Source of the DNA: a bacterium
Lineage (GTDB): Bacteria > UBA8248 > JACPRG01 > G963555815
DNA length: 64,000 nt
Assembly: GCA_965218795.1 (NCBI GenBank)
Contig: OZ244653.1
Location: 2,656,001 to 2,720,000, forward strand
Direction: 5' to 3'
Part shown: positions 1 through 64,000 of the stretch, piece after piece
Layout: each line of letters begins with the position of its first letter
How positions within the stretch are numbered: the first letter of the stretch is position 1
Made by a program: the position numbers and the translations under genes
The notes under the pieces: generated by a model
Told to the model about the DNA's origin: nothing
Databases searched by the model: none
The model's input: only the letters and a program-made list of their open reading frames with translations

Positions 1-992
1 TGGGCGTCTCCCCCAGCGGGTACTACGCGTGGCGAGGCCGTGGGCGTTCTCCTCGTGCGAAGCGCGACGAGGTGTTGGGGGGCACGATACGGGCCATCCA
101 CGAGGCATCTGGTGGCACCTACGGGGCGCCTCGGGTCCATGCCGAGCTGATGGCCGGCGGCTGCCGGGTGAGCCGCAAACGGGTGGCTCGTCTGATGCGC
201 GAGGCAGGGTTGGCCGGGGTGAGCCGACGCCGAGGTATGCGCACTACGCGCGTGGACCAGAGCCATTGTGTGGTCCCGGACCGGGTCGAACGCCAGTTCC
301 AGGCCGATGGGCCGGATCGGCTTTGGGTGGCCGACGTGACCTACGTGCCGACCTGGACGGGGTTCGTGTACCTGGCCATCGTGCTCGACGTGTTCAGCCG
401 CCGGGCGGTGGGCTGGTCCATGACCCACCATCTTCGCACCGAACTGGTGCTCGGGGCGCTGAACATGGCGTTGGGACAGCGCCGCCCCGACGGGGTCGTG
501 CATCACTCCGACAGGGGATCGCAGTACACTTCGCTCGCCTTCGGCAAGCGGTGCCGCCAGATGGGGGTGGTTCCCTCGACCGGGTCGGCCGGGGATTGCT
601 TCGACAACGCCATGGCCGAGAGCTTCTTTGCCACGCTGGAGTGCGAGCTCATCGACCGGCGCTCGTTCCGTACCCAGGCCGAAGCGCGCATGGCGATCTT
701 CCAATTCATCGAAGGCTGGTACAACCCACGCCGTCGTCATTCGGCCCTGGGTTACCTCAGCCCCAACGACTTCGAACGCGCCGCGGCGAAGGAAACGCCA
801 CGTGCAGTGCGCAACGCTCATCGTCCGGCTCGAGCCGTCCCCGGCGCTTCCCAGAGCGGCGAGCCAAAGGTCAAGACATACCCCCCGGGGGCACCCTATC
901 TATCGGATAGGGAGAAGACTTTACGTCCACCGGCTGTCGCCCACCTCAGGGCTGGGGACGACAGCCATAAACTGTCCACTGAAACGGGGTAA
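1..992 (+). CDS. IS3-family transposase OrfB (5' partial)
   Basis: YGAPRV, WVADVTY, LDVFSR, HSDRGSQY, DNAMAESFF, YNPRRRHSALGYLSP motifs. Confidence 0.95.
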   Translation, partial: GVSPSGYYAWRGRGRSPRAKRDEVLGGTIRAIHEASGGTYGAPRVHAELMAGGCRVSRKRVARLMREAGLAGVSRRRGMRTTRVDQSHCVVPDRVERQFQADGPDRLWVADVTYVPTWTGFVYLAIVLDVFSRRAVGWSMTHHLRTELVLGALNMALGQRRPDGVVHHSDRGSQYTSLAFGKRCRQMGVVPSTGSAGDCFDNAMAESFFATLECELIDRRSFRTQAEARMAIFQFIEGWYNPRRRHSALGYLSPNDFERAAAKETPRAVRNAHRPARAVPGASQSGEPKVKTYPPGAPYLSDREKTLRPPAVAHLRAGDDSHKLSTETG

Positions 993-997
993 ATCCA
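1..997 (+). mobile_element. IS3-family insertion sequence, right part (runs off window start)
   Basis: OrfB DDE transposase; right terminal IR AACTGTCCACTGAAACGGGGTAAATCCA ends at 997; related copy at 47834-52215. Confidence 0.93.
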
Positions 998-1560
998 GGT
1001 CGACGAACGGTCGAGTGGCTGTGGGTTGGCGTCCGCATCCCTGGTTCAACATCAACGTTGCGTGGAACGGGCTCGGCACACACAGCAATACAGAGCAGTT
1101 TCGTCTGGCATTCTCACTGCCCTTGAGGAAACGCGCAAAACGGCCGCGGTGGGCGGGCCTGGGCCTTGTGGGCGGCGGTTCGAAGCCGTCCGCCGTCGAC
1201 TCCTGGAGTCCGGTCGAGAATATCGACGTCATCCATGTGGCGCGACGTGAGATCGCGAGCGATCCTCTCGTCTCCTCGGCGACGGTCCGTTTTCTTCAGG
1301 AAAGCGCGAGCAGTGGTGACGAAATCGGCATCGAAGTCAGCCTCACTGCCGTAACATCCCGCGATCTGGATCTGGTTTTGACGCTCGCGCCCGGCACGGG
1401 CGACAACCCTGCCGTGCCGGGAGTGGACTTTGTGGACGAACCCGTCTCGGTCACGATTCGCGCGGGAACGTCCAGCGCCGTTGTCACCATTCAACTCCCG
1501 CTGAATTCCGAACTGAACGAATCCCGGTCTCTGAGTGTCACAGTAAGATCGGCGTCCTGA
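998..1560 (+). pseudogene. C-terminal remnant of an inverse-autotransporter/invasin-like protein with a Calx-beta-like domain, truncated by IS3
   Basis: Beta-strand pattern (VAVGWRPHPWFNINVAW...FRLAFSLPL, SPVENIDVIHV), then AVPGVDFVDEPVSVTIRAGTSSAVVTI; begins right at the IS end. Confidence 0.55.
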
Positions 1561-1590
1561 CCAAATGGCGCCCTCTGACATCGCGAGGCG

Positions 1591-4476
1591 ATGGAGCCCA
1601 TCGAAATGACTACTCGTTCACACAGCTTGAAGTTGATCGCGTCCATGGCGCTTGTCGTGATGACATGCATTGGACTTGCGGGTTGCGGTGGCGGAGGCGG
1701 TGGTGGTTCCAGGCCGGCCAGCGGCGGCGGGGACCAGATGACGATCGAGCCGCGGCCGTCACAGGACCGTCCGGACTTGGCGGTGGGTTCGCCATCGGTG
1801 AGCGTCAGCAACCCGGCCGCCGGGGCGACGTTCACCCTGTCGGCGTCGGTGCGGAACGGCGGCGCCGGAGCCTCGCCGGCCACGACGCTGCGCTACTACC
1901 GGTCCACGGACGCAACCATCACGACATCGGACACATCGGTGGGGACGGAAGCGGTGCAGGGGCTTGCCGCTTCGGGGAGCGTCGGCGCGTCGCTGGACCT
2001 GACCGCGCCGTCGAGCCCGGGGACATACTACTACGGCGCGTGCGTGGACACGGTGGCGGGAGAGTCCGACACGACGAACGACTGCTCGAGTTCCGTAACT
2101 GTCGTAGTGGCTGGGCCGGACCTGGTAGTGGTATCGCCATCGGTGAGCGACAGCAGCCTGGCCGCCGGGGCGGGTTTCACCCTGTCGGCGACGGTGCGGA
2201 ACGACGGGGACGGGGACTCGTCGGCCAGCACGCTGCGCTACTACCGGTCGACGGACGCGACGATCACGACGTCCGATACATCAGTGGGCACGGATGAGGT
2301 GGCGGAGCTGTCCGCGTCGGCAACCAGCAACGAGTCGGTGGACCTGACGGCGCCTTCGAGCCCCGGCACGTACTACTACGGCGCGTGCGTGGATACGGTG
2401 GCGGTAGAGTCCGACACCACCAACAACTGCTCGAGTTCCGTAGCTGTCAATGTACTGGATCCACAATTGCAGGTGGTGAATGAGCCGGATCTAGTGGTGG
2501 CGTCGCCTTCGGTGAGCGACAACGACCCGGCCGCCGGGGCGGGTTTCACGCTGTCGGCGACGGTGCGGAACGACGGGGACGGGGACGCGCCGGCCACGAC
2601 GCTGCGCTACTACCGGTCCACGGACGCAACCATCACGACGTCCGACACGGCGGAGGGCACGGATGCGGTGGGCGCGTTGTCGGTGTCGGGAACCAGCGCG
2701 GAGTCAATCTCGGTGACGGCGCCCTTGAGCCCCGGCACGTACTACTACGGCGCGTGCGTGGACACGGTGACTGACGAGTCCGACACCACCAACAACTGCT
2801 CGTCCTCCGTGCAGGTCACGGTGCCGCAGCCGGTTTATCCCGACCTTGAGGTGGGATCACCCTCGGTGAGCGACAGCAACCCGGGGCCGGGAGGGTCGTT
2901 CACCCTGTCGGCGACGGTGAGCAACACGGGCGACGGTGAGTCGCCGGCGACGACGCTGCGCTACTACCGGTCCACGGACGCAACCATCACGACGTCCGAC
3001 ACATCGGTGGGGACGGACGCAGTGGGTTCGCTCTCGGCGTCGGGGCGCAGCGCGGAGTCGATCTCGCTGACGGCGCCGTCGAGCCCTGGGACGTACTATT
3101 ACGGCGCGTGCGTGGACGCGGTGACGGACGAATCGGACACGTCGAACAACTGCTCGTCGTCCGTGCAGGTGACCGTCCGGGAACCTGAACCGGCCGAAGT
3201 GGAAGTTACCCCGGACGAGGTGACGTTGACGGCGTTGGGCAATACTGCCACGTTGACGGCACGCGTCCTGGACGCGCAGGGCAACGAAATTTCCGGGGAG
3301 ACGGTGTCGTGGTCCTCCGTCTCCCCCGAAGTGGCGACCGTGGATGCGGCGGGCAGGGTGACGGCCGTCGCGAATGGCCGGGCGACGATGACGGCGTCCG
3401 CGTCCGGCGTCTCCGACACGGCAACCGTGATCGTGTACCAGCGGGCGGACTCCGTGGATATCGATCCCGCCGAGGTGGAGCTGACTTCGGTGGGCGAGAC
3501 TGTCTTGCTGACGCTGAGCGCCATTGACGCCAACGGTCACGAAGCCCCTAACGGAGGGGACCTCACCTCCTGGCGCTGGCGATCGGCCGACCCGGATGTG
3601 GCAACGGTAAGTCCTGTTCCGGTCATCACTCTGGAGGCGGAGGTGCAGGCAGTCGCGTCCGGGACGACCACGGTGACAGTGACTGCAGTGACGGAGGACG
3701 GCGGGAGCCTGAGCGCGACGGCACAGGTGACGGTGACGGTGCCGGAGGAGGGCAAACCGGACCTGGATATCCGGTCCCTCGGGGCCGTTACAGTTGTCGG
3801 AAACACATACCCGTTGGAGACCTTCCAACTGGGGGCGACGGTGTCGAATGACGGGGACGGGCCCTCGGAAGCGACGACGCTGCGGATTTACCGGTCGGTG
3901 GACACGACGGTCGATACGTCCGACACGCCGGTGGGCACGGCGTCGGTGGCGGGGCTGGCTGCTTCGGAGAACGCCAGCACGACAATAAGTGTGAGGTCGC
4001 CGTTGAGCCCGGGGACGTACTACTACGGCGCGTGTGTGGACGCGGTGGCGGGGGAGTCCGATACGACCAACAACTGCGGAGGATCCCTCCCGGTCCCTGT
4101 GGTACCGCGAGGGAGACCGGATCTGGTGGTGCAAACGCCTAGCCTCGCCCCCCCCTTCCCGACCACCGGGGCGACGTTCACCCTGACGGCGACGGTGTGG
4201 AACTTTGCGCAGGTGGTCGACGGAACCTCGGAGGCCACGACGCTGCGGTACTACTGGTCAGCGGACGGGACGGTTACGACATCCGACACGCAGGTAGGCA
4301 CGGATGTGGTTCCGGCGCTGGGCCCTCGTGGCAGGAGCACTCAGTCGGTGGAACTGACCGCACCGTCGACGCCGGGAACGTACTACTATGCCGCGTGCGT
4401 GGACGCGGTGCCGAACGAGTCCGATACGACCAACAACTGTTCGACCGGGAAGTCGGTCCATGTACGGGAGCCGTAG
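1591..4476 (+). CDS. Surface lipoprotein with six CARDB-like Ig repeats and two Big_2-like domains
   Basis: Lipobox LAGC then Gly linker; six PDL..SPSV...TLRYYRSTD...PGTYYYGACVD..ESDTTNNC units; VSWSSVSPEVATVD Big_2 signature. Confidence 0.88.
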   Translation: MEPIEMTTRSHSLKLIASMALVVMTCIGLAGCGGGGGGGSRPASGGGDQMTIEPRPSQDRPDLAVGSPSVSVSNPAAGATFTLSASVRNGGAGASPATTLRYYRSTDATITTSDTSVGTEAVQGLAASGSVGASLDLTAPSSPGTYYYGACVDTVAGESDTTNDCSSSVTVVVAGPDLVVVSPSVSDSSLAAGAGFTLSATVRNDGDGDSSASTLRYYRSTDATITTSDTSVGTDEVAELSASATSNESVDLTAPSSPGTYYYGACVDTVAVESDTTNNCSSSVAVNVLDPQLQVVNEPDLVVASPSVSDNDPAAGAGFTLSATVRNDGDGDAPATTLRYYRSTDATITTSDTAEGTDAVGALSVSGTSAESISVTAPLSPGTYYYGACVDTVTDESDTTNNCSSSVQVTVPQPVYPDLEVGSPSVSDSNPGPGGSFTLSATVSNTGDGESPATTLRYYRSTDATITTSDTSVGTDAVGSLSASGRSAESISLTAPSSPGTYYYGACVDAVTDESDTSNNCSSSVQVTVREPEPAEVEVTPDEVTLTALGNTATLTARVLDAQGNEISGETVSWSSVSPEVATVDAAGRVTAVANGRATMTASASGVSDTATVIVYQRADSVDIDPAEVELTSVGETVLLTLSAIDANGHEAPNGGDLTSWRWRSADPDVATVSPVPVITLEAEVQAVASGTTTVTVTAVTEDGGSLSATAQVTVTVPEEGKPDLDIRSLGAVTVVGNTYPLETFQLGATVSNDGDGPSEATTLRIYRSVDTTVDTSDTPVGTASVAGLAASENASTTISVRSPLSPGTYYYGACVDAVAGESDTTNNCGGSLPVPVVPRGRPDLVVQTPSLAPPFPTTGATFTLTATVWNFAQVVDGTSEATTLRYYWSADGTVTTSDTQVGTDVVPALGPRGRSTQSVELTAPSTPGTYYYAACVDAVPNESDTTNNCSTGKSVHVREP

Positions 4477-4667
4477 GGCCATCCGTACCCGCCGCGATCC
4501 GCAGGGTCTCGGTCGCTACCGAGGTTGCGCCGACGAGTCGATCCTCGCTGCCGTCCAGCGGCGATTCTGGACCCTCGTTGCGGGAATCCCCGTCGTTCCG
4601 GTCATGTACCCGCCCATGGATCGATGAGGGCGTCGTCAAGACTACGGATCGTGATACTCGCCATCCA

Positions 4668-4955
4668 GGCATCCAGGTGACTGCGACGGTGTTGCATGAC
4701 GGGGACGGACCCTCGGAAGCGACGACGCTGCGGATTTACCGGTCGGCGGACACGACGGTCGATACATCCGACACGCAGGTGGGCACGGCCGTGGTGGCGG
4801 GGCTGGCCGCTTCGGAGGATGCCGGCACGGCGATGCCAGTGAACTCGCCGTCGACCCCGGGGACGTCCTACTACGGCGAGTGCGTGGACGCAGTGATGGG
4901 CGAGTTCGACACCACCAACAACTGCTCGGCATCCGTGCAGGTCGGTGTCAATTGA
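4668..4955 (+). pseudogene. Orphan CARDB-like repeat unit outside the lipoprotein gene
   Basis: Close DNA copy of repeat 5 (about 3830-4080): DGDGPSEATTLRIYRS..DTTVDTSDT; no plausible start. Confidence 0.7.
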
Positions 4956-5142
4956 ATTTTCTTTCTCCGCGCTCTGATGCGGTGCCTAGTGATCGTAGGC
5001 AAGAACTGACGGCCAGAGGCGGGAGATGGGCCGCGACCGTTGAGGTGCGCGCGCTCCTCAAGCCTCCGCCCGTGCGCGTGCAGCGTCCCCCAGGGGGCGG
5101 GTCGAACCGTCCGGCTGGGGCGCTTTCGCCTCCATCTCCGGG

Positions 5143-5300
5143 GCCGTGATCGCCGTCGGCAAGGTCGGCGTCGAGACCCGCGATCAGGTGGTGGAGCACA
5201 TCGACGGGGGTGCGGTGCGGGAGATCCTCGTCTGCGAGGGCGGCCGGGTCAAGGCGGGCGACGTGCTCGTCCGCTTCGACTTCCGGTTCGCTCGGAACGC
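5143..5300 (+). pseudogene. Fragment of a HlyD-family type I secretion adaptor
   Basis: VIAVGKVGVETRDQVVEHIDGGAVREILVCEGGRVKAGDVLVRFD barrel-sandwich motif only. Confidence 0.65.
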
Positions 5301-5428
5301 GGCACGAGAGCGTCGGGGTCCGTCCCGAGCAGGGGCTGATACTGCGCTCGCGTTGCGCTGGTAGGTCCGGGCCGATGACTGTGTGCGGTGCAAGCGTCCC
5401 ATCGGAGTCCCTGTGGAGGCTTTTTCTC

Positions 5429-6187
5429 TCACACCTTCCTGACCACCCACAACACCTTGCCGAGGACGTGGACGTCCTGGGCGAGGCATGTGTAAGGGGC
5501 GTAGTCCGGATTGGCGGAGAGCAGCCTGAGCCGGGGCGGCTCGTCCTCGCCCGCCCCATCGCCGCGCACCGGCTCGACCTGCTTGACCACCAGCCCGTTG
5601 CCGTCCCACAGCACGAACGTCTCGCCCGTTGCCGGCAACCGCCGCGAGACGTCCACCACGATCCGGTCGCCCTCGCGCATCTCCGGCTCCATCGAGTTGC
5701 CCCGCACCCTGAGGATGCGCACGTTCTCGGGCGCCGCGCCGCCCTCGTAGCGGATCATGTTCTCCGGCCAGTGCCAGCGCGCCGTCTCGGAGACGAACTC
5801 CTCGGCGAGCGCTCCCGCCCCGGCCCCGGCCTCCACCGCGATCTCCGGGATGGCCGCGACCGGGGCGCCGGGAAGCCCGGCCGGCGGCCGGGACCGTCTG
5901 CGCTTCATGGGCCTGCGTTTCGGAACGGTCTCGTGGCGCAGCTCCCCGCCGGCGCAGCCGAGCAGGTCGGCCAGGGCCTCGCTGTCCCGATACCCGAGGA
6001 CCGCGGGCACCCCGCGGTCCACGTACTGCTGCAGATAGGTCTTGTTACGGCCGATGGCCAGCGAGGCGGCAGCGAGCGTGAGGTCGCTGCGCCTGAGCAG
6101 GTCCCTCAGCCTGAGCCGGACCGGGTCCCGCCTGATCGCCTCTCTCTCATCCGTCTCCCCGTCCGGGTTCATCCCCTTTCCTTCCAC
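5429..6187 (-). CDS. CI/LexA-like repressor with S24 autopeptidase domain
   Basis: N-terminal HTH (LAAASLAIGRNKTYLQQY); AGAG cleavage-site motif; VRGNSMEP catalytic Ser; LVVK catalytic Lys; LSANPDY. Confidence 0.9.
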   Translation of the reverse strand: MEGKGMNPDGETDEREAIRRDPVRLRLRDLLRRSDLTLAAASLAIGRNKTYLQQYVDRGVPAVLGYRDSEALADLLGCAGGELRHETVPKRRPMKRRRSRPPAGLPGAPVAAIPEIAVEAGAGAGALAEEFVSETARWHWPENMIRYEGGAAPENVRILRVRGNSMEPEMREGDRIVVDVSRRLPATGETFVLWDGNGLVVKQVEPVRGDGAGEDEPPRLRLLSANPDYAPYTCLAQDVHVLGKVLWVVRKV

Positions 6188-6261
6188 CTGCCGTCTCCCC
6201 GATTTTTTGCCGCATTGCTGCGCAGCCCGCCGCAGACGTGGGCAGGCATGTAATGTATCTG

Positions 6262-6292
6262 TAGGTTATACACTATTAAAACCTATTGTCAA
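6262..6292 (-). promoter_or_regulatory. Sigma70-like promoter for the repressor, overlapped by a palindromic operator
   Basis: Minus strand TTGACA(6292-6287)-N16-TATAAC(6270-6265); TAGGTT-N12-AACCTA at 6262-6285; AT-rich island between divergent genes. Confidence 0.6.
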
Positions 6293-6321
6293 GCGCGAAT
6301 CTCCCCTTTATTTTCATGCAC

Positions 6322-7086
6322 ATGACAACGCCCGGCACCCCCTCCGATATGCCTCTGGATGAGCGCCTGCGCCGGACCGTTGCGGCCTGGCGCGTACGCC
6401 ACGGCATGAGCGCCCGGCGCTTCGGAATGGAGGCATTGGGAGATCCGGGTTTCGTGGGCTCCCAGATGCGGGGGCGTTCGGTGCGGCTGGCCACGGCGGA
6501 CCGGGTCCTGGCCTTCATGGGGCATCCGCCCCTGGGTCCCGTGTTCCGGCGCGAGGTCGAAACGTTCCTGGCCGTGACCGGGACCAAGCTCTCGGTATTG
6601 GGCCTGGAGGCTGCCGGCAATCCGTCCTTCGTGGGAAGGCTGCGCCGGGGGGCCTCGCCGCAGCTGACCACGGTCGATCGGGTGCGCGCCTGGATGGCGG
6701 CCCAGGCCAGCGCGGAAGAGGCCCGGGCCATCCGCGCCGGGGTGACGGACGCAGCGAACCCATCCGCCGGGGCGATCCCGCCCGGTCCATCCACCGCTCC
6801 GGTCCCGCCTGCCGGGTCCGGGGCCGACCTCGAACGAGAAGGAGACACGCGCATGAACGACAACAACGGCAGGCATTACCTGAGCACGCGGGAGGCGGCC
6901 GCATGGCTGGGCCTGTCGCCCAGGACCCTGGACCGGTACCGGGTGAGCGGCGAGGGACCGGTGTTCCACCGGTTCGGGTCCCGGGTGCGCTACCTGCTCG
7001 CCGACCTGGAGACCTGGGCCTCGGCCCGGCGGCGGGTCTCGACCTCGGACGACGGCGAGGCCGGACGAAGGAGGGAGGCGCGATGA
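6322..7086 (+). CDS. Tandem Cro-like HTH domains fused to an AlpA/excisionase-like HTH
   Basis: Two repeats (FG.EA.G.P.FV..R.G.S..L.T.DRV) plus YLSTREAAAWLGLSPRTLDRYRVSGEGPVFHRFGSRVRY; internal AAGGAG and ATG at 6853. Confidence 0.8.
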   Translation: MTTPGTPSDMPLDERLRRTVAAWRVRHGMSARRFGMEALGDPGFVGSQMRGRSVRLATADRVLAFMGHPPLGPVFRREVETFLAVTGTKLSVLGLEAAGNPSFVGRLRRGASPQLTTVDRVRAWMAAQASAEEARAIRAGVTDAANPSAGAIPPGPSTAPVPPAGSGADLEREGDTRMNDNNGRHYLSTREAAAWLGLSPRTLDRYRVSGEGPVFHRFGSRVRYLLADLETWASARRRVSTSDDGEAGRRREAR

Positions 7087-7379
7087 GAACGCTTGTTCTG
7101 ACAAAACGGATGGTCCCGGCGCTCGTGTTGACGCTGGGGAGCCTGGAGGCGGCCTGGGCCTCGACGGACACGACCTTCTCGAGTCCGCTCGGCACGGTGA
7201 CCGACATCGTCTCGGGCACGGGCGGGCAGCTCGCGGCCGCGCTGGCGGTGGGCGCCGCTCTGGTCGGCTCGGTCCTGCGCTTCAACGCCACGCAGTTGAT
7301 GGGCGCGGTCGGCGTGGGCATCGCGGCCGGGGCCGGCACGGGCATCGTCACCGGCCTTGTCGGCACGGCGATCGTATGA
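7083..7379 (+). CDS. traA: Conjugative pilin (TraA/VirB2-like)
   Basis: 98 aa; signal peptide (AAWA-S) plus two hydrophobic segments; first gene before traL. Confidence 0.7.
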   Translation: MRTLVLTKRMVPALVLTLGSLEAAWASTDTTFSSPLGTVTDIVSGTGGQLAAALAVGAALVGSVLRFNATQLMGAVGVGIAAGAGTGIVTGLVGTAIV

Positions 7380-7391
7380 GGAGAGCGGACG

Positions 7392-7590
7392 ATGAGCGAT
7401 CCGGCCCGGCACACGATCCCCTCGCGTCTGGACGATCCCGAGCGTTGGCTGTTCTGGACCCTGGACGAGGCGGCGGCGCTCCTGGGGCCTGCGGTCCTGG
7501 GGCTGGCCGCCAACGCCTTCGTGACCGGGCTGGTGGCCGGTCTCGGGGCCTGGGCCTTGCTGCGCCGGGCCAAGCGGAGCGGCGGCGGGT
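7392..7590 (+). pseudogene. traL: TraL, 3'-truncated by deletion
   Basis: HTIPSRLDDPERWLFWTLDE signature; C-terminal part absent after KRSGGG. Confidence 0.8.
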
Positions 7591-8110
7591 GCGCGACGGG
7601 CGCGCGGCCCTGGCCGGGCTCCTGGGCCTCTCGCTCCTGGCCAATCTGGGCCTGAGCGTCGGTCTGGCCTCGGTGGATCGCATGGCGGTGCTGATCCCGG
7701 CGGTCACGGGGCCTGCCTGGGAGGTCGGAAGCAGCCGGGCCGGGCTTCGCTATCTGGAGGACATGGGGCGGACCGTGGCGGTGACCCTTCTGACGCTGAC
7801 GCCGGAGAGCGCGGAACACGTGCGCGAAGCAGTGGCGCGGCTGAGCCATGCCTCGGCCCGGGGCGCGATCGGGGCCTGGGTAGCGGCCGAGGCCGGGCGC
7901 ATGGCGCGGCGGGACCTGGCGACCGCCTTCTATCCCGAGCGCATCGAGGCGGACCCGGAGAGGTTGACGGTCCTGGTGACCGGAGAGCTCGCGACCTGGC
8001 TCGGGCGCGAGCCGGTCTCGCGCGAGCGCAAGCAATACCGGCTGGCCTTCCGCGTGGATGCCGGCCGGATCGGCCTGGTGCGTTTCGAAGAACTGGAGGA
8101 CCGAGAATGA
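7580..8110 (+). pseudogene. traE: TraE lacking its start region
   Basis: LSLLANLGL TM segment, YLEDMGR..LLTLTPES, AFYPERI, VTGELATWLG; no native start in frame after the traL junction. Confidence 0.75.
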
Positions 8111-8892
8111 AGCAAGTGACGAAAACCAGGGGTGCAAAAGGCCGAGCCCCGGCCCCGGCCGGGGGAGCCTTCACCCGTGTGTCCATGGGAGCGCTTCTTC
8201 TTGGAACGCTCTTTCACTGCATGCCGGCGTCGGCGATGCAGATCCTGGCGGCCGTGGACCACGCGGAGCTGAAAGCGGAGGTCTCGGACCGGGCGGTGAG
8301 CCGCATCGCGCTGGCGGGCGACCGGATCGCGCGGGTGATCCGCGGACCGGACGGTTTCCATGTCGAGCACGACGCGGCGCGCGGCGACATCTACCTGCGG
8401 CCCGCAAGCGTCACCAGAGCCCCCCGGGAGCCGGTGACGCTCTTCATCGGCACGGCCGCGGGCTTCACCTACCGGATGGCGTTGACCGTGGCCGCTCGCG
8501 GCTCGGCCCAGATCCTGATCCGCAACGCGGACGCCGCACCCGAACCGGACGTCCAAGGGCCGGGCGATGAACGCGTGGGTGCGCTGGTGGAGCTGGTCCG
8601 GGCGGTGGCGAGGCGCGAGACCCTGCCCGGCTACGCGATCGAGACGCCTTCGGGAACAGACTACAAGGAAAACCTTTCCACCATCGAGATCTGGCGGGGG
8701 CCCCGGTTCATTGCGCGCGTGCTGGAAACAGGCGTCAGCCCGGGATCCGATGCCGAGGCCCTGGCCGGCCGGCTCGGGCCGGGCGCGGCCGCGATCTGGC
8801 TGGCGGGGCCGGGGACCGGCCCATCGGGCGGACGGCTCGCGGTGGCCGTGCATGACGCCTTCCGGACCCATTTCACGGAGGGGGCGCCATGA
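8107..8892 (+). CDS. traK: F-type secretin-like TraK
   Basis: VSDRAVSRIALAGDRI, GDIYLRP, VTLFIGT..GFTY; gene order. Confidence 0.85.
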   Translation: MKQVTKTRGAKGRAPAPAGGAFTRVSMGALLLGTLFHCMPASAMQILAAVDHAELKAEVSDRAVSRIALAGDRIARVIRGPDGFHVEHDAARGDIYLRPASVTRAPREPVTLFIGTAAGFTYRMALTVAARGSAQILIRNADAAPEPDVQGPGDERVGALVELVRAVARRETLPGYAIETPSGTDYKENLSTIEIWRGPRFIARVLETGVSPGSDAEALAGRLGPGAAAIWLAGPGTGPSGGRLAVAVHDAFRTHFTEGAP

Positions 8893-10127
8893 GCGGTTCG
8901 GATAAAGCCCCCATGGATCCGGAGGCCCGGCGCACCCGTCAGCAACAGGTGCTCCTGTTCTCGGGCGTGGCCGCGGCAGTGCTGATCGTGTTCGCGGTGT
9001 GGATCTCGGCGGGCGGAGGCGGAGGCTCGCCGCCGCCGACCGGGATCGAGGCGAAGCTGGCCGGGCCGGAGACGGCGGAGGTGAGCTGGGTGCGCCGCTC
9101 GGAGGCGCGGATCGGCGAACTGGAGACGCGGCTCAGGGACATGGAGACGCGGGGCCGGCGGGTCGAGCAGGAGAACGCGCGGCTCCGGGAGCGTCTCACG
9201 CGCAACGCCGAGGATGGCCGGGCGGTGATCGACCGGCAGGCGGCAACGATCGAGAAGATGCGCGGCCGGCTCGGAGCCCGGGCGGCCGTGCCGGGTCCGG
9301 CGGGCACGGATGATTTTACCCGTGCGGGTTCAAGCAGGCCCGCTTCCGGCAAGAGAGCCCCCGCGGCCTCGGATGCCGCACCGGCCGCACCGATGATCCA
9401 GGAGTTCGAGAATGATGCGGATCCGGCGGGGGACAAGAACGCCGCTGATCCGGGATCCCGTTCGCTGGGGTCCTGGCTGCCGGCGGGGTCCTATGCGGAC
9501 GCCGTGGTGCTGGCCGGCGTGGACGCCTCGGCGGGCGTCGCCTCCCAGGGCGAGCCGCGCCCGGTGCTGCTGCGGCTGACCGGTCCGGCCCGGAGCGCGG
9601 CCGAGGGCGGCGAAGCGCTCGAAGTGGACGTGACGGGGTGCACCCTGACCGGCGCCGGCTACGGGGACCTCTCCTCGGAGAAGGTCTACGTCCGTCTGAG
9701 GACCCTGACGTGCGCCGGGCCGGATCCGGAAACCGTGATCGAGACCCAGGTCGCGGGCTTCGTGGCCGGCAGCGGCAAGGTCGGCGTGCGGGGTCCGGTG
9801 GTGAGCCGCGAGGGGGCCCTGGTCGAGAAGGCGTTCCTCGCGGGCCTCATCTCGGGCGTGGGCGAAACCGCCGCCAACCTGCTTCAGGCACCGGCCAGGA
9901 CAACCTCGGACGGAGCCTTGAACGCGGCGAGTCTCGCCGATCTCGGCCGGGCCGGTCTTGGCGCCGGCGCGGGCTCGGCCGGCCGCAGGGTGGCCGACTA
10001 CCTGATCCGCCGGGCCGAGCAGTACCAACCGGTGATCCAGCTCCAGACGGGCACGCGGGTGACGGTGGTGTTCATCGAGGGTGCCCGGATCGACGGGCGC
10101 GCGGACAAACAGAGAGGAAGCAAATGA
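8889..10127 (+). CDS. traB: TraB (VirB10-like)
   Basis: LPAGSYADAVVLAGVDA, GDLSSEKVYVRL, GPVVSREG, ADYLIRRAEQYQPVI. Confidence 0.92.
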   Translation: MSGSDKAPMDPEARRTRQQQVLLFSGVAAAVLIVFAVWISAGGGGGSPPPTGIEAKLAGPETAEVSWVRRSEARIGELETRLRDMETRGRRVEQENARLRERLTRNAEDGRAVIDRQAATIEKMRGRLGARAAVPGPAGTDDFTRAGSSRPASGKRAPAASDAAPAAPMIQEFENDADPAGDKNAADPGSRSLGSWLPAGSYADAVVLAGVDASAGVASQGEPRPVLLRLTGPARSAAEGGEALEVDVTGCTLTGAGYGDLSSEKVYVRLRTLTCAGPDPETVIETQVAGFVAGSGKVGVRGPVVSREGALVEKAFLAGLISGVGETAANLLQAPARTTSDGALNAASLADLGRAGLGAGAGSAGRRVADYLIRRAEQYQPVIQLQTGTRVTVVFIEGARIDGRADKQRGSK

Positions 10128-10669
10128 GAGCGCAATCGACGAACCATCCACGAACCAGACGAGGCCGGGCAGTCCCGCCCTTCCTGCCGGTCATCCCTGC
10201 GATCCTCGCGGTGGCCATGGCACTGGGCGGCTGCGCGGCGACCCACGTGGGCGACGCCTGGCAATGCCCTTTGGCCCAAGGCGCGGCCTGCACGAGCGTC
10301 GCGGAGGCCGATCCGGCGGTCGCGGCCACCGGAAAGGCGCAAGGGTTCGCGACCCGGACACCCCTCTACCGGCCGGAAACCGGCGATGCCGGAGGGTCCG
10401 ACGCCCCCTGGGTTGGAGGCTGCGATCCCCTGGCCTGGCTCGCGAAATGGTTCGGGACCGGTCAGGACCGCGACGACGGCGCGACCCCTGCCGAACCGGA
10501 ACCCGTTTCGCCGGACGAAGGATCCCCGGATGCGGCCAATGACAGCCTGCGCACCCAAGAGAGCATCGCGCGGATCTGGATCGCGCCCTTCGTGGACGCC
10601 GACGGGGTCTACCGCGAGGCCCACTGGGTGCGCACGGTCCTGGAGCCGGCGCGCCGGAGGCTGCCGTGA
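10124..10669 (+). CDS. traV: TraV lipoprotein
   Basis: Lipobox LGGC, WQCPLAQGAACTSV, LRTQESIARIWIAPFVDADG. Confidence 0.85.
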   Translation: MRAQSTNHPRTRRGRAVPPFLPVIPAILAVAMALGGCAATHVGDAWQCPLAQGAACTSVAEADPAVAATGKAQGFATRTPLYRPETGDAGGSDAPWVGGCDPLAWLAKWFGTGQDRDDGATPAEPEPVSPDEGSPDAANDSLRTQESIARIWIAPFVDADGVYREAHWVRTVLEPARRRLP

Positions 10670-12902
10670 TCGAGCGCCTCAAGGACCTGCTCAGGGGACC
10701 GGACGCCCTGCAGCCCTGGACCCTTCCGGCCCTGCCGGCGCCCCTCGCCGGCCTCCTGCCCTGGCGGGCCTGGGACGAAGGGAGCGAGCTCTATATCAAC
10801 GCCGCGAGCTGCGGCTTCCTGTTGGAGCTGCCGCCCTTCGTGGGCATCGACGAGGAGACGCTGGGCGCGCTGGCCGGCACGCTCGCCGACGCCGCGCCCG
10901 AGCGCGCGGTGGTGCAGATCATCCATTGGACGAGCCCCCGGTACGGGGCCGCGATCGGGAGCTGGGCCGAGCCCCGGCGCCTGACGGGCGGGGTGCAGGC
11001 CGGGATGGCAAAACGGCGCGGGGCCCTGTTCGCCCATGCCGGCTGGCGCCCGCTCCACGCGGGCGGACCGCCCTTTACCCTGAACGACTGCCGGGTGTTC
11101 CTCGCGGCCTGCCTGGCGGGCCCGGCCGGACCGGCCGCCGAGACCGCCCTCGGGGGGTTCCGGCGGGCCTTGGAGGGCACCCTGGCCTCGGCCGGGGCCG
11201 CGGCGCGGCGGGTCGAGCCGGACGTTCTGCTGTCCCTCGCCGCGGAACTAGCGGCCCCCGACCTGGCGGGAGAGCATGACGGCGGGCTCGACCGGCCGCT
11301 AAGGCGCTGGTCGCCCAGGGACCCCATTCATCTTCAGTGCGCGACCCCGGGCCGGGCACTCACCGTCGCGCCCACGGGCCTGGTCTTCCTTCACCCGGAC
11401 GGGACGGACGTGGCGGTGCGCGTGCTCTCTGCCCGGGCCTTCCCCGAGGTCTGGCCCGGATGGCGCGGCAACGCCCTGATCGGCGACTTCCACCGGGACT
11501 TTTTGCAGCCGGGCGCCCCGGTCCTGACCACGCTTACCGTCGCGATGGGCGACGCGGCCGACGGCGAGCGCGCCTTCCTCAAGTCCGCCCGGGCCACGCA
11601 GCAGGCGGGCACGGGGATCGCGCGCTACCTGCCGGGCCTGCCCGAGAAGGCCCAGGACTGGCGCTTCGTCACCGAGCGGCTCAAGGACGGCGAGCGGCTG
11701 GTCAAGGCCTGCTACATGATCGCGGTCTACGCGCCCCTGGACGCCATCGACGAGGCCGAGCAGGCGGTGCGCGCCATCTATCACGGCCAGGGCTGGCGCC
11801 TGGGCGCCGAGCGTTACGCCCACCTGCCGGCCTGGCTCGCCTGTTTGCCCATGGTCCCGGCCGGCGGGCTCGACGCCGATCTCGCCCGCATGGGCCGGAT
11901 GAAGACCCTGCTCACCTCCTCGGCCGTCAATCTCGCACCGGTGCACGGTGAGTGGCGCGGCCAGGGGGCGTCGCCGGACGCGCCGCCGGCGCTGCTCCTG
12001 ATCGGAAGGCGGGGCCAGCCCGCGTGCTGGTCCCCCTTCGCCAACGAGGCCGGCAACTACAACGTGGCCGTGACCGGCAAGTCCGGGTCGGGCAAGTCGG
12101 TCCTGATGCAGGAGCTGGTCTCGGGGATCGCGGGCTCGGGCGGCGAGGCCGTGGTGATCGATGACGGGCGTTCCTTCCAGCACACGGCCGAAGCCCTCGG
12201 CGGCGCCTTCATCGCGTTCGGCAAGGACCCGGCGAGACTCAACCCCTTCGCCATGATCGACGCGGAGGTCGCGGCCCGGGACGGGGACTACCGCGAGGAA
12301 TGCTTTTCCATGCTGGCCGCCGTGGTCGGGCGCATGTGCCGGCGGCGCGGACGCATCGACGACATCGAGGCGGCGCTCATCGACGAGGCCATCGCGCGCG
12401 CCTGGGAGGAGGCCGGCAACGGCGCCGACCTCGGGACCGTGCAGAGAAAACTCGAGGAAGCGGGCGACCGAAGGGCGTCCGACATGGCTCTCGCCCTCGG
12501 ACCGTGGCGGCCGGGCGTGGTGCTCATGCTGGTGGTCTTCCTCGCCACCCAGCGCATGTATCACGGCCCCAGAACCTGGCCCAGAAGGACGAGTCGGTGG
12601 AGCTCCTCAAGCAGGAAAAGCGCATCCACTGCGATCCCGGCATGGAGCGGGCCCTCAAGAGCCTGGCCACCGTGGACGGCCGCCATGCGGAGCTGGTGCT
12701 GCACGGCCCGGACGGCTGGCGCGTGGCGCGGCTCGCCCTGGACCCCTGGTCCGTGGCCCTCTACTCCTCGCGCGGGCCGGCCTTCGCCGCGGTCGAGCGG
12801 CTGAAGGCCGATGGCCTCACCACGGAACAGGCCATCGACCGCATCGCAGAGGGCGACGGTCCGGAGGCCACGGCGGCCGGCCCTGCGGGCAGCACGCCGT
12901 GA
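10666..12902 (+). pseudogene. traC: TraC (VirB4-like ATPase) with two internal deletions and a frameshift
   Basis: GNYNVAVTGKSGSGKS Walker A, IDDGRSF; no DEAW Walker B; C-terminus (QKDESVELL...LDPWSVALYSS) continues in another frame from about 12575. Confidence 0.85.
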
Positions 12903-12935
12903 TGCCCTCCATAGCTTAAACAGAAGGCGACGCAC

Positions 12936-13697
12936 ATGAGCAAGGACAGGAACAGGCGGGCTCCATCAAGCGCCGCGACCCGGTCGGAGGAGTCCGGACA
13001 CGGGGACCGGCCCCTTGCCTGGCCGGGGGATCCGGAAGGGCTGACGGCGGACGCCGTCGACTTCGAGGCCCTGGCCCACGTGCTGGCCAACACCTGCCGC
13101 AGGGGCGGCCGGCTCAGGCGGTTCCACTCGCTGGCGGCCCATGCGGTGTTGATGAGCGAGGAGATCGAGGCCTTGGGCGAACCCGGGACCGGTGATGGCC
13201 GGGCAGTGGCGCTCCATGCGCTTCTCGTGGACGCGAGCGTTGCGTGGCTGGGGCCCGAGGCCGCTTCCTCACAGCGCGGGGCGGAGCGGCTGAAGCGGCT
13301 CAACGGGATCGTCGACCGGGCCGTGCGCGAGTCGGCCGGGCTCGATGCGGAGCCCTCCCCGGAGCAGGCGGAGCTGCTGCGTTTCGTGGCCCGCATGGCC
13401 GAGGCCGCGGAGGACCGGGACCTGCCGGGAGCGCGGGACGGCGCGGCTTCCGCGGTGGCCTTCCCACCCCTCAAGCGCCGCATCCGGACCGTGGATCCGG
13501 ATCGGGCGGCCAGGCTCTGGCTGGACCGCTTTCAGGCCCTGAAGGGGCCGAAGGGCGCCAAACAGGGTCACATCGCACCCGGCCTGGAGAAGTCTCTTCA
13601 AGAGAACGATCAAGCCCATCAGGAAGAAACGCATGTCGCGCGCATGCGACGCATGCGAACACAGACCGAGGCCGGAGGGACGAGCGATGAGGATTGA
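12936..13697 (+). CDS. HD-phosphohydrolase-like (YfbR/YfdR-type) protein with degenerate active site
   Basis: ALAHVLANTCRRGG..FHSLAAHAVL..ALLVDASVAWLG resembles IAHALS..CRFGG..YSVAQH..LLHDAAEAYLGD but has VD in place of HD. Confidence 0.7.
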   Translation: MSKDRNRRAPSSAATRSEESGHGDRPLAWPGDPEGLTADAVDFEALAHVLANTCRRGGRLRRFHSLAAHAVLMSEEIEALGEPGTGDGRAVALHALLVDASVAWLGPEAASSQRGAERLKRLNGIVDRAVRESAGLDAEPSPEQAELLRFVARMAEAAEDRDLPGARDGAASAVAFPPLKRRIRTVDPDRAARLWLDRFQALKGPKGAKQGHIAPGLEKSLQENDQAHQEETHVARMRRMRTQTEAGGTSDED

Positions 13698-13727
13698 GAG
13701 GAGGCAACAAGCGTCAGGGGCCCGATC

Positions 13728-14096
13728 ATGAGCGGACCCACGACGTTGGTCGCCGCACTCCTGCTGTCCGCCGGCGTGGCCGCGGCGGTCTCGGCCGTCA
13801 CGGCGCGCATCGCCCTGGAGAGGGTCCCGCGCATCGCGAGCGTCCGGCTGGCCGAGCTCACGGCGGACTACATGGCAAAGGCCGCCCGGGACCACGGGGA
13901 CCAAGAGGAGGCCGTAAAAGCCGTGCGCGGCTGGGCGCATCGGCTCGAAGAGGCGCTCGTCCGGACGGCGGCGCGCCACCGCGCGGTGCTGCTGCCGGCA
14001 AGGGCGGTCGCCGGCGGCGCGCCGGACCTCACCGCCGAGGTCGAGGCGGCCCTGTCCAAAACCCATCCCCCGAAGAACCCGGAGGAAAAACAGTGA
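13728..14096 (+). CDS. trbI: TrbI (F-type)
   Basis: N-terminal TM, IASVRLAEL, VLLPARAVAGGAPDLT. Confidence 0.8.
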   Translation: MSGPTTLVAALLLSAGVAAAVSAVTARIALERVPRIASVRLAELTADYMAKAARDHGDQEEAVKAVRGWAHRLEEALVRTAARHRAVLLPARAVAGGAPDLTAEVEAALSKTHPPKNPEEKQ

Positions 14097-14668
14097 GGGA
14101 GAACCTGCACGCCTTGCCGCGAGCGCCCGGACGGCGAGCGTCTGAACGAACCGGGCGTGGCCGCAAGATCCTGCTCTGGGCGGCCGTGCTGGTCGCGCTG
14201 TGGCTCGTCGCGGCCTCGCGCGTCTACGTCAATGCGAGCTGGTCCGACGGGGCCTGGGGGTATTTCGTGCTGCCCCTCCTGGGAGAGCCCCAACGGGGCG
14301 ATGCGGTCCTGTTCGACCCGCCCGAGGCGACGGGTTCGGCGGTCCCCTACCTCAAGACCGTGCGCGGCCTGCCCGGAGACCGGGTGGAGGTGGACAGGGA
14401 CCGCCGGGTCTCGGTGAACGGCGCGGCCCTCGGGATCGCCAAGACCCATGCAATGGACGGCCGTGTTCTGGACGCGGTCCGGACGGGCGTGATTCCGCCG
14501 GGCCGCTACTACGTCCACGCCGATCACGTGGACAGCCACGACAGCCGCTATGAGGAGATCGGGCTCATCCCGCAGGAGCGCATCCGGGGCCGGGCCTGGG
14601 CCCTGCCCGACGTTCCCTGGCTCGGGCTCAAGGGACCGCTCGCAAAACCCGAGGAGGCGCGGCCATGA
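14093..14668 (+). CDS. trhF: Conjugative S26 peptidase (TrhF-like pilin maturase)
   Basis: VNASWS, YLKTVRGLPGDRV, SHDSRYEEIGLI; GTG start overlaps trbI stop. Confidence 0.8.
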   Translation: MRENLHALPRAPGRRASERTGRGRKILLWAAVLVALWLVAASRVYVNASWSDGAWGYFVLPLLGEPQRGDAVLFDPPEATGSAVPYLKTVRGLPGDRVEVDRDRRVSVNGAALGIAKTHAMDGRVLDAVRTGVIPPGRYYVHADHVDSHDSRYEEIGLIPQERIRGRAWALPDVPWLGLKGPLAKPEEARP

Positions 14669-15336
14669 CGCGGCGTCTTCCCCTGCCCCGCTTCCGGCTG
14701 GCCATCATCTGCTGCGCGCTGATGCTTACGGTGCGGGCCGCTCCTGCAAAAGACCTCGGCGTGCGCGGCACGGTGTGGAAGGTCGCCGAGCCCGACCTGC
14801 TCGCTCAGATCGAGGCCCGGCTTGAAGCGCTGAAGGCCTCGGGTGACCTCACCCGCATGCGCCGCGAGGCCCTGGGCCGGGGCCGGGAGCGCATCGAGGC
14901 ACCTGGGCGCGTCGAGGGCATCGGGCCCGCGCGTGTTCGCCGCACCCGGTTGCTCGATCCTTCCATCACGGTCGAGCAAGACATCCTCGCGCACGACGGA
15001 ACCCTGATTGCGGCCCAAGGCGCACGGATCAACCCCCTGGAGGTGTACCCGCTGACCCGGGACCTGCTGTTCATCGACGGCTCGCGGCCGGCCGAGGTCG
15101 CCTGGGCCCTCGGCCACGACCGGCCCGCGAGGATCGTGCTCCTGGCGGGCCGTCCGATCGACCTGATGCGCGCCCACGGACGGCCGTTCTTCTTCGACCA
15201 GAACGGCCGGCTCTCCAAACGGTTCGGGCTCCGCGCCACCCCGTCCCTGGTCGCGGCCGAGGGATCGATGCTCCGGATCACGGAAGTGCCGCTCGACGAC
15301 GAAACAGACCTCACGACCGCCGGAGGCCGGCCATGA
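14665..15336 (+). CDS. traW: TraW
   Basis: KDLGVRGTVWKVAEPDLL, DPSITV, INPLE, FFDQNGRLSKRFGL. Confidence 0.92.
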   Translation: MTRRLPLPRFRLAIICCALMLTVRAAPAKDLGVRGTVWKVAEPDLLAQIEARLEALKASGDLTRMRREALGRGRERIEAPGRVEGIGPARVRRTRLLDPSITVEQDILAHDGTLIAAQGARINPLEVYPLTRDLLFIDGSRPAEVAWALGHDRPARIVLLAGRPIDLMRAHGRPFFFDQNGRLSKRFGLRATPSLVAAEGSMLRITEVPLDDETDLTTAGGRP

Positions 15337-16334
15337 AGCCCTGGAAGACCTTAGGAATAGCGCTGGTCCTTGCCGGCGCCCTGTCCACGGGGACCGCGTC
15401 CGCACAGTCCTGCACCGGGCGTTTCGTGAACCCCGTCACGGACGTGTGCTGGGAGTGTTTGTTCCCGATTTCGATCGGTCCGATCCGCATGGGCGGCGCC
15501 GCGGGCGCGCCGGACACGCCCAACCCGGGATCGCCGATCTGCCTCTGCGGCTCTCCGATCCCCAGGATCGGGCTCTCCCTGGGCTTGTGGGAACCGGCGC
15601 GGCTGATCGACGTCAGCCGCGCTCCCTGGTGCTTCCCCAACCTCGGGGGCATGACCATCGACCCGGGCCTGCCCGCGGGACGCGGACGCACGGGCTCATC
15701 GAGCGGCGACGGCGCCTCGGGATCGGTGTGGCACGTCCATGACTACGCCTATCCCCTCCTCTCCTGGATCGGGGCGCTTCTCGACATGGGCTGCCTCGAA
15801 AGCGGCGGGCTCGACATCGCCTGGGTCTCCGAGCTCGACCCGGCCTGGCTCGACGACGAGCTGTCCTTCCTGCTGAACCCGGAAGCCGCGCTGTTCGCGG
15901 ACCTGCCGGCCCAGGCGGCCTGCGCCGCCGATTGCGCCGCCGCCTCGGCGGGCCTGCCGCTGGATCCGCTGTTCTGGTGCGCGGGCTGCCAGGGCGGGAT
16001 GTACCCCCTGACCGGGAACGTGGCCGCCCACGTGGGCGGGGTCCAGGCCTCGCTCCTCGCGGCCGGACGGCTCGTGTTCCGCCTTCACCAGCTCCTGCTC
16101 GCCTGGGGCACGTCGGGGACGGCGGCGCTCTGCGGGCGCTACCCCATGCCCATCATGAAGAAGTCCCAGTACCGCTGGCAGATGACCCAGCCGGTCCCGG
16201 CCACTTCGCCCCTCACGGGCTGCAACCCCACGGGCCGGTCCTCGGTGATCTGGGAAGCGCTGCGCGAGCTGCCGGTCTCGGGCGAGAGCTTCGGCTACCT
16301 GCTCTGGCGCAAGCGCAACTGCTGTCTGCTCTGA
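15333..16334 (+). CDS. traU: TraU
   Basis: CTGRFVNPVTDVCWECLFPISIG, SELDPAW, WRKRNCC. Confidence 0.95.
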   Translation: MKPWKTLGIALVLAGALSTGTASAQSCTGRFVNPVTDVCWECLFPISIGPIRMGGAAGAPDTPNPGSPICLCGSPIPRIGLSLGLWEPARLIDVSRAPWCFPNLGGMTIDPGLPAGRGRTGSSSGDGASGSVWHVHDYAYPLLSWIGALLDMGCLESGGLDIAWVSELDPAWLDDELSFLLNPEAALFADLPAQAACAADCAAASAGLPLDPLFWCAGCQGGMYPLTGNVAAHVGGVQASLLAAGRLVFRLHQLLLAWGTSGTAALCGRYPMPIMKKSQYRWQMTQPVPATSPLTGCNPTGRSSVIWEALRELPVSGESFGYLLWRKRNCCLL

Positions 16335-16344
16335 GGAGGTCGAC

Positions 16345-16851
16345 ATGAACGATAACCCGATTCGCAAGACCATCCCGGCTCTCGCCTGCGCGCTCCTGCT
16401 GGCGGCCTGGTGCGGCCCGGCCCGGGCCCAGGAAACAGCCAAGGACCTGGCGCGCGATATGGTCGATCAGGTCCTGCGGCAACCGGGAAAAGCCCGTGGC
16501 GGGGACCTGGACGCCTGGTCGCGCTCGGTGATCCAGCGCGCGCTGGAACGCGCGGGCAAAAACGCCCCCGGGACCTCCGGCCCGGTCCTGGGCCGCAAGT
16601 CCGGCGCCACGATCGATCCCCGGCTGTTCCGGATCTTCGGCATCGAGGCGATCCCGGCCGTGGCCGTGGTTCCTGGCGGGATCCCGCCTTGCACGAGCCG
16701 GGGCTGCGCAACGGACCCCACGCCGCCCCACGACCGCATATCAGGAAACATCGGCCTGGAAGCGGCTCTCGAGGCCATCGCCGAAGAGGGAGGGCCGGGC
16801 CGGACAGCCGCCCGCCGCCATCTCGCGAGCCTGAGAGGAAACCGTCCATGA
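16345..16851 (+). CDS. trbC: TrbC (F-type), apparently with an in-frame internal deletion
   Basis: IDPRLFRIFGIEAIPAV and HDRISGNIGLEAALE present; usual central FVSFSMP...LRG block absent. Confidence 0.75.
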   Translation: MNDNPIRKTIPALACALLLAAWCGPARAQETAKDLARDMVDQVLRQPGKARGGDLDAWSRSVIQRALERAGKNAPGTSGPVLGRKSGATIDPRLFRIFGIEAIPAVAVVPGGIPPCTSRGCATDPTPPHDRISGNIGLEAALEAIAEEGGPGRTAARRHLASLRGNRP

Positions 16852-17900
16852 GCCGCAAGAACGGAATAAAGGCCTTCGTCTTGGCCCTGCTGGTCCTGAC
16901 GCACCTCGTCACCGGCAAAGTCCGGGCCGAAGACCCGGGGGCGGGCGCCATCGCGAAGAACCCGGCATCCGCCGCTGACGTGCCGGGCTACGCAGGAACG
17001 AACCTGCCCGAGAGGAGCCTGGGTCCCGACGATCTGGGGGACGCCGCAAACCGGGTGATAAACGATCCCGCCGATCCCGGGGGCCAAGCCGGCCGCGCGG
17101 TGATCGAGGGTACGGTCAAGCGCCCGGACGCGCCGGTCGGGACGGACGATCCGATCGCGCGGCGCGGGCACGGGATCCAAGGCGACGCCCATTCCCCCCT
17201 CTGGGGCGCGGACGGGATCGCGTCCGGATCGGCGACGGGCTGCGACGCCGTGATCGAGCGCGCCGAGGCCGGGGGCCATTGCGGCTCGGTCTCCTGGTGC
17301 GTGGGCGCGGACTGTGGGACCGCGGCGGTCCGGGCCAACGCCGGGTTCGTGGATTCGGCGGCCCGGCTCAACATGGCCATCGAGCTGGGCAGCGAGGAAT
17401 TCGACCGCCAATCCCTCCGGTTCTTCCGGGGCGAGCGCCGGTCCTGCCGGATCCAGTGGGGCGGGCTCGCCGATTGCTGCAAGAACTCGGGCGCGCTCAT
17501 CGGCCTGGCCGACTGCACCGAGGGAGAGCGCCTTCTGGCCGAGGAGCGCCATGCCGGGAACACGCATTACCTGGGCAAGGGATGCGCGAAGCGGATCTTC
17601 GGCGTGTGCATCCGCTGGAAACGGTCCTGGTGCGTGTTCGGCTCGAAGCTCGGGCGCATCCTGCAGGAAGCGACACGCAGCCAGCTCGGGATCGGCTGGG
17701 GCAGCTGCCGCGGCTTCACGGTCGACGAGATGGAACGCATCGACTTCGAGGCCGTGGACCTCTCCGAGTTCACCGAGAACCTGCTCGACGGGTCGCATGA
17801 GCCCTCGATCGAGCTTCCGGAAGCCGGCCGAACCGGCGCGGTGATGCGTGAGCGCATCCGCGGCTTCTACACCCGAAGCGAGGGAGGGAGGCGGCCATGA
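16848..17900 (+). CDS. traN: TraN mating-pair stabilisation protein (short form, about 350 aa)
   Basis: FFRGERRSC, DCCK, HYLGKGC, WCVFGSKLGRILQE, CRGFTVDEMERIDFEAVDLSEF. Confidence 0.88.
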   Translation: MSRKNGIKAFVLALLVLTHLVTGKVRAEDPGAGAIAKNPASAADVPGYAGTNLPERSLGPDDLGDAANRVINDPADPGGQAGRAVIEGTVKRPDAPVGTDDPIARRGHGIQGDAHSPLWGADGIASGSATGCDAVIERAEAGGHCGSVSWCVGADCGTAAVRANAGFVDSAARLNMAIELGSEEFDRQSLRFFRGERRSCRIQWGGLADCCKNSGALIGLADCTEGERLLAEERHAGNTHYLGKGCAKRIFGVCIRWKRSWCVFGSKLGRILQEATRSQLGIGWGSCRGFTVDEMERIDFEAVDLSEFTENLLDGSHEPSIELPEAGRTGAVMRERIRGFYTRSEGGRRP

Positions 17901-18724
17901 CCATCCCGTACGCCCTCGCGCTCGCCTGCCTCCTCGCCGTCCCCGCGGCGCTACCCGCGGATGCGCGGGAATGGCGGCCTTGGTGCGGTCCCCGATCGGG
18001 CACGGATCGGGACGCGGCACCCTCGCTCGGCTGGCACTTCTATTGCGACCGGAACAAGGAAGACGCGGAAGAGGACACGCCAACGGCGCCGCCTCCTGCC
18101 GGGTCCTCGCGGCCCGAGACCGCAGCGGAACGAGTCCTGAAGATACGCCGAGCCCTGGAGGAAGCCCGGGCCCGGGCCATCCTGGAACCGAGCGCGGAGA
18201 ACGTCACGGCCTACCTGCATCTCCAGCAGGAGGCCCTGCATAAGGCCGCCTTCTTCTCGGACGCCTTCCGCCGCACGGTCTGGGCGAGCCCCGCTCTCGA
18301 TTACACCCTGAAGCGTCCGGTGGGCGCGCTCGCCAAGCAGGTCTGGTCGGAGCAGCGCCGGGCCGAGCGGGACGCGGTCCTGGCCCGGCTCGGCGAGCGT
18401 TACGGGCTCATCTATCTCGGCCATGCGCAATGCCCGGGATGCCGCGTGTTCGGCCCCCTGCTGCGCGCCTTCGCGCTGCGCCACGGCCTCGACGTGCTCG
18501 CGGTCTCCATGACGGGCGAGCCCCTCGAGGGGTGGCCCGAGGCGGTTCCGGACCAGGGCCGGGCCGAGCGTCTCGGTCTCGAGGCCCCGGTCTTCCCCGC
18601 CGTGGTCCTCTACGACACGCGAACCGGGCGGGCCCTGCCGGTCTCCTTCGGCGTGGTCGCCGAGGACCAGCTCGCCGAGCGCATCTTCGCCCTCACCGCA
18701 CGGGAGATCGGACATGACTATTAA
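17897..18724 (+). CDS. traF: TraF (thioredoxin-like)
   Basis: GWHFYCD, AILEPSAENV, PALDYTLKRP, CPGC. Confidence 0.9.
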   Translation: MTIPYALALACLLAVPAALPADAREWRPWCGPRSGTDRDAAPSLGWHFYCDRNKEDAEEDTPTAPPPAGSSRPETAAERVLKIRRALEEARARAILEPSAENVTAYLHLQQEALHKAAFFSDAFRRTVWASPALDYTLKRPVGALAKQVWSEQRRAERDAVLARLGERYGLIYLGHAQCPGCRVFGPLLRAFALRHGLDVLAVSMTGEPLEGWPEAVPDQGRAERLGLEAPVFPAVVLYDTRTGRALPVSFGVVAEDQLAERIFALTAREIGHDY

Positions 18725-20153
18725 GCAAAGGATTGCGGGCATGACCATGGCTGCCCACGCATTCGTGCTCGTGTGGGCCGCCTCGCTCTGTCTGGCTCCG
18801 CCCGCGGGCGCGGACGTCCTCTCGGAGATGGAGAGCTTCTGGAGGGGTGCGGCCGTGAACACCACCGGGCCGACCGCCTTCGACGGCCAGGCCTCGGGCC
18901 ACTGGACCCTGGGCAACCTCTACCTGCGAGCCCCGGTGCGCTCCGAGCCCATCGCCACGGTGAGCCTGCCCTCCTTCCGGGCCGGCTGCGGCGGCATCGA
19001 CGCGTTCGCCGGCGCCTTCTCCTTCATCGATTCCGACCAGCTGATCGCCTTCGGCCGCGCCGTGGCCCAGAACGCCGCCGGCTTCGCCTTCGAGCTGGCC
19101 CTGGAGACCATCTCGCCCGTGATCGCCGAGACCCTGTCCAAGCTCCGGGCCCTGGCCCAGTGGGTGAACAGCCAGAACCTCAACTCCTGCGAGACCGCCC
19201 AGGCCCTGGTCGGGGCGGTCTGGTCCAAAAACGACCGGGCGAGCGCTGCGATCTGCGCGGCCATCGGCACGAGACAGGGGATCTTCTCCGACTACGCGGC
19301 CGCGCGCCACGGCTGCGGCGCGGACGGCAAGCGCCACTCGACCCTGGCCGCCGCCTCGGGACCGCTCAAGGACCAGGCCCCGGTCAACGTCAACTACGCC
19401 TGGCGCGCGGTGAGGGCGTCGGGCTTCCTGGCGTCCGACCGCGACCTCGGCGAGTTCGCCATGTCGATCTCGGGCACCGCGATCGTCACCGCCCCGGTCT
19501 CGGACAGCGACGATTCCGGCCCCAGGATACGCATCCTGGAGCCCCTGGCCCTTGACCGCCGGGTGACCGAGATCCTGATGGAGGGGGGAGGCGACCTCCC
19601 GGTCTACCGCTGCGACACCTCCGTGGACTGCCTCAACCCCGTCCTCGGACGGCTCACCGTGCCGGCGGCCCGGGGATTCCGGGACCGGGTCGCCGGCCTG
19701 CTCCGCCGGCTGGTCGAGGCGGTGCGCGCCGACACGGCGCCCCCGGCGGACGCATTGGGGCTCGTCAATCTCACCACCCTGCCGGTCTACCGGGTCATCA
19801 ACACCGCCGCCGCCTATCGCGGCGCGGTGGTGGACCAGGAGGTGGACGCCCTGGCCGAGGCCGTGGCCCTGGACGTGCTCCAGGTCTGGATCTCGGACCT
19901 GCACAGGACAATCGAGGAACGCGCCGGCACCCTCGACATCGCCGACCACGACCAGCTGGAGCGCTGGCGCGAGGGGCTGCGCCGGAACCGGACCGCCCTC
20001 GCCAGACACCGTCATGAGGGGCTGGAGCGGTTCAACACCGCCCTCGCCGTGGTGGAGAAGCTCAGGCTGATCGAGACCGAGCTCGCGGGCGCGCTCTCGG
20101 CCGAACTCAGGGCGGCGCTGGCCTTCTCACGGGGCGGCGCAGGGGCCCGATAA
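18714..20153 (+). CDS. traH: TraH
   Basis: NTTGPTAFDGQASG, LPSFRAGCGGIDAFAGAFSFI, NSCETAQALVG. Confidence 0.95.
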   Translation: MTIKQRIAGMTMAAHAFVLVWAASLCLAPPAGADVLSEMESFWRGAAVNTTGPTAFDGQASGHWTLGNLYLRAPVRSEPIATVSLPSFRAGCGGIDAFAGAFSFIDSDQLIAFGRAVAQNAAGFAFELALETISPVIAETLSKLRALAQWVNSQNLNSCETAQALVGAVWSKNDRASAAICAAIGTRQGIFSDYAAARHGCGADGKRHSTLAAASGPLKDQAPVNVNYAWRAVRASGFLASDRDLGEFAMSISGTAIVTAPVSDSDDSGPRIRILEPLALDRRVTEILMEGGGDLPVYRCDTSVDCLNPVLGRLTVPAARGFRDRVAGLLRRLVEAVRADTAPPADALGLVNLTTLPVYRVINTAAAYRGAVVDQEVDALAEAVALDVLQVWISDLHRTIEERAGTLDIADHDQLERWREGLRRNRTALARHRHEGLERFNTALAVVEKLRLIETELAGALSAELRAALAFSRGGAGAR

Positions 20154-20175
20154 ACAATATCGGGAGAACGCGACC

Positions 20176-23097
20176 ATGTACGAGCTCTTCACCCTGGGCG
20201 GCGGGACCTATCTGGTCGACCTCCTGAACGCGGTCGCTGCGATCACCGGCGGCGGGGCCTTCGTGACCCTGGCCCGGATCGCGGGCATCGCCGGGCTCGC
20301 CTGGGCCCTGTTCCGCACCGCCTTCGGCGGCTCGTGGAAGGACAACGCCAAGTGGATCCTCCTCTTCGTCGCCGTCTGGGGCGCGATGATCGTGCCCAAG
20401 GCGACCGTCCGGGTGGTGGATCGACTCGACCCGGCGCTGGCGCCCGCGGTCATCGACAACGTCCCGCTCGGCCTGGCCCTCTTCGCCTCCCTGACGAGCC
20501 AGGTGGGTGACGGCCTGACACGGCTGACCGAACAGGCCTTCTCCCTTCCGGACGACCTGACCTACCGCCGCCACGGCCTGATCTTCGGCGCGAGGCTCGC
20601 GGCCGCCGCGACCCGCATGGAGGTGACCGACACGGTGTTCGCGCGGAACCTCCGGGCCTATGCGAGGCAATGCGTGTTCCACGCCCTGCTCCTGGGCCAC
20701 GTCTCGGCCGACGACCTGCGGGAGAGCACGGATATCTGGCGGCTCGTCACGTCCACGGGCACGCCCTCGGCCGGGGCTTCGCCCGCGCGCATGGTCGAAT
20801 ACGCGACCCGGGGGGCGCCGTCCGGAACGGGAGCCACGCCCATCGATCGCGAGATCGTCACCTGCGCCGACGCGGCCTCGCGGCTCGACGCGCTCTGGGG
20901 GGCCGAGATCGCGAGGGCGTCCGGCATCTTCGGACAAAGGATCTTCCCCGGTGCGGCGACCGAGGCCCTGGCCCGGGCCGAGCTCATGGCCGCGCTGCCC
21001 GTGGCCCACGACTACCTGATCGGCGCCTCCAGGACCGCGGCCGAGATCCTGCGCCAGCAGATGGTCCTCAACGCCCTCCACGGCGCGGGCGAGCAATGGG
21101 CCGCGGAGGCCGGGAACGCCGCCGCCCTCAGGGCCTATACCGAGGCCCGGGCCGAGGCCCAGACCGTCTCGGCCTACCGGGCCATCGGAAGGCAGGCCGA
21201 GACCTGGGTCCCCATGCTGCGCATCGTCTTCGAGTGCCTCTACGTGGGCGCCTTCCCCATGGCCGCGCTGCTCATGCTCACCCCCGCGGGCCACGGGATC
21301 TTCCGGTCCTACTTCGCCGGGATCGTCTGGATCCAGAGCTGGGGGCCGCTCTACGCGATCCTCCACCGCATCTCCATGGGCGAGGCCGCCGAGCGCATGA
21401 GCGCGGGCGCGCTGATGCCGGGCGGCGAGAGCGGCGTGTCGCTCGTGGCCCAGGCCGGGATCCGGGCCGTGGCCTCCGACGTGGCCGTGATGTCGGGCTA
21501 CCTCTCGATGTCGGTGCCCTTCCTCGCCGCCGCCCTGGCCTACGGGGTGGGCAAGGCGACCATGCTCGCCACCTCGGTGCTCGCGGTCGGCCAGGACGCG
21601 GCCTCCTCGGCGGCTCACGAGGGCACGACGGGCAACATCTCCCTCGCCAACACCCAGGCCGACGTCCACCGCTTCGCAACGCTCGAGGGCCGGCAGCTCC
21701 GCACCTCCATGCACGTCGATACGGACCGCTATACCGGGTTCGCTCCCGAGGGCGCGGCCTTCACCGTGACCGGAGACGGAAGCGCGGTCATGGACGCCGG
21801 CTCCGCCACCAGCCGGATCCCGGCGGCGGGCGTCCGGCTCTCCGAATCCCTTGCGGTCAGCCACGAGTCCCGGGCAGGCGCGGCCCGGGAGCAGGCCCGG
21901 CACTGGTCGGCCGAGGCCGGCTTGGCCCGGACGGCGGCCGCAACCGATTCGGCGGCCATGGTCGAGCGGCTCTCCCGGGACGTGAGTACGGGCCTCGCGC
22001 ATTCGAGGGGCGTGACGGAAAGCGAGAGCACGCAGGTCCAGGCGCTGGAGAGCCACATGAAACGCCTCTCCGAGGCGGGCGGGATCTCGAAGGAGGAGGC
22101 GGCCGTTCTCACGGGCGAGGCCAGGGTCGGCGGGGGCTTCGACTTCATCGTGAAGTTCGGCGCCGACGGTTCGGCGAGCTGGCGGGGCCAGACCTTCGAA
22201 CGGAAAGCCTGGAACCGGATGACCGACTATGCCGAGCAGAACCAGATGCTCGATCTCTGGTCCCGGGTCGCCGATGCCTCCAGACGCTACTCCGCTTCCT
22301 CGGGCGAGAGCGAGCTCAAGAGCCTGGAGGAGAGCCTTGGCGCCAACCTGACGCGGATGCGCCGCTTCGGCGAGCAGGAGACGCTGAGCCACCGGGAAGC
22401 CGAGAGCTGGAGCTCTCAGGCGGCCGAGGTGCGAAGCCAATCCCAGGCCGTCGACCGGGAGCTGGGCCAGCCCTTCTTCGCCTGGCTGACCGCCCGGCCT
22501 GGCGCCGACGGGCGCGAGATCGGCGTGGCCGGCGCCATGCGCCTCGCCTCGCCCCAGACCCCGGAGGACGCCGAAGAGCTGCGCGCGCACGCCGCGGCCT
22601 TCATCGCGGAGCGCTTCCCCACGCCAGAGGGACCTGACCCGGCCTCGGTCCCGGGGCTGGCGGATTACGAGCGGACGCGCGACGGGCTGCGGGAGTCGCA
22701 CGCGGGCGAGACCGAGGCGGCCTGGGGCGGCTGGTCGGACGCGGTGCGCGACCGGGGACGCAGGGCCGGGACGCCCGGGTCGGGCAAGGTCGAGACCCGG
22801 GCAAGGCGCGGGCGCGCCGAGACCGAGACCGCCCTGAGGGCCCGGGAGAAGGGACGTGAGGAGCGGACCAAGGGCGTGAAGGAAGAGTTGGCACAGGGCC
22901 GTGAGGGCGTACAGGCCGAGCTCGCCAAACCTTTTCAGGAGCACGCCGCGAAGGAGGCGCCGTTCATCGGCGAGTGGCTCGCGGGAAAACTCTACGGAAC
23001 GGCCAGGAACGCGGCGCCGGACCGGGGGAAGAAGGGTGAGAAGGACGACCGCGGACGCGACGGTCCCTTCTACGGGGACCAGGTGCTGGGGCCATGA
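20176..23097 (+). CDS. traG: TraG (F-type)
   Basis: ELFTLGGG..LNAVA, DNVPLGLA, WIQSWGPLYAILH, MSVPFLA. Confidence 0.93.
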   Translation: MYELFTLGGGTYLVDLLNAVAAITGGGAFVTLARIAGIAGLAWALFRTAFGGSWKDNAKWILLFVAVWGAMIVPKATVRVVDRLDPALAPAVIDNVPLGLALFASLTSQVGDGLTRLTEQAFSLPDDLTYRRHGLIFGARLAAAATRMEVTDTVFARNLRAYARQCVFHALLLGHVSADDLRESTDIWRLVTSTGTPSAGASPARMVEYATRGAPSGTGATPIDREIVTCADAASRLDALWGAEIARASGIFGQRIFPGAATEALARAELMAALPVAHDYLIGASRTAAEILRQQMVLNALHGAGEQWAAEAGNAAALRAYTEARAEAQTVSAYRAIGRQAETWVPMLRIVFECLYVGAFPMAALLMLTPAGHGIFRSYFAGIVWIQSWGPLYAILHRISMGEAAERMSAGALMPGGESGVSLVAQAGIRAVASDVAVMSGYLSMSVPFLAAALAYGVGKATMLATSVLAVGQDAASSAAHEGTTGNISLANTQADVHRFATLEGRQLRTSMHVDTDRYTGFAPEGAAFTVTGDGSAVMDAGSATSRIPAAGVRLSESLAVSHESRAGAAREQARHWSAEAGLARTAAATDSAAMVERLSRDVSTGLAHSRGVTESESTQVQALESHMKRLSEAGGISKEEAAVLTGEARVGGGFDFIVKFGADGSASWRGQTFERKAWNRMTDYAEQNQMLDLWSRVADASRRYSASSGESELKSLEESLGANLTRMRRFGEQETLSHREAESWSSQAAEVRSQSQAVDRELGQPFFAWLTARPGADGREIGVAGAMRLASPQTPEDAEELRAHAAAFIAERFPTPEGPDPASVPGLADYERTRDGLRESHAGETEAAWGGWSDAVRDRGRRAGTPGSGKVETRARRGRAETETALRAREKGREERTKGVKEELAQGREGVQAELAKPFQEHAAKEAPFIGEWLAGKLYGTARNAAPDRGKKGEKDDRGRDGPFYGDQVLGP

Positions 23098-23438
23098 CCG
23101 CGAAGGGGATCGTGGTCGTGGAGATGTGGATCCTCGAGATCGCGGAGCCAGGCATAGCGGCCGGTCCGGGTCGACCAGTCGAACCGGTCACCGCCCTCTT
23201 CCGGGAGCCCGCAGCGGCCGAAGGCGGACCAGTCCCCATGGCGGAACCCCCGCCACAGGGTGCACGTGAGTCCGGCCAGAACGGTCCAGATCGCCGCCCA
23301 GAACCAGATGCCCCCCAGGAAGCGGACACCGGTCCCGGCGGCCACGGAAACGACGGTGACGGCAAGGGCGAGTGCGATCCCGCCGAGGACGAAGGCCCGG
23401 GCGCGCCAGCCGTTGGATGGGTCGGGTGGATTGGACAT
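23070..23438 (-). CDS. Small two-TM membrane protein convergent with traG; entry-exclusion (Eex/TraS-like) candidate
   Basis: Two hydrophobic helices; GGAGG upstream; position matches eex in SXT/R391-type elements. Confidence 0.5.
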   Translation of the reverse strand: MSNPPDPSNGWRARAFVLGGIALALAVTVVSVAAGTGVRFLGGIWFWAAIWTVLAGLTCTLWRGFRHGDWSAFGRCGLPEEGGDRFDWSTRTGRYAWLRDLEDPHLHDHDPLRGHGPSTWSP

Positions 23439-23604
23439 GGGTGGTTCCTCCGGGGTTGCGGTTCAAGACATCGCGGGCGCCAGCCTCTCCGGCCCCGGCG
23501 TCCCGCGCCCTTGACCCCGCCTTCCTCGGCCTCCCGCCCGGCGCATCGCAACACAACGGCGCCAAGACCGCCGCTATCCACATAACCTCGAACGGGAGGA
23601 CCCG

Positions 23605-25674
23605 ATGATGTTCGGCAACGCAACGCTCAGGGGCGGCCAGACCCTGGTCCACGACGTCCACATGTGGGGCCAGCTGGTCCGCTGGGGGCTTTTCGGCATC
23701 GTCCTGACGGTGGTCCTGGTCCCCGCCGTGGCCCTGTTCCGCACCACAACCGCCCATGAATGGCGCCTCGTCGGAACGGGCACCCTCGCCCAGGTCAAGC
23801 TCGCCCTCGGGTATCCCCGCCATTCCCTCCAGACGTACGAGTGGCGGGAGGGCCAAAAAACGGCCCTGAGAATCGTGGATATCGCCCAGGACCCCAGGAT
23901 CGAAAGGATCCGGAAACGCATGCTCCATACGGTCTACGCCAAGGCGTGGCTCGGCCTCTGGATCGGAGTGGGGGGCATGGTCCTGTGTACGGTCCTGTTC
24001 TCTGTCCTGGGAAGACGCCTGGACCGCGCACAACGGGTCCGCGGCGCGGAGATGGCCACGGCCCGGGAGTTGAGAAGGCGCGTGCAGCCCGTGTCCGCGC
24101 GCCTGGCCGAGGCCCTGTTCCCCGCCGCGCGCCGGGCCTCGTGCCGCATCGCCGGGATCCCCTGGCCCAGGCGCGCCGAGACCCAGCACACCATCGTCTC
24201 CGGCACCACCGGCTCGGGCAAGACCGTGCTGATCTCCGACCTCGTCGCCCGGCTCCGCGCCCGGGGCGAGCGCTGCATCCTCTACGACAAGATGGGGAGC
24301 TATACCCGCTCCTTTTTCGATCCCGCCCGCGACGTGCTGATGAACCCCCTCGATGCCCGGGCCCCCCGCTGGTCGCCCTTCTTCGAGGCCAGGACCCCCC
24401 GGGACTTCGACATGATGGCGGCAGCCCTCATCCCCCAGCAGAAGGACACGGTGGACCCCTTCTGGGTCACGGCCGCCAGGCAGCTGTTCTCAAACGGCGC
24501 GGGCGTGCTCTGGAAGCAGGGGGTCACCGAGAACCGGGTGCTGGTCGACCACCTCCTCAAGACCGACCTGACGGCCCTGGCCCAGGCCATGGAGGGCACG
24601 GTGGCCCAGTCCATCGTGGACCCCGAAAACCCCAAGACCGCCCTTTCGGTGCGGGCCATGCTCACCGCGCACCTGGGAGCGCTCGAGTTCCTGCCCGATA
24701 CGGGAGAGCCCTTCTCGATCCGGGACTGGGTGGGCCAAGAGGACGGGACCGGGTTCCTGTTCCTGACCTCCAGGGGCGACCAGCACGCGAGCCTGAGAGG
24801 GCTCATCTCCACCTGGCTCGAGATCGCGGTGAACGCGCTCCTTTCCCTCCATCAGGATGATGCGCGCAGAGTCTGGGTGGTCCTGGACGAGCTGCCCACC
24901 CTCCACCAGGTGCCGAGCCTCCAGCCCGGGCTGGCCGAGTCCCGCCAGTTCGGCGGGTGCTTCGTGCTCGGGATCCAGGTGATCTCGGCCCTGCGCGACC
25001 TGTACGGAAAGAACGGGGCGGAGACCATCTCCGGGCTGTGCGGCACCCGGGTGGTCCTGGCCACGCCCGACCAGGAGACGGCCCGATGGTCGGCCGAGAG
25101 CCTGGGGCGGGGCGAGGTCGAGGAATACTCTCACGGCATGAGCTACGGGGCCAGCGTGCTGCGGGACGGGGTCTCGCTGACCCAGCGCCGGGAGATGCGC
25201 CCCCTGGCCCTGCCGTCGGAGATCATGCGGCTCGAGAACCTGCAGGGGTATCTGAAGTTCCCCGGACCCTGGCCCGTTGCCCGGATCGGGCTGGACTACG
25301 TCAAGAGGCCCAAGGCGGCCGAACGGTTCATGCCCAGGGAGGAGGGCCAAGGCACTGCAGCCCCGCCGCCGGAAACTGCCATCGAATCCCGGCAAGGGAA
25401 CCTCGAGCTCAAGCATCCCCAGGGTTCCAGATCGGGGACGCGGGAACGGGTCGAGGCGACGGAATCCGGGCAGGCCGCAGCGACCCTCAGTGAAGAATCC
25501 GCGAGGCAGCCTCACAAGCGATCCGAAAAGGACGAAACGGGTGCGGCCGACGGCGATGGGACCGACACCGAAGGCGGCTTGGCCCTTTCGCTTCCGGACA
25601 AGAGCGGGAACAGTACACCCAAGTGCGTTGAGCGAGACCGGAAGCCGCATCAGGGCCAATTGAGGCGCATCTGA
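23605..25674 (+). CDS. traD: Type IV coupling protein TraD
   Basis: LRGGQ N-terminus, two TMs, SGTTGSGKT, VVLDELPTL, ESRQFGGCFVLGIQ. Confidence 0.95.
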   Translation: MMFGNATLRGGQTLVHDVHMWGQLVRWGLFGIVLTVVLVPAVALFRTTTAHEWRLVGTGTLAQVKLALGYPRHSLQTYEWREGQKTALRIVDIAQDPRIERIRKRMLHTVYAKAWLGLWIGVGGMVLCTVLFSVLGRRLDRAQRVRGAEMATARELRRRVQPVSARLAEALFPAARRASCRIAGIPWPRRAETQHTIVSGTTGSGKTVLISDLVARLRARGERCILYDKMGSYTRSFFDPARDVLMNPLDARAPRWSPFFEARTPRDFDMMAAALIPQQKDTVDPFWVTAARQLFSNGAGVLWKQGVTENRVLVDHLLKTDLTALAQAMEGTVAQSIVDPENPKTALSVRAMLTAHLGALEFLPDTGEPFSIRDWVGQEDGTGFLFLTSRGDQHASLRGLISTWLEIAVNALLSLHQDDARRVWVVLDELPTLHQVPSLQPGLAESRQFGGCFVLGIQVISALRDLYGKNGAETISGLCGTRVVLATPDQETARWSAESLGRGEVEEYSHGMSYGASVLRDGVSLTQRREMRPLALPSEIMRLENLQGYLKFPGPWPVARIGLDYVKRPKAAERFMPREEGQGTAAPPPETAIESRQGNLELKHPQGSRSGTRERVEATESGQAAATLSEESARQPHKRSEKDETGAADGDGTDTEGGLALSLPDKSGNSTPKCVERDRKPHQGQLRRI

Positions 25675-25675
25675 C

Positions 25676-28600
25676 ATGGTCGTCTCGATCGGGGCCGTCG
25701 CCTCGGCCTCCCAGGGCGTCTTCTATTACGAAAGGGACGGCTACTACGCGAAGGACGATCCGGCCCACAGGGAAGCGAGCGCCTGGGCGGGCAAGGGCGC
25801 GGAGGACCTCGGCCTCTCCGGCCCGGTCGATCCGGACCTCTTCAAGGCGGTGCTGGAAGGCAAGGTACTCGACGGGACCGGACGGCAACTCGGACGCGGG
25901 GGACCCGATGGGGCCCTGCAGCACCGGCCCGGGCGCGACCTGACCTTCTCGGCCCCCAAATCCGTCTCGCTGGCGGCGCTGATCGGCGGCGACGGGCGCG
26001 TGGTCGACGCCCACGACCGGGCGGTCAAGCGCTCGCTGGCCTGGATCGAGGGCAACGCCGCCGAGACCCGGTTGAAGGACCCGGAGACCAGCCGCATGGT
26101 CCGGGCCGGGGACCAGAAGACGGTGGCCGCGACCTTCCGGCACGACGCCTCGCGCAATCTCGATCCCCAGCTCCACACCCACGCGGTCCTCGCCAACATG
26201 GTCCAGGGCGGGGACGGCAAGTGGCGGACCATGGCCAACGAGGCGCTCTACCGCCGCCAGAAGCTGATCGGCATGGTCTACCGGAGCGAGCTCGCGCGGG
26301 AGTTGGGCAAGCTCGGTTACGGGATCGAGAAGACCCATGCCGACGGGCGCTTCGAGATCGCCGGGGTCCCGAGGAAGGTCATCGAGGCGTTCTCGACCCG
26401 GCGGGCGGAGATCGAGGCGGCGGTGGCGGAGCGCGGGGCCGAGGGCACGGCCGACAACCAGCGCCTCGCCGAGCGCGCGGCGCTGATGACACGGGCCCAC
26501 AAGCGCGAGGTCGACAAGGCGGCGCTCAGGGCAAGCTGGGAGAAGCAGACCGCCGGGCTGGGGTTCGACGCGCGAACGCTCGCCGCCGAGGCCGCGGCGA
26601 GGGAAGCCGGCAGGGACGCGGCCAGGGACTCCGGCCGGGAGAACGCTCCCGCGCGGGATGTCGATCCCGCTTCGGCGGATGCCGTCGGGTCTCCCGCCGC
26701 CATCGCGGAAACCGACCCGGCGCGGCGGGAACCGGCAACGAAGGAGCCGGCGGCCGAGGCCGCGGAATGGGCGGTGGCGCATCTCGCCGAGCGCGAGGCC
26801 GTGTTCTCGCGCGCCGATCTGCTCGCCGCCGCGCTGGCCTGGATGCCCGGCGCGGTATCCGTTGAGGCCGCGGAAAAAGCCGTCGGCGCCCTCGAAGGCC
26901 AGGGACGGCTCCATTGCGCCCCGGCGCTCATGGGCGGCGACGGCATGACCACCGATAAGGCGCTCACCCGCGAGCGCGAGACCATCGCCCTGATGCGGGG
27001 CGAACAGGACAGAAGCCCGGTGGTGATGCGAAGCTGGATGGCGAGCGCGCGGCTGCACAAGGGACCGCTCACCGAGGGGCAGAAGCAGGCCGTCAAGCTG
27101 ATCCTGTCTTCGAAGGACCGCGTCGTCGGCGTGCAGGGCTATGCCGGCACCGGCAAGACCACCATGCTGCGGCGCGCCAACGCCCTTGCCGGCAAGAACG
27201 GCTACCGCATGATGGGACTGGCCCCCTCGGCCTCGGCGGTCAAGACGCTGGCGACCGAAGCCGGGATCGAAAGCGAGACGTTGCAATTGTTCCTCGCGCG
27301 GAACGCCGGCATCGCCGAGGGCCGTCTTACGGCCAGGAGCGCGCGGGAGATGCGCGCCGCCTGGCGGAATACCGTGCTGGTGGTGGACGAGGGCTCACTC
27401 GCCTCCACCGTCCAGGCCCGCGACCTCCTGAGGATCGCTAACGTATTGCGCCTTCCCCGCGTGGTCCTGGTCGGCGACGAGAAGCAGCTCGACGCGGTCG
27501 ACGCCGGTAAACCCTTTGCGCAGTTGCAGCGGGCAGGGATGAAGACGGCGGTGATGGACGAGATCCTGCGCCAGCGCGACCCCGAGCTGAAGGCGGCCGT
27601 GGAGGCGAGCCTCGCCGGCGAGATCGGCAGGGCCTTCGAGAAGCTCGGCCCCAACGTGGCCGAGGTCCAGGCCGACAACATCGCGGGCGCGGTGGCGGCG
27701 CGCTGGCTCAAGCTGTCCCCCGAGGCGAGAGAGAACACCGGCGTCATGGCGCCGAGCCATGAGCTTCGCCGGGAGATCAACGGCCATATCCGGGAGCGCC
27801 TCGCGCGCGACGGCAGGATCCACGGCCCCGCCTTCACGGGCGAGCGGCTGGTCTCCCACGGCTACACGAACGCCGAGAAATCGCTCGCGGCCAACTACGC
27901 CGAGGGCGATATCGTCGCCTTCCATCGCCCCTACAAGACCCTGGGGGTCGACAAGGGCGACGAGCGCCGGGTTGCCGGCGTGGATCACAAGAGCCATACG
28001 GTGATACTCGAAGGCGGGGACGGCGCTACCGTTCCCTGGAAGCCGGGCCGGATCGCCGGGCGGTCCGGCGGCGTCGAGGTTTACCGCGCCGAGGGCATCG
28101 AGCTTCGCGCCGGGGAGCGCATCCGCTGGACCCGCAACGACAAGGGCCTCGGCCTCGTCAACAGCCGCACCGCCGAGGTCGCGAGCGTGAAGGACGGCCG
28201 TGTGACCTTCCGTCTGGAGGACGGGCGCATGCTCGACATGAAGGCGGGCGATCCCCAATTGCGCCATCTCGACCACGCCTGGGCCTCGACCGTGCATGCC
28301 TTTCAGGGGCGGACGGTGGACAACGTGATCGCGGCGATGGAGGCCAATCACCCCCACCTCACCACGCAGAAGAGCTTCTATGTGGAGATCAGCCGCGCCC
28401 GCGACCGGGCCGAGTTGGTGACGGACGATGCGGCGCGACTGCGCGAGCAACTCGAAACCGCGACGGGCGAGCGGGTCTCGGCGCTGGAGGGGATCGGAGA
28501 GGCGGCGCGGGACGAGCGGACAAAGGGCATGGAAGCCGATGCGAAAGCGGGACGGACGGCGGCGCGGGAGACAGAAGCCACCCGGGATACGGACCGAGGC

Positions 28601-28702
28601 GGGAGCGAGGCGGCCGGGAAAGAGACCGAGCCGGTCGTGAGGAACCGGGAGCCGGCTGCGCCGGACCGTGGGAAACGGGTCGAGATGGACTTGGGCCTTT
28701 GA
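25676..28702 (+). CDS. traI: MOBF relaxase-helicase (TraI/TrwC)
   Basis: FYYERDGYY tyrosines, DLTFSAPKSVS, HDASRNLDPQLHTH, FSTRR, QGYAGTGKTT, VVDEGS, HAFQGRT. Confidence 0.96.
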   Translation: MVVSIGAVASASQGVFYYERDGYYAKDDPAHREASAWAGKGAEDLGLSGPVDPDLFKAVLEGKVLDGTGRQLGRGGPDGALQHRPGRDLTFSAPKSVSLAALIGGDGRVVDAHDRAVKRSLAWIEGNAAETRLKDPETSRMVRAGDQKTVAATFRHDASRNLDPQLHTHAVLANMVQGGDGKWRTMANEALYRRQKLIGMVYRSELARELGKLGYGIEKTHADGRFEIAGVPRKVIEAFSTRRAEIEAAVAERGAEGTADNQRLAERAALMTRAHKREVDKAALRASWEKQTAGLGFDARTLAAEAAAREAGRDAARDSGRENAPARDVDPASADAVGSPAAIAETDPARREPATKEPAAEAAEWAVAHLAEREAVFSRADLLAAALAWMPGAVSVEAAEKAVGALEGQGRLHCAPALMGGDGMTTDKALTRERETIALMRGEQDRSPVVMRSWMASARLHKGPLTEGQKQAVKLILSSKDRVVGVQGYAGTGKTTMLRRANALAGKNGYRMMGLAPSASAVKTLATEAGIESETLQLFLARNAGIAEGRLTARSAREMRAAWRNTVLVVDEGSLASTVQARDLLRIANVLRLPRVVLVGDEKQLDAVDAGKPFAQLQRAGMKTAVMDEILRQRDPELKAAVEASLAGEIGRAFEKLGPNVAEVQADNIAGAVAARWLKLSPEARENTGVMAPSHELRREINGHIRERLARDGRIHGPAFTGERLVSHGYTNAEKSLAANYAEGDIVAFHRPYKTLGVDKGDERRVAGVDHKSHTVILEGGDGATVPWKPGRIAGRSGGVEVYRAEGIELRAGERIRWTRNDKGLGLVNSRTAEVASVKDGRVTFRLEDGRMLDMKAGDPQLRHLDHAWASTVHAFQGRTVDNVIAAMEANHPHLTTQKSFYVEISRARDRAELVTDDAARLREQLETATGERVSALEGIGEAARDERTKGMEADAKAGRTAARETEATRDTDRGGSEAAGKETEPVVRNREPAAPDRGKRVEMDLGL

Positions 28703-28992
28703 GAGCGAGGTCTGCGCTCGCTGAAGCCAGGATCAATCCAAAGGACGACAAGCTCGTCGAGGCCTTCGGCGCCATACACAACCGGCTGGGGACCGGGCTC
28801 CATCCGCCTCAGCCGCGCCGCAAAGGAGGCCGGGTGGCGGCCAGTCGGCTCGTTCTGCTCGCCAATCCATACGATCCGGGGGGCGGATGTGCTGGTGGTC
28901 GGGGCCTGAACACTGCGCTGGTGTGCGGGAAAGCCATGATGCCTGCGTTCGCGCTGATGGACAGATGCACCCCCACGTAGAACACGATACCG

Positions 28993-29053
28993 TTGTCAAC
29001 GAAATGGTTGACAAATATTCCGATGCGTGATTAGTTTCAACAGTATTGTTGAA
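28993..29053 (+). promoter_or_regulatory. Promoter flanked by two TCAAC-N6-GTTGA palindromes
   Basis: TTGTCAAC-N6-GTTGACAA at 28993-29014 (contains TTGACA 29008-29013); TTCAACA-N4-TGTTGAA at 29036-29053; AAGGA RBS before ATG 29067. Confidence 0.65.
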
Positions 29054-29066
29054 TAAAGGACAAGCC

Positions 29067-30314
29067 ATGAGATCATCCACCGGCCGCTGGGTGAGCGGCA
29101 ACGACTTTTTCGATCGCAAATCCGAACTGCGAATACTGGAAACACGGGTTCACGACCGCAACCACGTGTTGCTGACCGGACAGCGGCGCATGGGAAAGAC
29201 CAGCCTCGTCCGGGAGCTCGGGCGACGGCTCGAGGCCGAGGGCTGGATCTTCCTCTTCACGGATGTCGAGGGAGCGACCTGCCCGGAGGATGCGATCGCG
29301 GATATCGCGCAGGCCGTGCACCCGGTTCGCTCGATCGCGGCGCGTTTCGCCAGCGGGATGAAGCGGTGGTTGAACGACAACGTCGAGGAGGTCAGCGCAC
29401 TCGATTTTCGCGTGAAGATACGCGCCGGACTGAATGCCGGAAGCTGGCGGCGTCACGGGGAAAAGTTGCTCCGCGACTGCGCCGAGCATGACGAGCCGGT
29501 TCTCCTCGTCATCGACGAGCTTCCGATCTTCCTCAAGCGGATGCTTCGCCATGACGACGGCGACGCGCGACGGGTGGACGAGTTCCTGAGCTGGTTGCGC
29601 GGTGTTCTTCAGGCGCTCGGCGACGGCTCCCTAGTCCTCATCGTATCCGGCAGCATCGGGCTCGAACCCCTCGTGCGCAGGCTCGGCATACCCGACCGCA
29701 TCAACCATCTCTACTCCTATCGCCTGGGGCCGTGGAGCCGCGACGCCAGCGTCGCGTGTTTCACTCGTCTGGCGGAGAGTCATGGATTGCGGGTGGAGGA
29801 CGGTGTGGCGAACGCGGTGTACGAAGCGCTGGGCATCGGCATCCCCCATCACGTTCAGTCCTTCTTCGCGCGTCTGCGGGATTTCACCGCGATGCAGGGG
29901 CGGGACCGGGTAACGGTGGAGGATGTCGGCGAGGTCTATCGCAACGCGCTTCTGGGGCCTTCGGGACAGAACGACCTTGTTCACTATGAGACGCGCCTCA
30001 AGGAGGGTCTGGAAGACGAGAGCTACACCATTGCCATGGAGATCCTCGCCGAGGCGGCCACGCAGGAGACGTTCACGCCGGGTGCGAGGCGCTGTCTCGA
30101 ACGGTTGTATTCGGTTTTGGTGGACAATGCGCCCGGGTGCATCGCGGATGTGCTCGAAGTGCTGGTGCACGACGGCTATCTGGAAGCCGGCGAGGATGGC
30201 CATCGCTTCCCGTCGCGTTTGCTCAAGGACTGGTGGTCGGCGCGCTTCCGCGACCATCACACACCCCTCGAAAGCCGCCGTCTGGACGATGAATCGCCGG
30301 AGCGCATGGAATGA
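29067..30314 (+). CDS. AAA+/AP-type ATPase (STAND-like)
   Basis: FFDRKSEL, Walker A GQRRMGKTS, Walker B LLVIDE, GSIGL, GIPHHVQ. Confidence 0.85.
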   Translation: MRSSTGRWVSGNDFFDRKSELRILETRVHDRNHVLLTGQRRMGKTSLVRELGRRLEAEGWIFLFTDVEGATCPEDAIADIAQAVHPVRSIAARFASGMKRWLNDNVEEVSALDFRVKIRAGLNAGSWRRHGEKLLRDCAEHDEPVLLVIDELPIFLKRMLRHDDGDARRVDEFLSWLRGVLQALGDGSLVLIVSGSIGLEPLVRRLGIPDRINHLYSYRLGPWSRDASVACFTRLAESHGLRVEDGVANAVYEALGIGIPHHVQSFFARLRDFTAMQGRDRVTVEDVGEVYRNALLGPSGQNDLVHYETRLKEGLEDESYTIAMEILAEAATQETFTPGARRCLERLYSVLVDNAPGCIADVLEVLVHDGYLEAGEDGHRFPSRLLKDWWSARFRDHHTPLESRRLDDESPERME

Positions 30315-33300
30315 ACGAATTACGCAATCGGCCGATCCGCAAGTTCAATCCGGGGACATTCCAGTCCGACGATGAGGTGACCAAGCAGTTTGTGGTCCGG
30401 AACCGCGAGCTCGAGATCGTGCTTGAGGTCCTCCGCGGGAACATGGATTCGCCTTCGTGCCAGCACGTCCTGGTTGTCGCCCCTCGCGGCCGAGGGAAAA
30501 CCATGCTGCTGGCCCGCACCGCCGCGGAACTGCGCACTGACAACGAACTCTCCGGGCACCTGTTGCCGGTCCGGTTCATGGAAGAGAACCAGGAGATCTT
30601 CGATCTGGCCGACTTCTGGCTGGAGACGCTCTTCCACCTCGCCAGGGATAGCGCCGCGCATGATCCGGAGTTCGCGCGGGAGCTGCGGGAGACGCATGCC
30701 GCCCTGGCCGTCCGCTGGCGCGAGCAGGCCCTCGGAGAGCACGCCCGGACCGTGGTCCTGGAAGCGGCGGACCGGCTCGGCAAGAAGCTCGTGCTCATGG
30801 TCGAAAACCTTCAGGCCCTTTGTGAGAACGTGGATGAGGATTTCGGCTGGAATCTTCGCAGGGTGCTCCAGTCGGAACCCCAGATCATGCTGCTCGCCTC
30901 CGCTACCAGTCGTTTCGCGGGGCTGGACGATGCGAAGCAGCCGTTTTTCGAGCTGTTTCGAACTGTCGATCTGCAACCCCTGGCTACCGAAGAGTGCCGT
31001 CGCCTGTGGCGGGTCGTCAGCGGCGACGCGGTGAGCGGGCGCGAGATCAGACCGCTTCAGATCCTGACCGGCGGCAGCCCCCGCCTCCTGGTCATCGTCG
31101 CCGGGTTCGCGCGGCACCGGTCCCTGCGCCGGTTGATGGAAGAGCTGGTCACGCTGATCGACGAGCACACCGAGTATTTCCGTGGTCATCTGGAGGTCCT
31201 GCCCAAGAGCGAACGCCGAGTCTATCTCGCGGTGATCGACCTCTGGCAACCGTCGAGCACCAGCGAGATCGCGGCGCGGGCCCGCATGGGCGTTCGAACC
31301 GTCTCGACCATGATCGGACGACTGATCGACCGGGGGGCGGTGATCCTGGACCCGGCAAACAGTGGTAAGAGGCGGTTGTATGCCGCCACGGAACCTCTCT
31401 ACAGCATCTATTACAAGCTGCGGCGTGAACGCAACGAGGCGGCGGTGGTGCGAAACCTGATCCACTTTATGGCGGTGTTCTACAGCGAAGGCGAACTGGC
31501 CGGGATGTACGGCCAGATGATCGTGGAGGCGGCGGGATCGCCGGCCATTCGCGAGGGAATCGAGCGGGCACTGGTCGAACTACCACAAATCGGCAGCGCC
31601 TTGTTCGGCGCGGTATGGCAGGGCATCGGACAAATACCCAACCAGTCCGAAGCGGTCGACAAGAGAAGGGCCGAGCACTTCACCGAAACGATCACGAAGG
31701 CGTTCGACGAAAGAGATTTTGAGAGGGTCATCGAGATTGTGGACAAGGCTTCCACCTTCCCGAGCACAGAGTGGTCTGGAGTTCCGGAGTCGCTCATTGC
31801 TTGGGGGGGTACTCGGAAAGCGTTTGCTCTTGACGAATTGGGCGACACCAAAGCGGCAATTGCGACCTATGACGAGGTCATTGAACGCTTCGACGCCAGC
31901 GAGTCGCAACAGTGTCAGCTTCAGGTCGTGATCTCGGTGGTGTGTAAACGAGTGGTGCAAGAGGAAATCACTGAATCCCAAGCCGACATGATGATTTATG
32001 ACGAGATGATTGAGCGTCTAGGGGCCAATAGCGTTCCAAAGGACTTGCAAGTGAAGGTGGCCCAGGCATTGTTCAACGAGGCAGCTACGCGAAACCAACT
32101 CGGCGATACTGAGACGGCAATTGTGACCTACGACGAGGTGATCGGGCGTTTTGGCGCCAGCGAAGTGCAAGAGCTTGAGGTGCTGGTCGCCAGGGCATTG
32201 GTCGACAAGGGAATTACCCGCGAACAGCTTGGCGAATCCGGGGCAGCGATTGAGGGCTATGACGAGGTACTGGAACGCTTTGGCACCGACCGTGCGCCGG
32301 AACTTCAGGTGGAAGTCGCGCGGGCCTTGTTCAATAAGGGAGTTGCGCAAGGGCAGCTTGGCAATCCCGAGACGGCGATTGCGATCTACGACGAGGTGAT
32401 CGAGCGCTTTGGCACCGACCGTGCGCCGGAACTCCAGGTGGAAGTCGCGCGGGCCTTGTTCAATAAGGGAGTTGCGCAAAGGCAGCTTGGCAATCCCGAG
32501 ACGGCGATAGTGGCCTTCGATGAGGTGGTTGGGCGCTTTGGAGCCAGCGAAGAGCTAGCGCTCCAGATGCCAGTCGCCAGAGCGCTGTGCAACAAGGGAA
32601 CTACGCTAGAACAGCTCGGCAACTCCGAGGCGGCGATAGTGGCCTACGACGAGGCGGTCGGACGCTTTGGCAGCAGCGAAGCGCCAGAGCTCTGGGTGGA
32701 GGTTGCCCGTGTGCTGTTCAACAAGGGATATGCACAAGCGCAGCGCGGCGATTCCGAGGCGGCGATTACGGCCTATGACGCGGCGATCGAGCGTTTTGGA
32801 TCCAACGACACGCCAGACCTCCAGCTACCGGTTGCTATGGCGCTGTTCGGCAAGGGTGTGACACAAACCGAACTCGGTCTTGAGAAAGAAGCGTTGCGCA
32901 CATGCGAAGAACTTGAACGAAGGCTCGGCGCCATGACCGGCAATGCCAAGGTGGAGTTTGCGTGGCGAGCAATGTACGTGCGCGCAGTGGCACTGATGGC
33001 CCAGAAACAACATCGGGCCGCCATGGACGCGCTCCGCGCCGCGTATTCGGCGTTCCTACCCGGCAACGAGGTGACCATGCACGAGATGCTACGGCTTGTG
33101 CCGGAATTGATCGCAACCTGCGCACCGGAGCAGAAGATTATCGAGATCCTGTCGAGCGACAGCAAGAAATCCGACATGCTGGCACCGCTGATCGTCGCTC
33201 TGCGCCAGCGCGGTGGCGAGACGGTTCGGGCTCCTGCGGAAGTGCTTGAGGTGGCTGCGGATATCCGGAAACGTATCGAGGAAAAAGCGGCGAAGGGTGT

Positions 33301-33316
33301 TTCCACGGCTTCTTGA
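30311..33316 (+). CDS. STAND-like ATPase-wHTH-TPR protein
   Basis: APRGRGKTM, LVLMVEN, TGGSPR, MarR-like HTH (STSEIAARARMGVRTVSTMIGRLIDRGAV), about nine 43-aa TPR-like repeats; ATGA overlap with upstream gene. Confidence 0.85.
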   Translation: MNELRNRPIRKFNPGTFQSDDEVTKQFVVRNRELEIVLEVLRGNMDSPSCQHVLVVAPRGRGKTMLLARTAAELRTDNELSGHLLPVRFMEENQEIFDLADFWLETLFHLARDSAAHDPEFARELRETHAALAVRWREQALGEHARTVVLEAADRLGKKLVLMVENLQALCENVDEDFGWNLRRVLQSEPQIMLLASATSRFAGLDDAKQPFFELFRTVDLQPLATEECRRLWRVVSGDAVSGREIRPLQILTGGSPRLLVIVAGFARHRSLRRLMEELVTLIDEHTEYFRGHLEVLPKSERRVYLAVIDLWQPSSTSEIAARARMGVRTVSTMIGRLIDRGAVILDPANSGKRRLYAATEPLYSIYYKLRRERNEAAVVRNLIHFMAVFYSEGELAGMYGQMIVEAAGSPAIREGIERALVELPQIGSALFGAVWQGIGQIPNQSEAVDKRRAEHFTETITKAFDERDFERVIEIVDKASTFPSTEWSGVPESLIAWGGTRKAFALDELGDTKAAIATYDEVIERFDASESQQCQLQVVISVVCKRVVQEEITESQADMMIYDEMIERLGANSVPKDLQVKVAQALFNEAATRNQLGDTETAIVTYDEVIGRFGASEVQELEVLVARALVDKGITREQLGESGAAIEGYDEVLERFGTDRAPELQVEVARALFNKGVAQGQLGNPETAIAIYDEVIERFGTDRAPELQVEVARALFNKGVAQRQLGNPETAIVAFDEVVGRFGASEELALQMPVARALCNKGTTLEQLGNSEAAIVAYDEAVGRFGSSEAPELWVEVARVLFNKGYAQAQRGDSEAAITAYDAAIERFGSNDTPDLQLPVAMALFGKGVTQTELGLEKEALRTCEELERRLGAMTGNAKVEFAWRAMYVRAVALMAQKQHRAAMDALRAAYSAFLPGNEVTMHEMLRLVPELIATCAPEQKIIEILSSDSKKSDMLAPLIVALRQRGGETVRAPAEVLEVAADIRKRIEEKAAKGVSTAS
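32276..32509 (+). repeat. Near-identical 129-bp tandem duplication within the TPR array
   Basis: CGCTTTGGCACCGACCGTGCGCCGGAACT... at 32276 and 32405. Confidence 0.9.
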
Positions 33317-34140
33317 TCGCCACGGAAGACCTTGAGTTGACCCGCTTTGGGTGGACACTTAGATTCATCGAGCCGTTTTCATCGGCCGTGGAATCCTACT
33401 ATCATATTGATATTATTGGGAAATATACATTATTCCCAATCTCATTCGGAACCTGTCTTCTAGGGATTTTCTTTTCCAGCACAAAACCCTGTTTATGTCC
33501 AGGTACCGTATAGGCACCGTTTTATTTCCGAGCCGTGCGCATCCCTGCGCACGCCGGAACGAGCCTTCGTCGCGAGTGACGGTTTGGTCGGCGATCGGAA
33601 ATCGCGTGAGCAAGGCCCGCATCCAGCACAACTGTCAAGCGACACCTACCGCCGGTTCCTGTTCTGATTGCGGTTCATGCCTCGGCAGGCGGAATCGCCT
33701 CGACTTGACCCATGAATCGAATTTGCCGATCAAGCCACTCACCCTGGCCGCTTCTCGCGATCTCGGATAGCCGCAAGCACCTCGTCGACGTCAATGCCCC
33801 GCAAAAGACTACGTCCTTCCTCGAACGCAGGGTCAATCGCCCGCCGCATCAAAATCCTCCCATCGACCTCTCTGCCCTCCACCAAGAGACCTCCCAAACA
33901 GAGCCATCACCGTCGCCTGACGCACTCAAGTGTCTTTCCACTTCAGGCGGCGGCACACGGAGATCCTCGTTTCCTGCCCTTACCGCTCGCCGCGCTGCCT
34001 TCCGAAAAGACCCCACCTCCACGACATGCTCCCTGACCCTCCAGGTCTCCACATCCTGCTTCGTGACGACCTTTGCGATGTCCTCCATAGTTGCCGACTT
34101 GTAAGGTACTCGTGAGACGCAGAGCTGTAGCAGGGGTACC

Positions 34141-34173
34141 ACTTCCGCTGGTACAAAAAAGCCGTGCAGGCCA
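34141..34173. mobile_element. Orphan IS3/IS407-like terminal inverted repeat
   Basis: ACTTCCGCTGGTACAAAAAAGCCGTGCAGGCCA resembles the IS end ACTTCTGCTGGTACAAAAAACGCCGGTCAGGTCA at 57899-57932. Confidence 0.55.
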
Positions 34174-34412
34174 ATCGGCGAACACCTCGCGGTAAATAGT
34201 TCCGATTCGCGCTGCCTCGTCATCGGTCAGCGCGGCGAATTCCTTTTCCCGGCCTCGGCAGGTTAGTTTACCGCCATTGCGGTGCAGGAACCGGAACAGA
34301 AGGTCGGACAACCTCTCCGGCATGTCGACCACCAGGTTCAGCTCCCTGCGAAACGCATCGTAGCGCTTCAGGAAGGAGACTTCTCCCGGCAGGTCGTGCT
34401 CGACGGTCCGTT
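34174..34412 (-). pseudogene. C-terminal fragment of a Fic-family protein
   Basis: RTVEHDLPGEVSFLKRYDAFRR..VVDMPERLSDLLFRFLHRNGGKL..REKEFAALTDDE. Confidence 0.65.
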
Positions 34413-34517
34413 CTCATTATCATGAGCGCCTCGTGCATACCGGGACAAACTCCTCGGAATCCCTTGTTGGACCTCAGAGTGACCAGCGCCCGATCCAGAA
34501 CGTCCCGCGTAAAAATA

Positions 34518-34575
34518 TGTCAGTTCTTAAGTTTATGTATTGACAATGTCAGCATATAGAGATATTATACTGACA
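34518..34575 (+). promoter_or_regulatory. Consensus-like sigma70 promoter overlapped by two TGTCA-N18/19-TGACA inverted repeats
   Basis: TTGACA(34540-34545)-N17-TATTAT(34563-34568); IRs at 34518-34545 and 34547-34575; AGGAGG RBS before ATG 34588. Confidence 0.7.
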
Positions 34576-34587
34576 CAGGAGGTTGCG

Positions 34588-35163
34588 ATGACGGATGGAC
34601 CGTTCAGAAACGCTACGCTGAGCAGCCGATGGAAGCAGTACGGCAAAGATCTCGTGAGCGACGCTGCAAGCTCGGAAGAGCGCGCCGCCCAGGCGTGCCA
34701 CAGCATGCTCGGCGACGTAGACATGAAAGCGTTTGGTTCGCTCTTGAACGTACTCAAAGCGCATGCTCAGAGGCCCCAGATGGATATGGACCCGATTTCC
34801 TCAGTCGAGGCCATTTTCGACGGCCACGCGAGACCGATTCTAACTGAAACCCTCCAGAAGCACCTAATCGCCAACCTCCGAGATCGGGTTCCTGGCGAGA
34901 AAGCACTGGATCAGGCGCTATCGAGAACTGTTACGGACTGGATCGACATCACCAAGAACCGACTCGATGAGCAGTGCATCCGCGCTCGTGACCTCGGCGA
35001 AATGAGCGATGAGAACTGTCGCAAAGGAATCGAGCGCAACCACGAAGCCTTTGACGCCATAAGACCAAATGAACTCTGCGACACCCTGGTCTCCGGCAAC
35101 GGGCGCGCCTTCAAGCAAGTCACTAGAATGAAAGTGGGCGTGGATGAGGGCCCCGACGAATGA
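34588..35163 (+). CDS. Hypothetical helical protein, first gene of the QueC-like operon
   Basis: Strong RBS, starts MTDGPFRN; stop overlaps next ATG (ATGA). Confidence 0.75.
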   Translation: MTDGPFRNATLSSRWKQYGKDLVSDAASSEERAAQACHSMLGDVDMKAFGSLLNVLKAHAQRPQMDMDPISSVEAIFDGHARPILTETLQKHLIANLRDRVPGEKALDQALSRTVTDWIDITKNRLDEQCIRARDLGEMSDENCRKGIERNHEAFDAIRPNELCDTLVSGNGRAFKQVTRMKVGVDEGPDE

Positions 35164-36548
35164 GCACCGAGCTGAATGGTTCACAAACGAAAGCCAAGCG
35201 TCTGCACGTCATTGAGAAAGGCCAAATGCCCGACTGTACCTGCCCGAAAGATGCGGTGACGGCTATGGTTAGCCGAGAAATCACCTTCAACGCGACTGTT
35301 CTTGATACCTTCGATGTAAAGGGTTTTCAGCCCGTGCACTACGACCTGTTGGTGTTGTGCGCGGCCATGGAGTTTGCCGACCGCCGCTGGAAGCGCCCAC
35401 GGGGCTGGAATCGCAACCTGCACGTTACGGTTCCGGTCATTGACCTTGAGACCTGGCAAAATCGCGAAGTGCTGGAGAGCTTCCATAACGTGCAACGTCA
35501 CCTTACGTGTGATGATTGGAAATGGACTTTCGTGCAGGCGAAAAACCCATCTCCGATTGGCGAGCGCCAAGGCGCTCTAAACTTCCCGAACACTAAGACC
35601 TTCGCTATCGCCTATAGTGATGGATTGGACTCGCGTGCAGTCGCTGCTTTGAGTGGGGATAGGGATGAAGCCCTTTGCATCCGGCTCACAAAATTTCGCC
35701 AACGTCGGAAGACCGGCGACAGTTACTTTTCTCAGATCCCATTCAAAGTTCATGGACACCCGAGCAACGAGAGTAGTTTCCGGTCTCGTGGGTTTCAGTT
35801 TGCGGCAGTGACGGCGATTGCCGCTCACTTGTCGAATGTAACCCGGATCACGGTTCCGGAGAGCGGTCAGAGCGCTCTAGGCCCAGTGCTGCTGCCTCTT
35901 CACAATATCTACCCTGATTACCGCAACTACCCGACGTTCTTCCGGAAGATGGAGCGGTTCATCAAGGCGCTGTTGCGCCATCAGGTCCACTACGAACAAC
36001 CACGCCTATGGTACACGAAAGGCCAGACGATACAGGCATTTCTGGACCTTCCCGGTAAGCGCGAACACGACCTCACCAGCACGCGATCCTGCTGGCAAAA
36101 CCGCCGAATCGTGAACAGCGGGGGCAGCAAGAAGCATTGCGGCCTATGTGCAGCCTGCCTGCTCAGACGCCAGAGTCTGCACGCAGCCGCCGTCACTGAG
36201 ATGCCAGCCACCTACGTGGTTTCAGATCTGAGTACTTCGGATGTGACCAAGGCCTTATCCATCATCCCGCAGACTGCCGACCGGGACATTATGGTCGAGT
36301 ATGGCAGCGTCGGTGCGCGGCATTTGCAACATCTCGCCGATATGGCAATTCTACCAGATGACGATCTCCGTGGGCATGTATGGGAAATCGCGGCAGCAAC
36401 CGGTGCGACCTTTCAAGAAACCCTGAAGAACCTGAGAACTCTACTGGCGAAGCATGCGGAAGAATGGCGGGCATTTTTATCTGCCCAAGGAGAACAAAGC
36501 TTCTTGAAGAGCTGGATGGATGGAGGACGTTATGGCCGATCTGAATGA
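35160..36548 (+). CDS. QueC-like (7-cyano-7-deazaguanine synthase superfamily) PP-loop enzyme, QatC-like architecture
   Basis: DLLVLCAAMEFADR..R..W.R.L.V.VPV N-terminal domain, PP-loop AYSDGLDS, RSRGF, VPESG, TKGQ, TRSCW..HCGLCAACLLRR Zn site. Confidence 0.85.
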   Translation: MSTELNGSQTKAKRLHVIEKGQMPDCTCPKDAVTAMVSREITFNATVLDTFDVKGFQPVHYDLLVLCAAMEFADRRWKRPRGWNRNLHVTVPVIDLETWQNREVLESFHNVQRHLTCDDWKWTFVQAKNPSPIGERQGALNFPNTKTFAIAYSDGLDSRAVAALSGDRDEALCIRLTKFRQRRKTGDSYFSQIPFKVHGHPSNESSFRSRGFQFAAVTAIAAHLSNVTRITVPESGQSALGPVLLPLHNIYPDYRNYPTFFRKMERFIKALLRHQVHYEQPRLWYTKGQTIQAFLDLPGKREHDLTSTRSCWQNRRIVNSGGSKKHCGLCAACLLRRQSLHAAAVTEMPATYVVSDLSTSDVTKALSIIPQTADRDIMVEYGSVGARHLQHLADMAILPDDDLRGHVWEIAAATGATFQETLKNLRTLLAKHAEEWRAFLSAQGEQSFLKSWMDGGRYGRSE

Positions 36549-37722
36549 GTTGAGTGCACAGGAAATCGGCCGACGCCTTCGGCTGGCGCGCGAGAACGCG
36601 GGCATACGACAGGATGATGCAGCCCAGTTCATTGACATGTCACGCCCGACCCTGGTCTCGATTGAGAAAGGGGCGCGCAGTGTACGTATTCAGGAGCTCC
36701 AAGTGCTGGCCCGCCACTACGGCGTATCGGTGAACGCCCTCCTCCGCCGCGAGGCCGTTCATACGGATCTCGTGCCCCGCTTCCGGAGACTGCGGGAAAC
36801 GGAGGACAAGCATAAGGCTGAAGCCATTCAGCTTTTCAATGACCTGATCAAGGCGGACGTCGAGTTGGAAAATATGCTCGGCATCGAGCGGCGCCGGAAC
36901 TATCCGCCGGACCGCGGCATCAATGAGGGCAACGTTCTGACTTTGGCCGAGAATCATGCCCAAGAGTTGCGCGACTGGCTGGGTCTCGGTCCAGGACCGA
37001 TTGCCGACATATTCTCGATCATAGAGCTGGGTCTCGGCATTCGTCTTTATCAGCGCCGCCTATCATCCAAATCCAGAGTGGCGGGTTTGTTCACTTACGA
37101 TGATACCGTTGGCACCTGCATTCTTCTTAACGCCAACCATCCGCTGCCTCGGCGTATCCAGTCGGCCGCGCACGAACTCGGCCACTTCTACGGGACCCGC
37201 AACACTCCGGAGATACTTGAAGAGGACGAGAGATTTTTGTCTCGCGACGAGCGCTACGCCAACGCCTTTGGTCGCGCATTGTTGACACCCGCCGAGAGCT
37301 TCAAAGAAAGCTTCCGGCAATTGAAAGAGATCACTGGCAAGACCACCCGACGGCTGATCATTTTACTTTCCCAGCAATACAATATCTCCCGCCAGGCATG
37401 CGGACTACGTCTGGAGGAGCTTGGCATTACGAAAAAGGGGACGTGGGATTGGTTTGAGAAGAACGGCAGCATTACGGAGGATCACGTGCGGGAGGTGCTT
37501 GGCGAGATGGCCAATCGACCTGACCCTGCCAAGACCGACGCCGACCGTCCGATTTCCCACCGGATGAGCCTGATGGTCCATGCCGCCTGGAAACGTGACC
37601 TCATGTCGGAAGGCCAACTGACGGAACTGCTCAAGGTTGGTCGCGTCGAACTTCGGAATATCATCGACCAGATCGAGCTTGAGGATAGCGAGACGGATGA
37701 CCTACTCAAGCTCCCTGGCTGA
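36532..37722 (+). CDS. XRE-HTH fused to ImmA/IrrE (COG2856) Zn metallopeptidase
   Basis: IGRRLRLARENAGIRQDDAA..SRPTLVSIEKGAR; SAAHELGHF HExxH; ERYANAFGRALLTP. Confidence 0.92.
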   Translation: MADLNELSAQEIGRRLRLARENAGIRQDDAAQFIDMSRPTLVSIEKGARSVRIQELQVLARHYGVSVNALLRREAVHTDLVPRFRRLRETEDKHKAEAIQLFNDLIKADVELENMLGIERRRNYPPDRGINEGNVLTLAENHAQELRDWLGLGPGPIADIFSIIELGLGIRLYQRRLSSKSRVAGLFTYDDTVGTCILLNANHPLPRRIQSAAHELGHFYGTRNTPEILEEDERFLSRDERYANAFGRALLTPAESFKESFRQLKEITGKTTRRLIILLSQQYNISRQACGLRLEELGITKKGTWDWFEKNGSITEDHVREVLGEMANRPDPAKTDADRPISHRMSLMVHAAWKRDLMSEGQLTELLKVGRVELRNIIDQIELEDSETDDLLKLPG

Positions 37723-38401
37723 TGACCTTAGACCGCTGGTTCTCGATACGAGTGTTCTGATCAACCTCTACGCCTGCAGCTACGGCGAGCGCATTCTAAC
37801 GGCCATTCCCAACGACATCATCGTTCCGCAGGTCGTAGCCGCGGAGCTCGAACACGAAACGAGTCGCAAGAAGGGCGAACACGGTTTTTTGCATGGCCTA
37901 ATAGCCGGAGGAAAGGTGACGCTCGGCGAAATGTCCGACGAGGAGAATGCACTCTTCGCCAATCTCACTTCCGGCCCCCAATCCCTCGACGATGGCGAAG
38001 CCGCGACGATTGCGATTGGGGCCAAACGACAGCTCCTTCCGCTCATAGACGATCGAAAGGGGCGAGCACAGGCCATTCAAGTCCTGCGTGGGCGAGAACC
38101 GGGCTGGTCCATCGACCTGTTTCGCCATGCCCCTGTAACTTCTGCCTTGGGGAACACTGCTGCTATCGAAGCTCTGTATCAGGCGCTTCTCAATGGGAGA
38201 ATGCGCGTCCCCGTCGAAAGCACCGAGTACATTATTGATCTCCTCGGCAGCGAGCGGGCAAGAGACTGTACCTGCCTCCCGGATTATCGGAAACTCTTCG
38301 GGCAATCCATGAACCGACATTCGGTAGAGAAACAAGAAGAACACCAGATAATTTATGGATCTAAATCAGGCACAGGCCGGGGGGAAGGTCGGTCTGTTTA
38401 G
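37697..38401 (+). CDS. PIN-domain protein (putative RNase toxin)
   Basis: LVLDTSVLINL, VAAEL, LDDGEAATIA, LIDDRKG; overlaps upstream gene. Confidence 0.85.
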   Translation: MTYSSSLADDLRPLVLDTSVLINLYACSYGERILTAIPNDIIVPQVVAAELEHETSRKKGEHGFLHGLIAGGKVTLGEMSDEENALFANLTSGPQSLDDGEAATIAIGAKRQLLPLIDDRKGRAQAIQVLRGREPGWSIDLFRHAPVTSALGNTAAIEALYQALLNGRMRVPVESTEYIIDLLGSERARDCTCLPDYRKLFGQSMNRHSVEKQEEHQIIYGSKSGTGRGEGRSV

Positions 38402-38629
38402 TCTAAGCAGCTATTCTTGGGTTGTCACACAGATGGCGATTGGCTTGCATTTGGTTGAGTTCATGGCCAGTGGTGTGATTATTTGCCCGTGTGTAAGGAG
38501 TCCAGCTAAGCTGCGGGAGAATACTCTACGCCGATACGAGCATAGAGTGAACCCGCTAAAGGGAGCCATACGACTGATGAACCCGACCCAGGAAATCAAC
38601 ATCGTTAAAGTCTTGCAACGGACACTTGA

Positions 38630-38965
38630 CGAGGTGCTCCGGCTTGCGGCGTGCAACAAAGCGGAAATCTTTGAAACCCTGATTGAGGCCGGAGCGAATG
38701 TGAAGGGCGTCCTATTCTCGCGACGAATCCGGCGGCCATTGAAGCCCTGAGCAACGCAGGGGACAAGGTGGACGCGACGGACCACGGCGGAAACACCCCC
38801 CTGCACTATGCGGCGAAGAATGGACGAACCTCCGCCACCATCGAAGCCCTGCTCAAGGCCGGGGCGGATGTGGACGCGAGACAAAACGGCGGAAAGACCC
38901 CGCTTCACTTCGCGCGAGATTCCAAAGTCAAAGAGATTCTGAAAGCGCACAGGGCGCGCGAATGA
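38630..38965 (+). pseudogene. Fragmented ankyrin-repeat gene
   Basis: LAACNKAEIFETLIEAGANV, then in another frame GNTPLHYAAKNG..LLKAGADVDA..GKTPLHFA. Confidence 0.7.
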
Positions 38966-39726
38966 CCGGAGGGCGGACCATGACCCGATGCTTAATGCTC
39001 ACGGCGGTGCTGCTCTTGAGTGCATGGCCCCTGCTGGCAGGGGCGGGCGAATTACACGAAGCGGCGAAAGCCGGCAACGTGGAACGCATCGAAGTCTTGC
39101 TCAAAGCCGGGGCGGACGTGAACGAGAGAGAGGATAGGTTCGGATATACCCCACTTCATTGGGCGGCGGCCAAGGGGCATATGGAAGCGGTCGAGATCTT
39201 GCTCAAGGCCGGGGCGAAGGTGAACGCAAGAAAGCGCAGGCAATGGAAAGCATCGACCACCAGACTTAAGATGAGGGCCATACTATTCGATGCGGTAAAC
39301 GACTATTCCACCCCCCTGCACCTTGCGGCGGGAGCCGGACACGCGGCCGCCATCAAGGTCCTGCTCCAAACCGGCGGACACCCCAACGTGAAGGACAGGA
39401 ACGGGGACACCCCACTTCACGACGCGGCGCGCATGGGACGCACGGCGGCCGTCAAAGTCCTGCTCCGGGGCGGTGCGAACATAGACGGGAGGGCCAAGAA
39501 CGGAGAAACCCCACTTCACAATGCAGTATTCAAATTCAATGTTAAGCCCGAAGACATCGAAGTCATCAAGACCCTGCTCAAAGGCGGAGCCGACCCTAAC
39601 GCGAAAGCAAAGAATGGGGACACTCCACTTCACAAAGTACGGGTAAGGACGAACTCAACCGAGGGAAGCATCAAGCCGTTCCTGGAAGTGATCGAGATAT
39701 TGAAGGCGCACGGAGCCCGCGAGTGA
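38962..39726 (+). CDS. Secreted ankyrin-repeat protein
   Basis: Signal peptide (LLAGA-GE); 5-6 TPLH.AA..G..LL.AGA.VN repeats. Confidence 0.92.
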   Translation: MTGGRTMTRCLMLTAVLLLSAWPLLAGAGELHEAAKAGNVERIEVLLKAGADVNEREDRFGYTPLHWAAAKGHMEAVEILLKAGAKVNARKRRQWKASTTRLKMRAILFDAVNDYSTPLHLAAGAGHAAAIKVLLQTGGHPNVKDRNGDTPLHDAARMGRTAAVKVLLRGGANIDGRAKNGETPLHNAVFKFNVKPEDIEVIKTLLKGGADPNAKAKNGDTPLHKVRVRTNSTEGSIKPFLEVIEILKAHGARE

Positions 39727-39865
39727 TGAGAGAACCGTGCCGCCCCTTCGATGAATGGATTGCGGCCCTCCCCGACCTTCGGCCAAAGGGACGGGAGCGC
39801 GTCAATCCCTGCCCGTTGTGCGGCGGCAATGATATAACTTTAATGTTATCAATAAGTTGCTGGCC

Positions 39866-48314: not shown

Positions 48315-49676
48315 CCTGGACGCTCTCATATTTGTCAAGTATTAGTTGAGGCGGTAAGGACCCGGTAGATTTCGCGGGCCACGTAGCGCTTCAGACAACG
48401 CATCACCTCTCGTTTGGACAGTCCTTCCTGGGTACGCCGCGCAACGTAGGCTCGGGTTTGCTGGTCGGTCCGCATCCGGCAGATGACGACCATGTGCAGG
48501 GCTGAGTTGGCTTGGCGGTTCCCGCCGCGGTTGAGGCGGTGGCGTTGCGTCTTCCCGCTTGAGGCTGGGATTGGGCAGGCGCCACACATCATCGCGAAGC
48601 TCGCCTCGGAGCGCAGCCGGTCCGAATTCTCCCCCGCGGCGACCATCAGTTCGCCAGCGTTCTCGATTCCCACGCCTTCGAGCTGGAGCAGATTGGGCGC
48701 GAGCTCCTCGACCAGCGGACCGATGAATCGATCGAGGTCGGCGATCTCGTCGTTCAGGTCCAGGATCCTGCGGGCGAGGGACTTCAGCGAGAGCCTGGTC
48801 GCGACCACCGGGTCTCGGTATCCCACGGTGTCCGGCCTCCAAGCCGCACAAGTGCGCAGGCGCTGCATCCGGGTGAGATGGCGGACTTGGTCGCGCACCT
48901 CCTCGGGTGCAGCGACGATCGTGTTGTGAAGCTGCTGCAGTGCCGCACGACGGCACTTCATCGCCGTCTTTCGAGTCGTGCGCAGCACCCGCAAGGCTTC
49001 CACCGCACCGCAACGGTCTTTGGCCACCTGCACGCGACGTCTGGTTCGAGCCGCCTCAGCCACCGCGACCGCATCGAGCACATCGTCTTTGCCTTTGGCT
49101 CTTCGACCCGCTCGGTCGGGACCGGTCACCTCGAGCACGGGCACGCCCGACAGCGCCAGGTGGCGGGTAATGCCGGCCCCGTAAGTCCCCGTGGATTCGA
49201 CCCCTACGCGAAGCAACTCCCCGTGAGACCGGAACCAGCGAAGCATCGCCCGGTAGCCGGCCCGGGTGGTGGAGAACAATTCGGTGCCGAGTACTGCTCC
49301 ATCAAGGTCCACAATGGCAGCGGTGTGCAGGTCCTGGTGGGTATCGACGCCTCCGATGATCTCATTGCGCTCCGGTATCCTGTTCGTCATGTCCGCTCTC
49401 CGATCTATGATGGGTGAAGGGATCGGAACCGAACTCAGCCGATGTCGGACACGACAGGGAAGGGACGCCTTGGGCCAGGCTCTCATCAGGTCACGATGTC
49501 GGTCGAGGTCGGAACCTCAACCGGTTGCCCCTGGGTGGCCGACAAGTCAAGGGAACGACACCACGGTCAACCAGAGTGTGGGTCAAGCCACCCTGGGGCG
49601 GCCGGCCCTACAAGCCTAAATGCATTACTCGCGGTACGGGTCAGACCACCTCAGGTAACCGGCCCTCACATACTCC
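48315..49676 (-). mobile_element. IS110-family element, apparently intact, GG core
   Basis: Removing it and one GG restores IS3 orfB GAC AGG GGC TCG CAG; about 285-bp non-coding left end. Confidence 0.88.
48335..49390 (-). CDS. IS110 DEDD recombinase
   Basis: GGVDTH, GVESTG, KDDVLDA, PASSGK, HRLNRGGNRQANSALH, RCLKRYVARE. Confidence 0.93.
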   Translation of the reverse strand: MTNRIPERNEIIGGVDTHQDLHTAAIVDLDGAVLGTELFSTTRAGYRAMLRWFRSHGELLRVGVESTGTYGAGITRHLALSGVPVLEVTGPDRAGRRAKGKDDVLDAVAVAEAARTRRRVQVAKDRCGAVEALRVLRTTRKTAMKCRRAALQQLHNTIVAAPEEVRDQVRHLTRMQRLRTCAAWRPDTVGYRDPVVATRLSLKSLARRILDLNDEIADLDRFIGPLVEELAPNLLQLEGVGIENAGELMVAAGENSDRLRSEASFAMMCGACPIPASSGKTQRHRLNRGGNRQANSALHMVVICRMRTDQQTRAYVARRTQEGLSKREVMRCLKRYVAREIYRVLTASTNT

Positions 49677-50302
49677 CTGTCCGAATGATGCACGACCCCA
49701 TAGGGCCGGCGCTGTCCCAGCGCCATGTTGAGCGCCCCGAGCACCAGCTCGGTGCGAAGATGATGGGCCATGCACCACCCTACGATCCGGCGACTGAACA
49801 CGTCGAGCACGATGGCCAGGTACACGAACCCCGTCCAGGTCGGCACGTAGGTGATGTCGGCCACCCAAATCCGGTCCGGCGCATCGGCCTGGAACTGGCG
49901 TTCGACCCGGTCCGGGACCGCACGATGACTCGGGTCCAGACGCGTGGTGCGCGTGCCCCGGCGCCGGCTCACCCCGGCCAAGCCCGCCTCGCGCATCAGA
50001 CGAGCCACCCGTTTGCGGCCCACCCGGCAGCAGCCGCCGGCCATCAGCCCGGCATGCACCCGAGGCGCCCCGTACGTGCCGCCAGATGCCTCGTGGATGG
50101 CCCGGATCGTGCCCCCCAACGCCTCGTCGTGCTTCGCACGATTGGAACGCCCACGGCTTCGCCACGTGTAGTACCCGCTGGAGGAGACACCCAGCACCCG
50201 GCACATCGTGGCCACCCGATGACAGGCCTGGTTCGCCTTCACGAGCCCGAAGACCTCCCCGGCACCGAGCCGGTCTCCCGTGCGAACCAGACCGCGGCTT
50301 TC

Positions 50303-51668
50303 CTAAGAAACTGCCTCCGCACCCTCCTGCAGAACATACCCCAGAGAAGCGGCCCGTCGGCGAAGATTCTTCACCACACGCTGACGATAACGCTCTTCAT
50401 AGTATGAAGCGCCGGGATCCACATACTTCTGCCCATATCGCAGCGTGTTGTATAGCAGGACCGCAATCTTTCGGGCGGTGGCAGTCACCGCCTTGGCCTT
50501 GCCGATCCGCGCCGACAATCGACGATAGAACGCTCCGAGCGCGGTCTCGGTCCTGCCCACCGCCACCGCCGCCAGACGCAGCACCGCAGCGGCCCGATTC
50601 GACGTACGGCGCGTTCTCGAGGCCAGAACGCGTCCACCGGAGATCTTGTTCGCCGGCGCCAATGCAAGCCACGACGTGAAGTGCTTCGCGCTCGGCCATC
50701 GAGACATATCCGTCCCACATTCGGCGATGATCTTCAGCGCAAGGTAGGGGCCGACTCCGTGAATCTGGGTCAGGTCTACGCCGAGCAACGCATACAGGGC
50801 GCCTCGTACGTCGAAGTTCAATCCGTTGGGCTGACGCGCCTTGTGCCGAGGCGCGGGCAGCGCCGCCGACGGCTCATCGACGCCATCACTGAGGCGACCC
50901 AGGACCGCCTCGATTTCCTGGTCGCAGCGAGCCACTTGTGCTTGATACACATCGTACAGCTCCAGGGCCTGTCTCAGCGCAAAGACGTGCTCGCGTTGGT
51001 AATGCCCGACAAGCGCTTCACGGATCGTCTCGCGTGAGGATTTACAACGGCTGTCGCGCCATGCCGCGAGTAAGTCGGGGTCGACGACCCCCGACGCGAT
51101 CGCCCGAATCATCCGCAGCCCCGTCACCCCCGTGATGTCGGACACAACATGGTGAAGCTGAACATTCATCTGGGTCAGCGCCTTTTGCATGTGTTGAATG
51201 TGCGCCGCTGCATAGTCGCAGGAGGCGCTCGCGCTGTCTCAGGTAAGACCGCAACTCTGCGATCCCGCGAGTGGGGCGAAAACTGGCTCGCAACAAACCG
51301 TACTGGTGCAGCTGCTGCAGCCACTGCGCATCGTTCACGTCACTCTTGCGTCCCGGAACCGTCTTCACCTCCCGAGCGTTCACCACGATCACTTCCAATC
51401 CATGCTCTTGAAGGATCTCGAACAACGGGATCCAGTAAACGCCCGTGGACTCCATCGCGACCGTCTCGACCCCAGCCTCTTCGAACCAGTCGGCAAGACG
51501 CTGCAGGTCGTTGGTAAAGGTCTTGAAGGTGCGTACGGGCTCGTCAGTACCCTTCGATCCCACCGCGGCCACATGGATTCGCGACCCAATGTCCACCCCC
51601 GCCGCATTGGGATGGACCACCGTCATGCCTCGGGAAGAACGTTTCGTCCTGCGCTTTGTACTCGCCAT
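50303..51668 (-). pseudogene. IS110 recombinase with +1 frameshift near 51218
   Basis: GVDIG, MESTGVYW, KSDVNDAQW, then MQKALTQMN..SAKHFTSWL..ISGG..TATARKIA in another frame. Confidence 0.88.
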
Positions 51669-51915
51669 GGGTCCCTCTCCTTAATCATGTTGGGAGATGT
51701 CCGAGAGGCGGGACGGCGGTTCCCATCATTTTCCTAATCGGGCTCGTCGATCGACGGCGCCACAGTCAAGTCCGCAGCAGTCCCTGAACCACGTTTTTTG
51801 CGGGGTCATGATCCTCCAAAAAGCTGACGGTTGCTCCCCCCGGACATCGCACATTCTACGCTGCCCACCAAGTTTCCATTCGTCCAGGAAGACGCCGTCT
51901 TGTCCCGTTTTTTAG
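50306..51915 (-). mobile_element. Second IS110-family element, CT core, inserted in IS3 orfA
   Basis: Removing it and one CT restores GAG ATC CTT AGG AAA GCC (EILRKA); about 245-bp non-coding left end. Confidence 0.88.
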
Positions 51916-52357
51916 GATCTCCCGCTCTTCGCGAAGCTGACGGACCTCTCGACGAAGCCGCCGCAGCTCCTCGAGCTCCGTACTTGTCAGACCGTCCTCA
52001 CGACGGCCCTCGTCGCGGTCGGCCTGGCGCACCCAGTTGCGAATCACCGAAGCAGAACACTCGAACTCCCGGGCCAGCTCCCCGGGCGTACGGCCCGAGC
52101 GAACCAACTCGACCATCTGGCGCCGCTACTCCGGCGCGTAGGGCGAATGAGTCTTTCGCATCTGAACACCTCCTGCGCACACTCTGAAGGTGTCCACGAA
52201 AACGGGGCAAATCCAACACAAAGATGGATAGCTTTAAGAGAAGTCGTGAACATTAAAACAGACTTGGCGCGGGCGAGTGTGGTTCACGCCTGCACCCGGC
52301 TTTCCTGCCACCGGGTTTCCCCTACAGGGTCCATCCGCCACCTCGCGCGCGCCTTGT

Positions 52358-52393
52358 GACTATTCGATATTAGTCCTATACTTTCTGTACAAT
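52358..52393 (+). promoter_or_regulatory. Possible metal-regulator operator and -10 box
   Basis: GACTA-N8-TAGTC at 52358-52375; TACAAT at 52388-52393. Confidence 0.35.
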
Positions 52394-52427
52394 TGCGAGG
52401 AGGTCAACGCCGCATCGGGGCACGGCC

Positions 52428-52727
52428 ATGAAGATGTCGACGCGAAAATTGTGGATGCGCCTGCTGTGTGCGGGTTTTCTGGCATGCTTCTTCGCCGTCG
52501 GGCCGGTCGTCCACGCTTACCTGCATCCCCACGAAGTCCATCAGAACTCGACCTGTCCCTCGACGGGTTTCACGCTTTCCATCGATTCCAACGCCCGTCA
52601 CATGCCCCTTCCAGGCTCTCTGGGGAAAGGGCGGCCTCATTCCATCCCGCGCCGGGCCGCCTGGCGCCTCATCCGTGAATTCGCCCTCAACGTCACACGG
52701 GGACCTCCCGCCACGCCGCCGACTTGA
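52428..52727 (+). CDS. DUF2946-like leader protein with His cluster and C-terminal RGPP motif
   Basis: Hydrophobic N-terminus, HAYLHPHEVH..C, RGPP at 52698-52709, directly upstream of metal-uptake genes. Confidence 0.6.
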   Translation: MKMSTRKLWMRLLCAGFLACFFAVGPVVHAYLHPHEVHQNSTCPSTGFTLSIDSNARHMPLPGSLGKGRPHSIPRRAAWRLIREFALNVTRGPPATPPT

Positions 52728-52784
52728 CGCCTGATTCCGGTCCGACTCTGAGCAGCGGACCCATGTTTGGCAGCTTGAAGGGGA

Positions 52785-54203
52785 GTGGTCCCAATGAAGA
52801 ACCGAAAAGCGCTTGCGGCGCTTGTTGCGGCTGCATTTCTATTCTTGTCCGGCCCGCCGGCCCAGGCCGTGACAGAGGCCGACATCCAACAAATGAAACA
52901 GGAGATGAAGGCCCTCCAACTGCGCCTGGAGCAGATGCAGAAACTCATCGAGAAGCAGGAGAAGGCCCTTCAGGCGGTCGAGGAAAAGCAGGAGGCGAAG
53001 GAAAGGGCCAAGGCCGAAGCCAGTCCAGGCGCGACCACGGAGACCGGGGTCAGCCGGGCGCTGAACCCGGCCATCAGCGTGAACGGCCTGCTCCTGGGCG
53101 CGGCCGTGAAAAACGGCCGGGAGGACAGTCAGGAGCCCGGCCTATCCGTCCAGGAGGTAGAGATTCAGGCCACGGCGTTTGTCGACCCCAACGTGAAAGG
53201 GCATCTGACGGCCGCCTTCCATGGGGGACACCACGAAGACGCAGGCGGCCACCTGGCCGGACTCCAGTTTGAATTGGAAGAGTTCTACTTCGACATCTTC
53301 GGTCTTCCCGCGGCGCTCCAGTCCGAAGGCTTTGCAGGTCAGATCGAGGGGGTCTCGGCCCGAATCGGCAAGAGCTTCGTGCCTTTTGGAAAGAGCAACC
53401 CCCTGCATACGCATCAGCTTCCGTTCATCGACCGGCCCATTGTAACGGAGAAGATATTCGGCGATGAGAAACTGAACGAGGTCCTCGCCATGGCGAACGT
53501 CTCCCTCCCGCTGCCTTTCTTCCTGGAGCTCCAGGGGGCGGTCATGGACGGAGCGAACGAAGACCTGTTCAACAGCCCGCGCTCGAAGGACCTGGCCGGT
53601 TTTCTGCGCGCGCATACCGTTCTGGACGTGACGTCGGATACCACGGTCGAGTTGGGCGGCTCCTACACCTGGGGCGAAGACGAGGAGCTTCGCCTGAACC
53701 AGGTGTTCGGCGCGGATCTGACCCTCAAGGCGGTCCGAGGGCTGGCCAAGTGGCCGCACCAAGCCATCTGGACCACCGAGTACGTGCAAAACGTCCGGGA
53801 TGAGGGAATGGGCATGGAAGACCGCAGGCGGGGCGGCCTCTACACCGGCCTGCAAGTCCAGGTTCACCGGAACTGGTGGCTCCAGGCACGGTACGATTAC
53901 TTCGGCATTCCGAAGCTCGAAAGCGCCCTTGAGGAAGATGAAGGTGAGGAACATGAGGAGGAGGGGAACGGGGACGAGGATGAAGAGATTGGGCACATGG
54001 ATGAAGGGCATGGGAATGAGGGTGAGGAATATGAGGGATGGCGGGCCACGTTCCTGGCCGCCCTCGTTCCCAACGAGTTTTCGGCCATCCGTTTCCAGTA
54101 CAGCTACACGCACGACGACAACCCGGCCGTGGAGGACGGCGAGCACGAATTCCTGATCCAGTTCAACTACACCTTCGGCTCCCATCCCGCGCACCTCTAT
54201 TGA
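52785..54203 (+). CDS. Outer-membrane beta-barrel metal-uptake protein
   Basis: Signal peptide, coiled coil, LNPAISV, FGKSNPLHTH, Glu/His-rich loop, C-terminal GSHPAHLY. Confidence 0.75.
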   Translation: MVPMKNRKALAALVAAAFLFLSGPPAQAVTEADIQQMKQEMKALQLRLEQMQKLIEKQEKALQAVEEKQEAKERAKAEASPGATTETGVSRALNPAISVNGLLLGAAVKNGREDSQEPGLSVQEVEIQATAFVDPNVKGHLTAAFHGGHHEDAGGHLAGLQFELEEFYFDIFGLPAALQSEGFAGQIEGVSARIGKSFVPFGKSNPLHTHQLPFIDRPIVTEKIFGDEKLNEVLAMANVSLPLPFFLELQGAVMDGANEDLFNSPRSKDLAGFLRAHTVLDVTSDTTVELGGSYTWGEDEELRLNQVFGADLTLKAVRGLAKWPHQAIWTTEYVQNVRDEGMGMEDRRRGGLYTGLQVQVHRNWWLQARYDYFGIPKLESALEEDEGEEHEEEGNGDEDEEIGHMDEGHGNEGEEYEGWRATFLAALVPNEFSAIRFQYSYTHDDNPAVEDGEHEFLIQFNYTFGSHPAHLY

Positions 54204-54218
54204 TGGGAGGATCGGAAA

Positions 54219-55142
54219 TTGCAAAAACGACTTGGATGGATTTGGACCTGGGCGGCGGTCCTGTGGTTCGTGTCTCCCGCAGGGGCTCAGATCAAGGCCG
54301 TCGCCACCCTCCCGGACTTGGGCATGATCCTGAAAACGGTCGGCGGCGACCGGGTGCGCGTCCATACCGTGGCCCGGGGAGACCAGGACCCGCACTACGT
54401 TCCGGCCAAACCCTCCCTTCTGCGAAAATTCCGAGGGGCCCGCTTCTTGGTGTACAACGGCATGGAGCTGGAGATCGGCTGGCTTCCCCTGCTGCTCCAA
54501 GGGGCCCGGAATCCCCGCCTCCGGTCGGGAAGTCCGGGGGTCTTCAACGCGTCGTCGTCGATCGGCAGGGTGCTTGAGGTGCCCGCGGGGCAGCTGTCCC
54601 GGGCCCAGGGAGACATTCATCCCGAGGGCAACCCGCATTACACCCTGGACCCGCGGAACGGCGTCCGGGTGGCCAAGGCGTTGGCCGAGCGGCTCGGCCG
54701 GTTGGACGCGGGAGGGGCCGGCGTCTACCGCGCCAACGCCAAAGCCTTCGTTGACCGGCTCTCCGGGAAAATCAAGGGCTGGGAGGAGCGCCTCGCTCCT
54801 TATCAAGGGCGCGAGGTGGTGACCTACCACCGTGTCTGGTCCTATTTCTTCGATTGGGCCGGCCTGCAATACGCGGGCGTGATCGAGGACAAGCCCGGCA
54901 TTCCGGCCTCCCCGATTCACGTCACCCAGCTGGTCAAAACGATGCGGGCCCGAGATGTGAGAACCGTCTTCGTTGCGAATTACACGCCGCCCAGGATCGC
55001 ACGCCGCCTCGCGAAACGCGCCGGCGCACGGGTCGTCATCCTCCCGGCGCAGGCTGGGGCCGAAGGAGGCGCTGAAACCTATAAAGCCTGGATGGACTCC
55101 CTCGTGGCGAAGGTCACCGAAGGGCTGAAACAAGGGAAATGA
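54219..55142 (+). CDS. Zn/Mn ABC substrate-binding protein (ZnuA-like)
   Basis: QDPHYV, NGMELEIGWL, GDIHPEGNPHYTLDP, TYH, EDKPGIP. Confidence 0.92.
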   Translation: MQKRLGWIWTWAAVLWFVSPAGAQIKAVATLPDLGMILKTVGGDRVRVHTVARGDQDPHYVPAKPSLLRKFRGARFLVYNGMELEIGWLPLLLQGARNPRLRSGSPGVFNASSSIGRVLEVPAGQLSRAQGDIHPEGNPHYTLDPRNGVRVAKALAERLGRLDAGGAGVYRANAKAFVDRLSGKIKGWEERLAPYQGREVVTYHRVWSYFFDWAGLQYAGVIEDKPGIPASPIHVTQLVKTMRARDVRTVFVANYTPPRIARRLAKRAGARVVILPAQAGAEGGAETYKAWMDSLVAKVTEGLKQGK

Positions 55143-56002
55143 GCGACTTCATCGGCCTCATGGCCGCGCCTTTCAGCGCCTGCCTGATCCTGGTCGGGAT
55201 CCATACCTATCTGGGCCTGCACGTTCTGGAACGGGAGGTCATCTTCGTGGACCTGGCGCTCGCGCAGGTGGCCGCGCTTGGGGCGGTGGCCGGAACGCTC
55301 CTAGGGCTCGAGATCCACGGGGCCGGCGCGTACGCCTTCTCCCTGGCCGCCACGTTCATCGGGGCGGTCCTTTTCACACTGACAAGGCCGCGGGAAGGCC
55401 CGGGCAAAAGCCGCGTTCCGCACGAAGCCATGATTGGAATCGTCTACGCGGTGTCGGCCTCGGCCATGATCCTCGTTCTCGCGCGGGCCCCCCGGGGGGC
55501 GGAGCACGTTCAAGAGCTTCTGGTGGGAGCGATCCTCTGGGTGACCTGGGAGGAGGTGGCGAAGACGGCGGGCATCTATATCCTGGTCGGCGCCTTCCAC
55601 TGGATCTTTCGGACAAGGTTCCTCCTGGTCAGCCGAAACCCGGAGGCCGCACGCACCCAAGGGGTCTCCGTGATACTCTGGGATTTTCTCTTTTACGCTT
55701 CCTTCGGATTCGTCGTCACCAGCTCCGTGGGATTGGCGGGGGTGCTGCTCGTCTTCTGCATCCTGATCATCCCGGCCGCGGCGGCGGCCTACGTGGCCGA
55801 GTCCACCTCCCTTCGCCTGGCCATCGGCTGGGCGTTCGGCACGGTGGGAAGCATGGGAGGCGTGGCCCTCTCTTACACGCTCGATCTGCCAACGGGCGCG
55901 GCCGTGGTCTGCACCCTGGGCGTGCTGCTGCCCATCTTCAAAATTCTATCCAAACTCAAGACCGCCGGTTTTCATTCCAACGAAGCAAGAATCGGCCGTT
56001 AA
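55139..56002 (+). CDS. Zn/Mn ABC permease (ZnuB-like)
   Basis: VIFVDLALAQ, EAMIGIVYA, GVLLVFCILIIPA, DLPTGAAVV. Confidence 0.9.
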   Translation: MSDFIGLMAAPFSACLILVGIHTYLGLHVLEREVIFVDLALAQVAALGAVAGTLLGLEIHGAGAYAFSLAATFIGAVLFTLTRPREGPGKSRVPHEAMIGIVYAVSASAMILVLARAPRGAEHVQELLVGAILWVTWEEVAKTAGIYILVGAFHWIFRTRFLLVSRNPEAARTQGVSVILWDFLFYASFGFVVTSSVGLAGVLLVFCILIIPAAAAAYVAESTSLRLAIGWAFGTVGSMGGVALSYTLDLPTGAAVVCTLGVLLPIFKILSKLKTAGFHSNEARIGR

Positions 56003-56181
56003 CAAAAAGAGGCGGACCCCAACCGCGCGGCCCGCTTCCTCGACGCGGGCATCAAGGACGGCTGGGCCGCGTGCCGGGTCGCGCTGCGAGGCGGCCTTTC
56101 CGCATATCGACGCGTCCCGGAGAGCGAACCCCGGAGGGTTTCCTGTTTCCGAAGTACGCCGAAGGACGATGCCAGAACTCT

Positions 56182-56680
56182 ATGGCCGGTTCCGAAGGGC
56201 CGCGGGTGGGTGTACTCTTCAAGTCTTACGAAACGCTGGAGCAGATTGCAGCCTACGCCAGGATGACCGAAGAGGTGAACCTGACGGGCGGCTTCTGGAT
56301 CGCTGAAGCCTACCACTGGTTCCGCAACTACGGACACGAGTGCCGCGAGCCGTGGTCACCCTTGCGACGGCCGCTCAAGGACGGAGCGCATTCCCATAGG
56401 TGCGGGCATTGTCTCTCCCTATATCCGGCATCCGACGGTACAAGCCGCCGAGGCTGCAGCCTTGGACGAGCTTTCAGAGGGCCGGTTCATCATGGGGATG
56501 GGTGCCGGCAAGGTGGAGATCAACTACCTGGAAACGGATCTGCAAAAGGCGACGCCTGTTCGGGTCCACCAGGAATCCATTGAAATCTTTCGGGGGATCA
56601 TCCGGGATGAGGCCTTCTCCTGTGAGGTAGAGATTTTCCGCGCGTCGGTCCCTTCCGTCGATCCGTCTAAGACAAGGCAC
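56182..56680 (+). pseudogene. LLM-class flavin-dependent oxidoreductase, frameshifted and IS-truncated
   Basis: FWIAEAYHW, IVSPYIRHP..LDELSEGRFIMGMGAG. Confidence 0.75.
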
Positions 56681-57932
56681 TGACCAGACCGAGTTTTTGT
56701 ACCGCTTTTTGGGAGAGAGTTTACATGACAGCCTGAGGCTGTGAAACCGGTTTGGGGGGAAGGAATGGAGTGCAGACCTCCGGCGCCGGGGGCCTGTAAT
56801 TCAGCGCCGAGTGCGGTCTCCGGGTGTTATCTTCCTCCCGCCAAGGCTCAATCACAATCTGGGCCTCCTTCAACGAATAGAAGATCTCACCATTCAGGCA
56901 TTCGTCTCTCAGCTTCCCATGGAAACGCTCACAATACCCATTCTCCCAGGGACTGCCGGGTTCGATGGATAACGTTCCGGTCCCAAGCTTCTCCAGCCAC
57001 TGGCGCAAGTCCCGGGCCAGAAACTCTGGGCCGTTGTCGGATCGAATATGCTCCGGGACCCCTTGCCACACCATCACGTCCGACAACGTCTCGATCACCT
57101 CCGGGCTGCCTATCCTCCGCTCGACTCGGATGGCCAGGCATTCCCTCGTAACCTCGTCCAGCAGCGTCAGAAGCCGCAGCGTTCTTCCATCGTGCGTTCT
57201 GGCGCTGACAACAATCATAGCTCCAGACGTGGTTCCGATGCTCCGGCCGCAGTCGCACACAGGAACCGCCGTTCAGCCAGAGCCGTCTTCGGGGCCTTTG
57301 TTGCTGCGGCACTTTCAAACCTTCCCGCCGCCAGATTCGCTGCACCCGATCCTTCCCCACCGGCCAGCCCGAGCTCTGCAGCAACGCCGTGATTCGTCGA
57401 TAGCCGTACCGCCCGTACTGCGCCGCCAGAGCCATCACCGCTCGTGTCAGCTCATCCTCGTCCAACCGATCCATCGGCCGGTATCGTTGCGTTCCCCTCC
57501 ATTGCCCCAGCAGCCGGCAGGCGCGCCGTTCCGACAGGCCATACTTCCCCCGCGCACACTCCACCGCGCAACGTCGCCGCTCAGGGCTCAGAAGTTTCCC
57601 TGGGCTACGTCCCGTAGCACTTGCTTCTCCAGCGACAACTCGGCCACCAGTCGCTTCAACCGCGTATTTTCCTTCTCCAGCTCCTTCAGCCGTTTCGCCT
57701 GATCCAGCTTCAGCCCTCCATATTCCTTCCGCCAGCGGTAATAAGTCTGGGTGTGGATGCCGGCTTCCTTGCAGGCTTCGGGAGCCGTCTTCCCGTTTGC
57801 CATCTGCACTTCGATCTGCCGCAGCAAGGTCACAATCTTCTCTGCTTTGTACTTTCGGACCGGCATGTCCAGCTTCCTCCTTCGTGAGATCCTCTCTCAC
57901 TTCTGCTGGTACAAAAAACGCCGGTCAGGTCA
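56681..57932 (-). mobile_element. IS3-family (IS407 group) element; orfA 57866-57588, orfB frameshifted
   Basis: IRs TGACCAGACCGAGTTTTTGTACC and GGTACAAAAAACGCCGGTCAGGTCA; LSERRAC, YGYRRI, WSYD, SDNGPEF, PGSPWENG. Confidence 0.9.
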
Positions 57933-58908
57933 TGTGTGGCTCGCATACTTGATTTCATCTCGTAAGATGAGGAATGGATGCGGATCAGAAGAAGCGCCTG
58001 GGCTTGATCGAGTTGTATGAGGCAACCGGCGACGCGGGCCTCGTTTGCCGGCGCTGCGGTATTTCCCGACCGACCCTGCGTAAATGGCAACGGAGATACG
58101 ACGAGCTCGGCGTTGATGGCCTGAAGAGCCGGAGCAGGCGTCCTCACCGGTCTCCGGCTCGAGCGGCGGCTTGGGATAAAGCAGCTCAGAAGCGAGCCAT
58201 TCGTCGTCACGACCTTCGCCTCTCGCTTGAGACGATCCACAAGGTCCTGGAGCAGCATGGGGTCAACGTTCTCGAACGCAAACGGTCTTGGCGGAAGAGG
58301 AACAAACGCTATGTCCGGCCCGTCCCGGGGGACCGCGTCCAGATGGATGTCTGTTAGATCGCCCCGGCCCTGTATCCATATACGGCGATAGACGATTGCA
58401 GCCGCTACAAGGTGTTGGGGATTTATCCGCGCCGCACGGCCTCGAACACCCTTGACTTCCTTGAGCAGGTGCTTGAGGAGATGCCTTTCCCCATACAGCG
58501 GTTCCAGACGGACCGTGGCCGCGAGTTCTTCGCCTGCAAGGTCCAGCAACGCCTCATGGAATGGGCGATCAAGTTCGGTCCGATCAAGCCTCGGTCACCC
58601 CATCTGAACGGCAAGGTCGAGCGCAGCCAGAAGACCGATCTGCATGAGTTCTGGTCAACCGTCGATCGGAAGGCAGCCGATCTTCAACAGCAACTGGCTG
58701 AATGGCAGCACTTCTCCAACTGGCATCGACCCCATACGACCCTTAATGGCCGTTCACCCATTGATCGTGTTTGCGACCTGCTGTCGAAAACGCCCCTGTC
58801 CGAAGACGTCTACGCCGCGTTCGATCCGACAAAGGAGCGGATCCGACACCAGAACTACGTCATCGATCAGAAGCTACGTGAATTGAAATGATCTGTGCGA
58901 ACACCACA
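57933..58908 (+). mobile_element. IS481-family element, inactivated
   Basis: TGT...ACA imperfect IRs; CGISRPTLRKW, PGDRVQMDVC then TAG at 58355, QTDRGREF, NGKVERSQKTD. Confidence 0.85.
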
Positions 58909-59112
58909 TGTCAGGGCATGAGACGTGCATCGCCTAGATGCATGTCTCGAGCCTTCGCCCAGAATGTCCGCCGCTATGTGGGGGGGGCGGCGCGGCCGCG
59001 CAACGCCTCTACACAGATATTCGGACATACCCAAGCCCACGGGCGGGGATTGCCCCCATCTATCTTTCTCCGCCTGTCGCCTGCTCCGAAAAAACGCCCG
59101 TTTTTCGAGCGG

Positions 59113-60111
59113 TCAGCCGCCGCCCCCGGGAAGTGGACGAGACACCCCGGTCTCCCTGAAGGGCCCGCTCAGGCCCAGGAACGACCCGACGAACTCACCC
59201 TCGCTGCCGTCGTTCTCCTGGAAGTAGACACCATTGAAGCCCGCGACCAGTCGGGGGTTTCCGTCCGCGTCTTGGCGGCTGGACATGGCCCCGCCCCAAT
59301 CCCCCTCGGAATGCGTGATGGTCCGCTCCGGGTGTCTCACCGTCACCCTGTCGCGCTCGAACATGCCGTCCACTCTGATAATCGCCGTGGCGAGTTGGAG
59401 CTCGTAGTCCGCGGCTACGGCCTGCACGTCCCTCAACTCCTCGCCGAGAAAAACGCCGAAATGCGCGCGCTGCGTGACGAGATCGCCCACGCACCCGATG
59501 CAGCCTCTCAGGGTGCCGTCCGCGAAGTCCGCGGTGAGGGTGACCGTCCCCTGGTACTCGTCGATCACGAAGGCGCCCTCGTTCTCTCCCCAGTCGCTTC
59601 CGGCCACGTAGGTGTAGAGCCCCCCGGCCGGTCCCGCGTATGTGGCCGTCCCCTCGATTGGCAACTGCGGCACGATGCCATGGTCGAGTTCCGGGCCGTC
59701 GATGATCGCGTACCGTATCGATTCCTTGAACGATAGATCCGGCGGATGCTGGTCCGGGAACTGCGCCCACCAGCCGAACATGAGGTAGTCCGCCGGGTTG
59801 CCCGGGTCCCAGCTTACCAGGGCGTGGGCCACCGACGTGTCGTCCTCCGTTACCTTCAGGAACGTCCAGGCCCGCGCCTGGTGGCCGGGCATGGGCGTTG
59901 CCCCGGGCAGCGTCTCGATGACATCGTCGGTCGTGTTGACGGAAGCCACGGTTCCGTCGTCCAGCGTCACGAAAAACCGCAGGTTCGTGCCGTCGAACTC
60001 GGTATTCCTCTCGAGCTGAATAAAGCCTTCGGCTTCGGGTGGCGGGCCGTTGCGGCTCCCGCAGGCGGTCAGTACCAGCACCATAACGAGCAGCATAGGA
60101 ATGGATTTCAC
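59113..60111 (-). CDS. Surface lipoprotein with TbpB/fHbp-like C-terminal beta-barrel
   Basis: Lipobox LTAC; DYLMFGWW; LPIEGTATYAGPAGGLY; VTLTADFADG; FVGSF. Confidence 0.7.
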   Translation of the reverse strand: MKSIPMLLVMVLVLTACGSRNGPPPEAEGFIQLERNTEFDGTNLRFFVTLDDGTVASVNTTDDVIETLPGATPMPGHQARAWTFLKVTEDDTSVAHALVSWDPGNPADYLMFGWWAQFPDQHPPDLSFKESIRYAIIDGPELDHGIVPQLPIEGTATYAGPAGGLYTYVAGSDWGENEGAFVIDEYQGTVTLTADFADGTLRGCIGCVGDLVTQRAHFGVFLGEELRDVQAVAADYELQLATAIIRVDGMFERDRVTVRHPERTITHSEGDWGGAMSSRQDADGNPRLVAGFNGVYFQENDGSEGEFVGSFLGLSGPFRETGVSRPLPGGGG

Positions 60112-60464
60112 GTCAGTCCCCCAGCATCTGAGCCATACGGTCCTTCGTGGCGTTCGAGGTCCGAATCGTTGCGCCCGCCGCCGCGCTCGTCCCGGCCCCG
60201 CATCCCAACCTCCTGCACCATCACCGCAAGACCAGAGAACGCGACATCTAATAGTACACCAGAGACTTTTCAGCACCCTGCTAGCCCCACACATATCGCC
60301 TTGAATCTACGCCGCGCGTGTAAGAGGCCCTCTTACATCGTTGCTCTTTGGTATGCCAGTAGTTGTAGTGAAGGGTCTCGCCCATTTTCAGGAAAACGGT
60401 TTTCCAAGTCTTGCTGCGGCAATCAAGATAAGTGTGTCTGCTGGTGAGCTCCCCACTAAGCATC

Positions 60465-62325
60465 TCAGAAGGCAATGCGCAGAACGAGAGACAGCTGGTG
60501 GTCCTGACGCGACCCGTCGCCGAAGCGTCCGGCGTAGCCCGCGAGGACGCTCGCGCGCTCGGTCAGTTTCGCGCTCAGGCCAAGGTCGGCGCTCACCGAC
60601 TGGCGCGGCGGCGCGAAGCCCGGGAGGGTGAAGCGCCCGGGCAGGGTGTTGGAACCCGCGGTGACCAGGATGGGGTCGTCCTTGAGTTCCCTCTCATAGG
60701 TGACGCGGGCGTAGGGGCGGACCCCGCCGCCGAGGCGCCAGGTGAGCTGGTAGCCGCCGCGCGCGATGAGGGAATCGCGCTCGAAGTCGGAGAAGTTCAT
60801 CGAGGTGGAGGAGCGCCCGCTCTCCCGGTAGCCCTTGACCTTCTGATCGATCCAGACGAAACCGAGGAAGGGACCGTGCCGAAGAGCCGCGGGTTCACCG
60901 AAGAGCCAGCCCAGGTCGAGTTCGGTCCCGAACTGAACGGCGCTGGTGGAGCCGCGCTCGGGGCGCCGCGCCGGTCCAAGGCGGATCGAGCGCTCGATGT
61001 CCACCGATGTCCTGCCCCCGCTCAGGGCGCCGCTCAGGTGGAGGCCACCGGTACGCCACGTTCCGTGCAGCGAGCCGAGCACCACGGTGCTGTCGAGGCT
61101 CGCGCCCGTGACGTCGTTGTCGTGGCGAGCGAGGCTCAATGCGGCGCCCCAGTGCAAGTCGGCCCCCGCCCGGCGGTTGGCCCCCAGCGTGAGCACCTGC
61201 GTGTTGGCCCGCGTTTCGCCCAGGCGCGGCAGAACGTCAAGCTCATGCTTGCCGATGCCTCCCGTTACGTAGCCGCGCCAGCTCCCGACGGGTCGGTCAA
61301 GGGCGAAATCCGCCATCCGCTCCGTGGACACGGCGCCGCGGTGAACCCCCGCCACATCGACGCCCGCCTCGCCGACCAGTGAAACCTGGACCGGAGCGGC
61401 GAGGGTGGAGGTGACCACGCGGGCGATGATCGCGTGAGCCGCGCCGCTCGGATGTTTGTCGTCCGCGAACAGGTAGCGCTGATTGGCGCCGGGGGCGTAG
61501 GTCTTGGGATAACCCGAGCCCTCCGGACCGCATACGAGCGAGACCGGGCTGCGGTCCGTCAGGGGATTCGCGTTCAGGGGGCAGGCCGTTTCCCGGACGT
61601 TGGTGAAGCCGTACGTCTGGGGACTTTCGAGTAACTCCTCGGTCAGGGCCAGGATATTAATGGGGATGATGCCATCCTCGCGCGCGCGCAGAGCCGGTAT
61701 AGACCACCTCGTTATAGGCGGCGCTCAGTGCGGTCAGCGCTCCCCGGAGAGCCGGAGGCAGGTTGGCGGCGAATGGGATCACGCTGAGATCGGGCAGGTT
61801 GGGCACCACGATATAGCGGGCCCCGGCTTCCTGGAGACGCCGGACCTGCCCGGCATGAGCGGCGGCGGCGGCCAATGCGTGGGTCTGCGCATTGGCTGGA
61901 TCCACGAACAACGCGTCATTGATATCGTTGAGGCCGGCCCACAGGAAGTAGAGCGCGTCCGGGTCGGCTCGCCCGCCCGCCCGTGAGGAGAGGTGCTGGT
62001 CGACCTGCTCCGTGATTGTCGGCACTGGATTGCGGCACGGGCCCTCCGGGCGCACACAGGCGCCGCTCCAGGCGTAGTTCGGTCCGCCGGCGAGGGAGTG
62101 CCTGCCCGATGCGCCGAAGGTCTGCGCGATGATCTCGGCGGCGAGCGGGTCGGGGTTGGTGGTGAAGCTGCTGCCCGCTGGCAGCCCTTCCCGCTGGGCT
62201 ATATTGCCGGTGTCGCTCAGGCTGGCGCCGAACACGAAGAAGTTGCTGAAGCTCTGGGCCCAGGCGCTACCGGCGAGGACGGGAACGAGAAGAAGAACGC
62301 CGAGCAGGCGAAAATGACGAAGCAT
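60465..62325 (-). pseudogene. GDSL-lipase autotransporter (EstA-like), frameshifted near 61693
   Basis: FGASLSDTGN, NYAWSGA, WAGLND, PNLPD, YLFADDKHPS and beta-barrel ending in F; passenger domain split between frames. Confidence 0.85.
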
Positions 62326-62564
62326 GTGAAAGACCCCCTCTCTCATTTGGGAAATGATGATGAATTGATGACGCGGATCCGGCGAAATCAGCCGTTCTCA
62401 TGAGGGGCAACATACCACAACCCACGCCCCGGGCGGCATGGGGTCGGTGATCCTGCCACATTACCGATGAGGCGGCGCTTATTGCGCTGGATTGCCACGA
62501 GGACCTTGTCGAGGTCGCGCTCGGTGGCTTGGAGCATGGAAGTTCAATGGAAGTTCAGTAGAGG

Positions 62565-63043
62565 GAATGAACCGCGTCGAACTCTTCGCTTATCTCAGGG
62601 ACACCTTTGAGGCCACTTTGGACGGACGACCCAGCCCGCCTCAAATATCGTCCAACTTCTACTCTGGGCCTTTACTCTAGCATCAAGCTCAAGGTGACCA
62701 TGAATTAATGCTGGTGATCGGCTTCCTAGTCGTCACCGTCCTCGTCTACCATTGAAGCGAAGACAAGATAGGGCTCCCCGCCCAAGTCTCCGGCGATCTC
62801 CTTACCGTCCATTGCGACGCTGGTTTTGCCGACGACGAGACTGTACAGAAAAAGACATTTTCGACCACGCCGCCTCCTTGATCGAAACCGCAAAAATGAA
62901 CCGCGTCGAGTCTTCGCCTATCTAAAGGCCACACTCGAAGCCATCGCCGACGGACGGCCCTCCTTACAAACCGACCAAATCATGTCCTGGGCTTTCACAC
63001 CAACGTCACGATGAAATCCCCGCGGGGCAGGCGCAACGCTTAC
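62565..63043 (+). mobile_element. IS66 remnants: two TnpC C-terminal fragments and a right end
   Basis: MNRVE..AYL..T.EA..DGRP at about 62568 and 62897; terminal GGCGCAACGCTTAC (GTAAGCG IR) ends 63043. Confidence 0.65.
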
Positions 63044-63262
63044 AATGTAGTGGGTGTAGGTGACAACCGGATAGGCAGGAACAATCAAGCGACCGGCGAG
63101 TGGTTGTCGATTCCTCCATTCTCCGCCGCATGGTGCGAGGCCGCATCCGTTTCGCCACCCTCGGCAACGCCGAGACCATGACCCTGCTCCGTGCGATCCT
63201 CAGCGATATGGACAGAATAAACAGGAACTGTCAGCGGACGTTTCGGTTGCCTGTCGCGGGTC

Positions 63263-64000
63263 TCACTTTTCCGGAATAAGTCCGCGCGGAAAGAATCTTA
63301 GGACAAGAAGAAGAATAACGCCCATCGTCAACAGCCGCATGTAAGCGGCCGAGCGCAGCAAATGGGCGCGCAGGCCGCTGCCTTCCGGCAGGCCGGCGGT
63401 AACTACGTCCATCAGCCATAGCCCTACCGGTTCGACCTCTACCCAAAGAAACCAGACAATCATGCCCCCGAGAACGGCGCCCCAGTTATTTCCGGAGCCG
63501 CCGAGGATCACCATGACCCAGACCAGGAACGTGAAACGCAGAGGCTGGTAGGAACCGGGGGTGAGCTGGCCGTCCAGCGTGGTGATCATCGCGCCCGCGA
63601 TGCCGCAGACGGCCGAGCCCAGAATGAATGTCTGCAAGTGTCGAGCGGCCACGTTCTTTCCCATGGCTTCCGCCGCGGTCTCGTTGTCGCGGATCGCGCG
63701 CATCATCCGCCCCCAGGGCGAATTGAGCGCTTTCTGGGACAGCCACAGCAGAACCAGCAGCACGGCGGCGAACAGGGCGGCATAGGACAGCTTCACATAT
63801 GCCGATGACAGATCGACCGGATCCACGCCGAGACGCGACGCCCATCCGAGGAAGGCTTCCGATTTCTGAAGATCCACCTCGTAGGCGACCGGACGGGGAA
63901 GACCGGTGACGTTCTTGACGCCGCGGACAAGCCAGTCTTCGTTCTTGATGACAATAATGATGATTTCGGCGATTCCGAACGTCGTGATGGCCAGGTAATC
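63263..64000 (-). CDS. livM: Branched-chain amino-acid ABC permease (5' partial)
   Basis: DYLAITTFGIAEII, SPWGRMMRAIRDNE, MVILGGSGNNWGAVLG, PRGLIPE. Confidence 0.93.
   Translation of the reverse strand, partial: DYLAITTFGIAEIIIIVIKNEDWLVRGVKNVTGLPRPVAYEVDLQKSEAFLGWASRLGVDPVDLSSAYVKLSYAALFAAVLLVLLWLSQKALNSPWGRMMRAIRDNETAAEAMGKNVAARHLQTFILGSAVCGIAGAMITTLDGQLTPGSYQPLRFTFLVWVMVILGGSGNNWGAVLGGMIVWFLWVEVEPVGLWLMDVVTAGLPEGSGLRAHLLRSAAYMRLLTMGVILLLVLRFFPRGLIPEK

What the first reader, a model, noticed from the sequence alone, without database searches (positions are those of the whole stretch)
34518..38401. Four-gene operon (unknown protein, QueC-like ligase, XRE-ImmA/IrrE, PIN): candidate undescribed defence or toxin system
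Seen: four overlapping, translationally coupled genes with lower GC than the backbone, behind one strong promoter, in conjugative cargo. The QueC-like protein has the long QatC-type N-terminal domain, a variant PP-loop (SDGLDS rather than SGGLDS) and the Cys4 Zn site. No queD, queE, folE or tgt is in the window. Known: QueC-like proteins act in the QatABCD and type IV CBASS anti-phage systems, where they are reported to conjugate a deazaguanine base to a partner protein's N-terminus. XRE-COG2856 plus PIN pairs are a separately predicted toxin-antitoxin class. Inference: here the KAP ATPase/TatD or CD-NTase partners are replaced by a metallopeptidase-regulator and a PIN RNase. The small first protein (N-terminus TDGPF after Met removal, not Gly) sits where QatB does and may be the modified substrate gating the toxin. 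I do not recognise this combination as a named system.
Basis: partly seen in the sequence, partly recalled or inferred. Interest (0 to 1): 0.88.

Follow-up and report, generated by a model that had tools for sequence, protein, structure and literature searches.

The report
QatC-like enzyme fused to peptidase-PIN toxin cassette
A fixed four-gene cassette on a conjugative element joins a QatC-type protein-modifying enzyme and its small partner to a repressor-peptidase and a PIN nuclease, a combination not found described in the papers searched, which could help show what QatC-type protein modification does.

Summary
Window 34518-38401 carries one near-consensus sigma-70 promoter flanked by TGTCAG boxes and four overlapping + strand genes. 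They encode a 191-aa helical protein (ORF1), a 462-aa QatC-family PP-loop enzyme (QatCL), a 400-aa XRE-HTH/M78 peptidase (RmrA/ImmA-like) and a 234-aa VapC-like PIN protein.

The four genes form one fixed module:
- All four lie in the same order in 79 of 80 related loci from several phyla.
- 25 of 26 plasmids with the PIN also carry QatCL.
- The same 5 of 51 genomes of the host's class hold both.
- A deeper clade (33-39% identity) keeps the same architecture in the two loci inspected.

ORF1 shows no detectable homology to QatB. It is predicted to bind QatCL (ipSAE 0.86; best control 0.01). Its only invariant part is the N-terminal M-[T/S]-D-G-P-F-x-N peptide, where QatB has MGTS.

Best reading: an undescribed hybrid of a QatBC-like modification core and a Rosmer-like HTH-peptidase/PIN pair, acting as a defence or toxin module. 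Deazaguanine chemistry is doubtful, because the host shows no QueE or FolE-I. My literature searches found no description of the system. Nothing here is tested experimentally. Novelty: new variant of a known kind.

The parts
34518..34523 (+). Operator-like box 1, TGTCAG, upstream of the -35 element
   Evidence: Read. Two TGTCAG boxes 26-32 nt apart occur in 63 of 78 distinct upstream regions. About 0 are expected in shuffles (rows shown).
34540..34568 (+). Sigma-70-type promoter: -35 TTGACA (34540-34545), 17-nt spacer, -10 TATTAT (34563-34568)
   Evidence: 11 of 12 consensus matches. TTGAC[AT]-n-TGTCAG occurs in 62 of 78 distinct upstream regions.
34547..34552 (+). Operator-like box 2, TGTCAG, between the -35 and -10 elements
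   Evidence: The last TGTCAG starts 40-42 nt before the ATG in 63 of 78 regions.
34570..34575 (+). Inverted half-site CTGACA just after the -10 element; it forms a palindrome with box 2
   Evidence: C[TC]GACA is present in 33 of 78 upstream regions, so it is less conserved than boxes 1 and 2.
34588..35163 (+). ORF1: 191-aa all-helical protein in the QatB position. N-terminal peptide M-T-D-G-P-F-R-N is invariant across the family; the C-terminal tail GVDEGPDE is disordered.
   Evidence: No Pfam, PADLOC or NCBIfam match. Most homologues are 191 aa. AF2 model: pLDDT 85, 9 helices. N-terminal conservation. Predicted complex with the next protein.
35160..36548 (+). QatC-like PP-loop enzyme (QueC family), 462 aa, with QatC-type N- and C-terminal extensions, PP-loop SDGLDS and a Cys4 Zn site
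   Evidence: NCBIfam QatC 107 bits (cut-off 280). PADLOC QatC E 3.6e-28. Pfam QueC 35.9 bits. The only PDB sequence hits are QatC chains 9vlk_A and 9zee_B. Motif comparison.
36520..37722 (+). XRE-type HTH fused to an M78 (ImmA/IrrE) metallopeptidase plus a conserved C-terminal domain, 400 aa (alternative start 36532). Proposed repressor and antitoxin.
   Evidence: Pfam HTH_31, HTH_3 and Peptidase_M78. PADLOC RmrA E 1.4e-17 and capP E 3.4e-13. NCBIfam spr1629 repressor/antitoxin E 4e-11. H218, E219, H222 and E244 are invariant in 78 sequences. It is the most conserved of the four proteins.
37697..38401 (+). VapC-like PIN nuclease domain (about residues 14-135) plus a C-terminal helical domain, 234 aa. 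Proposed toxin or effector.
   Evidence: Pfam PIN 17.1 bits, below the 23.6 cut-off. PADLOC PDC-S70 E 3.5e-10. D17, E50, D99, E101 and D118 are at least 98% conserved. AF2 pLDDT 89. Top Foldseek hits are VapC toxins: probability 1.00, target TM 0.6-0.7, E 1e-3 to 1e-2.

Best explanation
The cassette is a single, horizontally mobile conflict module for defence or toxin control. It welds a QatBC-like core (ORF1 plus the QatC-like enzyme) to a Rosmer-like pair (HTH-M78 peptidase plus PIN nuclease).

Proposed working, with the basis of each step:
1. The XRE-M78 protein binds the TGTCAG boxes around the promoter and keeps the operon low. This is inferred from conserved operators and a conserved HTH.
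2. ORF1 sits on the QatC-like enzyme. Its invariant N-terminal M-[T/S]-D-G-P-F peptide lies at the enzyme, which uses ATP to modify that peptide. The complex is predicted. The ATP-site residues are shown to be retained. The chemistry is unknown.
3. The XRE-M78 protein also holds the PIN nuclease in check, as an RmrA-type antitoxin does. This is inferred from gene order and family.
4. A trigger such as phage infection or DNA damage changes the modification state of ORF1, switches on the peptidase, or both. The repressor/antitoxin is cut and the PIN nuclease arrests the cell. This is inference, and the order of steps 2 and 4 is open.

The modifying group need not be 7-deazaguanine.
For: Fixed module:
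- All four genes lie in the same order in 79 of 80 loci. These are the best 80 of 307 relatives found in 185,579 species genomes.
- The same order holds in two loci of a clade only 33-39% identical.
- 25 plasmid records carry QatCL at E<=1e-30 and 26 carry the PIN; 25 are shared.
- The same 5 of 51 genomes of the host's class hold both, and 46 hold neither.
- Pairwise-distance matrices of the four proteins correlate at r 0.82-0.97, and 0 of 999 permutations reach the observed value (72 loci).
- Gene overlaps and a single promoter.

Enzyme:
- It aligns to QatC from the N-terminal extension to the Zn site.
- Retained residues are S153/D157/S158, R210/F214, D62 and four Cys. These match residues the QatC papers name as ATP-binding, catalytic or Zn-binding (PMC13279940 section 5; PMC13329287 section 7).

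Partner:
- Complex prediction gave ipSAE 0.86, 0.88 and 0.86; the best of 3 controls was 0.01. Runs share at least 74% of contacts and partner pLDDT is at least 81. The tool's mark was reached by 58 of 80 solved complexes and 2 of 110 mismatched pairs.
- Contacts fall on the QatCL loop 242-253 and C-terminal helices 376-412 and 451-459. PMC13279940 describes these same two elements as the QatB interface.
- ORF1 residues 4-9 and 12 are among the confident contacts.
- The ORF1 N-terminus is the only invariant stretch in 31 diverse homologues.
- 78 of 78 extracted locus homologues start M[TS]DGP.
- 104 of 118 full-length cluster representatives have M-x-D-G-P within their first 45 residues.

Regulator and toxin:
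- HExxH and the PIN acidic residues are invariant.
- VapC-like fold.
- RmrA, capP and spr1629 matches.
- RmrA-type HTH-ImmA antitoxins with PIN-like partners are described in PMC10440598 and PMC5499597 (passages read).

Operators: 63 of 78 distinct upstream regions hold two TGTCAG boxes 26-32 nt apart; about 0 are expected in shuffles.
Against: - No experiment exists. Toxicity, neutralisation, DNA binding, modification and phage phenotype are all untested.
- ORF1 has no detectable sequence relation to QatB (hhalign probability 0.2-0.4%). No QatB row appeared in either fold search.
- Residue 2 is Thr or Ser, and in distant relatives also Val, Ile, Pro, Asn, Ala or His. It is not the Gly that QatB and CdnD need. 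G2D mutants of both lose function (PMC13279940, PMC13639016), so the known N-terminal chemistry may not carry over.
- The host genome (98.9% complete, one contig) gave no QueE match with two models that ring in 9 of 14 control genomes, and no FolE-I match.
- The host's QueC-like and QueD-like proteins score below NCBIfam cut-offs: 79 against 150, and 75 against 89.
- One of 5 other cassette-bearing genomes also lacks a QueE match.
- QatCL scores 107 bits against a QatC cut-off of 280, and its PP-loop lacks the first Gly.
- The complex score may reflect likeness to solved QatBC structures (the tool's own caveat).
- The PIN is below Pfam's cut-off.
- Flanking genes vary. Only a minority are Abi, TA or mobile-element genes, and no enrichment test was done.
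Confidence: 0.55

Rival explanations
1. Regulator-only model. The XRE-M78 protein is purely a CapH/CapP-like damage-sensing transcription switch, fused into one chain, that derepresses the operon. ORF1-QatCL and the PIN then act as a three-gene Qat-like system in which the PIN replaces the TatD nuclease QatD as effector. There is no toxin-antitoxin neutralisation.
For: - PADLOC capP E 3.4e-13 and capH E 8.7e-6 match the two halves of the protein.
- Operator boxes around the promoter are conserved.
- Canonical Qat carries a nuclease gene directly after qatC.
- The QatBC core alone can defend, and QatA and QatD modulate range (PMC13279940, section 5 read).
Against: - The regulator lies inside the operon, directly before the PIN gene and overlapping it by 26 nt. 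That is the usual antitoxin-toxin layout.
- Its best family matches are RmrA and a repressor/antitoxin family.
- It keeps a strongly conserved extra C-terminal domain of about 100 aa with no DNA-binding or peptidase assignment.
- It is the most conserved of the four proteins, at 77% mean pairwise identity. That fits several simultaneous partners.
Confidence: 0.2
2. Two mechanistically independent modules share one transcript: a minimal QatBC-like defence pair, and a Rosmer-like TA pair that only stabilises or regulates the locus.
For: - QatB and QatC alone suffice against some phages (PMC13279940, section 5).
- HTH-DUF955 plus PIN sets exist as units of their own in other PIN families (PMC5499597 passages; PMC10440598 passages).
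- TA genes are said to cluster with and stabilise defence genes (PMC5499597 passage).
Against: - Where I looked, this PIN subfamily was almost never found without QatCL. 25 of 26 plasmid records carry both, as do 5 of 5 positive genomes among 51.
- No partner swapping is visible across 72 loci.
- The same four genes persist down to 33-39% QatCL identity.
- Independent modules would be expected to separate or swap over that distance.
Confidence: 0.12
3. The cassette is not an anti-phage system. It is an addiction or maintenance module, or a stress-response module, of plasmids and integrative conjugative elements.
For: - 14 of 25 QatCL-bearing plasmid records are typed conjugative and 6 mobilizable.
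- Here it lies next to F-type transfer genes.
- ArdC, integrase and conjugal-transfer genes occur in some flanks.
Against: - Its closest characterised relatives, QatABCD and RosmerTA, are both phage-defence systems (PMC13279940; 10.1101/2022.05.11.491447 passages).
- AbiE genes, Shedu and other defence genes lie beside some copies.
- Many copies lie on large chromosomal contigs.
- Maintenance and defence are not mutually exclusive.
Confidence: 0.1
4. A peptide-maturation (RiPP-like) pathway: ORF1 as precursor, the PP-loop enzyme as modifier and the M78 peptidase as processing protease.
For: - ORF1 has conserved terminal peptides at both ends.
- A PP-loop enzyme and a metallopeptidase share the operon.
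- Divergent QueC homologues that attach amino acids to CDG occur in natural-product pathways (10.64898/2026.04.15.718813, passage).
Against: - ORF1 is a confidently folded 191-aa helical protein that packs against the enzyme over a large interface.
- There is no transporter or other tailoring gene in the cassette.
- The peptidase is fused to a DNA-binding HTH and followed by a PIN nuclease.
Confidence: 0.02

Closest known systems
QatABCD anti-phage system (QatB-QatC core)
   Same: - The enzyme is of the QatC branch, with the QatC-specific N- and C-terminal extensions, PP-loop, RxRxxxF, P(x)4TK and CGxCxxC..RR Zn motifs (motif list from PMC13329287 section 7).
- A small all-helical partner is encoded just upstream with an overlapping stop/start. 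It has a strictly conserved N-terminal peptide.
- It is predicted to bind through the same enzyme elements as QatB (PMC13279940 section 5).
   Different: - There is no QatA (KAP NTPase) and no QatD (TatD). An HTH-M78 protein and a PIN protein stand in their place.
- The partner is 191 aa, against 253-324 aa for QatB. It has a tail of about 12 residues instead of 30-90, starts M[T/S]DGP instead of MGTS, and shows no detectable homology.
- The PP-loop reads S[D/N/E/K]GLDS.
- The enzyme keeps a Y-x-D motif that aligns with QueC's Y-P-D register, where QatC has S/T-rich T-R-T-T. The residue-level register is uncertain.
- It scores below the NCBIfam QatC cut-off.
RosmerTA and the HTH-DUF955(ImmA/IrrE)-PIN three-component toxin-antitoxin class
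   Same: - An HTH fused to an M78/ImmA peptidase with intact HExxH, best matched by PADLOC RmrA models.
- It is followed by an overlapping PIN-like gene with an intact acidic site.
- This layout is described in PMC10440598 and PMC5499597 (passages).
   Different: - Where examined, the pair is not a free-standing two-gene unit. It is always preceded by ORF1 and QatCL.
- The PIN is not one of the PIN-like groups named for this class in PMC5499597 (COG2405, DUF4411, PIN_14, PIN_20, PIN_26), as far as Pfam shows. Only weak PIN and PIN_4 hits were found.
Type IV CBASS Cap9-CdnD deazaguanylation, with CapH/CapP regulators
   Same: - A QueC-family enzyme is paired with a protein whose N-terminal tail enters the active site.
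- An HTH and an M78 peptidase are present as regulators; capP and capH models match the third protein.
- The Cap9/CdnD facts come from PMC13279940, PMC13376578 and PMC13329287 as read. The CapH/CapP mechanism is recalled, not read here.
   Different: - The cassette has no CD-NTase, no Cap10/TGT-like protein and no cyclic-nucleotide effector.
- The enzyme is of the long QatC type, not the minimal Cap9 of about 185 aa.
- The acceptor peptide lacks Gly2.
- The host shows no QueE.
VapBC-type PIN toxin-antitoxin pairs and PADLOC candidate PDC-S70
   Same: - VapC-like fold and four acidic residues.
- PDC-S70 models match residues 34-148 of the 254-aa ORF that was scanned (TTG start at 37637), which is about residues 14-128 of the 234-aa PIN protein, at E 3.5e-10.
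- PDC-S70 is a single-gene PIN candidate without experimental validation (PMC12988326 passages).
   Different: - It has an extra C-terminal helical domain of about 100 aa.
- Its partner is a 400-aa HTH-peptidase, not a small VapB.
- It is embedded in a four-gene unit.

Membership tests
QatABCD | QatC equivalog: NCBIfam NF041925 at or above its 280-bit cut-off | tested here: not met
   107.2 bits. The protein is nevertheless of the QatC branch: PADLOC QatC E 3.6e-28, and the only PDB sequence hits are QatC chains.
QatABCD | QatB partner with a conserved N-terminal MGTS (Gly2) motif and a long disordered tail | tested here: not met
   ORF1 starts MTDGPF. hhalign against QatB gives probability 0.2-0.4%. 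The four QatB sequences fetched start MGTS.
QatABCD | QatB-like fold of the partner | tested here: inconclusive
   No QatB row appeared in Foldseek pdb or VIA wide. The fold libraries may predate release of the QatBC entries, and I could not fold QatB myself.
QatABCD | Stable 1:1 complex of the partner with the QueC-family enzyme, with the N-terminal tail at the active site | tested here: inconclusive
   Prediction only: ipSAE 0.86 against a best control of 0.01, with ORF1 residues 4-9 and 12 in contact. It may reflect likeness to solved QatBC.
QatABCD | QatA KAP-family NTPase and QatD TatD nuclease in the operon | tested here: not met
   The cassette holds only ORF1, QatCL, XRE-M78 and PIN, here and in 79 of 80 loci. 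Canonical loci for comparison.
RosmerTA (RmrT/RmrA) | RmrA: antitoxin with an ImmA/M78 Zn-peptidase domain, often with an N-terminal HTH | tested here: met
   Pfam Peptidase_M78 56 bits and HTH_31 44.5 bits. 16 PADLOC RmrA models match, best E 1.4e-17. HExxH is invariant.
RosmerTA (RmrT/RmrA) | Adjacent toxin neutralised by RmrA; a two-gene unit that defends against phage | not testable with these tools
   Adjacency and overlap are shown. Toxicity, neutralisation and defence need experiments. The unit here has four genes, not two.
PIN domain (VapC-like) | PIN fold with four conserved acidic residues | tested here: met
   D17, E50, D99 (with E101) and D118 are at least 98% conserved in 78 sequences. 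Foldseek top hits are VapC toxins: probability 1.00, TMt 0.6-0.7. The Pfam PIN score of 17.1 is below the 23.6 cut-off.
Canonical QueC (preQ0 synthase) | TIGR00364 equivalog score | tested here: not met
   24.8 bits against a cut-off of 150.3, matching only residues 249-336. The N- and C-terminal extensions are absent from QueC.
Type IV CBASS | CD-NTase substrate and Cap10 (TGT-like) beside the QueC-family protein | tested here: not met
   No such gene lies within the cassette. The flanks were not searched for them specifically, but neither appears among the 25 commonest Pfam families of 150 flanking ORFs.

The most novel reading that the evidence does not exclude
The QatC-like enzyme installs a protein modification on the invariant N-terminal M-[T/S]-D-G-P peptide that differs from Gly2 N-terminal deazaguanylation. 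It would use another acceptor (Thr/Ser2 amine or the Asp3 side chain), another acyl donor, or both, because this host appears unable to make CDG. This mark would be the switch that tells an HTH-metallopeptidase to release a PIN toxin. That would be a post-translational-modification relay inside a toxin-antitoxin-type defence module.
Probability: 0.22. Interest if true: 0.9.

Novelty: new variant of a known kind. Interest (0 to 1): 0.72.

Why it matters
Four papers from 2026 solved QatBC structures, and all left open which reaction QatC catalyses and how a modified QatB stops a phage (PMC13279940 discussion; PMC13639016 section 9).

This cassette is a natural variant in which the same kind of enzyme-partner pair is hard-wired to two parts with easy read-outs: a repressor-peptidase with a defined operator, and a PIN toxin. 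That makes the downstream consequence of QatC-type modification directly testable.

Its acceptor peptide (M-[T/S]-D-G-P rather than M-G-T-S) and its presence in a host without detectable QueE test whether QueC-family protein modification is limited to deazaguanine on an N-terminal glycine.

It would also extend Rosmer-type HTH-peptidase antitoxins to a four-component design.

The family is sizeable:
- 307 relatives in species-representative genomes in a motif-limited scan.
- 355 clusters at 50% identity for ORF1.
- Alpha- and Betaproteobacteria, Melainabacteria, Geobacter, Gemmatimonas and Bryobacterales by record titles.

Tried and rejected
- ORF1 against QatB by sequence gave nothing: profile against one QatB, and a broader ORF1 profile against four QatB.
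- An ORF1 profile against PDB sequences gave only chance-level rows, best E 0.058.
- ORF1 fold searches were uninformative. Foldseek pdb had no row at E<=0.001. In VIA wide the best Z was 8.5 (BopN) with other helical bundles, within the noise the tool states for helical models. QatB was not seen, and the libraries may not yet hold it.
- ESM Atlas for ORF1 returned only unnamed or helical-bundle clusters, with recognition below the tool's mark.
XRE-M78+PIN and the ORF1 C-tail with XRE-M78 could not be modelled.
- The look-up of sequencing runs listed no RNA holder.
- PADLOC on eight neighbours in the window gave only weak or partial hits: mad8 E 6.5e-6, a C-terminal fragment of PDC-S24, and ankyrin models. 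I do not claim a defence island here.
- Flank survey: 204 flanking ORFs came from 56 loci. There was no constant neighbour and no control set, so no enrichment claim is made.
- The register of QatC T278/T280 against QatCL is ambiguous. HMMER, MAFFT and hhalign place the Y251-x-D253-Y-R-N motif one to three residues apart.
- Chance adjacency of two modules is rejected on the co-occurrence counts.
- Supplementary Table S2 of PMC13329287 (neighbourhoods of the QatC cluster) could not be read. It may already list XRE or PIN neighbours.

Full report
**What is there**

On the + strand, ORF listing and direct reading of the sequence give four genes:
- ORF1, 34588-35163, 191 aa.
- A QatC-like protein (QatCL), 35160-36548, 462 aa.
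- An XRE-HTH/M78 peptidase protein, 36520-37722, 400 aa. Position 36532 is an alternative start that fits the 396-aa length of most homologues.
- A PIN protein, 37697-38401, 234 aa.

Successive genes overlap by 4, 29 (or 17) and 26 nt. Upstream lie TTGACA, a 17-nt spacer and TATTAT, which match the consensus at 11 of 12 positions. An AGGAGG Shine-Dalgarno sequence sits six bases before the ORF1 ATG.

GC content is 0.54-0.60 in the cassette. It is 0.60-0.70 in the transfer-gene region and 0.63-0.76 beyond 42 kb, and the whole 33-42 kb stretch is low.

Upstream at 8.9-28.7 kb lie TrbI, TraC, TraU, TraN, TraH, TraG, a TraD-type coupling protein and a TrwC relaxase, followed by two AAA_16/STAND-like NTPases. 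The window is part of a single 5.17-Mb contig, so the element is integrated in a chromosome.

**Family assignments**

- ORF1 matches nothing in Pfam, PADLOC or NCBIfam.
- QatCL matches NCBIfam QatC at 107 bits against a cut-off of 280. It matches PADLOC QatC at E 3.6e-28, and Pfam QueC over residues 250-342 only.
- The third protein matches Peptidase_M78 and HTH_31/HTH_3. It matches 16 PADLOC RmrA models (best E 1.4e-17), capP (E 3.4e-13), capH (E 8.7e-6), and the NCBIfam spr1629 repressor/antitoxin family (E 4e-11).
- The fourth protein has weak PIN hits (17.1 bits, cut-off 23.6) and matches the PADLOC PDC-S70 candidate at E 3.5e-10.

PDC-S70 is a single-gene PIN candidate that has not been validated (PMC12988326, passages).

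**The four genes are one module**

A motif-seeded scan of 185,579 species-representative genomes found 307 relatives of QatCL, and the best 80 loci were kept.

tblastn with the four window proteins found all four, in the same order and spacing, in 79 of 80 loci. The exception, L052, has only 696 nt upstream, and its QatCL match starts at residue 55.

Identity to the window proteins ranges as follows:

| Protein | Identity range |
|---|---|
| XRE-M78 | 63-97% |
| QatCL | 50-94% |
| PIN | 40-91% |
| ORF1 | 23-83% |

Record titles place these loci in Alpha- and Betaproteobacteria, Melainabacteria/Cyanobacteria, Geobacter, Gemmatimonas and Bryobacterales.

In the plasmid collection, 25 records carry QatCL at E<=1e-30 and 26 carry the PIN. 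Twenty-five are shared, and one Microvirga record has the PIN without such a QatCL hit.

Annotated plasmids show the same four genes with unrelated flanks:
- insertion sequences;
- a radical-SAM / 3'-5' exonuclease / AAA ATPase / HD-domain gene cluster with a Shedu SduA-domain gene about 5 kb beyond it;
- VapBC pairs with an integrase.

A deeper clade, 33-39% identical in QatCL, keeps the four-gene layout in the two loci inspected, from Bosea and Labrenzia plasmids.

Among the 51 genomes of the host's class, QatCL and PIN are found in the same five genomes and in no others. One of these five copies is decayed.

Pairwise-distance matrices of the four proteins over 72 distinct loci correlate at r 0.82-0.97, and 0 of 999 permutations reach the observed values. 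For this test I used the loci where all four proteins were near full length. Linked genes share history, so this shows co-inheritance without partner swapping. It does not show physical interaction.

**The enzyme**

By sequence, only QatC chains in the PDB match QatCL (9vlk_A at E 2e-11, or 8e-17 with a profile; and 9zee_B). The match runs from residue about 59 to 360.

A MAFFT alignment with four canonical QatC sequences from annotated qatABCD plasmid loci and the family alignment show these features retained:
- D62, the counterpart of the QatC Asp that PMC13329287 calls catalytic.
- The D..R..WxR and LTGDxWxF motifs of the N-terminal extension.
- S153, G155, D157 and S158 of the PP-loop.
- R210 and F214, the counterparts of the adenine-binding R233 and F237 of P. 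aeruginosa QatC (PMC13279940, section 5).
- ESG and P(x)4TK.
- Four invariant Cys.

QatCL differs from QatC in two ways:
- The PP-loop reads S[D/N/E/K]G[L/M]DS.
- Where QatC has S-T-R-T-T-H-P, this clade has an invariant Y251-x-D253-Y-R-N-[H/Y]-P.

The QatC stretch includes the two Thr residues that replace the nucleobase-binding Tyr and Asp of QueC and Cap9 (PMC13279940). A profile alignment to the host's own QueC-family protein puts Y251 and D253 in register with its F-P-D, which is the QueC Y-P-D position. The different aligners disagree by one to three residues, so this needs a structure.

**The partner**

ORF1 homologues are almost all 191 aa. The AF2 model is confident (pLDDT 85). It has nine helices, about 12 non-helical N-terminal residues and a disordered tail at 172-191.

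No relation to QatB could be shown. hhalign probability is 0.2-0.4%, and no QatB row appeared in either fold search, which is inconclusive.

The terminal peptides are the most conserved feature:
- All 78 ORF1 sequences extracted from the loci start M[T/S]DGP.
- In 31 diverse members, down to 23% identity, the only invariant columns are M1, D3, G4, P5, F6 and N8.
- In the intermediate clade the protein is no longer detectable by tblastn, yet it starts MSDGPH.
- A profile search of 1.84 billion cluster representatives found 355 relatives at E<=0.001. Among the 149 newly returned proteins of the best 150 rows, 118 are of full length, and 104 of those hold M-x-D-G-P within the first 45 residues.
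- Residue 2 is mostly Thr or Ser, but can be Val, Ile, Pro, Asn, Ala or His.
- The extreme C-terminus also carries a recurring G-[L/V]-D-[D/E]-G-[P/V] motif.

QatB proteins start MGTS (PMC13279940; PMC13639016). Their Gly2 is needed for function, and an NDG-modified GTSKAY peptide was reported (PMC13639016, section 9).

**Predicted complex**

Complex prediction with my own alignments gave ipSAE 0.86, 0.88 and 0.86, and the best of three controls was 0.01. The runs share at least 74% of contacts and partner pLDDT is at least 81. The tool's mark was reached by 58 of 80 solved complexes and 2 of 110 mismatched pairs.

Confident contacts on QatCL are residues 79-84, 110-119, 242, 246-253, 312, 330-332, 362-412 and 451-459. 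On ORF1 they are residues 4-9, 12, 43-45, 78-99 and 120-152.

The loop between the core helices and the C-terminal extension are the two elements that hold QatB in the crystal structures (PMC13279940, section 5). The pass may partly reflect that likeness. It supports binding but does not show it.

**Regulator and toxin**

In 78 distinct sequences each, H218-E219-x-x-H222 and E244 of the peptidase are at least 98% conserved. So are D17, E50, D99/E101 and D118 of the PIN.

The PIN model (pLDDT 89) has a PIN core plus a helical C-terminal domain. Its best Foldseek rows are VapC toxins, with probability 1.00, target TM 0.6-0.7 and E 1e-3 to 1e-2.

HTH-ImmA antitoxins (RmrA) paired with varied toxins, including PIN-like ones, are described for RosmerTA and related sets (PMC10440598 passages; 10.1101/2022.05.11.491447 passages). 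A three-component PIN + HTH + DUF955 class was predicted in PMC5499597 (passages).

**Operators**

In 78 distinct upstream regions:
- 76 hold TGTCAG.
- 63 hold two copies 26-32 nt apart.
- 62 hold TTGAC[AT]-n-TGTCAG.

Shuffles give about 2 regions with one copy and about 0 with two. In 63 regions the second box starts 40-42 nt before the ATG.

In the window the boxes are at 34518-34523 and 34547-34552, with an inverted CTGACA at 34570-34575. This fits autorepression by the very conserved HTH. Binding itself is not shown.

**Is deazaguanine available?**

Whole-genome searches of the host (98.9% complete) found the following:
- A TGT at 502 bits.
- A QueC-family protein and a PTPS/QueD-like protein. 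Both are below NCBIfam equivalog cut-offs (79 against 150, and 75 against 89), and the latter lies beside a pteridine reductase.
- No FolE-I.
- No QueE with two models that ring in 9 of 14 control genomes.

Of five other cassette-bearing genomes, four have a QueE-like match and one has none. FolE2 was not searched.

So the CDG supply that Cap9 uses, and that is proposed for QatC, is not evident in this host. This counts against simple transfer of the deazaguanylation mechanism.

**Context**

The flanks differ between loci. Among the 150 kept, AbiEii occurs in 6, AbiEi in up to 4, ArdC in 3 and phage integrase in 2, and no family recurs widely.

I therefore claim mobility and frequent company of Abi, TA and mobile-element genes. 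I do not claim enrichment.

**Literature**

My searches for QatC, QueC, deazaguanylation, QueC-like with PIN or defence, QueC with ImmA/PIN/XRE/toxin-antitoxin, and PDC-S70 or QueC homologue found no description of this cassette.

PMC13329287 (sections 7 and 8 read) reports that only about 34% of its QatC cluster sits with qatA and qatD, and it does not discuss the rest. Its Supplementary Table S2, which I could not read, may bear on this.

**Verdict**

The cassette is a real, widespread and rigidly conserved four-gene unit. It joins a QatBC-like enzyme-partner core with a Rosmer-like HTH-peptidase/PIN pair under a conserved operator-bearing promoter.

It fails the membership tests for QatABCD: no QatA, QatB or QatD, and a sub-threshold QatC score. 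It is also not a free-standing RosmerTA. It most likely works like both: an ATP-dependent modification of a partner's N-terminal peptide, coupled to a protease-controlled nuclease toxin.

The chemistry, the order of events and the biological role are inferred, not shown.

Noticed in passing
window 29046-33316 (+): Two adjacent AAA_16/STAND-like NTPase genes lie between the relaxase and the cassette: one of 422 aa and one of 1001 aa with many TPR repeats. PADLOC gives only a weak mad8 hit for the first. They might be an Avs-like or other NTPase-based conflict system.
   Followed up: partly
window 33316-34540, incl. ORF 33943-34332 (-): A 1.2-kb stretch without a long gene. The 129-aa minus-strand ORF matches only the last ~50 positions of PADLOC PDC-S24 (E 1e-8), which suggests the remnant of a truncated gene just upstream of the cassette.
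   Followed up: no
window 38355-39726 (+): An ankyrin-repeat protein (254 aa, hydrophobic N-terminus, PADLOC PDC-M72A E 1e-28) is preceded by short ORFs that also read as ankyrin fragments. These may be a broken duplicate.
   Followed up: no
window 39857-40717 (+): An M28-family peptidase ORF whose Pfam match covers only profile positions 12-104 of 193. It may be truncated.
   Followed up: no
window 8889-28702 (+) and 48335-49486 (-): An F-type transfer gene set (TrbI, TraC, TraU, TraN, TraH, TraG, coupling protein, TrwC relaxase) lies inside a 5.17-Mb chromosome contig, so this is an integrative conjugative element. An IS110-family transposase lies downstream.
   Followed up: partly
host genome G000 (L084, L087, L088): The host has a TGT but no detectable QueE or FolE-I, and only sub-threshold QueC- and QueD-like proteins. 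The QueD-like gene sits beside a pteridine reductase. This suggests queuine/preQ salvage rather than de novo synthesis.
   Followed up: partly
L010 and L011 (one Allorhizobium chromosome); L001 (Mesorhizobium huakuii plasmid); G028: One chromosome carries two identical copies of the cassette. One plasmid copy has the QatC-like gene split into two ORFs. One genome of the host's class keeps only the last 55 codons of QatCL and a PIN gene with an internal stop. So copies both duplicate and decay.
   Followed up: partly
host class: The host's class holds only 51 species genomes in the collection. The cassette occurs in 2 of its 15 genera, while its closest relatives elsewhere are mostly from Alphaproteobacteria. 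This points to horizontal acquisition.
   Followed up: no
ORF1 family C-terminus (window 35140-35160 and homologues): The disordered C-terminal tail ends in a recurring G-[L/V]-D-[D/E]-G-[P/V]-x-L motif that resembles the N-terminal D-G-P motif. It lies outside the predicted QatCL interface, so it may serve another partner.
   Followed up: no
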